This document shows positions 1 through 42,657 of a stretch of 42,657 nt of DNA, piece by piece (position 1 is the first letter of the stretch; the number at the start of each line of letters is the position of its first letter). Location of the stretch: NCBI GenBank assembly GCA_945896935.1, contig CAMDER010000001.1, forward strand, positions 1 through 42,657, read 5' to 3'. Made by a program: the position numbers and the translations under genes. The notes beneath the pieces were generated by a model. It was not told the DNA's origin and searched no databases. It worked only from the letters and a program-made list of their open reading frames with translations. The stretch is from Bifidobacterium breve. GTDB taxonomy: Bacteria; Actinomycetota; Acidimicrobiia; Acidimicrobiales; Ilumatobacteraceae.

Positions 1-1994
1 GGGAAAATTTCAACTCGTGCGAGGAACGGTTCGTCGGGCGTCACTGACATGACGTCAGACTCAAAGTAGTCATGCACTGGACGAAGTTCGGTACTGGTCG
101 ATTTGTTGAGTGCACGAAGGCTGGCTCGGAGCCATCCGCTCTGGACATACGTTTCCGATCCGTCGGGACGAATTTCGCTGATTGTTACTTCGAGGTCGGT
201 GTCGGCGGCTTCTGTGGAAATCCACAGGTCGGCAGATCCTGGTCCGACGATGACAATGTCCTCTGTTAATGCAGCTGTCGTGAAAACTGCGGCAGTGCCT
301 TCTGGGTTGCGCACCCAGTTCCACTGAATATTGGCATCCCAAATACTTCCTTCGCCCCCGAAGAATGTCTCGGGAGTTGCTGACGGGTCGGCGGTGTAGT
401 CAGTACTACTGGTCTGTGCGACATCGGTGCCAAGGGTTCCGGTATCGCCCAAGTTGTAGCGAAGAGTTTGTGCTTCCGGAATCGGCCAAGCGGAGAAATC
501 GGCACGCCAACGATTCAGCGGTGTGCCTGGTGCTTGACCATCTGCGGCGCCCTCTTCGAAGAGAATGCGCACGGAAGGTTCGCTTTCAAAAATCTTGAGA
601 GCTTGCTCGAAGGTCATTCCAGTAAAACGATTCTCTTGCACAATTGGCGTCGCGACTTTGAAAACTGATGGAGTCAAAACCATCGCAATCACACTGGCGG
701 CACTGAGATCAGGAACTTTCTTGGCGACATACAGGCTTAAGAACTCGGCGTAACGAGGGAACACGGCCGGTCCGAGTGATTCAGTATGCAGACCATTGAC
801 CAAAGTGGTGTACATGTGCGGCGCACCCGTGAACTTGTCAATGAATGCGGGGAAGTGTCCGCCGGTTTGCTCGTCTTGCCAGGCTCCTGCCAAGAAAACT
901 GGAACATTGATTTTGTCAACAAACATTGATGGGTTGATGGAGTCTCCAACCTCGGGAGCGTAGAACACGTTGTCATTGATTTCTTTGATGAGGTCGGGGT
1001 TTTGCAAACGTAATTTTTGGTTGTCGGCACAGATTGTGTCGCCAGAATCTGCCATCTCTTTTGACCATCCTTGGCCATAGACAGCGGCACTATCCATGCG
1101 TTCTTTTGTCCACTTCACTGCGAATCCAGTGTTCAAAATTCCGCCTGGTCGCAATGTGCTGCGTGCGCTGTCGTCGATGACTGAGAGCGGCGTGATTGCG
1201 GCGAGGCTTGGCGGTTGTGTTGCGGCCACAAAAAGTTGGCTGATGCCGGGGTAACTGATGCCGACCATGCCGACTTCATTGTCAAGTACCCACGGTTGCG
1301 CAGCGATTGCTTCAATGGCGTCGTAGCCATCGAGTGATTGAGATTCTTCGAAGTAACGGAATGAACCGCCCGAGCAGCCCGTGCCGCGCATGTTGACTGC
1401 GACATAGGCATAGCCGAGGGTTGTGAAAAGTTGACCGAACGTGGTGTCGTTGGGATTGCTTGGTGCATAGCCCGAGTACTCGACGACGGTGGGGTACGGG
1501 CCGTCTTCAACCGGTCCAGGGAACATGACGTTGGTCGACAACGTGGTGCCGTCGCGGGTCGTTAAGTATCCAAAGCCAGGAGCCGGAAGTTCTTGGTCGG
1601 AATAAAAACTTTGTTCGGGAATAAACGTTGCGTCATAGACAACGACTTCAGCACTGGCGGCCGACATGTCAGCGTTGACAACTTTGTACAAGCCAACTTC
1701 AAGATTGCGGGCCAAGAAAGAGCCCTGTTCATCGGTAGTTCCTTCGGCGGCGACGGTTCCGTCTTGGGCTTGAATCTGTAGATCAGTGCCCGGTTCGGCG
1801 TCAATGACCGCAATTTGGTGGGCTCCAGGACGGACCGTATATGTGGCAAGCGGAAGTGGGGCCAGCGTGGTCGGTGCAACGGTCGCTGGTGCTTCGGTGG
1901 TGGCCGAATTGCTGTCGCTTGAGCAAGCGGCGAGTGTGACGATCGATGCGAAGGCGACAGTGACGCCCAAAATACGACGAGTAATGTGTGACAT
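1..1994 (-). CDS. CocE/NonD-family (S15 X-Pro dipeptidyl-peptidase-like) serine hydrolase, predicted lipoprotein; 3' end runs off the window
   Basis: Absent from the ORF track because there is no stop inside the window. My translation from ATG 1994..1992 gives MSHITRRILGVTVAFASIVTLAACSSDS (lipobox LAAC), then GYLTTRDGTTLSTNVMFPGPVEDGPYPTVVEYSGY and the nucleophile elbow GISYPG. The frame stays open to position 1 (...RPVHDYFESDVMSVTPDEPFLARVEIFP). Confidence 0.8.
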   Translation of the reverse strand, partial: MSHITRRILGVTVAFASIVTLAACSSDSNSATTEAPATVAPTTLAPLPLATYTVRPGAHQIAVIDAEPGTDLQIQAQDGTVAAEGTTDEQGSFLARNLEVGLYKVVNADMSAASAEVVVYDATFIPEQSFYSDQELPAPGFGYLTTRDGTTLSTNVMFPGPVEDGPYPTVVEYSGYAPSNPNDTTFGQLFTTLGYAYVAVNMRGTGCSGGSFRYFEESQSLDGYDAIEAIAAQPWVLDNEVGMVGISYPGISQLFVAATQPPSLAAITPLSVIDDSARSTLRPGGILNTGFAVKWTKERMDSAAVYGQGWSKEMADSGDTICADNQKLRLQNPDLIKEINDNVFYAPEVGDSINPSMFVDKINVPVFLAGAWQDEQTGGHFPAFIDKFTGAPHMYTTLVNGLHTESLGPAVFPRYAEFLSLYVAKKVPDLSAASVIAMVLTPSVFKVATPIVQENRFTGMTFEQALKIFESEPSVRILFEEGAADGQAPGTPLNRWRADFSAWPIPEAQTLRYNLGDTGTLGTDVAQTSSTDYTADPSATPETFFGGEGSIWDANIQWNWVRNPEGTAAVFTTAALTEDIVIVGPGSADLWISTEAADTDLEVTISEIRPDGSETYVQSGWLRASLRALNKSTSTELRPVHDYFESDVMSVTPDEPFLARVEIF

Positions 1995-2054
1995 TGGTTT
2001 CCCCTCAGTTAACTCAATCAACCTTAGAGCCTCGACATCAGGCACAATGGGTTC

Positions 2055-3176
2055 GTGCCTCAAGAAAAGATCGTGACCCCAGACCGCGAGTTGATGATTG
2101 GCGACGTTGGCCGACTTGTCGAAATTGAGTCGCCGTCTTTTGACATTGAAGCTTTAACAAAGAGTGCTCACGAGTTGGCTTCGATGATGGAGCAGCGTTT
2201 GGGTTTGCCGGCAACAATTGTTGATTGTGTCGCTGGCCCTCATGTGCATTGGGTCGGCGGCGGAACTCCAAAAGTTTTGATTGTCGGTCACCACGACACG
2301 GTGTTCCCTAAAGGAGCCCTTGCGGCGCGCCCATTTATGGTGGAAGGCGACAAAGCGACTGGCCCAGGAATTTTCGACATGAAAGCCGGAATCGTGCAAG
2401 CGATTCACGGTGTGGCTGCACTTGCTGACAAATCGGGTGTTGAGATTCTGATCACTTCCGATGAAGAAGTCGGTTCGTTTCATTCGCGCGATTTGATTAT
2501 TGAACGTGCGAAGGCTTGCGGTGCAGTTTTGGTTTTAGAACCCAGTGCCGATGGTGGGGCTTTGAAGACAGCGCGCAAGGGGACTGGCACGTTTGAGTTG
2601 CACGTGCATGGCCGAGCTTCACACGCTGGTCTTGAACCCGAAAAGGGTGTCAATGCGCTCGTCGAAGCGTCCGCGCAGATTTTGCGAATCAATACGTTTG
2701 GAAACGCTGATTTGGGAACAACCGTGACGCCGACAGTTGCCGTTGTTGGAACGGCCGACAATGTGGTGCCAGCACTGGCGAAGATTTCGATTGATGTGCG
2801 CGTCGTTGAAGCAGTCGAGCGCGAACGCGTCGATGCATTAATGAAATCGTTGGCGGTTGAAAATCCCGAGGCTCGTCTCGAGATTAAGGGTGGCTTTAAT
2901 CGTCCGCCGATGCCTCCGACTGCGTCAACGTGGTTGTTCCCGATGGCGGTCGAAGTGGCGCGAGAACTGGGCTTGCCCGAAATGCAAGGTGTTGCCGTGG
3001 GCGGCGGGTCTGATGGCAACTTCACGGCAGCCGCGGGTGTAGCGACTCTTGATGGACTCGGAGCGGTTGGCGGAGGAGCCCATGCTGATCACGAATGGGT
3101 TGATGTCAGCCTGATGCCGGGTCGCGCAGTGCTCATCGCCGGCCTCGTCGCCCGCCTCCAACAAAACCGCAATTAA
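2055..3176 (+). CDS. M20-family metallopeptidase (carboxypeptidase G2 / ArgE-like)
   Basis: 373-aa ORF with HHDTVFP, GPGIFDMKAG, TSDEEVGS and GRASHAG motifs typical of M20/M25/M40. The GTG start at 2055 is uncertain; ATG at 2094 is an alternative. Confidence 0.8.
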   Translation: MPQEKIVTPDRELMIGDVGRLVEIESPSFDIEALTKSAHELASMMEQRLGLPATIVDCVAGPHVHWVGGGTPKVLIVGHHDTVFPKGALAARPFMVEGDKATGPGIFDMKAGIVQAIHGVAALADKSGVEILITSDEEVGSFHSRDLIIERAKACGAVLVLEPSADGGALKTARKGTGTFELHVHGRASHAGLEPEKGVNALVEASAQILRINTFGNADLGTTVTPTVAVVGTADNVVPALAKISIDVRVVEAVERERVDALMKSLAVENPEARLEIKGGFNRPPMPPTASTWLFPMAVEVARELGLPEMQGVAVGGGSDGNFTAAAGVATLDGLGAVGGGAHADHEWVDVSLMPGRAVLIAGLVARLQQNRN

Positions 3177-3178
3177 CT

Positions 3179-3231
3179 CGCCACTTTGGAAGATAGTTGC
3201 CGCCTAGCGGCAGCCATATTCCAAAGTGGCG
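3179..3231. terminator. Composite stem-loop between convergent genes, candidate bidirectional terminator
   Basis: The outer 13-bp perfect inverted repeat is CGCCACTTTGGAA (3179-3191) / TTCCAAAGTGGCG (3219-3231). It encloses an inner 6-bp stem TGCCGC (3198-3203) / GCGGCA (3207-3212) with loop CTA. It lies between the M20 stop (3176) and the argG stop (3242). Confidence 0.6.
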
Positions 3232-3241
3232 GAAAATAGGG

Positions 3242-5146
<1,905 letters not shown>

Positions 5147-5660
5147 CGGCCAGCAAATGCTCCAGCCATCAAGCCCCCGCCGGCGATAGCAAGAATCAGA
5201 GTAACGATTGCGCTGCCCGGCGAGTTGTGGCGATCTACAACGGCAAGTATCACGAGAATAATCGTGGGAATGATCGAGATGTAGCAGACCTGCGGCCCAT
5301 GAAAGAGCGACCATAAAGCTGTCGCCATTAAAGGGAAGCACGCCGCTAGGACCAAAAGAGTCAAGGTCATTGCATTCCATCGTTGATCATCAAGCCAGAT
5401 CACGGGTCGACCAATTATTTGCGATGAAGCACCAAGACAAACGAGGGCAAACATATTGAACAACCAACCCAGAGCGATGACTCGCCCCCAGGCTGGAGTC
5501 AGACGGTGTTGCTGACCTGCATTTGGGAAAAATGTGAAAACCACGGTTTCGGTCGGCTGATTGTGAGAGCCATGCCCTAGATAATCCTGATGATCAATAT
5601 CGCTCACCTCGCCAACTTACCCGAAGTACAGGCTGCACAAACAGGCGATAACTTGCAGGT

Positions 5661-6422
5661 GTGGCCACAGAATCGGCGATTCCCCATTTTCAGAAACTCT
5701 CGTTCTTCTTTCCCATGTGGAACGAAGAGGCGTACATTGGCCGCACTTTGTCGGCAGCTCATGAAGCTGGTCGTTCATTGATCGATGTTGGTGAGATTGC
5801 CGACTACGAAATTTTGATAATTGATGATGCATCAACCGATTCAACTCCTCAGCTTGCCGACGCCGCTGCGGCGAATGATCCACGAGTTCGAGTGGTTCAT
5901 CATCCTAAGAATCGCAAACTTGGTGGCTCGATAAAAACTGGCTTTGCCAATGTGAACGGCGATTTGGTTTTGTATACCGACGCCGATCTTCCATTTGACA
6001 TGGTTGAACTACAAAAGGCTTGTCGCCTCATGCGTCAGTACGAAGCTGACGTCATCAGCGCCTACCGACTCGACAGAACAGGCGAAGGCTATGTGCGCAC
6101 GGTGTATTCGTTTTTCTATAACGCGCTCGTTCGTATTTTCTTTGGCCTCAAAATGCGGGACGTAAATTTTGCCTTCAAGTTGTGCCGCAATCGTATTTTT
6201 GAAAACATCTCGTTAAAGAGCGAAGGCTCATTTATTGACGCCGAATTAGTGATTCGGGCCAACAAGCTCGGCTATCACATCGTTCAGTTTGGTGTCGACT
6301 ATTTCCCTCGTACTCGAGGTGTTTCAACGTTGTCCTCGCCCAGCGTGATTGTCAAGATTCTCCGAGAAATGCGAGAATTGCGCCAAGAACTTCGGGCAAT
6401 TGAGCCCATCGTCACTAGGTGA
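5661..6422 (+). CDS. Glycosyltransferase family 2 (polyprenol-phosphate hexose synthase-like, Ppm/DPM-type)
   Basis: FFFPMWNEE, ILIIDDASTDST and YTDADLPFD (DxD) in a short soluble GT-A architecture of 253 aa. Confidence 0.8.
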   Translation: MATESAIPHFQKLSFFFPMWNEEAYIGRTLSAAHEAGRSLIDVGEIADYEILIIDDASTDSTPQLADAAAANDPRVRVVHHPKNRKLGGSIKTGFANVNGDLVLYTDADLPFDMVELQKACRLMRQYEADVISAYRLDRTGEGYVRTVYSFFYNALVRIFFGLKMRDVNFAFKLCRNRIFENISLKSEGSFIDAELVIRANKLGYHIVQFGVDYFPRTRGVSTLSSPSVIVKILREMRELRQELRAIEPIVTR

Positions 6423-6461
6423 CTGGTCTAGCCGACTTGACCAGCGATATCCTGATTATTC

Positions 6462-7568
6462 GTGGTTAGTGAACAGCGCCCTCGACGATTGAACTCGCGT
6501 CGTACGCGCTCGTCCGCGTTGCAGCAATGGACGCCGGCAATCGCAGCAGCAGCAATTTTGTCGGCTGTTGTTTTAGTCGGAGCACTGGCCTCAAAAGACT
6601 CCTCATCTACTGACGGTCCAAATGAGTCAACGACGACGATCGCTCAAATAGTGACTCCGTCGTCCATGGTTCCTGTCACGAAGTTACCCCTGACGCAGAC
6701 ATACGGTCGAGGTGCTGCCGGCCCAGAAATCAAATTGATTCAAGATCGTCTGATTGAGTTGAAGTTTGATCCAGGGATTCCTGACGGAGCATTTGGGCAA
6801 CGTACTCAACAGGCGGTGTGGGCTTTTGAGAAACTGGTGATGGGAGTTCCGCGTGATCAAGTCACTGGCAAGGTGACACCCGAAATGTGGAGTCGCATGC
6901 AAGACCCGTTAGTGATTTTGCCGCGCCGACCCGATGCAACTCCGGATCACACAGAGATTTATTTGCCAGAGCAAGTGCTGATTGTTTTCCACGCAGATAC
7001 TCCTGTGGTGGTCACGCATATTGCCTCTGGAACAAACGAAGAGTGGTGTGAAGAAGTCACTATTTCACCAGGTGAACAAGATAACGAAACCGGTACTGAG
7101 GCGATTAAGAAAGGTGTCTGCGGATTGTCCTGGACGCCTGGCGGTATCTACAAGTTTTATCGCATGGTGGTCGGACGGCGTGAAAGTCAACTGGGTGGAA
7201 TGTACAACCCCGTGTATTTCAATAAAGGAATAGCAATACACGGCGCCAAAGAAGTTCCTGAATTTCCTGCCTCGCACGGATGTATCCGCATACCGATGCA
7301 TATCTCGGACTATTTCCAGTCGTTAGTCGCCAAAGGTGATCAAGTATTCGTTTTTGATGGCGTGAAAGATCCAGAGGCTTACGGCGCACAACCGCCGCGC
7401 TTTAATTGGGTTGATCCGAGTTACACAACGACAACGACCTCAACGACAACAACTGCACCCGCTGTTACATTGCCGCCAACAACATTGGCACCAGTAACGA
7501 CGCCCGTGACGACATCGAGTACGACGACAACTACAAGCACGACGACGGTGTCAGTTCCTGCTGCTTAG
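6462..7568 (+). CDS. L,D-transpeptidase (PG_binding_1 + YkuD domain) with Thr/Pro-rich C-terminal tail
   Basis: N-terminal membrane anchor. Peptidoglycan-binding repeat GPEIKLIQDRLIELKFDPGIPDGAFGQRTQQAVWAFEK. YkuD catalytic motif IHGA...SHGCIRIP. The last ~48 aa are almost pure T/S/P/A/V. Confidence 0.9.
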   Translation: MVSEQRPRRLNSRRTRSSALQQWTPAIAAAAILSAVVLVGALASKDSSSTDGPNESTTTIAQIVTPSSMVPVTKLPLTQTYGRGAAGPEIKLIQDRLIELKFDPGIPDGAFGQRTQQAVWAFEKLVMGVPRDQVTGKVTPEMWSRMQDPLVILPRRPDATPDHTEIYLPEQVLIVFHADTPVVVTHIASGTNEEWCEEVTISPGEQDNETGTEAIKKGVCGLSWTPGGIYKFYRMVVGRRESQLGGMYNPVYFNKGIAIHGAKEVPEFPASHGCIRIPMHISDYFQSLVAKGDQVFVFDGVKDPEAYGAQPPRFNWVDPSYTTTTTSTTTTAPAVTLPPTTLAPVTTPVTTSSTTTTTSTTTVSVPAA

Positions 7569-7607
7569 CTAGCCAAAGAATTCATCCATGGCGCCACATC
7601 GTGTGCC

Positions 7608-8249
7608 CTATCGGAGTGAATCAAGGATCGCTTGAAGTTCACCGACTTCTGCTTGTTGGCCCTTGATCATTGACTTGGCCATATTGATGACATCTTTGTT
7701 TGAGGCGTGTTCAATCGCGTAATTGGCCATAACGATTCCGCCTTTGTGATGGTTGATCATCAAGGTCGCAAATATCTTCGAAGCTTCGTCGCCCGTAGCC
7801 GCAGCCAGTGAGTCAAGTTCAGCTTGACTTGCGAGTCCGTCCATCTCATCGATCGGCATGGCATGACCCATCCACGTCATTGCGGTTCCAGTGTCATTGG
7901 CTTCAATGGCGTGAAAAGAACGAAGAAGTTGCACCATTCGGCCGTTCTCTAGTTGTTGTGACAGCAGAATTTCTTCAGCGATCATGTTGAGGCGTGGAAG
8001 TGGGTCTGGCACTGACGTTCGGTAGTAGTAGGCCATCTGAACGGCCTGATCATGGTGATAACGCATGTCTTGCAAGAACCCAACATCAACCTTGTTTTGA
8101 TCGGGTGTTGCGGCTGAGTCACCAAAGTAGTAGCCGATGCCAGCGCCGAGGATCAACATCGAAAGACCGATGGCAATGAAATTGAGAGGGTTTTGCCACC
8201 ACGGCAGAATCGTGATTTGTTCATCGAGACTTGTTTCCTGATTGCTCAT
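7608..8249 (-). CDS. DUF305-family membrane-anchored protein
   Basis: One N-terminal TM segment, then two DUF305-type helices: DVGFLQDMRYHHDQAVQMA and FATLMINHHKGGIVMANYA. Confidence 0.8.
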   Translation of the reverse strand: MSNQETSLDEQITILPWWQNPLNFIAIGLSMLILGAGIGYYFGDSAATPDQNKVDVGFLQDMRYHHDQAVQMAYYYRTSVPDPLPRLNMIAEEILLSQQLENGRMVQLLRSFHAIEANDTGTAMTWMGHAMPIDEMDGLASQAELDSLAAATGDEASKIFATLMINHHKGGIVMANYAIEHASNKDVINMAKSMIKGQQAEVGELQAILDSLR

Positions 8250-8411
8250 ATCTCCAGCGTGTCACATTTGAACGTCAACTGGCATCAGGTGCAAAAGTTT
8301 GAACGGGGGCTTGTCGATCTTGGGGTGCTCAAAGCGCAAATTAGCGGAATTTGGAGTGGGCTGGGGTGGCTTGACCTTGGTAGATTTTAATTTCGCACTC
8401 AGGAGGTACGT

Positions 8412-9050
8412 ATGTCAGTAGCAATTTCCACAGCCCCGAAGACTCTTGTCGATGTTGTCGGGAAAACTTCAGAACGTACAAACCGCATTGTTCGTGATGC
8501 GATTCTTGTTGTGAGTTTTGCGGTATTCACTGCGGTCTTGGCGCAAGTGCGGTTCAACCTCGGTTTCACCCCTGTTCCGATCACCGGTCAAACGTTGGCG
8601 GTGTTGCTATCAGGAGCTGCGCTCGGCTGGCGTCGAGGTGCATTGAGCATGGGCTTGTATTGGATTGCTGGAATCTTGATGCCAGTCGCTTGGTACGCCA
8701 GCGACGACTCAGGTACGAGCGTCACAGCTGGCTGGAAGATCGCTACAGGCAGTACCGCTGGATACCTGTTTGGTTTTGTTGTCGCTGCGGCATTTGTCGG
8801 ATATCTCGCTGAGCGCGGCCAAGATCGCAACTTCGCAACTTCTGTGCCAGCAATGTTGGCTGGTAGCGCCATTGTTTATGTGTTTGGCGTGGCTTGGCTG
8901 GCCCACAACTTGAATGTTCCAGTATTCAATGGTGAGGAAAATGCGATCAATTGGGGTTTGACTCCATTCATCGCTGGCGACCTTGTCAAACTTGCATTTG
9001 CTGGATTGTTGACTCCGCTTGCTTGGAAATTGGTCGAAAAGAAGGCGTAA
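8412..9050 (+). CDS. bioY: Biotin transporter BioY (ECF S-component), solitary
   Basis: 212-aa polytopic protein with PITGQTLAVLLSGAALGWRRGALS and the YLxGF region typical of BioY. A strong RBS (AGGAGG) lies 6 nt upstream of the ATG. Confidence 0.85.
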   Translation: MSVAISTAPKTLVDVVGKTSERTNRIVRDAILVVSFAVFTAVLAQVRFNLGFTPVPITGQTLAVLLSGAALGWRRGALSMGLYWIAGILMPVAWYASDDSGTSVTAGWKIATGSTAGYLFGFVVAAAFVGYLAERGQDRNFATSVPAMLAGSAIVYVFGVAWLAHNLNVPVFNGEENAINWGLTPFIAGDLVKLAFAGLLTPLAWKLVEKKA

Positions 9051-9056
9051 ACCTCG

Positions 9057-9368
9057 TTATCTGACGACTTTGCCCGAAACGACCGTCAGTTCGCGGTCAC
9101 CGGTAATTTCAATAATGAATTCCCAACTGTTGTCGTCGTTATCGGTGGCCGAACAGGCGTACTGAGTTCCAGTTTGGATTGATTGCGGTTGGTCACAGAG
9201 GGCGTATTTGTAGCGGTACCCAGCGCTCTTGGCGAGATCGCTACTTTCGAGAAACTTCTCACCCTCGGATTTATAATTTTTTGGCGATGTCGAGCACGCT
9301 GCTGTCAACGTCACGAAACTCAGGGCGCTCACTGCGAGACATATTTTTTGTGTGCGATTGATGTTCAT
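9057..9368 (-). CDS. Small secreted lipoprotein, unknown function
   Basis: MNINRTQKICLAVSALSFVTLTAACSTS (lipobox LTAAC). ATG 9368 is preceded by GAGGA with a 5-nt spacer, so it is preferred over the track start GTG 9380. Confidence 0.6.
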   Translation of the reverse strand: MNINRTQKICLAVSALSFVTLTAACSTSPKNYKSEGEKFLESSDLAKSAGYRYKYALCDQPQSIQTGTQYACSATDNDDNSWEFIIEITGDRELTVVSGKVVR

Positions 9369-9397
9369 ATAGATCCTCACAGTGACAGAGTACCGAA

Positions 9398-10357
9398 CTA
9401 ACTCAGAGTAGAACTTCGTCGGGCGCGACGTATTGAGTCAACTGTGACAATCACTAACGCCAGCCAGACCAATCCAAAGCCAACGAATCGACTAGGCGAG
9501 AGTTCCTCGTGATACGCCAGCCAACCAAGTAAGAAATTGATGGTTGGAACCGAATACTGCATTGGTCCTAAGACGGTGAGCGGCAACTTGAGGGCTGCGG
9601 CCGCAAATAGTAAAAGTGGAACGGCTGTGACAACTCCCGAGAGCAAAACCAAAATGATGTGCCAGAAATTCGCCGACTTCACAACCGAATTGTCGTATCT
9701 CGAGAACCAGATAATGAGTGCAATCGCGGGCACGACAAGAAAAATCGTTTCCGACATTAAACTCTCGAGTGGCTGCAGTGGCACCTGCTTTTTCAATAGT
9801 CCGTACAAAGCCCATGAGGCAGCGATTGCTAATGCGATGTAGGGGACCCGTCCATAACTGATCGTGAGAACCACGACCGCAGCAAGACCGAGTAACGCGC
9901 TCACTAGTTGGATCGGACGAATTTTTTCATGCAGAACTTTGACTCCAATCAGCATCGTGCCAAGAGGAGCGATGAAGTAGCCAAGGGCGGCCTCAATGAC
10001 TTTGCCGTCGTGAATGACGACAACATAAGTCGTCCAGTTGATGGCCAGAAGTAAGGCGGCACAGGCGACGCGTGTCCACAAGTGGTCGGCTGAGAGCTTG
10101 TGAAAGAGTGAACTGAGGCGACCTTTTGCCGCGAGAATGACAACTAATAAAATGACCGACATCAAGATGCGGTATCCAATGAGTTCGAGCGGAGCGAAAG
10201 CCGTTAAGGCCTTCCAGTACACCGTGATGAATCCCCAGAGTAAATAGGCCGAGACGCCAGCCAATACCCCAGTCCGATCGGGAGTTTGGGAGTCAGTTGA
10301 GTTCTTCACTGGGGCGTGGGCTGAGTCGGATTGTGACTCAAGTGCATCAGAACTCAC
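9398..10357 (-). CDS. rarD: EamA/RarD-family permease
   Basis: 10-TM profile. The N-terminal signature GVLAGVSAYLLWGFITVYWK resembles RarD. The start could alternatively be GTG 10309. Confidence 0.75.
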   Translation of the reverse strand: MSSDALESQSDSAHAPVKNSTDSQTPDRTGVLAGVSAYLLWGFITVYWKALTAFAPLELIGYRILMSVILLVVILAAKGRLSSLFHKLSADHLWTRVACAALLLAINWTTYVVVIHDGKVIEAALGYFIAPLGTMLIGVKVLHEKIRPIQLVSALLGLAAVVVLTISYGRVPYIALAIAASWALYGLLKKQVPLQPLESLMSETIFLVVPAIALIIWFSRYDNSVVKSANFWHIILVLLSGVVTAVPLLLFAAAALKLPLTVLGPMQYSVPTINFLLGWLAYHEELSPSRFVGFGLVWLALVIVTVDSIRRARRSSTLS

Positions 10358-10381
10358 GGCTTCTTCCTATCATTCACTGAA

Positions 10382-12016
10382 GTGTCTACTAGCGTTCTCC
10401 CTGTGGATGCACTCGAGACCTCGCCCGAATGGTCGAAGATCATGGCGTGTCCGCCTCCGCAATCACTCAGGGCCGAATTCGCGAACGACCCCGATCGGGC
10501 ATCAAAGATGACGATTCAGGCTGGTGATCTGCGAATTGACTACTCAAAACAAATGATTGACGAAATCGCGATCACGCGATTACTTGATCTTGCAAGTGCC
10601 CGCGGCACGACGTCAGCCTTTGCGCGGATGACCAATGGAGAACGAATTAATGTCACCGAAGGTCGAGCAGTCGGGCACATGGCTCTTCGAACTCCACGAG
10701 GCGAACAATTCTTGATTGATGGGGTTGACGTTGTCCCGGCAGTGTGGTTGGTTCTTGATCAAATGGCCAACTTGGCGCGGGCAATTCGGTCAGGCGAGTT
10801 CATCGGCTCAACTGGCCGAAAAATCCGCAGCGTCGTCAACATCGGCATTGGTGGCAGCGATCTTGGCCCAGCGATGGTGTACGAAGCCTTGCGCGGTGAT
10901 CGTTCACTAGATATCTCGTGTCGATTCGTTTCAAATGTTGACCCCGCAGACCTTGAGGCCAATCTTGCTGGACTCGACCCGGCTGAAACACTTTTCATTG
11001 TTGCATCAAAGACATTTACGACCGTTGAAACTTTGGCAAATGCACGAGCAGCCCGTCAGTGGTTGGTCGATCAACTTGGCGAATCCGCAGTCAAAAAACA
11101 TTTTGTGGCGCTGAGCACCAACACTCGTGCGGTTCGTGAATTCGGGATTGACACTAAAAACATGTTTGAGTTCTGGGATTGGGTTGGTGGTCGTTATTCA
11201 GTGCCATCAGCGATTGGGTTATCAGTGATGATCGCAGTCGGCCCCGAGGTGTTTTTTGATTTCCTGAGTGGCATGCACGCGATGGATGTCCATGCTGCTC
11301 AAGCCGAGGGACGTACAAACGGCCCATTGATGTTGGCTCTTGTCAACATCTGGAATGCTGCAGTGCTTAAAACATCGAGTCGAGCGGTCATTCCGTACTC
11401 ATTTGATCTGCGTCGATTTCCTGCTTATTTACAACAACTCATCATGGAATCAAATGGCAAATCAGTCAGAAGCGATGGTTCGCGGGTTCCCTACGCAACA
11501 TCACCAGTGATTTGGGGTGAGCCCGGAACAAATGGGCAGCATGCCTTTATGCAATTACTGCACCAGGGGACCGATGTCGTGCCGGTTGACTTCATCGGCT
11601 TTGCGCGTTCATCGGCGAACGATGAATCACGCAACGAACTGCTCTTCACAAATTTGTTGGCACAAAGTCGGGCTCTGGCTTTTGGGCGAAGTATTGACGA
11701 ACTACCCGATAGTTCGGCGACACCGCACCGGGTCTTTGCAGGAAATCGTCCAAGCACGACGATTGTTGCTCCAGAGTTATCTGCAGCTGTCCTTGGACAA
11801 CTGATCGCTCTCTACGAACACAGCACTTTTTTCGAAGGGGCCATTTGGGATATCAATAGTTTTGATCAATGGGGGGTTGAACTTGGCAAAGAACTTGCCC
11901 TCTCCATTGGGTCGACGCTTGCTGATTTTTCTACTCACAACCACCCTGAACTTGATTCTTCAACCCACACTCTTTTGTCGTGGTTTACCGAACATCGCCA
12001 CGGCAACAATCAATAA
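10382..12016 (+). CDS. pgi: Glucose-6-phosphate isomerase
   Basis: 544 aa. DYSKQ, NIGIGGSDLGP, SKTFTTVET, GGRYS and ESNGK motifs. Confidence 0.95.
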   Translation: MSTSVLPVDALETSPEWSKIMACPPPQSLRAEFANDPDRASKMTIQAGDLRIDYSKQMIDEIAITRLLDLASARGTTSAFARMTNGERINVTEGRAVGHMALRTPRGEQFLIDGVDVVPAVWLVLDQMANLARAIRSGEFIGSTGRKIRSVVNIGIGGSDLGPAMVYEALRGDRSLDISCRFVSNVDPADLEANLAGLDPAETLFIVASKTFTTVETLANARAARQWLVDQLGESAVKKHFVALSTNTRAVREFGIDTKNMFEFWDWVGGRYSVPSAIGLSVMIAVGPEVFFDFLSGMHAMDVHAAQAEGRTNGPLMLALVNIWNAAVLKTSSRAVIPYSFDLRRFPAYLQQLIMESNGKSVRSDGSRVPYATSPVIWGEPGTNGQHAFMQLLHQGTDVVPVDFIGFARSSANDESRNELLFTNLLAQSRALAFGRSIDELPDSSATPHRVFAGNRPSTTIVAPELSAAVLGQLIALYEHSTFFEGAIWDINSFDQWGVELGKELALSIGSTLADFSTHNHPELDSSTHTLLSWFTEHRHGNNQ

Positions 12017-12030
12017 GGGTCTGAATCGCT

Positions 12031-12984
12031 GTGCATCAACTTGAACGTGTCACAAATTTGTTGGCGTTGCTCCTATCAACGCGACGCCATCTCACTTTTG
12101 ATGAGATTCGCAACGAGTTAAAGGGGCAATATCCCGAGAACCTTGTTGCCGCGCGTGCTGCTTTTGAACGCGATAAGGCAATTCTGCGTGATGAAGGTAT
12201 TCCCATCAGTTCAGAAGTGCAAGGCGGAGACAAAGCGGGCATCACGGGTTACCGCATTGATCGCAGTGCTTACGAGTTAGGCGACTTGCAATTGACAGGT
12301 CATGAAGCTGCGGCTCTGCGAATTGCCGTTTCGGCTTTACGAATGGGTCAATCGTGGGGCGAAGAAGCGCTGTGGAAAGTTGATATGGACTCTGGCTCAA
12401 CGGCACGTCCGCAACCTGTGGTTCAGGCATCTTTGCCCGTCGATCAAAAATTGCCGACTTTGCACGACGCGATGAGCCGTCTACGAGTGGTGTCGTTCAC
12501 GTACAACGGGCGGCCTCGTGAACTTGAGCCGTTTGGGTTGCTCGCACGTTCGGGTTGGTGGTATTTGGTCGGCAATGATCGGTCGGTCGATGCCATGAGA
12601 ACATTTCGCGTTGACCGTATTTCAACCGAAGTGGTTTTGCTCGAGGGTGAAACTTTCGAGCGCCCCGTGGACTTTGACGTCCGAACATCTTTCCCGGCCG
12701 ACCTCAAAGAGTTGCCCGACTCGATCGATGTCGGCGGCGATATTGCCAAAGTGCGAATTGATGCCACTGATGTCAACACGGTGCTTGGTCAGTATGGACC
12801 GGACTCTCTTGTTGAGCGACATAGCGATGGGTCGGCAACGTTCGTCATTCCATGCGCGAATGTTCAGGCATTTGAACATTGGCTACTCGGATTTCTTGAT
12901 CGGGCCGAAGTTCTTGAACCGACGAAATTGCGCCAACATGTCGTTGAGTGGTTAACCGCACTAGTTCGTGGGGTTCAGGCATGA
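12031..12984 (+). CDS. pafB: HTH-WYL transcriptional regulator, PafB-like
   Basis: 317 aa. N-terminal wHTH (ERVTNLLALLLSTRRHLTFDEIRNEL). Central WYL-type region (RELEPFGLLARSGWWYLVGND...RTFRVDRI). Followed by a paralogue with an ATGA overlap. Confidence 0.65.
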   Translation: MHQLERVTNLLALLLSTRRHLTFDEIRNELKGQYPENLVAARAAFERDKAILRDEGIPISSEVQGGDKAGITGYRIDRSAYELGDLQLTGHEAAALRIAVSALRMGQSWGEEALWKVDMDSGSTARPQPVVQASLPVDQKLPTLHDAMSRLRVVSFTYNGRPRELEPFGLLARSGWWYLVGNDRSVDAMRTFRVDRISTEVVLLEGETFERPVDFDVRTSFPADLKELPDSIDVGGDIAKVRIDATDVNTVLGQYGPDSLVERHSDGSATFVIPCANVQAFEHWLLGFLDRAEVLEPTKLRQHVVEWLTALVRGVQA

Positions 12985-13949
12985 TTCGGCGAGGCCCGCG
13001 TCCGGTCAATGTCCGCTTACGTCGACTGCTGGTGATGTTGCCGTGGCTGATGGAACGTCAGACTGTTTCAACGCAAGCAATGGCCGAACATTTTGGGATG
13101 TCTGTCGCTGATTTGGTCGCCGACTTAACGCTCGCCTCAATGTGTGGAGTATCGCAAGATCCGCGGGACTTGATTGACCTCTGGGTTGACGATGACGAAG
13201 TGCATTTTGGAATTCCGAAATACTTTGAACGCCCATTACGACTGACTGTGCCCGAGGCCTTTTCGTTAATTGCGTCAGCGACGGCAGCGCAACAGTTACC
13301 AGGCATGGACCAATCGGGTTCATTGTCGAAGGCAATCGCCAAAGTCAGCCAAGCCATTGACCTGAATATTGATGACTCATTTGTGGTTGAACTTGAAACC
13401 CCCGAGTCGGTCGAAACTTTAAGTGCGGCCATTCGCAATTCGGTTGTTATTGAATTTGACTACTGGTCGGTCGCGACGGGGCAATCAGCGCGCCGACGGG
13501 TTGCTCCACTGGAAGTTTTCCTTGATCAAGATCATTGGTACCTGCGAGCCCAAGACGTAACAGCGCAGGCCGAACGAACATTTAGATTGGATCGACTTGA
13601 GCAGTTAGTGCTGACGACTGAGAATCATGGTTTCGTTGCAACGCCGCGCTCGGATTGGTTTGCGCAGTCCGATGAACAGCGCAAGGTTCTTTTGCAGGTT
13701 GACGCAGCGTGGTTATGGGTACTTGAGCAATACCCCGACGTGTCAATAGGAACAGTTCTGAAGGGACAAGTTGTGCAGCACGCCGATTGGGTCACTGTTG
13801 AAGTCGTCGCGAATACCGAGCGTTGGATGCAAAGGTTGCTCGTACGACTAGGAGCACACGCAGTCGTGGTCGACCCATCGGACTGGCGGCAACTCGGATC
13901 AGAAACCGCTCAATTGATTTTACGCCGTTACGAGCGGATAAACGGCTGA
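12981..13949 (+). CDS. pafC: HTH-WYL transcriptional regulator, PafC-like
   Basis: The start ATG 12981 overlaps the pafB-like stop (ATGA). It shows the same HTH + WYL pattern (RRVAPLEVFLDQDHWYLRAQD...RTFRLDRL). Confidence 0.65.
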   Translation: MIRRGPRPVNVRLRRLLVMLPWLMERQTVSTQAMAEHFGMSVADLVADLTLASMCGVSQDPRDLIDLWVDDDEVHFGIPKYFERPLRLTVPEAFSLIASATAAQQLPGMDQSGSLSKAIAKVSQAIDLNIDDSFVVELETPESVETLSAAIRNSVVIEFDYWSVATGQSARRRVAPLEVFLDQDHWYLRAQDVTAQAERTFRLDRLEQLVLTTENHGFVATPRSDWFAQSDEQRKVLLQVDAAWLWVLEQYPDVSIGTVLKGQVVQHADWVTVEVVANTERWMQRLLVRLGAHAVVVDPSDWRQLGSETAQLILRRYERING

Positions 13950-14560
13950 AGCCCTTCGGCATCGGTAATGCCGTGAGCCGACAGTAGATGGGGAAGAACC
14001 TCAGCCGTTGCTCGAGCATCATGTTCGGCATGGTGGGCCTGGTCTAAAGCAACCCCGTACTTTTCGCACAGGGTTGAAAGTTTGTGAGTCTGCTCACGCT
14101 TCGGGTCAAGGGCGCGTGACAACTTGAGAGTGCACAGAACCCCAGCCCAATTGAGGTCGACATGGTTCTCGAGAGCCGCAGTTTGCAAGAACTTGGTATC
14201 AAACTCGGCATTGTGAGCCACGATGATCCGACCTGAGGTGAGCTGAGCAAATTTTTGCATGGCCTGTGCCGTGGTCGCAGCGAATATCAATTTTCGGCGT
14301 GAAATACCGTGGACATGTTGTGGTCCAAGATCGCGCGACCAAAATTGAGATGGACGGACATAGGTCGACCAGACGGACGTTGGGTGGGCGGTCCAATCTT
14401 GGAGGACCACAGCAATTTGCAAAATCTGATCGCGATCAAAGCGAAGTCCGGTGGTCTCGACATCGACGACAGCGAATGAAGCGTGTGAAGACTCCAGCAC
14501 ATGTGACGGATCATCCGTCGACTCATTCGCACTTTGGTTTGGTAATTCCACTGATCTCAC
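13928..14560 (-). CDS. DEDDh 3'-5' exonuclease (DnaQ / DNA polymerase III epsilon-like)
   Basis: Exo motifs FAVVDVETTGL, IVAHNAEFD and HHAEHDARATAEV. The 3' end overlaps the pafC-like gene by 22 nt (convergent). Confidence 0.85.
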   Translation of the reverse strand: MRSVELPNQSANESTDDPSHVLESSHASFAVVDVETTGLRFDRDQILQIAVVLQDWTAHPTSVWSTYVRPSQFWSRDLGPQHVHGISRRKLIFAATTAQAMQKFAQLTSGRIIVAHNAEFDTKFLQTAALENHVDLNWAGVLCTLKLSRALDPKREQTHKLSTLCEKYGVALDQAHHAEHDARATAEVLPHLLSAHGITDAEGLQPFIRS

Positions 14561-14586
14561 CCTAGATGCGGGGTCTTTCAGAGTTC

Positions 14587-14612
14587 GTGACGTCGTTCAG
14601 TGACGTCGTTCA
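14587..14612. repeat. Perfect tandem duplication of a 13-mer (GTGACGTCGTTCA x2)
   Basis: Copies at 14587-14599 and 14600-14612 are identical. Each contains the GACGTC palindrome. The array lies in the 75-nt spacer between the whiB stop and the exonuclease start. Confidence 0.9.
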
Positions 14613-14635
14613 GAGAAGTAGTTCGGTGAACTCGT

Positions 14636-14950
14636 TCAACTCACTGAGCGCATACCGCGCGCCCGAATGCCGATGGGTGCAGCGACCGTGAATCCAGCGA
14701 GGTGTCGTTCTTCTTCTGATTCGCCGCCCCAAAATCCGTATTCGCGACTATCGCGGGCGAAAACCTGGCAATGCTCACTCACGGGGCAGGTGCGACAGAG
14801 TAAGCGGGCTTGAGCCTCACGCCGAACCCGGGCCTGCGGGCGTTCAGCCTTTGGTGCGAAAAACAGTTTGGTACGGCCTTTGCAGACTGCGTCATCCATC
14901 CAGTTCGCTGATGGTTCGATATTGGGTGTGAAGGCTTCTAGAGCTGACAT
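14636..14950 (-). CDS. whiB: WhiB-family [4Fe-4S] transcription factor
   Basis: Cys pattern C-x28-C-x2-C-x5-C (VCKGRTKLFF...LLCRTCPVSEHC) followed by the GFWGG turn and a basic tail. ATG 14950 is preferred; the track starts at TTG 14968. Confidence 0.9.
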   Translation of the reverse strand: MSALEAFTPNIEPSANWMDDAVCKGRTKLFFAPKAERPQARVRREAQARLLCRTCPVSEHCQVFARDSREYGFWGGESEEERHLAGFTVAAPIGIRARGMRSVS

Positions 14951-14985
14951 GTCACGCTGCCTTTGCAAGATAATTGATGGTGTAC

Positions 14986-15014
14986 CGGCGGCGAAGCATG
15001 TCGCTTCGCCGCCG
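14986..15014. other. 12-bp GC-rich perfect stem-loop
   Basis: CGGCGGCGAAGC (14986-14997), loop ATGTC, then GCTTCGCCGCCG (15003-15014). It lies 36 nt upstream of the whiB ATG and 170 nt downstream of the phoH2 stop on the minus strand. There is no U-tract. Confidence 0.5.
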
Positions 15015-15183
15015 ATATCGGGTGGGCGACGAGATCAAGAGGGGGCAAGACCTCGCCGTACGCATTTAACACTAAAACCGAAAACGGCAAATGTCAAGGG
15101 TTTTTATCAATTAGGCAAACGTCACACTGATTGTCGAAGTGACGGGCATTTCACTGGCGAAGGGCTGCAGTGAGCCAAACCAG

Positions 15184-16623
15184 TTACAGCAACTCGGCCG
15201 CCAACGAGGCCACTTCGCTGCGCTCGCATGAGGTCAACGTGATGTGGCCAAAGCACTTCTGTCCACGAAAAGCCCCGATGAGAACGGCCAGGGCATTATT
15301 GGATTCGCCAAGATATGGCGCATCAATCTGGCTGGTGTCACCAGTGAAGATCACTTTGGTGCCCTCGCCAATTCGCGTCAAAATCGTCTTCAGCGTGGTG
15401 GGTTCTAGGTTTTGTGCTTCGTCAACGACCACAATTTGCCGGTGCAGTGAACGTCCGCGTAAGAATGTGACCGATTCAAGCGACAATTGATTACGCGCGA
15501 TGAGTTCATCAATCATGGTGCGGGCTTCACGATTCGATCGTTGATCGGTCAAGGCAACGATCGCATCATGAATTGCGGACATCCACGGATCAAGTTTCTC
15601 TTCGAGACCGCCGGGCAAAAAGCCCACGTCAGCCCGTCCAACTGGAACAAGTGGTCGGTAGACCGCCAATTTTTCATAGCGCCGTTGTTCGACGACTTGG
15701 TCGAGGCCAGCAGCAATTGCCAGGACTGTCTTGCCGGTTCCGGCACGACCGTCTAATGCGATCACGCTGACTTCGGGGTCGAGCAAAAGTTCAAGGGCGA
15801 AGCGTTGTTCCTTTGACCGTGATCGAAGTCCCCACGCTTCGGGAGATGCCTGAGGGATGAGATTCAGCGCATCGTCGCGGCATCGAGCCATCGCCGATTG
15901 GGAGCCAGCCCGCAAAATGGCAAAAGAATTTTCGGCGAGAGATCCGGCAGGTGCGACTTCGGCCACGTCAATGGAGCGACCGTCGTACAGTTCGTCAACA
16001 AGTTCGCTCGAGGCGTCAACGGTGATCCAACCGAGCGGACGAGTGGAAGATTGCCGGCCGACGAGTTGGTGCTCGTGAGCGGTCAAGCCCAAGTGCGCAG
16101 CTTTCAATCGGAGTGCGGCATCGTTGGACACCATATGGGTCGGAGCATGGTTGGCCTGGCCGAGTGCGGCTCCGATGATGCGGTTGTCTGCCTTGTTCGC
16201 GTCGAGCCCATGCTCATTCAAAAGGTGCTTTTGGATGCCATTGATTTCAATATGAACCGTCGCGTTGTTTGATCCTTCTGCACCTTCCGGATGAATACGA
16301 ACGGGGTGAGCGAGTGACCCACCTGCCTTCATGCGGATCTCTTCAAGACCCCGCAATGCGGCGCGGGCAGCGCGACCCACATCATCTGGGCGGCTCTTCA
16401 GACCATCCAATTCCTCAATAACTGTTAGGGGAATGACGATGTCGCAGTCGGGGTATGCCAACAGACAATTGGTATCGGCGATGAGTACCGAAGTGTCAAG
16501 AACAACTCGCGTTGGAACGGGTGAAGGTTTTTCGTGCTGCGGGGAGTCTTGCGACGATAAGCCGACGAGTTCGTCATCGCCCGTGCTATTCGTGAGTTCT
16601 TTGGCCCTCAGCAGTTTCGTCAC
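15184..16623 (-). CDS. phoH2: PIN-domain / PhoH-ATPase fusion protein (PhoH2)
   Basis: N-terminal PIN acidic residues (VVLDTSVLI, TVIEELD, VSNDAAL). C-terminal PhoH ATPase with Walker A GRAGTGKT and Walker B IVVVDEAQN. Confidence 0.9.
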   Translation of the reverse strand: MTKLLRAKELTNSTGDDELVGLSSQDSPQHEKPSPVPTRVVLDTSVLIADTNCLLAYPDCDIVIPLTVIEELDGLKSRPDDVGRAARAALRGLEEIRMKAGGSLAHPVRIHPEGAEGSNNATVHIEINGIQKHLLNEHGLDANKADNRIIGAALGQANHAPTHMVSNDAALRLKAAHLGLTAHEHQLVGRQSSTRPLGWITVDASSELVDELYDGRSIDVAEVAPAGSLAENSFAILRAGSQSAMARCRDDALNLIPQASPEAWGLRSRSKEQRFALELLLDPEVSVIALDGRAGTGKTVLAIAAGLDQVVEQRRYEKLAVYRPLVPVGRADVGFLPGGLEEKLDPWMSAIHDAIVALTDQRSNREARTMIDELIARNQLSLESVTFLRGRSLHRQIVVVDEAQNLEPTTLKTILTRIGEGTKVIFTGDTSQIDAPYLGESNNALAVLIGAFRGQKCFGHITLTSCERSEVASLAAELL

Positions 16624-17006
16624 CGAATCCCCTTTAAGTTGACTTGATCGTTATCTTGAGTGTTCTCATTGTGACTTGGATGAAGGTCCGCAGACGGCAT
16701 TTACGAGCAAACTTTTTGTGAACGTTCGGTGCGCCCGTCGGAGGATGCGGGAACCTCAAGGAAATGGGGCAGATGGTTGGAAGTATCCACCACAGTGTTA
16801 GGCGCGCATGGCAAACTGTGGTTGCTCGTTGAGGAATGGGCTTGTGTCACGACCGTTCACGACGCTGTTTTATCGGTTCGATTTCGCCACTCGCTTGGCC
16901 CGTAGCGCGTTTGTTGCATTTGCAATTAAATGAATACTTGTAATAGCTCTCCATTGCTTATCAAATATGGAGTGTTCCACCCGAGAACTGAGAAGGATAA
17001 ATCCGA

Positions 17007-17288
17007 ATGACCAAGGCAGAGTTGATCGACGCAGTTGCAAAAAGTGCGGACGTGAGCAAGGCGGACGCCGAGCGCACGCTGGGTGCATTTTTTGACCAGC
17101 TAGTGGACGCGACCAAAACAGGCGACAAAGTGGCATGGCCGGGCTTCGGTTCGTTCACCACAAAAGTTCGTGCCGCCCGTACGGTTCGTAATCCGCAGAC
17201 AGGTGCTTCGATGGAGTCTCCTGCGTCACGCCAAATGAAGTTCACTGCGAGCTCAACGCTCAAAGCGTTTCTTAATCCAAACAAATAA
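17007..17288 (+). CDS. hup: HU-family nucleoid-associated DNA-binding protein (core domain only, 93 aa)
   Basis: MTKAELIDAVAK...GFGSFTTKVRAARTVRNPQTGASM...KFTASSTLKAFLN matches the canonical HU fold signature. It ends with TAA at 17286-17288. Confidence 0.95.
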   Translation: MTKAELIDAVAKSADVSKADAERTLGAFFDQLVDATKTGDKVAWPGFGSFTTKVRAARTVRNPQTGASMESPASRQMKFTASSTLKAFLNPNK

Positions 17289-17316
17289 GCAATAACAACC
17301 AGAAAGGGATATTCCC

Positions 17317-17646
17317 ATGGCAGCAAAGAAGAAGGCTCCGGCCAAAAAAGTAGCAGCAAAGAAGGCTCCCGCCCGTAAGAAGGCAGCAGCTAAGAAGGCT
17401 CCCGCCCGTAAGAAGGCAGCAGCTAAGAAGGCTCCGGCCAAGAAGAAGGCAGCCGCTAAGAAGGTTGCTAAGAAGGCTCCGGCCAAGAAGAAGGCAGCAG
17501 CAAAGAAGGCTCCGGCCCGTAAGAAGGCAGCAGCTAAGAAGGCTCCGGCCAAGAAGAAGGCAGCAGCCAAGAAGGCTCCCGCCCGCAAAAAAGCAGCAGC
17601 TAAGCGCGCTCCGGCCCGCAAAAAGGCAGCAGCTAAGAAAAAGTGA
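17317..17646 (+). CDS. Lys/Ala-rich histone H1-like repeat protein (equivalent of the C-terminal tail of actinobacterial HupB/Hlp)
   Basis: 109 aa made of about nine copies of AAAKKAPA[RK]KK. It has its own ATG, preceded by AAAGGGA. An in-frame TAA lies upstream at 17293-17295. It is in a different frame from hup. Confidence 0.8.
   Translation: MAAKKKAPAKKVAAKKAPARKKAAAKKAPARKKAAAKKAPAKKKAAAKKVAKKAPAKKKAAAKKAPARKKAAAKKAPAKKKAAAKKAPARKKAAAKRAPARKKAAAKKK
17320..17643 (+). repeat. In-frame 33-nt tandem coding repeat (about 9 units)
   Basis: The unit gcagcagctaagaaggctcccgcccgtaagaag recurs with a few synonymous or K/R changes. Confidence 0.9.
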
Positions 17647-17678
17647 TTTCATCCCGATCTTTTCGGGACTGGAACTGA

Positions 17679-17714
17679 TTGAGCGGGGGGCAACCCCCGC
17701 TCAATTCTATTTTC
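17679..17714 (+). terminator. Rho-independent terminator downstream of the hup / Lys-Ala gene pair
   Basis: 11-bp stem TTGAGCGGGGG / CCCCCGCTCAA with loop GCAA, followed by TTCTATTTTC. A smaller hairpin TCCCGA-TCTTT-TCGGGA lies at 17652-17668. Confidence 0.75.
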
Positions 17715-17765
17715 GGACACGTTTCGAATCACTGACAGATCCGCTCAATCTGTCACCATGATTTC

Positions 17766-18545
17766 ATGACATTGAACGCCATGACATTGAATGAAATGAT
17801 CGCCGATCTCGAGTCTGAGCAAGATTCACTCGACCAGATCGTCGCCGATCTTGATGAAGCAAGTTGGAAGTTGGCAACTGATTCACCAGGTTGGACAATC
17901 GCTGACCAAATCAGTCACTTGCAATTCTTTGATGAACGAGCCGCCTTGGCGATGGATGACCCCGAGGCTTTTGCGGTTGATCGCCGACTCATCATTTCGT
18001 CGGCTCCGCGGGACTTGTCTGTTGAGTTAGGTCGACGGGTTTCGGGGGTTGAACTTTTTCAAGCTTGGCGACTTTCACGATTGGCGCTGATTGATGCTGC
18101 CCAGAAAGTTGACCCAACGGTCAGAGTCCCTTGGTACGGGCCGTCGATGGCGGTGAAGTCATTTTTGACCGCACGGTTGATGGAGTGCTGGGCCCATGGC
18201 GAAGACATCGCCCAAGTAGTCGGCGTGCTACGCAAGCCCTCTGCTCGGTTGAAACACGTCGCCCATATCGGGGTGGGGGCGCGGGCATTCAGTTTGATGA
18301 TCAATCAATTGCCCGAGGACAGTCGGTCAATCCGGGTTGAACTCACCGCGCCTGACGGCGAGCTATGGACTTGGGGAGATGAATCTTCTGAGCAACGAGT
18401 TCTTGGCGATGCCTTAGATTTTTGTTTGGTGGTGACGCAACGGCGAGCCTTGCCAGATTCGCAATTAACGGTGTTGGGGGATTCGGCGACCAGATGGATG
18501 CAGATCGCTCAAGCATTCGCCGGTGCACCAACTCGAAAAACCTGA
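17766..18545 (+). CDS. DinB-like / maleylpyruvate isomerase N-terminal-domain family protein (TIGR03084-like, mycothiol-dependent enzyme superfamily)
   Basis: 259 aa. The N-terminal pattern WTIADQISHLQFFDERAALA is typical of actinobacterial MDMPI_N proteins. The assignment rests on pattern memory only. Confidence 0.55.
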   Translation: MTLNAMTLNEMIADLESEQDSLDQIVADLDEASWKLATDSPGWTIADQISHLQFFDERAALAMDDPEAFAVDRRLIISSAPRDLSVELGRRVSGVELFQAWRLSRLALIDAAQKVDPTVRVPWYGPSMAVKSFLTARLMECWAHGEDIAQVVGVLRKPSARLKHVAHIGVGARAFSLMINQLPEDSRSIRVELTAPDGELWTWGDESSEQRVLGDALDFCLVVTQRRALPDSQLTVLGDSATRWMQIAQAFAGAPTRKT

Positions 18546-18557
18546 CAGCAGGTTGGG

Positions 18558-19328
18558 CTAGATGTCGGAAATTTTCTTAAAGATCTCACCGGCGGGACGA
18601 TCAATGCGTTGACCAAGGTCGGCCATCCGCTGGCGCATCCTGTGTGAAAATTTCTCAAGAGCCTCTTGGTCAACTGCCTTCATGGTGCTTTCAAATTGTG
18701 ATTCATGAGCGAGAAGTGCAGAGATTTTCTGATCAACAAAACTTCCGATGTCTTCACCGTGATCGGGTTCATCGGCCTCCCATAGCAATAAATGTTTGGG
18801 GCGGTGATGAGCGATGCCATGTTCTTTAAAGAAATGTGGATCGCGGGCGGCGACCATGGCATCGCAGGTGAGAAATCCCGCGTGACGATGATCGGGGTGA
18901 AGGCGGTAACGCTTCCACGGATCATGGCCGAGCACTACTTGAGGTCGAAGTCGACGAATGTGACGGGCAATCTCACCGCGAAGTTCGCGGGTGTCAGCGA
19001 GATCACCATCAACTTGATGCATGAAAATAACTTCGCCTTGCGCGCCTAATCGACGAGCAGCCTCGCGTTGCTCGATTTCACGTTGAGTAATCAAACGGGC
19101 GATATCGGCTTGGGCATTCCAGGTGCCTTTTGATCCATCGGTCAGTACCAAGTGATGGACGAGGCAACCAGCTTGTGCCCACTTGGCGAGGGTTCCACCG
19201 CAACCGAATTCAATATCGTCGGGGTGGGCGCCAATCGCCAGCGCGACTGTGGGTATATCTAGGTCAACACTCGCGATCTTGGAATTGACCACGGGAAGTG
19301 GTTGACCTGGTTCATTGCTTCGATTCAT
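18558..19328 (-). CDS. PIG-L / LmbE-family N-acetylglucosaminyl deacetylase
   Basis: AIGAHPDDIEFGCGGTLAKW, LTDGSKG and HPDHRHAG zinc-site motifs. ATG 19328 overlaps the cofC stop (ATGA). Confidence 0.85.
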   Translation of the reverse strand: MNRSNEPGQPLPVVNSKIASVDLDIPTVALAIGAHPDDIEFGCGGTLAKWAQAGCLVHHLVLTDGSKGTWNAQADIARLITQREIEQREAARRLGAQGEVIFMHQVDGDLADTRELRGEIARHIRRLRPQVVLGHDPWKRYRLHPDHRHAGFLTCDAMVAARDPHFFKEHGIAHHRPKHLLLWEADEPDHGEDIGSFVDQKISALLAHESQFESTMKAVDQEALEKFSHRMRQRMADLGQRIDRPAGEIFKKISDI

Positions 19329-19990
19329 GGGTTGATCCAATCAGGAATAAGAGTTGGCAAGATGTCGATGAGGTCGAGATGTCGCAGATCGTCAGCGGTG
19401 TCAAGGTCAAGTCCGAGACGAGGATCTTCAATGACGCGAATCGGTAGGCCGGTGTCCTTGGCTTGTTGTAAGTGCTGGGCGAATGAACCTTGCCCATATT
19501 GAAACTTCCAACCGCCGATCAGTGATGCCGGAATGCCCAAAACGTTGGTGCCATCGTGGTGTCGATCGGGACAGATGATGATGGACGATTCATGGTCGCC
19601 GGTTTGCAGACTTTCAATGATTTGATCGAGTGGCTCAGATAACGGGAGATCGGCATGGCTGACGAGAAATAGGTCTATAGGTGAGTGGTTGCTGATGAGG
19701 GAGATCGATTCGGTGAGTGAATCGTTGAGGCCCTGAGAAGTAACACGAATTGGCGTGGCATCAACTGACATCGCCCACTGAGCAACTTCCTCGTTATCGC
19801 ACACAACAAATCGCGAACATGAAGCGGCACGCGTCAACACGCCTCGGGCGCAGTTTTGCGCGAGCGCTCGTCTTTGAGTCGGGTTCAAGGCCGAACTCAA
19901 TCGACTTTTTGCATCATCAAAGCCACGCACTGGGACAATGAGCGCAACATGTTGGACCACGAATATGAGCCTATGACCTTGGTTGAACAT
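19325..19990 (-). CDS. cofC: 2-phospho-L-lactate / phosphoenolpyruvate guanylyltransferase (F420 biosynthesis)
   Basis: ALIVPVRGFDDAKSRLSSAL and the rest of a ~210-aa MobA-like fold. It is divergent from gpsA, as fbiD is in M. tuberculosis. The start could be GTG 19960. Confidence 0.8.
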   Translation of the reverse strand: MFNQGHRLIFVVQHVALIVPVRGFDDAKSRLSSALNPTQRRALAQNCARGVLTRAASCSRFVVCDNEEVAQWAMSVDATPIRVTSQGLNDSLTESISLISNHSPIDLFLVSHADLPLSEPLDQIIESLQTGDHESSIIICPDRHHDGTNVLGIPASLIGGWKFQYGQGSFAQHLQQAKDTGLPIRVIEDPRLGLDLDTADDLRHLDLIDILPTLIPDWINP

Positions 19991-20032
19991 GAGGACGACT
20001 CACGGTCGTTCTGCGCCGTATACGCTCGGATC

Positions 20033-21049
20033 ATGGTCAGTGCGGTGAACCACCATTCAATTCGTGTTGCTGTCATCGGGGCAGGATCATGGGGAACAAC
20101 TGTTGCTTGCCTGGCGGCGGCGAACACGTCGACCATTTTGTGGGCCAGACGTTCTGAACTTGCTGATGCCATGACCCGGACCCATCGCAACCCGGATTAT
20201 CTCAGCGATTTCAGCCTGCCCGAGACGCTCGAGTTCACTTCTGATTTGGGACAAGCAGTCAGTGATGCCGATGTGGTCGTGATGGCGGTGCCGTCACACG
20301 GTTTCCGTGCAGTGGTCGCCGAGGTCGCCTGCTTTATTCGTCCGCTGGTGCCCATTGTGAGCTTGTCTAAGGGTTTAGAACGAAGTTCATTGAAACGTAT
20401 GACTGAAGTCGTCGCCGACGAGATGCCAGGTCATCCTGTTGCGGTTCTCACTGGACCGAACTTGGCTCAAGAAATCATGCAGGGTCAACCAGCAGCCGCG
20501 GTTGTGGCGATCAACGACAAAGTGATCGCTGACGAATTACAAAAAATATTCACCCGCCCCACATTACGGGTGTACACCAACCTCGACATCGTTGGTTGTG
20601 AAGTGGCGGGGGTCGTCAAGAACGTCATTGCGATTGCGTCGGGAATGGCGGCAGGTATGGGATTTGGTGACAACACCAGAGCAACGCTGATCACTCGAGG
20701 CCTGGCTGAAATGTCGCGCTTGGGTATGGCGATGGGCGGAGATGGGTACACCTTCGCGGGTCTGGCAGGAATGGGTGACTTAATTGCAACATGTGCCTCA
20801 ACACAAAGTCGTAACAACATGGTGGGACGGCGTCTTGGTGAGGGCGAATCAATCGAAGACATTTTGGAGTCGATGACCATGGTCGCCGAAGGTGTCAAGA
20901 GTTCGCCGGCTGTGCTTGACTTGGCTCGGCGTTATCGCGTTGAAATGCCAATCACTGAACAAGTAGTGGCGGTATGCCACGAAGGACGAAGTGCAGCAGA
21001 TGCAGTTGCGCAACTGATGCAAAGACGACGGAGAAGTGAAATTGGTTAA
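20033..21049 (+). CDS. gpsA: NAD(P)H-dependent glycerol-3-phosphate dehydrogenase
   Basis: IRVAVIGAGSWGTTVA Rossmann motif, then GVVKNVIAIASGMAAG and GDLIATCAS. Start set at ATG 20033; the track ORF begins 59 codons earlier, inside cofC. Confidence 0.95.
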   Translation: MVSAVNHHSIRVAVIGAGSWGTTVACLAAANTSTILWARRSELADAMTRTHRNPDYLSDFSLPETLEFTSDLGQAVSDADVVVMAVPSHGFRAVVAEVACFIRPLVPIVSLSKGLERSSLKRMTEVVADEMPGHPVAVLTGPNLAQEIMQGQPAAAVVAINDKVIADELQKIFTRPTLRVYTNLDIVGCEVAGVVKNVIAIASGMAAGMGFGDNTRATLITRGLAEMSRLGMAMGGDGYTFAGLAGMGDLIATCASTQSRNNMVGRRLGEGESIEDILESMTMVAEGVKSSPAVLDLARRYRVEMPITEQVVAVCHEGRSAADAVAQLMQRRRRSEIG

Positions 21050-22379
21050 GACAGTGATAAATCAAGTGATAAATGAAGTGCCAAAAAAGACAATAGTGCA
21101 AGGTCGAACAATTGGGATTCTTGGTCAAGCGTGGCGGGCTACGGTCACTCCCGCTGGAGATGTCTACCCGTGGGACGACCTTGAAGCCGTGCGTTGGTAT
21201 GTCGCCGCCGATGATCGTTGGCATATTCCTGCCGACGAAGTGGCGGTGCGTCAACGGTCAATTGATGGTGCGCCAGTTCTTGAAACGCGAGTACGAATTC
21301 CGGGTGGAGATGTCATACAACGAGTGTGGGTAGCGACGGGCCGTTTGGGAAGTTCTGCTCTCATGATGGAATTCGAAAATGATTCCCCGATGGCAATCGC
21401 TATTGCCATCGATCGCCATGACCTCCTTGTCTCGAGACCAGTTGCGGTTCGCTCATCGGCCGGAGAATGGCCGGCACCAGGTCTTGACATACCTCGTGAA
21501 CCAACCGTGATACCAGTTGGTCATCGCACAATAGTGCGGGCAGCATTGGCGATCTCTGGGTCAGCAGCAGATCTCAATATCGGCGACTTTGCTGATTATC
21601 TGGCCGTTGCACGCGGGTGGGTTTCATTAAGCGAGCGAGCTTCGCGATTTACCATTGCGGACCTCCGTGACAGTCAACGGGTTGACGAAATGATCGTGGT
21701 TGAACGTAGTGAAATCGCCTTGAATCCTGCTTCATTTAGCGATGCCCCAGATGCGGCCGTGCGTTGGTTGCTAGAAGGGCGCGAGCTGAAGCGAATGGAA
21801 TTGAAAGAGACAGATCTTGTTGAACTGTCTGGAGCGGTCGAGACGATCTCTCGGGCCGCCAAACGCGGACGTATTGCCCAAGCAGATGCGCTGACGGGTT
21901 TCAAGGCCGCGGCGTATTTGCTCGGTATGGCTCAAGAGAGAGCCTTAGTTGACTTAAGAAAAGTTGTCGCCAAAATTGTTGGATCAAAGAAATCAACTTT
22001 GATGAACATGTTGAATACTTATTCGGCTGGCTCGGATGTGAATTTGATTGTCAACGAAATTGAGAACGAATTTGCAGTGATGTCCGATGATGGCGTCATT
22101 ACATTGCTTCCCGGAGGAATGAAGCCCGAGCGCTTGGGCGTTCAGTTCGAGGTTCATGGCATCGCCGTTGGACTCAATCACCGAGTCTCATTTGCGGTGC
22201 GTTGGCACGGACCGAATGCCGCGGTGATCTGGGAAGTAGTCGGTCCCGATGATGTGGAGTTGCGCTCGGGGGTTGACGCGACTTGGTCGTCGAAGAATGC
22301 ATCTGGTGAAGCGTTATGGCGCGTGGAGAATGTTCCAGAGACTGCCTTGGCAGTGAGCGACAACTTGTCATTTTCCTAA
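21036..22379 (+). CDS. Hypothetical protein, about 445 aa, no recognisable domain
   Basis: A long uninterrupted ORF that begins inside the last codons of gpsA. GGAG lies 8 nt before TTG 21042. I recognise no motif. Confidence 0.6.
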   Translation: MKLVKTVINQVINEVPKKTIVQGRTIGILGQAWRATVTPAGDVYPWDDLEAVRWYVAADDRWHIPADEVAVRQRSIDGAPVLETRVRIPGGDVIQRVWVATGRLGSSALMMEFENDSPMAIAIAIDRHDLLVSRPVAVRSSAGEWPAPGLDIPREPTVIPVGHRTIVRAALAISGSAADLNIGDFADYLAVARGWVSLSERASRFTIADLRDSQRVDEMIVVERSEIALNPASFSDAPDAAVRWLLEGRELKRMELKETDLVELSGAVETISRAAKRGRIAQADALTGFKAAAYLLGMAQERALVDLRKVVAKIVGSKKSTLMNMLNTYSAGSDVNLIVNEIENEFAVMSDDGVITLLPGGMKPERLGVQFEVHGIAVGLNHRVSFAVRWHGPNAAVIWEVVGPDDVELRSGVDATWSSKNASGEALWRVENVPETALAVSDNLSFS

Positions 22380-22925
22380 GCTTTTGTAGGTATCAACGAG
22401 CGCTTGAACTCGATCGCCGACTAAGGCTTCAATCGCAGGGTCAGATGTTGACCCATTGGCCGAAATTCGTGCGGCGCCTTTGGGTATCTGCCCATTGGGT
22501 TCGGAGATCACGGTGTTACCGAGCAAAGCCAGGATTCCGCCAAGTTGTTCAATCATGTGGGCACCGCCAGTGCCGCCTGACGAACTAATCAGACTGATGA
22601 TTTTTCCGGATAACGCATGTTGACCCATTGGCCGAGTGGCCCAATCGATCGCATTCTTGAGAACCGCTGACGGTCCGAAGTTGTATTCAGGGGCAGCGAT
22701 GAAGAGTGCATCGGCAGATTCAACTAGGTTGCGCCATTCGATGATGCTTGTTGGAGTGCGCGATGAATCTTCAAGATCTTCGTTATAAAACGGCAATGAG
22801 CCGATCTTGTCGTACAAAGTAAATGTGACATCCGCAGGTGCCAATTTCTGGGCCAATTTCACAAGACCTTGATTTGATGATTCTTGCCGCAAGCTTCCGA
22901 ATATTCCGAGGATATGAATTGACAT
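22368..22925 (-). CDS. NADPH-dependent FMN reductase family protein
   Basis: MSIHILGIFGSLRQESSN and APEYNFGPSAVLKNAIDWATRP signatures. Confidence 0.85.
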   Translation of the reverse strand: MSIHILGIFGSLRQESSNQGLVKLAQKLAPADVTFTLYDKIGSLPFYNEDLEDSSRTPTSIIEWRNLVESADALFIAAPEYNFGPSAVLKNAIDWATRPMGQHALSGKIISLISSSGGTGGAHMIEQLGGILALLGNTVISEPNGQIPKGAARISANGSTSDPAIEALVGDRVQALVDTYKSLGK

Positions 22926-22985
22926 CTGTCAATTATGACCGTGAAGTGGTGCGTGGAACCAACTGAAATCGGGCAAGATAGAGGG

Positions 22986-24065
22986 GTGCAAGCACCTATT
23001 CGCGTGGCCTACACATTTGAACAGAGTTGGCATCGCGTACCTGGAGGGACGGCTTCTTCGGCGATACGTGCGGCAGTTGCACTCGGGGATGTCCCTGGAG
23101 TTGAACTCGTCGGAGTCGCCGGCACGCATCGGCAACCTCCCCAACCCTCATTCGTGCCGCCCATTCCGGTTCATGCATTGCCTTTTCGAAGGCCGTTGCT
23201 CTACGAAACCTGGTTGCGTTTCGGTTGGCCGCACATCGAGCGGGCTACGGGTCCCGTTGACGTGTTGCATTGCACTGGTTTAATTCCGGCGCCGTCAAAA
23301 GCGCCATTAGTAGTGACCTTGCATGATGTGGCCTGGCGACATCGTCCCGATCACTTCACGCGACATGGAGTGCGAATCTTTGAACGCAGTTTGGTCGAAA
23401 TTCGACGACGAGCCGAAATGATCTTGTGTCCATCGACCGTCACGATGCTGGACGCTGAGCGAGCAGGCATAAACACCGAACGTTTGCGACTGATCCCTTG
23501 GGGTGTTGAATCTCGGCCAGTGACAGATGTCGACGTAGCCTTGGTGCGCGCTAAGTACTCATTGCCGAACGAATTTTTACTCTTTGTCGGAACGGTTGAA
23601 CCGCGGAAAAATTTGCGCCGCCTCGTTGATGCGATGGCCGTGTCAAAGTGTGCGCTTCCACTAGTTGTGGCAGGTTCGCAGGGCTGGGGCGAAACTGGTG
23701 TCAGCCCGACAAGTTCGGTTCATTTCATCGGGTTTGTTGCCGACTCTGATTTGCCGGCTTTGTATTCAAGCGCTTCAGCATTTTGTTATCCGAGTGAACG
23801 CGAAGGATTCGGTATGCCGGTCCTTGAGGCAATGTCGTATGGAACGCCAGTCATGACGAGTCTCGGAACCTCAACAGAAGAAGTGGCGGGTGGAGCCGCC
23901 GTTTTAGTTGATCCGTTTGATGTCGAAGATATGGCGCGCGGTATTGACGAAGTACTTTCTCGGCGTCAAGAGCTATCAATTTGGGGTTTACGCCAAGCCG
24001 CTCGGCGGCAGTGGTCTGAAACTGCGCGGCTGACAGTTGCTGCATACCGCGAGGTCATCGGTTGA
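22986..24065 (+). CDS. Glycosyltransferase family 4 (GT-B, Glycos_transf_1)
   Basis: FVGTVEPRKN and the EX7E motif PSEREGFGMPVLEAMSYGTPV. The track ORF starts at 22935, only 9 nt from the divergent FMN-reductase start, so GTG 22986 is more plausible. The start remains uncertain. Confidence 0.8.
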   Translation: MQAPIRVAYTFEQSWHRVPGGTASSAIRAAVALGDVPGVELVGVAGTHRQPPQPSFVPPIPVHALPFRRPLLYETWLRFGWPHIERATGPVDVLHCTGLIPAPSKAPLVVTLHDVAWRHRPDHFTRHGVRIFERSLVEIRRRAEMILCPSTVTMLDAERAGINTERLRLIPWGVESRPVTDVDVALVRAKYSLPNEFLLFVGTVEPRKNLRRLVDAMAVSKCALPLVVAGSQGWGETGVSPTSSVHFIGFVADSDLPALYSSASAFCYPSEREGFGMPVLEAMSYGTPVMTSLGTSTEEVAGGAAVLVDPFDVEDMARGIDEVLSRRQELSIWGLRQAARRQWSETARLTVAAYREVIG

Positions 24066-25180
24066 ACACATCGCCGGCAAAAGTGGCAGTCACGGTCAAT
24101 TTGATGTGGTGCGTTCCTGGGGCAGTTGGGGGCAGCGAAGAATATTTGGTCCGCCAACTATTAGGGATTCCTCACACAGAATTTGACGTCACTGTGTGTG
24201 CTCCAAAGGGATTCATCGCAGCCCATCCCGATGTCGCCAACATCCATCGAATAATTGAGTCCGATCACGACGGACGATCGCGCCCACGTCGAGTGTTAGC
24301 CGAGTCAACATGGCTGTACACACGATCCAACGGCGCGGCATTGGTGCATCACGGTGGAGGCACGATTCCAACTCGTCATCGAAGTCCTACGGTATTGACC
24401 ATTCATGATCTGCAATATCGCGAGTTCCCGCAGTATGTGCGATCCCACAAACTTGCATATTTAAAAACTGTGATGCCCCGTTCAGCACGACGGGCCGATG
24501 TCATCGCGGTCCCAACGCAATTCGTTAGACAAACTGTGGTTGATGCATATGGCATTGAACCTGATCGTATTGTCGTCGTACAACACGGGATTGAGAACAC
24601 TCTCGGTATGAGTGCGACGGGTGAAGCCGAATTGCGGCAGAAGTACGCGCTTGGGGTCGGGTCGATTGTGCTACTACCAGCGATGACTCATCCTCATAAG
24701 GGCCACTTGTTTGTGCTTGATGTCATGGAAAAATATTGGAAGGATCAAGGAGTGCAGTTGGTTCTTATTGGGGCCGCGGGCGCAGCAGAAGATGCGGTCA
24801 ATCAGCGGGCTCATTCGACCAAATTGAATACATGTGTCAAGAAGTTGGGTCGAGTGAGCAAAGCCGATCGCGATGGATTGATCAAAATGTCAACAGCCCT
24901 CATCTTCCCCAGCGAATATGAGGGTTTTGGAGCACCGGTGATTGAAGCAATGGCACTCGGAACTCCAGTCATTTCCAGTGATCAGGCCTGTCTACCTGAA
25001 GTTGTTGGTGATGCCGGCCTGGTGTTGCCATTAGATGTGGACGCCTGGGCAAGAGCACTTGACATCGTTGAGTCGAGGCGCGCCCAATACCTAGAGGCTG
25101 CGGAGCGCCGAATAGAAAATTTCACTGCTACAGCATCTGGTCGGGCGCTTGCATCGGCATACCGATTGGCTTTGTCATGA
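24062..25180 (+). CDS. Glycosyltransferase family 4
   Basis: PSEYEGFGAPVIEAMALGTPV. The TTG start overlaps the previous stop by 4 nt (TTGA). Confidence 0.85.
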   Translation: MNTSPAKVAVTVNLMWCVPGAVGGSEEYLVRQLLGIPHTEFDVTVCAPKGFIAAHPDVANIHRIIESDHDGRSRPRRVLAESTWLYTRSNGAALVHHGGGTIPTRHRSPTVLTIHDLQYREFPQYVRSHKLAYLKTVMPRSARRADVIAVPTQFVRQTVVDAYGIEPDRIVVVQHGIENTLGMSATGEAELRQKYALGVGSIVLLPAMTHPHKGHLFVLDVMEKYWKDQGVQLVLIGAAGAAEDAVNQRAHSTKLNTCVKKLGRVSKADRDGLIKMSTALIFPSEYEGFGAPVIEAMALGTPVISSDQACLPEVVGDAGLVLPLDVDAWARALDIVESRRAQYLEAAERRIENFTATASGRALASAYRLALS

Positions 25181-26481
25181 ATGAAGGGCAGCAAGTTGGA
25201 CAACCTTTGAAATTCATAGTGCTATGTCCTCACTTTGAACCAGACACTGCGCCAACGGGTGTTGTGATGACAAGAATTGTTCACGAACTCGCCAAGTTGG
25301 GTCATGAAATACATGTGGTCACCGCCCTGCCCTGGTACCGCGAACATCGTGTTGAAAGCGAATGGTCGAAAACAACATGGCGCACTCGAACGGCGTTGAC
25401 GACATGGGGATCGGTGACACGCCTCAATCCATTTGCTGGCGACGATAAGAAAAACTTGTGGCGTCGAGCCCTGGGCTTTGTTGGCTTTTCGGCGATTTCA
25501 ATTTTTGCGGGCTTACAGGCTGGGCGAGTTCACGGTGGTCGGCATCGTGTTGATGCGGTGATTGCTATGTCTCCGCCACTGACTCTTGGATTGAGTGGCT
25601 GGTTAATAGCGAAGGGCCGCAGAGCCCCGTTAGTTTTCAATATTCAAGATGTTTTTCCCGATGCCGCGATTGAAACTGGGGCAATTACTCATGCTGCAGT
25701 GATCAAGGTTTCTCGTTGGCTTGAAAAGATTTCGTATCGCTTGGCCAGCGTTGTGACAGTTTTGTCGGATGATTTGCGGGACAACATTGTCGCGAAATTG
25801 CCAGTGGCGCAAGCGAGCAAGGTTGTTGTGATCCCTAATTTTGTTGACACTGAAGCAATTCGACCTCTTGATCGAATGACGAAGTATCGCGACGATCTCG
25901 GCATCGACGATCGTCTAGTTGTCATGTATGCCGGCAATGTTGGCTTTTCACAGTCTTTGAATTTACTACTGGATGCCGCACGCGAATTTCCTGATGTTGC
26001 ATTTGTGGTGAATGGTTCAGGGGCAGCGCGGTCAGCGCTCGAAGCTGAAGCCAAGAAATTGAGCAATGTCATATTTGGCGACTACCAACCGATCGAGCGG
26101 TTAGCGGAAGTCTTGGCAACTGCCGATATTCATGCGGTGCTTTTAAGGCGCGGCCTTGGCACGGTGAGCGTGCCATCAAAGACGTACTCGGTCATGGCGG
26201 CGGGTCGTGCCATCGTTGCCGCGATCGATTATGGGACTGAAGTGACGCGGCTGATTGACGGGGCGAAATGCGGGATATCAGTGCCGCCAGATGACTCGGC
26301 GGCGCTGATTGAGGCATTGCGAACGATGTTGGCTGATTTCCACGAAATTCGCCAGATGGGCGAGCGCGCCCGACAGTTTGTCGAGCAGGTGGCTTCGCCG
26401 ACGTCGGTTGCCCAGCAGTACGTCGCGGCAGTTCATGGCGTGGTCAGTGGCGTAGTCAGTGGCATTCGGCAAGGTCGGTAA
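25177..26481 (+). CDS. Glycosyltransferase family 4, WcaI-like
   Basis: LCPHFEPDTAPTGVVMTRIVHELAKLGHEIHVVT at the N-terminus and VPSKTYSVMAAGRAIVA in place of EX7E, as in WcaI-type enzymes. ATGA overlap with the previous gene. Confidence 0.8.
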   Translation: MNEGQQVGQPLKFIVLCPHFEPDTAPTGVVMTRIVHELAKLGHEIHVVTALPWYREHRVESEWSKTTWRTRTALTTWGSVTRLNPFAGDDKKNLWRRALGFVGFSAISIFAGLQAGRVHGGRHRVDAVIAMSPPLTLGLSGWLIAKGRRAPLVFNIQDVFPDAAIETGAITHAAVIKVSRWLEKISYRLASVVTVLSDDLRDNIVAKLPVAQASKVVVIPNFVDTEAIRPLDRMTKYRDDLGIDDRLVVMYAGNVGFSQSLNLLLDAAREFPDVAFVVNGSGAARSALEAEAKKLSNVIFGDYQPIERLAEVLATADIHAVLLRRGLGTVSVPSKTYSVMAAGRAIVAAIDYGTEVTRLIDGAKCGISVPPDDSAALIEALRTMLADFHEIRQMGERARQFVEQVASPTSVAQQYVAAVHGVVSGVVSGIRQGR

Positions 26482-26551
26482 ACACAAGTTCGGTCCATAA
26501 TCAGGTCCATGCACGGCATTTGCGGGTTTGTGCAGGTAGCCTTTCTCCCTC

Positions 26552-27409
26552 GTGGGTAAGGCATCGTCAGCCAAGAAAGTCGCTCGGCTCGCTCAAAAGG
26601 GCAAAGGGCGCAAAGTTCGTTTTCAAGGTGGAACTCTGTTCCCCGCTTTGATCGTGGGTATCGCCGTTGTCGGTGCTGCCCTCATCGTGTATTCGCGGGC
26701 GTCAATTCCAAACCAGAACATTCCGCCAACAGTTGAAGATCACTGGCACGCGTCGTATGGCTTCTACGCCTGCGATGAGTGGTTGCCCGATCTACAGGGC
26801 GTTAAAGAAGAACAAGACTCAGCAGGACAGTTGATCAGCGATGGGTTCCGTCGCACTGGTATTCACAGCCACGACGATGGTGTCATTCACTGGCACCCGT
26901 TTTCGTCCGAAGCCACTGGCCGCAATGCCAAATTTGGCGTATTCCTTGATGTGTACGGAATCAAACTGAGCGATGGCAAACTCGAGCTCCCCGCCGATCA
27001 AGGGGGTGCCGTGTACGAAGAAGGTTCAACTCAGTGCACCGATGCCGATGGGAAGTCGGTTGATGGCGAATTAGTGGTGTACGCCTTTGAGGCATTTGAT
27101 ACGCCCGACAAGTTCACGACCTACATCACGAATTTTGACGATATTCGTTTGACCCAAGACGGCATGGCCTTTGCTGTTGTTTTTGCACCGGCTGGGACCA
27201 AGGCTGAATTGCCACCTTCGGCGGCAGATCTGCCCGAGCTCGGAGCAGCCGATGGCGGCACGACTGGGCAGACCACGACCACGGTTGCTGGTGAAACGAC
27301 TGTTCCTGGTGAAACGACTATTCCTGTTGCAACGACTGGGCCAAGTTCTTCAACGACCACGGCCGCAACAACAGTTGCTCCGGCTGGACCGACCACGACT
27401 GCTGGCTGA
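26552..27409 (+). CDS. Membrane-anchored His-motif protein of unknown function with Thr/Pro-rich tail
   Basis: Basic N-terminus (KKVARLAQKGKGRK) then one TM segment. The ectodomain carries EDHWHASYGFYAC and GIHSHDDGVIHWHPF. The last ~50 aa are T/P/G/A-rich. Its stop overlaps the manC start (TGATG). Confidence 0.65.
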   Translation: MGKASSAKKVARLAQKGKGRKVRFQGGTLFPALIVGIAVVGAALIVYSRASIPNQNIPPTVEDHWHASYGFYACDEWLPDLQGVKEEQDSAGQLISDGFRRTGIHSHDDGVIHWHPFSSEATGRNAKFGVFLDVYGIKLSDGKLELPADQGGAVYEEGSTQCTDADGKSVDGELVVYAFEAFDTPDKFTTYITNFDDIRLTQDGMAFAVVFAPAGTKAELPPSAADLPELGAADGGTTGQTTTTVAGETTVPGETTIPVATTGPSSSTTTAATTVAPAGPTTTAG

Positions 27410-28413
27410 TGCGTGCGGTGGTGTTAGTTGGCGGGTTTGGTACCCGCTTGCGACCACTGACATTGACAACTCCCAAACCGATGTTGCCCGTTGGGCATCG
27501 TCCCATCGTCGAAAATTTGGTGCGGATGTTGGCGGTGGCGGGCATTGACGAGGTCGTCCTTGGTCTCGGATTTAAACCAGAGCCATTCATTGACGCGTTC
27601 CCTGACGGAACGTGTGCTGGAGTTCGGTTGCACTACGCAGTCGAGCCCGAACCACTTGACACCGCAGGAGCGATTCGCTTCGCTGCCGATCACGCGGGGA
27701 TCAACGACACATTCGTGGTCGTTAATGGCGATGTGTTGACCGACCTTGATGTCAGCGCACTGATTGCTTTCCATCGTGCCAAGAACGCTGAAGCAACGAT
27801 CCATCTCACCCCGGTCGATGACCCGTCGGCCTATGGAGTTGTGGCTATTGATTCAGACGGCCGCGTTGAGCGATTTGTCGAAAAGCCTGCACCTGGAACG
27901 GCCCCAAGCAATTTGATCAACGCCGGCACCTACGTGCTCGAACCGTCGGTTTTGCAACGCATCGAACTTGGTCGCAAGGTTTCCATTGAACGTGAAATCT
28001 TTCCGCTGATTGTCGATGACGGGCGTCTCTTTGCCATGGCGACTGACGACTACTGGATTGATACAGGTCGACCCGAGCCCTATCGTCGAGCCAACCTTGA
28101 CATGATCGACGGCGTCCGCCGCAGGTTGTCTGCTTCTGGTATTGAGCCGGGCGCTGAGGTTCATCCGACCGCGCTGATTGAACATAGCTTGGTGTCATCT
28201 GGGGCGGTAGTTGCACCGGGAGCAAGCGTGCATGATTCGGTGATTCTTGCTGGTGCGGTGATCCACAAGGGTGCATTGGTGCGCGACTCAATTGTGATGG
28301 GAACTGTGGGAGAGCGAGCCACGATTATCGACACGGTGGTTGGAGTGGCGGGCGTGATTCCTGAAGGTGCCACGCTTGAACATGCGTTTGTCCCTGACCC
28401 AACTGCCGTTTAG
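27409..28413 (+). CDS. manC: Mannose-1-phosphate guanylyltransferase (NDP-sugar pyrophosphorylase + left-handed beta-helix)
   Basis: MRAVVLVGGFGTRLRPLTLTTPKPMLPV, EKP and the YWIDTG motif, plus C-terminal hexapeptide-like repeats. Confidence 0.85.
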   Translation: MRAVVLVGGFGTRLRPLTLTTPKPMLPVGHRPIVENLVRMLAVAGIDEVVLGLGFKPEPFIDAFPDGTCAGVRLHYAVEPEPLDTAGAIRFAADHAGINDTFVVVNGDVLTDLDVSALIAFHRAKNAEATIHLTPVDDPSAYGVVAIDSDGRVERFVEKPAPGTAPSNLINAGTYVLEPSVLQRIELGRKVSIEREIFPLIVDDGRLFAMATDDYWIDTGRPEPYRRANLDMIDGVRRRLSASGIEPGAEVHPTALIEHSLVSSGAVVAPGASVHDSVILAGAVIHKGALVRDSIVMGTVGERATIIDTVVGVAGVIPEGATLEHAFVPDPTAV

Positions 28414-28422
28414 AGTGCGTTA

Positions 28423-29376
28423 ATGACCCAGCGCAGCGTTGCCAAGCAGCCCGGCGCAGTCATGGTTGTCGGAGGCGCTGGTTTCCTGGGTTCGCACATT
28501 GTTGACCGCTTACTTTTAGATGGCGCACAAGTTGATGTTGTTGATGATTTATCAACTGGTTCTTTAGCGAATCTTTCAGCAGCGCGGTCATCAGCTGTCG
28601 ATGGCGCCTTACGCATCCATACTTTGGATGTCACGATTCCAGAATTTGTCGACGTTGTTCGTCTGCGACGACCTGAAGCGATGTATGTCACTGCATTGTT
28701 GACTCCAACCATGCAGGACTCGGGTGGTTGTACAAAGAGTTACGCAATCGCGATTGCAATATTTGAGGCGGCTGTTCAGGCAAAAGTGAGCAAAGTAATT
28801 GTCGCTATACCGGCTGGCGTTTTGTACGGAGAGGTACCGGCGCGCGACTTGCCCATCAAAGAAGATCGTGAACGTCGCCCCGTAGGTCTACCTGGGGTCA
28901 CAGCTCAGGCGATTATTGAACTATGCGAGATATATCGCCGCGATCATGACATTGAATTCACCGTGTTGGCGCTGCCGATTGTGTACGGGCCTCGTCAGCA
29001 GCCCAATAACAATGTTGTATCAGCATTTGTTGTCGCACAATCAACAGATAACGAGCCAGAAATATTCGGTGACGGAAAACAAACTCGTGATTTTCTGTTT
29101 GTCGATGATGCCGCAGATGCGGCTTCACGGGCATGTGCCAAGGGTGGCGGATTGCTCTTGCATATTGGTACTGGTCAACAAACGAGTGTGAAAGATTTGT
29201 GGGCGCTGATCGGAGAAGGAAGTCCAGCCAACTTTGTGTCAAAACCAACCCATGGTTTGCGGCGGGTTGCGCTGTCGGCGTCACGAGCCCGCCTACATTT
29301 GGGTTGGTCGTCTTGGACATCTTTGGCTGATGGAATCAACCTCACGAAAGCTGGCTCATCAAGTTCGGGTTGTTGA
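28423..29376 (+). CDS. Extended-SDR (NAD-dependent epimerase/dehydratase) homologue lacking catalytic residues
   Basis: An intact Rossmann motif VVGGAGFLGSHIVDRLL and DDLSTG, plus downstream VYGPRQ and GDGKQTRDFLFVDD landmarks. There is no YxxxK anywhere: the expected SPYgxSK position reads LPGVTAQ, and the expected SSS reads IPA. Confidence 0.75.
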   Translation: MTQRSVAKQPGAVMVVGGAGFLGSHIVDRLLLDGAQVDVVDDLSTGSLANLSAARSSAVDGALRIHTLDVTIPEFVDVVRLRRPEAMYVTALLTPTMQDSGGCTKSYAIAIAIFEAAVQAKVSKVIVAIPAGVLYGEVPARDLPIKEDRERRPVGLPGVTAQAIIELCEIYRRDHDIEFTVLALPIVYGPRQQPNNNVVSAFVVAQSTDNEPEIFGDGKQTRDFLFVDDAADAASRACAKGGGLLLHIGTGQQTSVKDLWALIGEGSPANFVSKPTHGLRRVALSASRARLHLGWSSWTSLADGINLTKAGSSSSGC

Positions 29377-29396
29377 CGTCGACTGGCCAAGTATTG

Positions 29397-30128
29397 CTAG
29401 CGGAATAGATCTTCTTGTGGTGGTCGGACAATTTCGCTGATTGAAGATTCACGCAACCACGACGGATCCAAGCCACGCACAACAGCAACAGGCACTCCGT
29501 TTGATTTGCCCATCACCAATTCGGCGGCCGAAGCGACTTCGTCGGCAATAGAAACCTCAGTGACCTGCATCATGCGCCCTAGGGCATCGGGAGTTCCGCG
29601 GAGGTCAAGAACTCCAGCAACGCCGGCGACACCAATAGCGACATCGGTGAGTCCTTTGCGCCAGGGTCGACCAAAAGTGTCAGAAATAATGATTCCAACG
29701 GAGACTCCAAGTTTGGCGCGAATAATGTCGCGAATTCTTCGGGCCGAACGATCGCTGTCAATGGGCAACAAGGCAGCCCAGCCACGTTCAACATTGGATA
29801 AGTCAATTCCGCTGTTAGCGCAGATAAATCCGTGTCGTGTTTCGGTAATGATGAGGTCGCCTCGACGTCGAACAACTCGCACTCCTTCTTCCTCGACAAG
29901 AGCCTTGTGAGAGAGCGGATCATCGGGGTCAATTTGTACCATGCGACCTTCGGCCTTTGACACAATTTTTTGCGTGACGACGAGAACGTCTCCGTCGAGG
30001 AGCGGTCCGTTGGGGGCTGCTTGACACGCATCAACGACGATGTCACCGAGTTGGTCACCTGGCACGATTTCGCCAATGCCCGTGACACCCCAAGCGGTCA
30101 TTCGGAGTTGTTGATTCTGTTCGCTCAT
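29397..30128 (-). CDS. cofE: Coenzyme F420-0:L-glutamate ligase, single-domain CofE
   Basis: 243 aa. GDVLVVTQKIVSKAEGR, ICANSGID and ISDTFGRPWR motifs. There is no C-terminal nitroreductase-like domain; the stop lies 20 nt from a convergent gene. Confidence 0.85.
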   Translation of the reverse strand: MSEQNQQLRMTAWGVTGIGEIVPGDQLGDIVVDACQAAPNGPLLDGDVLVVTQKIVSKAEGRMVQIDPDDPLSHKALVEEEGVRVVRRRGDLIITETRHGFICANSGIDLSNVERGWAALLPIDSDRSARRIRDIIRAKLGVSVGIIISDTFGRPWRKGLTDVAIGVAGVAGVLDLRGTPDALGRMMQVTEVSIADEVASAAELVMGKSNGVPVAVVRGLDPSWLRESSISEIVRPPQEDLFR

Positions 30129-30136
30129 GGTGCTCC

Positions 30137-31093
30137 TTATTTGACTGCTTGTAGAACTTTACGGGCAAGTACTTGAGTGATCTGCGGTGTTCGCATAATC
30201 GTGTCGGCAACGACGCATTTCATACCTTCGCGTTCGACCGCACTTTGCAGGGCTTCGTCTTGTTGATCAATCACCAAGGTAGAGCAAATTGGAGCATAGA
30301 TTCGTGCGACTCCAACAACGGAGGCTTCATGACCAAGTTCAACAAGCATGCGATCAGCGGGGCCTTTGAGGGCCGACCCAGCAACGATGGGAGAAATCGC
30401 GACGACGCGATCGCGGTTGAACGTGAGGGCGGCATCGACTCCGGAAAGTGCGCGGATCGGTCCGAGAGAAACAATTGGATTTGATGGGGCAATGATGATC
30501 GCTTCAGAGGTGTGCAAATTATTGATAAAGGTTGGCTGTGCAGTTGTTGCACCGACAAACTCAACACCTGTTACTGGGACGCTGTGTCGACGTTGGACAA
30601 AATATTCCTGGAAAGAAATCGTTGAGGCAACACCATTTTCAAAGATGTCTACTTTGGTGGCAACTTGATCATCCGACATCGGCATCATGTTGAACGCAAG
30701 TCCCCATGCTCGAGCAATCTCTTGGGTGACTGTAGAAAGTGTTGCGCCTTCGGCAATTCGGGCGGTTCGATACAAGTGAGTTGCAAGATCTCGATCACCC
30801 AAGTTGAACCAGGTTCCAGCGGCAGTTGAGCTGTCGGGTTTGACATCTTGATAGCGCGCCAGTGATTCCATCACGCGCCACGATTCATTGGCGAGACCCC
30901 AACCCCGCTCGGGGTCGATGGCATCAGCGACGGTGTATGTCACGGTGTCGAGATCGGGCGAAATATTGAGGCCGTGCATGATTGTGTCATCACCCGTATT
31001 GACGACGACGGAAATAGTGGTGGGGTCGACTTCGAGCACGAGGCCACGTAAGAAACGAGCAGCACCGACGCCACCTGCCAGGACAGTAATCAT
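30137..31093 (-). CDS. cofD: 2-phospho-L-lactate transferase (F420 biosynthesis)
   Basis: MITVLAGGVGAARFLRGL, VVNTGDD and GLNISPDLDTVTY. ATG 31093 gives the conserved N-terminus; the track starts at TTG 31114. Confidence 0.9.
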   Translation of the reverse strand: MITVLAGGVGAARFLRGLVLEVDPTTISVVVNTGDDTIMHGLNISPDLDTVTYTVADAIDPERGWGLANESWRVMESLARYQDVKPDSSTAAGTWFNLGDRDLATHLYRTARIAEGATLSTVTQEIARAWGLAFNMMPMSDDQVATKVDIFENGVASTISFQEYFVQRRHSVPVTGVEFVGATTAQPTFINNLHTSEAIIIAPSNPIVSLGPIRALSGVDAALTFNRDRVVAISPIVAGSALKGPADRMLVELGHEASVVGVARIYAPICSTLVIDQQDEALQSAVEREGMKCVVADTIMRTPQITQVLARKVLQAVK

Positions 31094-31117
31094 GCTTCCA
31101 TTATTCCGTTTCAACCG

Positions 31118-32209
31118 CTATTTCACGAGGTCAGTGTAAAGATTGATCAACTGTTGGGCCGATTTGTCCCACGAGAACTTGCTGTACTGAGCAACAGCGG
31201 CTTGTTGAAGCTGTTGTCGAAGGTCAGAGTCGTTCACAACTTTGGTGATGGCTTTGGCTAAGGCATCGACATCAAGTGGATCAACGAGTAGTGCAGCCGA
31301 TCCAACTACTTCAGGAATTGAACCACGGGTAGAACCGACGATGGGAAGTTGTTCAGACATCGCCTCAAGCAAAGGGAAACCAAACCCTTCGTCAAGTGAC
31401 GGGTAAGCCATCGCAGTCGCGTGTTGATACAACCAGGCAATATTTTCGTCGGTGACACGGCCGATGAGGTGAATGCGCTGGGCAATTTCCTTGGGCAGCA
31501 ATTCAAGAGATTGAATTATCTCTGATGAGTCATCTCCGGCAGATCCAGCAATCACTAATTGAAGTTCGGGGATTTCTTGCTTGGCAACAGCGAAGGCTTC
31601 GATGAGGCGGCAGTAGTTCTTGCGCTTTTCGAGTGTTCCTACGGCCACGATAAAAGGTGCTGTGCCGATAGCGGTGAGAGCTGTTGGTTGAAGACTTGTC
31701 TCAATATTGCGACGGGGTGGAGCACCTAAGTGAATCATCTCAATACGGGCGTGCGGAAATAGTTCTTGCAAGGTCAAAGTTGTGGCGTGTGACGACGCAT
31801 GGATCACGGCACCAGTCTGAACAGAGCGCCGAAGTGCATTCATTGAATGCTGAATCACAGGTGAGCATTGGGTCGGGTTGAGAAGCGCCCAGCAGTCGTA
31901 CACCGTGACGAGTCGGGGCAGTTTTGTCGGTGGAACGACGTAATTCATTCCGTGCAGAATTTGTACGTGTGGCAGATGGCGGTCAGCTGAAGGAAAATCG
32001 CGTTGGCCCCAACTCTGAATAGTGATTCCGGCAGGAAAGGGGAGTCGTCGCGTCTGCGCGTGCAACTTGGCGCGAAAGCTCAGCACATATTCAGTGAGTT
32101 CAACTTCGTCAACATGGCGACGCAATTGGTATACCAAACCCTCAACCGCACGGCCAACGCCAGTCATCGGACCATGGAGCGGGCCAGTATCGACCGCCAC
32201 TTTGATCAC
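31118..32209 (-). CDS. Glycosyltransferase family 4
   Basis: VGTLEKRKN and the EX7E motif PSLDEGFGFPLLEAMSEQLPIV. It sits directly upstream of cofD on the same strand. Confidence 0.85.
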   Translation of the reverse strand: MIKVAVDTGPLHGPMTGVGRAVEGLVYQLRRHVDEVELTEYVLSFRAKLHAQTRRLPFPAGITIQSWGQRDFPSADRHLPHVQILHGMNYVVPPTKLPRLVTVYDCWALLNPTQCSPVIQHSMNALRRSVQTGAVIHASSHATTLTLQELFPHARIEMIHLGAPPRRNIETSLQPTALTAIGTAPFIVAVGTLEKRKNYCRLIEAFAVAKQEIPELQLVIAGSAGDDSSEIIQSLELLPKEIAQRIHLIGRVTDENIAWLYQHATAMAYPSLDEGFGFPLLEAMSEQLPIVGSTRGSIPEVVGSAALLVDPLDVDALAKAITKVVNDSDLRQQLQQAAVAQYSKFSWDKSAQQLINLYTDLVK

Positions 32210-32313
32210 GAGAAACCCACAAGATCGCCAGACATCAAGCCGAGCGTAGGTCCTAAAGCGTAAGATAAGACAGTTCAGTTGCGATCCAGCGATCGCCCAT
32301 TTCAGGAGTTCGT

Positions 32314-33309
32314 ATGCCCCGAGCGTTTATCACTGGTGTTACTGGTCAAGACGGCCAGCACATGGCTGAATTTTTGCATAGCAAAGGCTACGAAATCTTT
32401 GGCATGGTCAAAGGGCAGAACAACCCTAAAGGCGACATGCTTCGTGACGAGTTTCCGTATGTGAACATCGTGCCTGGCGATCTCGCCGACTTGCCATCGT
32501 TGGTGAAGGCAATGGAAGTTGCCCAACCAGATGAGATCTACAACCTTGCCGCCATTTCGTTTGTTGCATTGTCATGGAATCAAGCCGAATTGACGGCCAA
32601 TCTGACTGGAACGGGCGTCTTGCGTATGCTCGAGGCGATGCGCATGGTGGGCGGCAATACCAACAACAAGATTCGCTTTTATCAAGCCTCGTCCTCAGAG
32701 ATGTTTGGCAAGGTCCGCGAGATTCCGCAGACCGAACTCACACCGTTTCACCCCCGCTCGCCGTATGGCTGCGCCAAGGTTTTTGGCCATGACATCACGG
32801 TGAACTACCGCGAGAGTTACGACATGTGGGCCTGCTCGGGAATTTTGTTTAACCACGAAGGTCCTCGCCGGGGAGTTGAGTTCGTTACTCGCAAAGTGAC
32901 AAATGCAGCGGCTCGTATCAAACTCGGACTCCAATCAGAGCTAGTGCTGGGCAACCTTGATGCAAAACGCGACTGGGGATACGCCGGCGATTACGTCAAA
33001 GCAATGTGGATGATGCTCCAACAAGATGAGCCCGATGATTACGTCATCGCAACCGGAGAAACTCACACCATCGAAGAACTCGTCGAACTTGCATTCCAAG
33101 AAGCAGGAATTGGCGATTGGCGTCCTTACGTTCGTCAAGACCCGAAGTTTTTCCGCCCAGCTGAAGTTGATTTGCTCATTGGTGATTCAAGTAAGGCTCG
33201 CGAAAAACTCGGTTGGAAGCCTGAAGTTGACTTCCCAAGTTTGGTACGCATGATGGTGCAACACGATCTCAAACTCGAAGCCAAGAAGGCCGGTATTGCT
33301 CTCGCCTAA
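32314..33309 (+). CDS. gmd: GDP-mannose 4,6-dehydratase
   Basis: [46 protein letters not shown] (intact YxxxK) and [17 protein letters not shown] lies 6 nt upstream. Confidence 0.95.
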
Positions 33310-33322
33310 AAGTGCGACAGTT

Positions 33323-34663
33323 TTACGCCTCGAAGGGGCGGTCAGATAGTGCATCACTCAATGAATCAACGCTGATAGTCGCTCCATCCTTGAGTAAATG
33401 ACGCAGTGAGTAAGCAAAGACAAGTAAAGCCACGACTGAACTTGCCACGAGACCGATCTCGACGCGGGTGTATAAATCATCGGCAGCAAGCCAAGTGCAA
33501 ACGACAAAAGTGACCATGCCAAGAAGCCAGCCAAGACCAACACGGGCGTGGCCATTGAGAGCGATCACCGCTTGAGCGGTGGCGAGAGCGACCATATATA
33601 ACGCACTTCCCAGCGCCAACATGGTGAGCGAACCGCGGTCGAGCGAATCGTCGTAGACAATCCTCAGTAATGCTGGTCCGACGGCAAACGAACCGAGCGT
33701 GCCGATGATGCCGACCGCAATGACAACCTTCATGAGGCGACGAAATCCACTGCGGAACTCACCGAGATTTCCTTGGGCAGCAAGGAGCGCGAGTCGAGGT
33801 AGTAGCGCAGCTTGTACTGCTTGAAAGAGAAAGAGTGGCACTCGAGAAAGTAAGACACCATTACCAAAAGATGTCACCAAAGTTGATTGTTCTTTGGTCG
33901 CCAGAATATTGATCGCAATCGGTCCGGCGTTCACGAGACCAGCACCCATCAACGATCCAAGAAGTAACCATCCAAGATTGGGGGTGACCTCGCTCCACGG
34001 CGCAACTGGACCGGGAGCTGTTTTCACATCGCCTCGTAACCAAACGATGAGCACGCCAGAAAGTGGCGAGAGCGCGACCAACATGGCATACGCCCCGACG
34101 TTGGTGACTCCGAGCTGCCACAAAATGACACAGCCAACGATGCGCACGAAACCATCGGCTCCCATCACAATTCCGTACGACGCAAAGCGACCTTGGCCCG
34201 AACAAATCCCCCGCGTGAGGTGAGTGGGGGCGTAGGCAATAAAGGCAATGATGAGGGCGGCTGTAACCATGCCGTATCCTTCAAAAAACTCACGTGTGGC
34301 AATTGAACTGACACCTACCAAGATCGCCACGATGATGCCAGCAATCGCAGCTCCGAGAGGAACAATGCGCCCCACGATGGGTCGACCGCCCTGATTGAGG
34401 GCTCGACGGTGAGCGAGGGCTCGACCCATCTCTTGTTCAAGCGGTAAAAAGAAGCCGGGGGCGAGAACAAAAGTGGCAAACCACAACGCGACGATTGGCT
34501 TGAAGTCCTCCTTGCCAAGGGCTTCCTGACCGACCTTAAAAAAGGCATAACTCGAGATTCCGGCAACGAGCAGACCTCCGCCGACTGCCAAGGTGCCCTC
34601 GGGGAGGGGAATTCGTGGCGAGTCGGTCGTCTCAGCCGAAAGAGGCTCGTTATTGGTAGTCAA
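33323..34663 (-). CDS. Polytopic membrane protein, Wzx/MOP-type polysaccharide flippase-like
   Basis: 446 aa with roughly 12 or more hydrophobic segments. The N-terminal region (SYAFFKVGQEALGKEDFKPIVALW) resembles polysaccharide-biosynthesis (PF01943/PF13440-type) exporters. Assigned by pattern only. Confidence 0.55.
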   Translation of the reverse strand: MTTNNEPLSAETTDSPRIPLPEGTLAVGGGLLVAGISSYAFFKVGQEALGKEDFKPIVALWFATFVLAPGFFLPLEQEMGRALAHRRALNQGGRPIVGRIVPLGAAIAGIIVAILVGVSSIATREFFEGYGMVTAALIIAFIAYAPTHLTRGICSGQGRFASYGIVMGADGFVRIVGCVILWQLGVTNVGAYAMLVALSPLSGVLIVWLRGDVKTAPGPVAPWSEVTPNLGWLLLGSLMGAGLVNAGPIAINILATKEQSTLVTSFGNGVLLSRVPLFLFQAVQAALLPRLALLAAQGNLGEFRSGFRRLMKVVIAVGIIGTLGSFAVGPALLRIVYDDSLDRGSLTMLALGSALYMVALATAQAVIALNGHARVGLGWLLGMVTFVVCTWLAADDLYTRVEIGLVASSVVALLVFAYSLRHLLKDGATISVDSLSDALSDRPFEA

Positions 34664-34791
34664 GACCTTTAACCCTACTCAGAAGTGGCACTCTGGACCT
34701 GAATTCCCGTTTTCGCTCAGAACCTTTGGCCAGACGTCAAGACGGTCGGTGACCTGAGGTATTCGATATCGGCGAGTAACCTTCACGCACT

Positions 34792-37700
34792 GTGGAAAAC
34801 GAGATGGAATCAACTCTGTCTGCGGCAACGTCGTCATCTGAAACCAGCGGGCTGGGCGCCCCAGGGGTCGTGGTGGCCATTGTCGTTGACCGACCAACAT
34901 CGACCTTGGAAGGGGTCTTGGCAGCCGTTGTCGCCCAGGACTATCCCAATATCCAAGTTTTGGTGTTGTTGACTGGCTCCGAGGTTGACGAATATGCGCT
35001 CGTGAACGACATAGCTCAGACCGCGTTTGCCACTACTAATATCCCGCAACCTCATATCTATCAACTTGGGGCCAACCCAGGATTCGGACTCGCGGCGAAT
35101 ACGGCTCTGCGCCTTGTCGAGGGCGACAGCGGTTTTTTCTTGGTGATGCACGACGACGTGGTTCTGGCTGCAGATTCGGTGCGGATTCTCGTCGAAGAGT
35201 TGTATCGCTCAAATGCCGGAATGGTCGGTCCGAAGTTTGTCGAATGGGAAGAAACTCGGCGATTGCAGGCGGTTGGATTTGATTGCGATTGGTTTGGCGA
35301 ACTTGATAGCGATGTTGAGCCACACGAACTTGATCAGGAACAACATGATGCGGTTCGCGATGTTTTTGTCCTGCCCTCGGCCTGCTTTTTAATTCGTGCC
35401 GACCTCTTTCGTGAACTCGGTGGTTTTGAACCCACCATCGAATTCTTCGGCGAAGACCTTGACCTGTGTTGGCGGGCCCACAAGTCGGGGGCCCGAGTCG
35501 TTGTTGTGCCGGCCGCGACGGTACGCCATCAAGCGGCAATCATGCCGCGTTTGGCCAGTCGTCATCGTGAATCGGTAGCACTTGCCCGTCAAGCCGAACG
35601 GCATCGAATCACCACGGTCGCCTCATTGACTGGAGCGCGTCGTTTGCCGATTGTGCTTCCTCTTCTCGTTCTGCTTTCTCTCTTCGAAGCAATCGGGGCA
35701 TTAGTTCGAGGACGATGGCAGCGGGCTATCGCAGTGCTGGGCGGTTTATTCAGCCTTGTCACAAATATTGGCAATATTGCTCGGCGTCGTTCGCGAGTTC
35801 GCCTACTGCGTCGAGTACCAGACCACGAAGTCGTTGAGCTACAGGTGCGGGGAAGCGTGCGTTGGAAACGCATGATTCGCCATCGCCGGTTTGCCCCATC
35901 GATGAATTTCAGAACTCAAGGGAATGCATCGCGCGAGCGAAACTCGTGGGTCATGACGGCGTGGGTCGTACTTGCTGTCCTCTTGTTCCTCGGTGGTCGC
36001 CAATTGTGGAGCAACGGCGTTCGCTCAGTTGGAGACTTATTGCCATTACCCGAGTCGCCGCGTGATTTGTTGCATCAGTATTTAAGTGGTTGGTGGGCTC
36101 AAGATCTTGGAAGTACAACTGCCCAACCAACGAGTACCGGTCTCATTGCCCTCGGTGGAGTGATCACTCTTGGGCACATGGGTCTTTTGCATACCTTGAT
36201 CACCATTGGGTTGATCCCCATTGGTTGGCTGGGCGTTTCAGCGTTGTGCGCTGTCGTTGCTCATGAACGAGCTCGCATTGTTGGCGTCATCGCTTACGCC
36301 GCGGTTCCTCTTCCGTATGCCGCAGTTGCGAGTGGTCGACATCAGGTACTGATTGCCTATGCAGTTGTTCCATGGGCGTTGCACCTCATCCGGTCTTTCG
36401 GTGGCATCGGTCGTTCCATTGTCGATGATGAACCAGGCGACGTCGTTGACCATCCGTCAACCAAACAGAGAATTCGTCTTGCAGCCAAGCTTTCATTGCT
36501 CTTTGGCGTGACGTTGGCGTTTAGCCCAAGTGTTGTCTTTGTTGTCTTATTGAGTGCTTTGTTGTGGCTGCTGACTGCGGCGATTTCGGGCGGTTCGACG
36601 CGAGCGGCTGGTTTGGGATTTGCGGGCGCTATCAGTGCAACGGCGGCGGCAGTTGTTCTCAACATGCCCTGGATCACTCGCTACTTATCGCATGATGGAT
36701 GGAGCGCGATTGTTGGTGCGCCAACTCACACTCCAGAAAATCTCGGATTGTGGGATGTCTTACGCTTCGGAATCGGTCCGGCGGCACTCGGTGGACTCAT
36801 CGTGTTGCTGTACGTGCCTCTACTCGTTGCACCTTTGGTATCAAAGAACTCGCGATTTATTTGGGCTTCACGAGCGGCAATTTTGTCAATAGTCTCTGTC
36901 TCTTTGGCGGTGTTGAATTCTGGCAACCATCTTCCATTCCGCCTTCCTGAAACTGGAATTCTGTTGGCACCAGTAGCGAGTTGTATGGCTATTGGCGCAG
37001 CCATCATTGTGATGGCATTTGGTATTGATGTGCGTGGTGGTCGCTTTGGCTGGCGCCAACCTTTGGCGCTGTTGTCACTCGTGACTCTTCCGCTCGGATT
37101 GTTGCCCGTTGTTGCCGCATCATCCAATGGGCAGTGGGAACAGCCATCAATTACTTTGGCGCAGCAAATGAAAGAGTTGCTCGGTGATACGAGTCAAGGT
37201 AGTTATCGGGTTCTAGTTATTGGTGATCCTCGCTTGGTGACATCGGATCAACATCCTTACGACGATGGATTGGCCTATGCCGTTGTGCAAAACGGTGATA
37301 TGACCATGGTGAACCAGGTGTCATCGATGCCTGACGACACCGATAATTTGATTCGACCTTTACTTGATGCCGTCGCGATGGGATCAACGAATCGGGTCGG
37401 AAGATTGATGGCTCCTCTTGGTATTCGCTACATCGTCATACCGTTATTTGATCGAGTTCGTTCAACGAGTGACTCGCCTTTGCCTTTGCCACTTGGTCTT
37501 CGTGAAGCCTTTGCTGAACAACTGGATTTTCGCAATGTCTACGGCCCGTCAAGCATGGTGATTTTTGAGAATTCGCAATGGATACCACTGACAGGGATGC
37601 TCAGTGCTGTGGCTGCACAACAAAGTAGTGAAGGTGGATCCGAGGCGTTGGTGGCAACCGAACTGACGGGTTCGCTCGCGGCCTTGAATGGCGTGAAAAG

Positions 37701-38049
37701 TTGGTCAAGTCCGACTCAAGAATTGCCGGCTGGTCGATTCCATATGGGAGTTCCGTTTGATTCTCGATGGACTCTGTCGATTGGCGGTCAGTCCATCCAA
37801 CCCCAAGCATCCTTCGGAACAGTGATGCATTACGAAACAGGTGTTGGCGGGCTTGCTCAATTGAATTACTCCAACCCACTGAGTCGCTATCTGTGGGTCG
37901 TCATGCAACTGTTGTTGTGGGCCATTGTCATCGTCGGGATATTGCAACCAAACTGGCGCCGTCGTCAAGCTCGTCAACAATTTGCTGTACCCGAAATGCA
38001 GCCGGTTGTTTCTTTGTCGGGCAACAATTCAGAAACGGTTGAATCATGA
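34792..38049 (+). CDS. Fusion protein: N-terminal GT2 (GT-A) glycosyltransferase + large polytopic membrane domain + extracytoplasmic domain + terminal TM segment (1085 aa)
   Basis: The GT-A part has VVAIVVDRP, VAQDYPNIQVLVL, FFLVMHDDVVL and FFGEDLDLCWRAHKSGARVVVVP. Many hydrophobic segments follow over aa ~290-770. Next comes a hydrophilic stretch of ~260 aa, then a last TM segment YLWVVMQLLLWAIVIVGIL followed by RRRQARQQ. Confidence 0.85.
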   Translation: MENEMESTLSAATSSSETSGLGAPGVVVAIVVDRPTSTLEGVLAAVVAQDYPNIQVLVLLTGSEVDEYALVNDIAQTAFATTNIPQPHIYQLGANPGFGLAANTALRLVEGDSGFFLVMHDDVVLAADSVRILVEELYRSNAGMVGPKFVEWEETRRLQAVGFDCDWFGELDSDVEPHELDQEQHDAVRDVFVLPSACFLIRADLFRELGGFEPTIEFFGEDLDLCWRAHKSGARVVVVPAATVRHQAAIMPRLASRHRESVALARQAERHRITTVASLTGARRLPIVLPLLVLLSLFEAIGALVRGRWQRAIAVLGGLFSLVTNIGNIARRRSRVRLLRRVPDHEVVELQVRGSVRWKRMIRHRRFAPSMNFRTQGNASRERNSWVMTAWVVLAVLLFLGGRQLWSNGVRSVGDLLPLPESPRDLLHQYLSGWWAQDLGSTTAQPTSTGLIALGGVITLGHMGLLHTLITIGLIPIGWLGVSALCAVVAHERARIVGVIAYAAVPLPYAAVASGRHQVLIAYAVVPWALHLIRSFGGIGRSIVDDEPGDVVDHPSTKQRIRLAAKLSLLFGVTLAFSPSVVFVVLLSALLWLLTAAISGGSTRAAGLGFAGAISATAAAVVLNMPWITRYLSHDGWSAIVGAPTHTPENLGLWDVLRFGIGPAALGGLIVLLYVPLLVAPLVSKNSRFIWASRAAILSIVSVSLAVLNSGNHLPFRLPETGILLAPVASCMAIGAAIIVMAFGIDVRGGRFGWRQPLALLSLVTLPLGLLPVVAASSNGQWEQPSITLAQQMKELLGDTSQGSYRVLVIGDPRLVTSDQHPYDDGLAYAVVQNGDMTMVNQVSSMPDDTDNLIRPLLDAVAMGSTNRVGRLMAPLGIRYIVIPLFDRVRSTSDSPLPLPLGLREAFAEQLDFRNVYGPSSMVIFENSQWIPLTGMLSAVAAQQSSEGGSEALVATELTGSLAALNGVKSWSSPTQELPAGRFHMGVPFDSRWTLSIGGQSIQPQASFGTVMHYETGVGGLAQLNYSNPLSRYLWVVMQLLLWAIVIVGILQPNWRRRQARQQFAVPEMQPVVSLSGNNSETVES

Positions 38050-39497
38050 ATCGGCGAATCGGTTTGTATGTTGCTCTTATATTGATTGTCGGATTAGCAA
38101 TTAACTTTTCAGGCGAATCGAGCAATACAAGCGATGCGGTGTTCTCTAATTCGGTATTGCCAGGTACGCCCGCAATTATGCGGAACGACCAATCGGTGAC
38201 GAACACTTGGTTTTGCGCAGGAACTTCGGCGGCAGGAGAAAGCGACAACGGCACGTACGGTGGCGAAGTTGTTATCTCTAATCCGCTGAAAACTCCAGTG
38301 ACTGGTTTATTGACAATTTTGACGAGTGATCAAGCGCCAATCACCCAAGCGATTAACGCTGAACCCCGCTCGCAACTAGTGATAGACATCAACTCATTGG
38401 TTGTAGCCCCGTATGCAAGTGCTTTCGTTGAACTCAATGATTCGGCAGCCAGCGTTGAGCAACGGGCTTTGCATCCTGCTGGTGCAGCGGTTTCTCCTTG
38501 CGCGAATCAAACATCTGATCAGTGGTATTTCGCTGATGGATTTTCGGCTGAGTCATCAGACTTTCGATTGATCTTGACGAATCCGTACTTGTCGCCAGCG
38601 ATTGTCAATATTGAGGTTGCAACTAAAAATGGTGAACGTACGCCGACGAATCTTCAAGGATTTGTTGTTCCCGCTGAATCAATTCGAGTTCTGAACATTC
38701 CCGAATCTGGATTTCGAGATGAGGAGATTTTGGCCATAAGCGTTGTTGCCTCATCTGGTCGAATCGTGGCAGCAAAAGATCAGCACTACTTAGGTGCGGG
38801 ACGCCTCGGTCATGTCTTGACTTTGGGGAGTCCATCAACATCAGATCAGTGGTGGTTTGCTGATGGCGAAAAGGGCGCGGGCATCTCCGAAACGTACATG
38901 ATCTATAATCCAACCGATCAAGATGCCTTGGCAGATGTCGTGATTCTTGGCCTCGACCCGGCATTCGCATCAATACAGCCGACAACTTTGACGATCCCTG
39001 CTCACGATGTCGTCCCATTTGATGTTTCAGCAATTGTGGGGTTGCTCGATGGGCCTCACGGGGGAGCAGTCAGCGGTCAGGCGGGTGCGCAGTTAGTCGT
39101 TGAGCGCATACTGACCAAGCCGGCTGGTACGAGTGTGGCGACGACTGCAGTACTTGGAGTTCAACGAGGTTTTCAATCCATGCGGTGGAGCGTTCCAACT
39201 TCAACAACGATTGCGATTGAAGATGTATTAATTGTTCTCAATACATCGCCCACTGATGGAGTTGTCACTGTCTACTCGGTAGGACCAGGTGGTGAAGAAC
39301 CAGTTGCTGGTCTGAGCGATATCCCCATTGCTGCCAACGGTTTGCTATCGATTGACTTGGTCGATCCGTTGTCGTTTGGACGTGAACTAGAAGTCGTGAG
39401 TGATCAGTTGATTCTGGTCGAGCGGCGACTTGAACGAACCCCAACTTTGCGTGGGCGAAGTGGTTCATTGGCTTTTCCTGAAATGCCGGCATCGTGA
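38046..39497 (+). CDS. DUF5719-like signal-anchored protein with four ~105-aa repeat modules
   Basis: ATGA overlap with the upstream stop. N-terminal anchor RRIGLYVALILIVGLAI. Module openers are WFCAGT (aa 55), WYFADG (aa 160), WWFADG (aa 269) and RWSVPT (~aa 380). Each is followed by a VVISNP / LILTNP / MIYNPT / IVLNTS strand. Confidence 0.7.
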   Translation: MNRRIGLYVALILIVGLAINFSGESSNTSDAVFSNSVLPGTPAIMRNDQSVTNTWFCAGTSAAGESDNGTYGGEVVISNPLKTPVTGLLTILTSDQAPITQAINAEPRSQLVIDINSLVVAPYASAFVELNDSAASVEQRALHPAGAAVSPCANQTSDQWYFADGFSAESSDFRLILTNPYLSPAIVNIEVATKNGERTPTNLQGFVVPAESIRVLNIPESGFRDEEILAISVVASSGRIVAAKDQHYLGAGRLGHVLTLGSPSTSDQWWFADGEKGAGISETYMIYNPTDQDALADVVILGLDPAFASIQPTTLTIPAHDVVPFDVSAIVGLLDGPHGGAVSGQAGAQLVVERILTKPAGTSVATTAVLGVQRGFQSMRWSVPTSTTIAIEDVLIVLNTSPTDGVVTVYSVGPGGEEPVAGLSDIPIAANGLLSIDLVDPLSFGRELEVVSDQLILVERRLERTPTLRGRSGSLAFPEMPAS

Positions 39498-39958
39498 CCA
39501 GTGTGGTTATTGCTCTAGTCATTGGTGCCGTTGTGGTAGTAGCGGCAATGGTTATTCGACAAAGGCGCGTTGTTGATGCTCCAACGCAAAAAGTTTTTTC
39601 TGCTCCAACTCAGATTGACCGAACTGACTTTCCAACTTCCCAACACGAGTGGATGATTGCGGTGTTTACCTCGGCGACCTGTCACGCATGCGCAGATATG
39701 TTGGCGAAGGCTCAAGTTGTAGCCAGCAAGAATGTGTCAGTTATTGAAATTGAATATTCCAACAAAAAGGATTTGCACCGCAAATACAACATTGAGGCAG
39801 TGCCGACGGTGGTGGTGACTGATGTTCACGGCATCGTTCATAAGTCATTTCTTGGGCCAGTGAGTGCGACTGATTTATGGGCAGGAATTGCGTCGGTTCG
39901 TGACCCGCAACTGCATGCTGCAACTGATGGGCATTGTCAAAATCACGATCACGATTAA
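39494..39958 (+). CDS. Membrane-anchored thioredoxin-fold protein (CxxC = CHAC)
   Basis: GTGA overlap with the upstream stop. One TM segment (VVIALVIGAVVVVAAMVI). WMIAVFTSATCHACADM plus a downstream AVPTVVV (cis-Pro position) fit a thioredoxin-like fold. Confidence 0.55.
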   Translation: MTSVVIALVIGAVVVVAAMVIRQRRVVDAPTQKVFSAPTQIDRTDFPTSQHEWMIAVFTSATCHACADMLAKAQVVASKNVSVIEIEYSNKKDLHRKYNIEAVPTVVVTDVHGIVHKSFLGPVSATDLWAGIASVRDPQLHAATDGHCQNHDHD

Positions 39959-39981
39959 GCGATCGTCACTTCGTTATTTCG

Positions 39982-42024
39982 TCAGTCGTTGACGCTCACT
40001 GGAGACTGTGCCGTACCGTCAAGACCTTGTTGCACTAATGCATTGACAAGGTCGCCGTCAATCGTTTCTTTTTCAAGCAGTGCTTGAGCAACGAGGTCAA
40101 GGCCGATGCGGTGCTTGGTCAGTAGTTCAGTTGCCCGAACTTCTTGTTTGCGCAAAATGGCGTTGATTTCCTCATCCATCAAACGGGCGGTGTCGTCGCT
40201 GTATTCACGACCACCAGTCATGAGATCTTCACCAAGGAAGACATTTTGTTGATTGTGCCAAGCCATCGGGCCGACCTTGTCACTCATACCCCACTCGCGC
40301 ACCATGCGACGAGCAAGGCCAGTGACTACTTCGAGGTCGTTTGAAGCTCCGGTCGTTTGCTGCTGGAAAACGAGATCTTCGGCGACGCGTCCACCGAGCG
40401 CCATACAGATGCGATCAAGGATGTAGTCCTTGGAGAAGCTGTGGCGCTCTTCGGGAAGTGTTTGGGTGACTCCGAGGGCCATACCACGGGGAAGAATTGT
40501 GACCTTGTGTAACGCGTCTCCATGTGGCAACACCGTTGCTAAAATTGCATGGCCACCTTCGTGGTATGCCGTGACGCGTTTTTCTTCAGCAGACAAAATA
40601 AGTGAGTCGCGACGGGCCCCCATCATGATGCGATCTCTGGCCGACTCAAAGTCGATGCGCTCAATTTGAGCGCTGGCTCGACGAACTGCGAACAGTGCTG
40701 CCTCATTCACCAAGTTGGCGAGGTCGGCACCACTCATACCAGGAGTTCCCTTGGCCATCGTGTCGAGGTCAACATCGGGTCCCATGCGCTTATCGCGGCT
40801 ATGCACACGCAAGATTGCCGCGCGCTCTTCAAACTCGGGGAGCGGAACCACGATCTGACGATCAAAACGACCAGGACGAAGCAATGCTGGGTCGAGTACA
40901 TCGGGTCGGTTGGTGGCCGCCAAAATGACGATGCCTTCGGAAGTTTCAAACCCGTCCATCTCGGACAGCATTTGGTTCAGGGTTTGCTCACGCTCGTCGT
41001 GACCTCCGCCAAGACCGGCTCCACGCTTGCGACCAATCGAGTCAATTTCGTCAATGAAAATGATGGCTTTACCCATCTTGCGGGCCTGCTGGAATAAGTC
41101 GCGGACGCGGCTGGCACCAACACCGACAAACATTTCCATGAAGTCAGAGCCGGTGACTGACAAGAAGCCAACACCAGCTTCTCCCGCAACGGCTCGGGCA
41201 AACAATGTCTTGCCAGTTCCTGGCGGACCAACAAGCAACATTCCCTTCGGAACTTTGGCACCAATTTCTTTGAAACGTTCGGGCATGCGCAAGAAATCGA
41301 CGACTTCTTTGATTTCTGTTTTGACGCCTTCGTAGCCAGCGATGTCGGCGAAAGTCGTTGATGGACGACTGGCGTCGTAGGCCTTGGCACGACTGCGACC
41401 AATTGACATCATGTTGCCCATTTGCCCAGAGGCTCGTTTATTCATCCACATCAAAAAGCCGATGATCAAAATGAATGGCAACAAGAGAGGAATGAGATTC
41501 ATGACCCAATTTGATTGGGGAGTACTCGGCTTGAAATCGACACCTTGAGTTCGCAGCAACTCACGGTCGAGTTCGTTGGGGAATCCAGGAGGAGCGGTCG
41601 TTGAAAAAGAACTGCCATCAGTGAATGTTCCGGTGATGGTCAGTGTTGCGTTATTCAACTTGACTTCATCAACCTTGCCACTGGTGACCTGCGTGATGAA
41701 TTCTTCAAAACCCAATTTCTCACGATCGGGACTAGGAAGAAGTTGCGGTCCGAAAATCAGCACCAAGATCAGACCAAGCAGTACCCACGGTGACCACTTG
41801 GGCATCGAGGGACGTCCAGAGGGTTTGCCGTCTGGACTTGGACTGTCTTTGGGCGATTGCGAGCGACCCAACTTGCGACTGGGGCTATTGCTCGACGGTG
41901 ACGCGGGCGATGGTGGCGGAGGGGGAGGAGTGGGCTCGCTCATTCCGCCATGATACGACCGAGTAGCGACACTCGGAGTGTCGGGCACCGTTGAGTTTGG
42001 GCGTCTCGGCGTCTGAGAAGTCAC
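39982..42024 (-). CDS. ftsH: ATP-dependent zinc metalloprotease FtsH
   Basis: Two TM segments, Walker A GPPGTGKT, Walker [33 protein letters not shown] and zinc site HEGGHA. It has a Pro/Ser-rich N-terminal extension of ~85 aa. The GTG start at 42024 is uncertain. Confidence 0.95.
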
Positions 42025-42048
42025 AGTCGCCTGATGACCTCGGGTCCA

Positions 42049-42084
42049 GTCAGTCAGCTAGTCAGTCGGTCAGTCAGCTAGTTA
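42049..42084. repeat. Tetranucleotide (GTCA-like) microsatellite / imperfect 20-nt direct repeat
   Basis: GTCA GTCA GCTA GTCA GTCG GTCA GTCA GCTA GTTA. The 12-mer GTCAGTCAGCTA occurs at 42049-42060 and again at 42069-42080. It lies in the divergent ftsH / DUF3499 spacer. Confidence 0.9.
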
Positions 42085-42128
42085 GGGCTATCCACCACAG
42101 GCACTCATAAATCCCCTACCTTTTTGAG

Positions 42129-42356
42129 ATGCGTTCGTGCACTCGTAGTGGCTGTCGGGAGACCGCCCACATTTCTCTCACGTTTCAGTACAACACATCG
42201 GTGATTTGGATTAACCACATCCAAGATGAAAGAGATATGCACGTCTACGAATTGTGTGACAAGCATTGGCAACGTTTTGCCCCGCCGAATGGCTGGACTC
42301 TTGATGATCGGCGTCGGGCCGAAGTCCTTCCTTTCGTACATCGCTTGGCTGGCTAA
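42129..42356 (+). CDS. DUF3499-family small protein (Rv3258c-like)
   Basis: MRSCTRSGCRETAHISLTFQYNTS...YELCDKHWQRFAPPNGWTLDDRR fits the C-x4-C ... LC-x2-H ... P-x-GW pattern of DUF3499. Confidence 0.75.
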   Translation: MRSCTRSGCRETAHISLTFQYNTSVIWINHIQDERDMHVYELCDKHWQRFAPPNGWTLDDRRRAEVLPFVHRLAG

Positions 42357-42364
42357 CTCGGTCA

Positions 42365-42657
42365 ATGACGCGATCTCATCCGGCGACTAACGCCACCCGC
42401 TTTACGGTTGGCGTTGCGGCTTTTGCTTGGTTTTTGGCTTATGTTGCGGCATTGCCATTACAAGGCGTACTGATTTCACTGACGGGTCACGGCGGCGAGA
42501 AATCGGACACTTGGCCTATATCAATGACGGTTTTGTCGATCTTTTGTTTGTGGATCCCGTTTGTCGCCATGCTCATGATTGTCAGTCGACGCTGGGGGCA
42601 GGGTCATTTTCAAGACGATTATAAAATTCGGACGCGTTGGATTGACCTTGCAGGATT
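42365..42657 (+). CDS. Membrane protein, CPBP (CAAX-protease)-like N-terminus; 3' end runs off the window
   Basis: Not in the ORF track. ATG 42365 gives MTRSHPATNATRFTVGVAAFAWFLAYVAALPLQGVLISL...VLSIFCLWIPFVAMLMIVSRRWGQGHFQDDYKIRTRWIDLAG, open to the window end. The family call is tentative. Confidence 0.5.
   Translation, partial: MTRSHPATNATRFTVGVAAFAWFLAYVAALPLQGVLISLTGHGGEKSDTWPISMTVLSIFCLWIPFVAMLMIVSRRWGQGHFQDDYKIRTRWIDLAG

Follow-up and report, generated by a model that had tools for sequence, protein, structure and literature searches.

Three adjacent genes, here called P1, P2, and P3, were examined in the window (the whole 42,657-nucleotide stretch of DNA that was analysed) and are predicted to form a conserved cell-envelope glycan module of Acidimicrobiia. 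The largest product, P1, is a predicted GT-A/GT-C fusion in which a transmembrane (TM) hairpin followed by a basic linker joins a cytoplasmic GT2 domain to a GT-C module resembling AftD; this assignment draws on a structural model of the membrane part whose PDB matches were exclusively GT-C proteins, on the lack of a synthase channel among them, and on the absence of a QxxRW motif from the P1 sequence.

The coordinates of the three open reading frames were checked and confirmed (Table 1). The genes are chained by 4-nt overlaps, ATGA between P1 and P2 and GTGA between P2 and P3, exactly as the first-pass annotation of this DNA had described. All three are real genes rather than chance open reading frames, as judged for P1 and P2 from their numerous homologues (P1, more than 2462; P2, 493 in 90% clusters). 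Each of the 66 related genomes (all Acidimicrobiia) whose sequence reached far enough downstream kept the P1-P2-P3 order, and in 66 of 70 loci a start codon was available that overlaps the P1 stop codon by 4 nt; both results bear out the expectation of a co-conserved and co-oriented unit. P1 identity across the compared loci fell as low as 29%, and the arrangement was also present in more distant Acidimicrobiia. A literature look-up found no experimental work on the trio, in agreement with the annotation, which knew of none.

Table 1. Positions of the gene trio, the predicted parts of P1, and neighbouring genes in the window
Feature	Position (nt)	Strand	Assignment and basis
P1	34792..38049	+	1085 aa, GTG start as called; predicted GT2 (GT-A) + GT-C fusion glycosyltransferase
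P1 aa 24-257	34861..35562	+	GT2 catalytic domain; Pfam PF13641 5.9e-15, PF00535 1.8e-10
P1 aa 282-382	35635..35937	+	TM hairpin (aa 282-330), then basic cytoplasmic linker (aa 331-382, 16 K/R); hydropathy, AlphaFold
P1 aa 383-779	35938..37128	+	GT-C TM core, ~11 helices; AlphaFold, Foldseek
P1 aa 780-1028	37129..37875	+	249-aa extracytoplasmic alpha/beta + beta-sandwich domain; model secondary structure
P1 aa 1029-1085	37876..38046	+	Last TM helix and basic cytoplasmic tail RRRQAR; hydropathy, AlphaFold
P2	38046..39497	+	483 aa, ATG start; membrane-anchored DUF5719 protein
P3	39494..39958	+	154 aa, GTG start; N-terminal TM anchor + CxxC thioredoxin fold
P4	33323..34663	-	Divergent 446-aa polytopic membrane protein; MurJ/Wzx-like (MOP) flippase family
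ManC-like guanylyltransferase	27409-28413	+	ManC match 9.6e-87
SDR epimerase/reductase	28423-29376	+	Syntenic context gene
CofE	29397-30128	-	Syntenic context gene
CofD	30137-31114	-	Syntenic context gene
GT4	31118-32209	-	Syntenic context gene
GDP-mannose 4,6-dehydratase (Gmd)	32314-33309	+	418 bits, over equivalog cut-off
Separate GT2	5661..6422	+	253 aa, polyprenyl-phosphate sugar synthase type; PF00535 98 bits

Homologues of P1 run to 1081 aa compared with the 1085 aa called, which favours the ATG at 34804 as the probable true start. The GT-A domain that had been noticed at the N terminus was recovered by Pfam as a GT2 domain with HDD (aa 120-122) and EDLDLCWR (aa 221-228, inside FFGEDLDLCWR) motifs; across the family, D121, D122, D224, C226, W227, and R228 show little or no variation, and two near-invariant cysteines lie beside the active-site motifs. 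The nearest NCBIfam profile, MftF, was matched by 33 of 40 P1 family members (6.8e-16 for the P1 domain, in a match that runs through the catalytic domain into the TM hairpin), with the others matching rhamnosyltransferase, EpsD, AglG, and GlfT1, but all of these subtype scores are weak and far under the curated cut-offs (54-58 bits for MftF versus 280). None of the 40 members matched the ArnC, PgfS, AglJ, Dol-P-hexose, or PpgS models. These weak matches suggest that the GT2 domain resembles MftF, rhamnosyltransferases, EpsD, and GlfT1 rather than polyprenyl-phosphate sugar synthases. The domain scored higher with PF13641 than with PF00535, the reverse of the separate 253-aa GT2.

The AlphaFold model of P1 residues 262-1085 (pLDDT 87.5, pTM 0.85) placed the hairpin helices at model residues 24-44 and 48-78, followed by a low-confidence stretch at 91-120; conserved residues of the hairpin and linker region are R332, R333, R340, E346, and R363. 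When this model was compared with the PDB by Foldseek, the best 22 matches were all GT-C proteins, including AftD (3.8e-9), AglB (9e-6), STT3 (2e-5), AftA (4e-5), and ArnT (7e-5), after which the matches fell off sharply to transporters at a probability of 0.33 or less, and no synthase or synthase channel was found among the PDB matches. These results and the missing QxxRW motif contradict the first-pass view of a synthase-type polymerase/exporter combining glycosyl transfer and translocation in one polypeptide. No Pfam family was matched by the GT-C region, even at E = 10; the annotation had allowed that the membrane domain might belong to a characterised family, and it does match characterised proteins of its fold superfamily, but no characterised orthologue. 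The charge pattern fits the positive-inside rule if the GT2 domain and the tail lie inside and the C-terminal domain lies outside, and the hairpin plus ~11 TM helices, the 249-aa domain, the final helix, and the RRRQAR tail agree with the dozen or so hydrophobic segments, ~260-aa hydrophilic domain, final TM segment, and basic tail originally noted from the sequence. In GT-C enzymes, the first loop outside the membrane usually bears the catalytic acid. In the P1 family, such a residue is not strictly conserved, position 415 being E or D in 78% of the sequences and Q in 20%. Conserved along with it in the core are R403, W434, E720, and a D746-VRGGRFGWRQP motif, of which D746 is the only invariant acidic residue of the TM core and is predicted to lie on the cytoplasmic side. 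The outside domain has invariant D812, R868, R879, D912, and E926, and in some P1 relatives, though not in the window copy, this region weakly matched the C terminus of the YfhO-type GT-C protein PgfM2 (best 5.7e-5).

P2 matched DUF5719 (PF18986, 2.8e-20, Pfam) and consists of an RR+TM anchor (aa 1-25) and four modules (aa 45-149, 150-258, 259-369, and 370-483). Its AlphaFold model (pLDDT 92.2) is all-beta with four modules, and single modules matched TM1070 (1nc7, 1.4e-5, TM-score on target 0.78) and the Anabaena sensory rhodopsin transducer (2ii7) in Foldseek, consistent with the anchored array of four beta-sandwich modules outside the membrane that had been anticipated. Equivalent residues W55/W160/W270/W381 and N79/N179/N288/N399 are invariant; the W-x-x-A-x-G opening attributed to every module, however, is clean in modules 2 and 3 alone, its counterparts being WFCAG in module 1 and WSVP in module 4. 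Sequence similarity between modules was significant only for modules 2 and 3 (z = 8.2) and 1 and 3 (z = 4.5), and some P2 homologues carry PF07100. Modules 2 and 3 form a predicted ASRT/TM1070-like dyad. The juxtamembrane linker, constant at 28-29 aa and with just a slight enrichment in Ser/Thr (0.21 versus 0.16), is unlike a disordered region that bears glycans. Cysteines 57 and 152 are invariant, and a C57-C152 disulfide is more likely than a lipobox cysteine, since C57 lies in a well-folded beta-strand ~30 aa past the TM anchor.

P3 was confirmed as a single-TM thioredoxin-fold protein (PF00085, 25.7 bits versus a cut-off of 23.5) with CHAC at aa 63-66 (nt 39680-39691). The CxxC is retained without exception in 69 homologues, and an RRRR-DAPTQ segment is conserved after the TM helix. 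Among 68 homologues, the mean number of K+R residues was 0.19 before the helix and 3.31 after it, a pattern also seen in the distant loci. By the positive-inside rule, this conserved charge distribution predicts that the thioredoxin domain lies on the cytoplasmic side, which argues against the earlier placement of P3 as an envelope-side redox partner.

The divergent gene P4, with about 12-14 hydrophobic segments, was assigned to the MurJ/Wzx-like MOP flippases, in line with its first description as Wzx-like, from matches of 20 of 28 syntenic relatives to PF03023 (MurJ; best 7.2e-10); the window copy had no Pfam match. Where a locus extends far enough upstream, P4 adjoins P1 in most cases; in the distant loci L081-L083 the trio lacks this neighbour, so P4 is an optional component of the module. 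The gene order from the ManC-like gene to Gmd was repeated in related loci reaching far enough upstream; the GDP-mannose/6-deoxyhexose genes (ManC, Gmd, and the SDR gene) are thus both adjacent, as had been reported, and syntenic. The separate GT2, 29 kb from the trio, matched the NCBIfam PgfS, ArnC, AglJ, Dol-P-hexose transferase, and PpgS models, and BLAST revealed no similarity between it and the P1 GT2 domain. As a candidate donor synthase, this enzyme might supply P1 with lipid-phosphate sugars.

We propose that P1 is a two-sided glycosyltransferase of a polyprenyl-linked envelope-glycan pathway; together with the roles suggested for P2, P3, and P4, we give this reading an even chance of being correct. 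The GT2 domain would use a nucleotide sugar, probably made by the adjacent ManC, Gmd, and reductase gene products, to lengthen a lipid-linked glycan on the inner membrane face, P4 would flip the lipid-linked intermediate, and the GT-C module would add a sugar from a polyprenyl-phosphate donor at the outer face, either to the flipped glycan or to another acceptor. A separate GT2 of the ArnC/Dpm1 type, for which the 253-aa enzyme is a candidate, could make the donor. P2, presumably produced in fixed proportion through translational coupling, would most likely dock on the GT-C module and hold the glycan acceptor or product. The role of P3 is the least clear, but it may act as a redox regulator of the P1 GT2 domain, which has cysteines beside its active-site motifs. 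If this scheme is correct, P1 packs into a single polypeptide the logic of mycobacterial arabinogalactan assembly, in which WbbL/GlfT-type GT2 enzymes act inside and AftA/AftD-type GT-C enzymes act outside. A P1-P2 contact is suggested by the gene coupling and by a glycosyltransferase-ASRAH fusion reported from Frankia (PMC2739507). The serial use of a GT-A enzyme, a flippase, and a GT-C enzyme is established in streptococci (PMC11754754; PMC12041528).

Alternatively, the GT2 domain and hairpin could synthesize a polyprenyl-phosphate sugar, as do GtrB/ArnC/CsbB-like enzymes, for flipping and use by the fused GT-C module in decorating a wall polymer or protein, which would place a classical GT-A/flippase/GT-C system in a single chain. 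Neighbouring steps are usual for fused domains, the order of GT-A domain and TM hairpin is that of GtrB and ArnC, the GT-C module resembles the monophosphate-donor users AftD, AftA, and ArnT as well as, weakly, YfhO-type PgfM2, and the three-component mechanism is well established (PMC11754754). We nevertheless consider this self-supply unlikely: the 40 P1 family members matched none of the polyprenyl-phosphate glycosyltransferase models, five of which the 253-aa enzyme matched, the two Pfam scores of P1 rank in the opposite order to those of that enzyme, the neighbouring flippase is of the MurJ/Wzx-like type that carries diphosphate-linked oligosaccharides rather than GtrA-like, and distant relatives have a separate GtrA-GT2 fusion nearby.

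It is less probable still that the GT-C module works like an oligosaccharyltransferase or polymerase, with a diphosphate-linked oligosaccharide built by GT4 enzymes and the P1 GT2 domain, flipped by P4, and either passed en bloc to a protein, perhaps P2 itself or one of an S-layer, or polymerised. The high rank of AglB and STT3, along with PglB, among the structural matches is consistent with such a reaction, as are the MOP flippase and several syntenic GT4 genes, the membrane anchoring and co-translation of P2, and the glycosylation of membrane-associated proteins by YfhO-type relatives in streptococci (PMC12041528). AftD, which is not an oligosaccharyltransferase, was the best match, however, the outside C-terminal domain of P1 lacks a WWDxG-type motif, the P2 linker is unlike a glycosylation target, and the ASRT-like dyad suits binding better than a substrate role. 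Polymerisation and export through a channel of P1 itself, as in cellulose, hyaluronan, and PNAG synthases, is highly improbable despite the fusion of a GT2 domain to many TM helices and weak NCBIfam matches to PgaC and NodC, far under their cut-offs. Besides the uniformly GT-C character of the significant Foldseek matches and the missing QxxRW, the hairpin and a disordered basic linker of ~50 aa separate the GT2 domain from the main TM bundle, and the large outside domain with its terminal TM helix is typical of AftD and YfhO-type GT-C proteins.

The two-sided glycosyltransferase that we favour can be compared with several known systems. AftD (PDB 6w98), the best structural match to P1 residues 262-1085 over ~845 alignment columns, and AftA (8if8) are mycobacterial GT-C arabinofuranosyltransferases of arabinogalactan/LAM synthesis, and thus actinobacterial envelope-glycan enzymes, as is predicted for P1. 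AftD and P1 share the order of a GT-C TM core, a large outside domain, and one or more C-terminal TM helices; they have 12% sequence identity, P1 is much smaller, and neither AftD nor AftA has the N-terminal GT2 domain. The profiles nearest to that domain are those of MftF (the mycofactocin glycosyltransferase), WbbL-type rhamnosyltransferases, and GlfT1, GT2 enzymes whose acceptors are aglycones or lipid-diphosphate glycans and which presumably share its EDxDLxxR-type motif; unlike the P1 domain, none of them is known to be fused to a GT-C module. YfhO-family proteins, as we understand their architecture, end like P1 in an outside domain and a TM segment. Three-component systems (SccN/SccM, PgfS/PgfM1/PgfM2, GtrB/PgtC2, CsbB/YfhO, and ArnC/ArnT) pair GT2 catalysis in the cytoplasm with GT-C catalysis outside the membrane, as do the P1 domains, but on separate chains rather than in one polypeptide (PMC11754754, PMC12041528). 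The P1 GT2 domain also does not match their polyprenyl-phosphate synthase clade, their flippases are GtrA-like rather than MurJ/Wzx-like, and they lack the DUF5719 and thioredoxin partners.

The ASRAH-dyad surface proteins described in 2009 are the class that Pfam now names DUF5719. In their in silico study, De Souza, Iyer, and Aravind reported this actinobacterial class, with predicted sugar binding, as linked to a glycosyltransferase, WhiB, and an inactive zincin; the passages of PMC2739507 that treat it describe neither the GT-C nature of the glycosyltransferase nor a thioredoxin gene. Members are predicted there to be lipoproteins with a lipobox cysteine (PMC2739507), whereas P2 has a TM anchor with C57 ~30 aa beyond it. 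P2 nonetheless shares the architecture of an ASRT-like dyad between conserved N- and C-terminal extensions, as well as the tight linkage to a glycosyltransferase, with whiB (20 kb away in the window) and DUF3499 in the same region. The recurrence in actinobacteria of a glycosyltransferase beside a DUF5719-like protein near whiB, which the first-pass annotation had mentioned, is documented in silico in that study (PMC2739507).

The three open reading frames named in the first-pass annotation were found where it had placed them, all on the forward strand and chained by the overlaps ATGA and GTGA, and the motifs claimed for them were present (HDD and FFGEDLDLCWR in P1, CHAC in P3). Sequence comparison indicates that P1, P2 and P3 are real genes, given for P1 and P2 the numbers of homologues counted as 90% clusters (>2462 for P1, nearly all full length at ~1030-1170 aa, and 493 for P2). 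The longest reading frame of P1 starts at GTG 34792, but since its closest homologues (1081 aa) are 4 aa shorter, ATG 34804 is the likelier true start.

Features of the window and of protein P1 (positions in nucleotides of the window, or in amino acids where marked aa)
Feature	Position	Strand	Description
253-aa GT2	5661-6422	+	ArnC/PgfS/AglJ/Dol-P-hexose type (polyprenyl-phosphate sugar synthase) by NCBIfam
L,D-transpeptidase with peptidoglycan-binding domain	6462-7568	+	directly downstream of the 253-aa GT2
Housekeeping genes	12031-13949, 14636-14968, 15184-16623, 17766-19990
WhiB	14636-14968
447-aa protein	21036-22379	+	glycan cluster; no Pfam or NCBIfam family
285-aa protein	26552-27409	+	glycan cluster; no Pfam or NCBIfam family
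P4	33323-34663	-	446-aa polytopic membrane protein, divergent from P1
P1	34792-38049	+	1085 aa; GT2 domain and predicted GT-C membrane part
P1, TM hairpin	helices aa 285-305 and 309-330		directly after the GT2 domain (hydropathy and model)
P1, very basic loop	aa 331-382		16 K/R (hydropathy)
P1, TM helix block	up to aa 779		predicted 11-helix GT-C core (hydropathy and model)
P1, hydrophilic domain	C-terminal part		249 aa, alpha/beta and beta-sandwich, predicted outside (hydropathy and model)
P1, last TM helix and basic tail	C-terminal end		tail predicted inside (hydropathy and model)
P2	38046-39497	+	DUF5719 protein
P3	39494-39958	+	thioredoxin-fold protein
FtsH	39982-42024	-	converges on P3, 23-nt gap
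DUF3499	42129-42356	+	follows FtsH, as in the more distant Acidimicrobiia loci L081-L083

Amino acids 24-257 of P1 are assigned to the GT2 family (GT-A fold) by Pfam profiles above threshold, PF13641 scoring 56.3 bits (cut-off 27, E = 5.9e-15) and PF00535 41.5 bits (cut-off 23.3), and by the acidic motifs HDD (aa 120-122) and EDLD (aa 221-224, inside FFGEDLDLCWR), in which D121, D122 and D224 were ≥90% conserved among 40 homologues. Two near-invariant cysteines, C198 (35383-35385, in the context PSAC) and C226 (35467-35469, in EDLDLCWR), flank the acceptor/catalytic motifs of this domain.

The remainder of P1 (aa 262-1085) was modelled with AlphaFold from an alignment of 74 family members (mean pLDDT 87.5, pTM 0.85). 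When the model was compared with the PDB by Foldseek, ranks 1-22 were all GT-C enzymes (probability 0.99-1.00, E = 3.8e-9 to 1e-2), headed by mycobacterial AftD (E = 3.8e-9 over an alignment of ~845 columns) and including archaeal AglB, yeast and human STT3, AftA, ArnT, DPY19, PglB, PimE and Pmt4; non-GT-C matches began at probability ≤0.33 and were unrelated transporters. The model thereby indicates a GT-C glycosyltransferase fold for the membrane part, and the conserved arginines follow a positive-inside pattern consistent with a topology that has the GT2 domain inside, a hairpin, the basic loop inside, the 11-helix core, the C-terminal domain outside and the tail inside. The likeness to AftD is one of fold and architecture only: aa 262-1085 matched no Pfam family even at E = 10, GT-C_AftD included, sequence and profile searches of P1 against the PDB returned nothing significant, and the GT-C-only segments of the window copy and nine others had no NCBIfam match. 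Among 40 P1 relatives, 5 matched PgfM1 and 7 matched PgfM2 weakly (E down to 3.5e-5), and in the three relatives looked at, the PgfM2 match was confined to the C-terminal outside domain (14-19 bits vs a cut-off of 1500). The C-terminus of PgfM2 thus bears a weak likeness to the outside domain of some P1 relatives, and not to that of the window copy. PgfM2 is a YfhO-type GT-C enzyme of streptococcal protein glycosylation (PMC12041528); membership of the window P1 in a YfhO/PgfM-type family was rejected because this copy matched neither PgfM profile. As judged by sequence, the GT-C module belongs to no family described in Pfam or NCBIfam.

In the first outside loop, where a GT-C enzyme would be expected to carry an acidic residue, conservation in the P1 family is only partial, and the active site is putative. 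Among the 74 sequences, position 415 was E 39 times, D 19 times and Q 15 times (E/D 78%, Q 20%), and positions 421 and 425 were acidic in ~60%. E720 (acidic in 97%) and D746 (100% conserved) both lie away from this loop; D746, the sole invariant acidic residue of the core, is located in the motif DVRGGRFGWRQP on the predicted cytoplasmic side.

P2 matched PF18986 (DUF5719) with 73.1 bits (cut-off 26.2, E = 2.8e-20) and begins with an RR sequence and a TM anchor, as seen by hydropathy. Its AlphaFold model (56 sequences, pLDDT 92.2) shows four beta-sandwich modules after an N-terminal helix. Foldseek matched single modules to two structures, the Anabaena sensory rhodopsin transducer (2ii7) and TM1070 (1nc7; E = 1.4e-5 and a TM-score on target of 0.78), with TM-scores on target of up to 0.8 across the two; the whole-chain matches were macroglobulin-like arrays of low probability. 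PF07100 (the ASRT family) was present in some P2 homologues, and sequence and profile searches of the PDB with P2 gave nothing significant. Modules 2 and 3 resemble one another in sequence (z = 8.2) and are clearly homologous; the W-x-x-A-x-G opening that had been attributed to all four modules was clean in these two and only in these two.

An in silico study by De Souza, Iyer and Aravind 2009 (PMC2739507) describes a secreted actinobacterial family with an ASRT-like dyad and conserved N- and C-terminal extensions, predicts that it binds sugar, and records that it is tightly linked to genes for a glycosyltransferase, a WhiB regulator and an inactive zincin and that it is fused to the glycosyltransferase in Frankia CcI3. 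P2 has this architecture in common with that family, and its profile, dyad with extensions, export signal and glycosyltransferase linkage identify it as a DUF5719/ASRAH-dyad surface protein. The Frankia fusion, as reported there, is topologically compatible with a P1 that ends inside and a P2 that opens with an in-to-out helix. The same paper predicts a lipoprotein with a lipobox cysteine. No such cysteine was present near the end of the P2 hydrophobic segment (…LAINFSGESS…), and P2 was rejected as a lipoprotein because its first cysteine, the invariant C57, lies ~30 aa past the anchor in a well-ordered beta-strand (pLDDT above 90); C57 is likelier to form a pair with C152, which is also invariant. 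A role for P2 as a substrate O-glycosylated on a Ser/Thr-rich disordered linker was also dismissed, as the linker is of fixed length and barely enriched in Ser/Thr. Rv3256c was discarded as a candidate homologue of DUF5719 in mycobacteria because it has a SIS domain (PMC8562490).

P3 scored 25.7 bits against PF00085, just over the cut-off of 23.5, and CxxC was present in 69/69 homologues with variable middle residues, identifying it by sequence as a thioredoxin-fold CxxC protein. Past the anchor, these 69 homologues have RRRR and a conserved DAPTQ motif, and the mean number of K+R residues around the TM helix (68 homologues) was 0.19 before vs 3.31 after it, a charge pattern also seen in distant loci. 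By the positive-inside rule, this excess places the thioredoxin domain in the cytoplasm rather than on the envelope side, at odds with the envelope redox partner originally envisaged. Such a predicted cytoplasmic thioredoxin would be an unusual partner for an envelope enzyme.

With one genome scanned per species, at least 279 relatives were found, of which the best 80 loci were compared. All 80 came from Acidimicrobiia metagenome-assembled genomes, with P1 identities from 89% down to 29%. P2 and P3 followed P1 on the same strand in 66/66 loci with ≥2.2 kb downstream, so the anticipated co-conservation and co-orientation held; with four shorter loci that also contained P2, a start codon in 4-nt overlap with the P1 stop was available in 66/70. 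The P2-P3 junction was a 4-nt overlap in 26 loci and otherwise ranged from -50 to +66 nt, and in six loci (L025, L041, L046, L054, L059 and L062) P3 lay 0.9-3.4 kb downstream of P2, leaving space for an extra gene; coupling of P3 therefore looks looser than that of P2. Promoter and terminator counts inside the trio were not above those of shuffled sequence. Neither the best 150 DUF5719-profile representatives nor a further homology walk, begun at P0345, led outside Acidimicrobiales; the one source for occurrence outside Acidimicrobiia is PMC2739507. Seven bins named 'uncultured Bifidobacterium sp.' or 'Bifidobacterium breve' (L009, L010, L019, L048, L050, L051 and L057) carried the same acidimicrobial locus and synteny and are probably mislabelled.

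In loci reaching far enough upstream, the order was ManC, SDR reductase, CofE, CofD, GT4 and Gmd, with P4 next, encoded on the opposite strand. Twenty of 28 syntenic P4 relatives (50-76% identical) matched PF03023 (MurJ; best 7.2e-10), the window copy gave no match at E ≤ 0.1, and a profile search of P4 against PDB sequences found nothing. FtsH-P3 adjacency was kept in most related loci extending far enough downstream, and L081-L083 retained the large GT2 protein, DUF5719, thioredoxin, FtsH and DUF3499, without P4. Beside manB in these three loci (L081 15585-19219, L082/L083 15347-19029), a gene for an 812-830-aa protein overlaps one for a 397-398-aa GtrA+GT2 fusion; the large protein of L081 matches PF10131 (PTPS_related), a membrane protein, and for its L082 and L083 counterparts no Pfam match is recorded. 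The pair may represent another, separate GT2/flippase set that has a large partner protein of its own and lies close to the trio. Many of the related loci have a relative of the 285-aa gene upstream of ManC. The housekeeping context is typical of actinobacteria and contains a WYL/WCX-domain gene pair, the second with a PafC-type HTH domain (PafBC-like), WhiB, a PIN-PhoH ATPase, a mycothiol-type MDMPI_N protein, a PIG-L deacetylase and CofC; cofC, like cofD and cofE, is an F420 gene, and all three are interspersed among the glycan genes.

Our best explanation, in which belief and doubt are evenly balanced, is that P1 is a two-sided transferase. The analysis shows which domains the trio has, its topology pattern, its synteny and its coupling; its donors and acceptors, the formation of a complex and a redox role are inferred as follows. 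The GT2 domain would extend a lipid-linked glycan inside the cell with sugars from the adjoining GDP-mannose and 6-deoxyhexose genes, a MOP flippase would carry the intermediate across the membrane, and the AftD-like GT-C module would add a sugar outside from a polyprenyl-phosphate donor. P2 would be a stoichiometric partner that binds the glycan, and P3 would act on the cytoplasmic side, where it may target C198 and C226 beside the GT2 motifs. The 253-aa GT2 could supply lipid-phosphate sugar donors to GT-C enzymes. A self-supplying enzyme, with a GtrB-like GT2 serving its own GT-C module, would agree with the GT-A domain plus C-terminal TM hairpin of P1, the layout of polyprenyl-phosphate glycosyltransferases, but seems unlikely: none of 40 P1 members matched the NCBIfam models of such enzymes (Dpm1, GtrB, ArnC, PgfS and AglJ type) at E ≤ 0.01, whereas the 253-aa GT2, as internal control, matched PgfS, ArnC, AglJ, Dol-P-hexose transferase and PpgS. 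No BLAST similarity was detected between this protein and the P1 GT2 domain. MftF was matched by 33/40 members (best 2e-20), and PgaC, EpsD, arsenosugar GT, rhamnosyltransferase, AglG and GlfT1 were also matched, all with scores far under the curated cut-offs. Since a GT2 serving its own GT-C should look like Dpm1, GtrB, ArnC or PgfS and that of P1 does not, an extender is favored. WbbL and GlfT1 are GT2 enzymes that extend a glycan on a lipid carrier, and we lean, short of proof, toward a similar function for P1 over that of a donor synthase.

With AftD at the head of the structural matches and AglB, STT3 and PglB further along the same list, en-bloc transfer like that of an oligosaccharyltransferase, or polymerization, appears improbable. 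The synthase-type polymerase/exporter first proposed is scarcely credible. Members of the P1 family did match the PgaC and NodC profiles, at ~19-24 bits vs cut-offs above 400, but cellulose, hyaluronan, chitin and PNAG synthases were absent from the Foldseek matches and P1 contains no Q..RW or [QR]..RW. A processive GT2 synthase (BcsA, HAS, chitin synthase, NodC or PgaC) was rejected on both counts, and the question put in the first-pass annotation, GT-C enzyme or synthase channel, was answered in favor of GT-C. Extending the two-sided transferase, P1, P2 and P3 might form a previously unrecognized trans-membrane glycan assembly unit, a reading that is quite doubtful with all its elements taken together. 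P1 would carry out both the inner and the outer transfer on one lipid-linked intermediate, which it may also help across the membrane, P2 would hold the growing glycan as a stoichiometric ASRT-dyad subunit, and P3 would be a dedicated cytoplasmic thioredoxin that toggles the GT2 via two cysteines near the active site; a redox switch composed of C198, C226 and the co-conserved thioredoxin is pure speculation. Together they would produce an undescribed and conserved wall glycopolymer of non-mycolate Actinomycetota, encoded in the whiB/DUF3499/manB cell-division neighborhood.

Acidimicrobiia comprise lineages that abound in freshwater and the sea, as well as Microthrix-like filaments. To our knowledge, almost nothing is known of their envelope, and little more of the wall glycopolymers of many non-mycolate actinobacteria. 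As had been surmised, the literature on DUF5719, ASRAH and GT-A/GT-C fusions yielded no experimental study of the P1/P2 family. The GT-A and GT-C folds were already known, as was, in silico since 2009 (PMC2739507), the pairing of a glycosyltransferase with DUF5719. New here are the model-based recognition of this glycosyltransferase as a GT-A/GT-C fusion of AftD-like architecture, with a GT-C sequence family outside all libraries searched, the strictly co-conserved thioredoxin predicted to face the cytoplasm, the putatively MurJ-like neighbor P4, and the quantitative synteny and coupling data. Recognition of an AftD-like GT-C would give the 2009 prediction, in which an unknown glycosyltransferase is paired with a sugar-binding protein, the form of a concrete, testable two-step hypothesis. 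The trio is strictly conserved across deep divergence. Its chromosomal neighborhood is presumably that of the linkage-unit and mannose-donor genes in mycobacteria.
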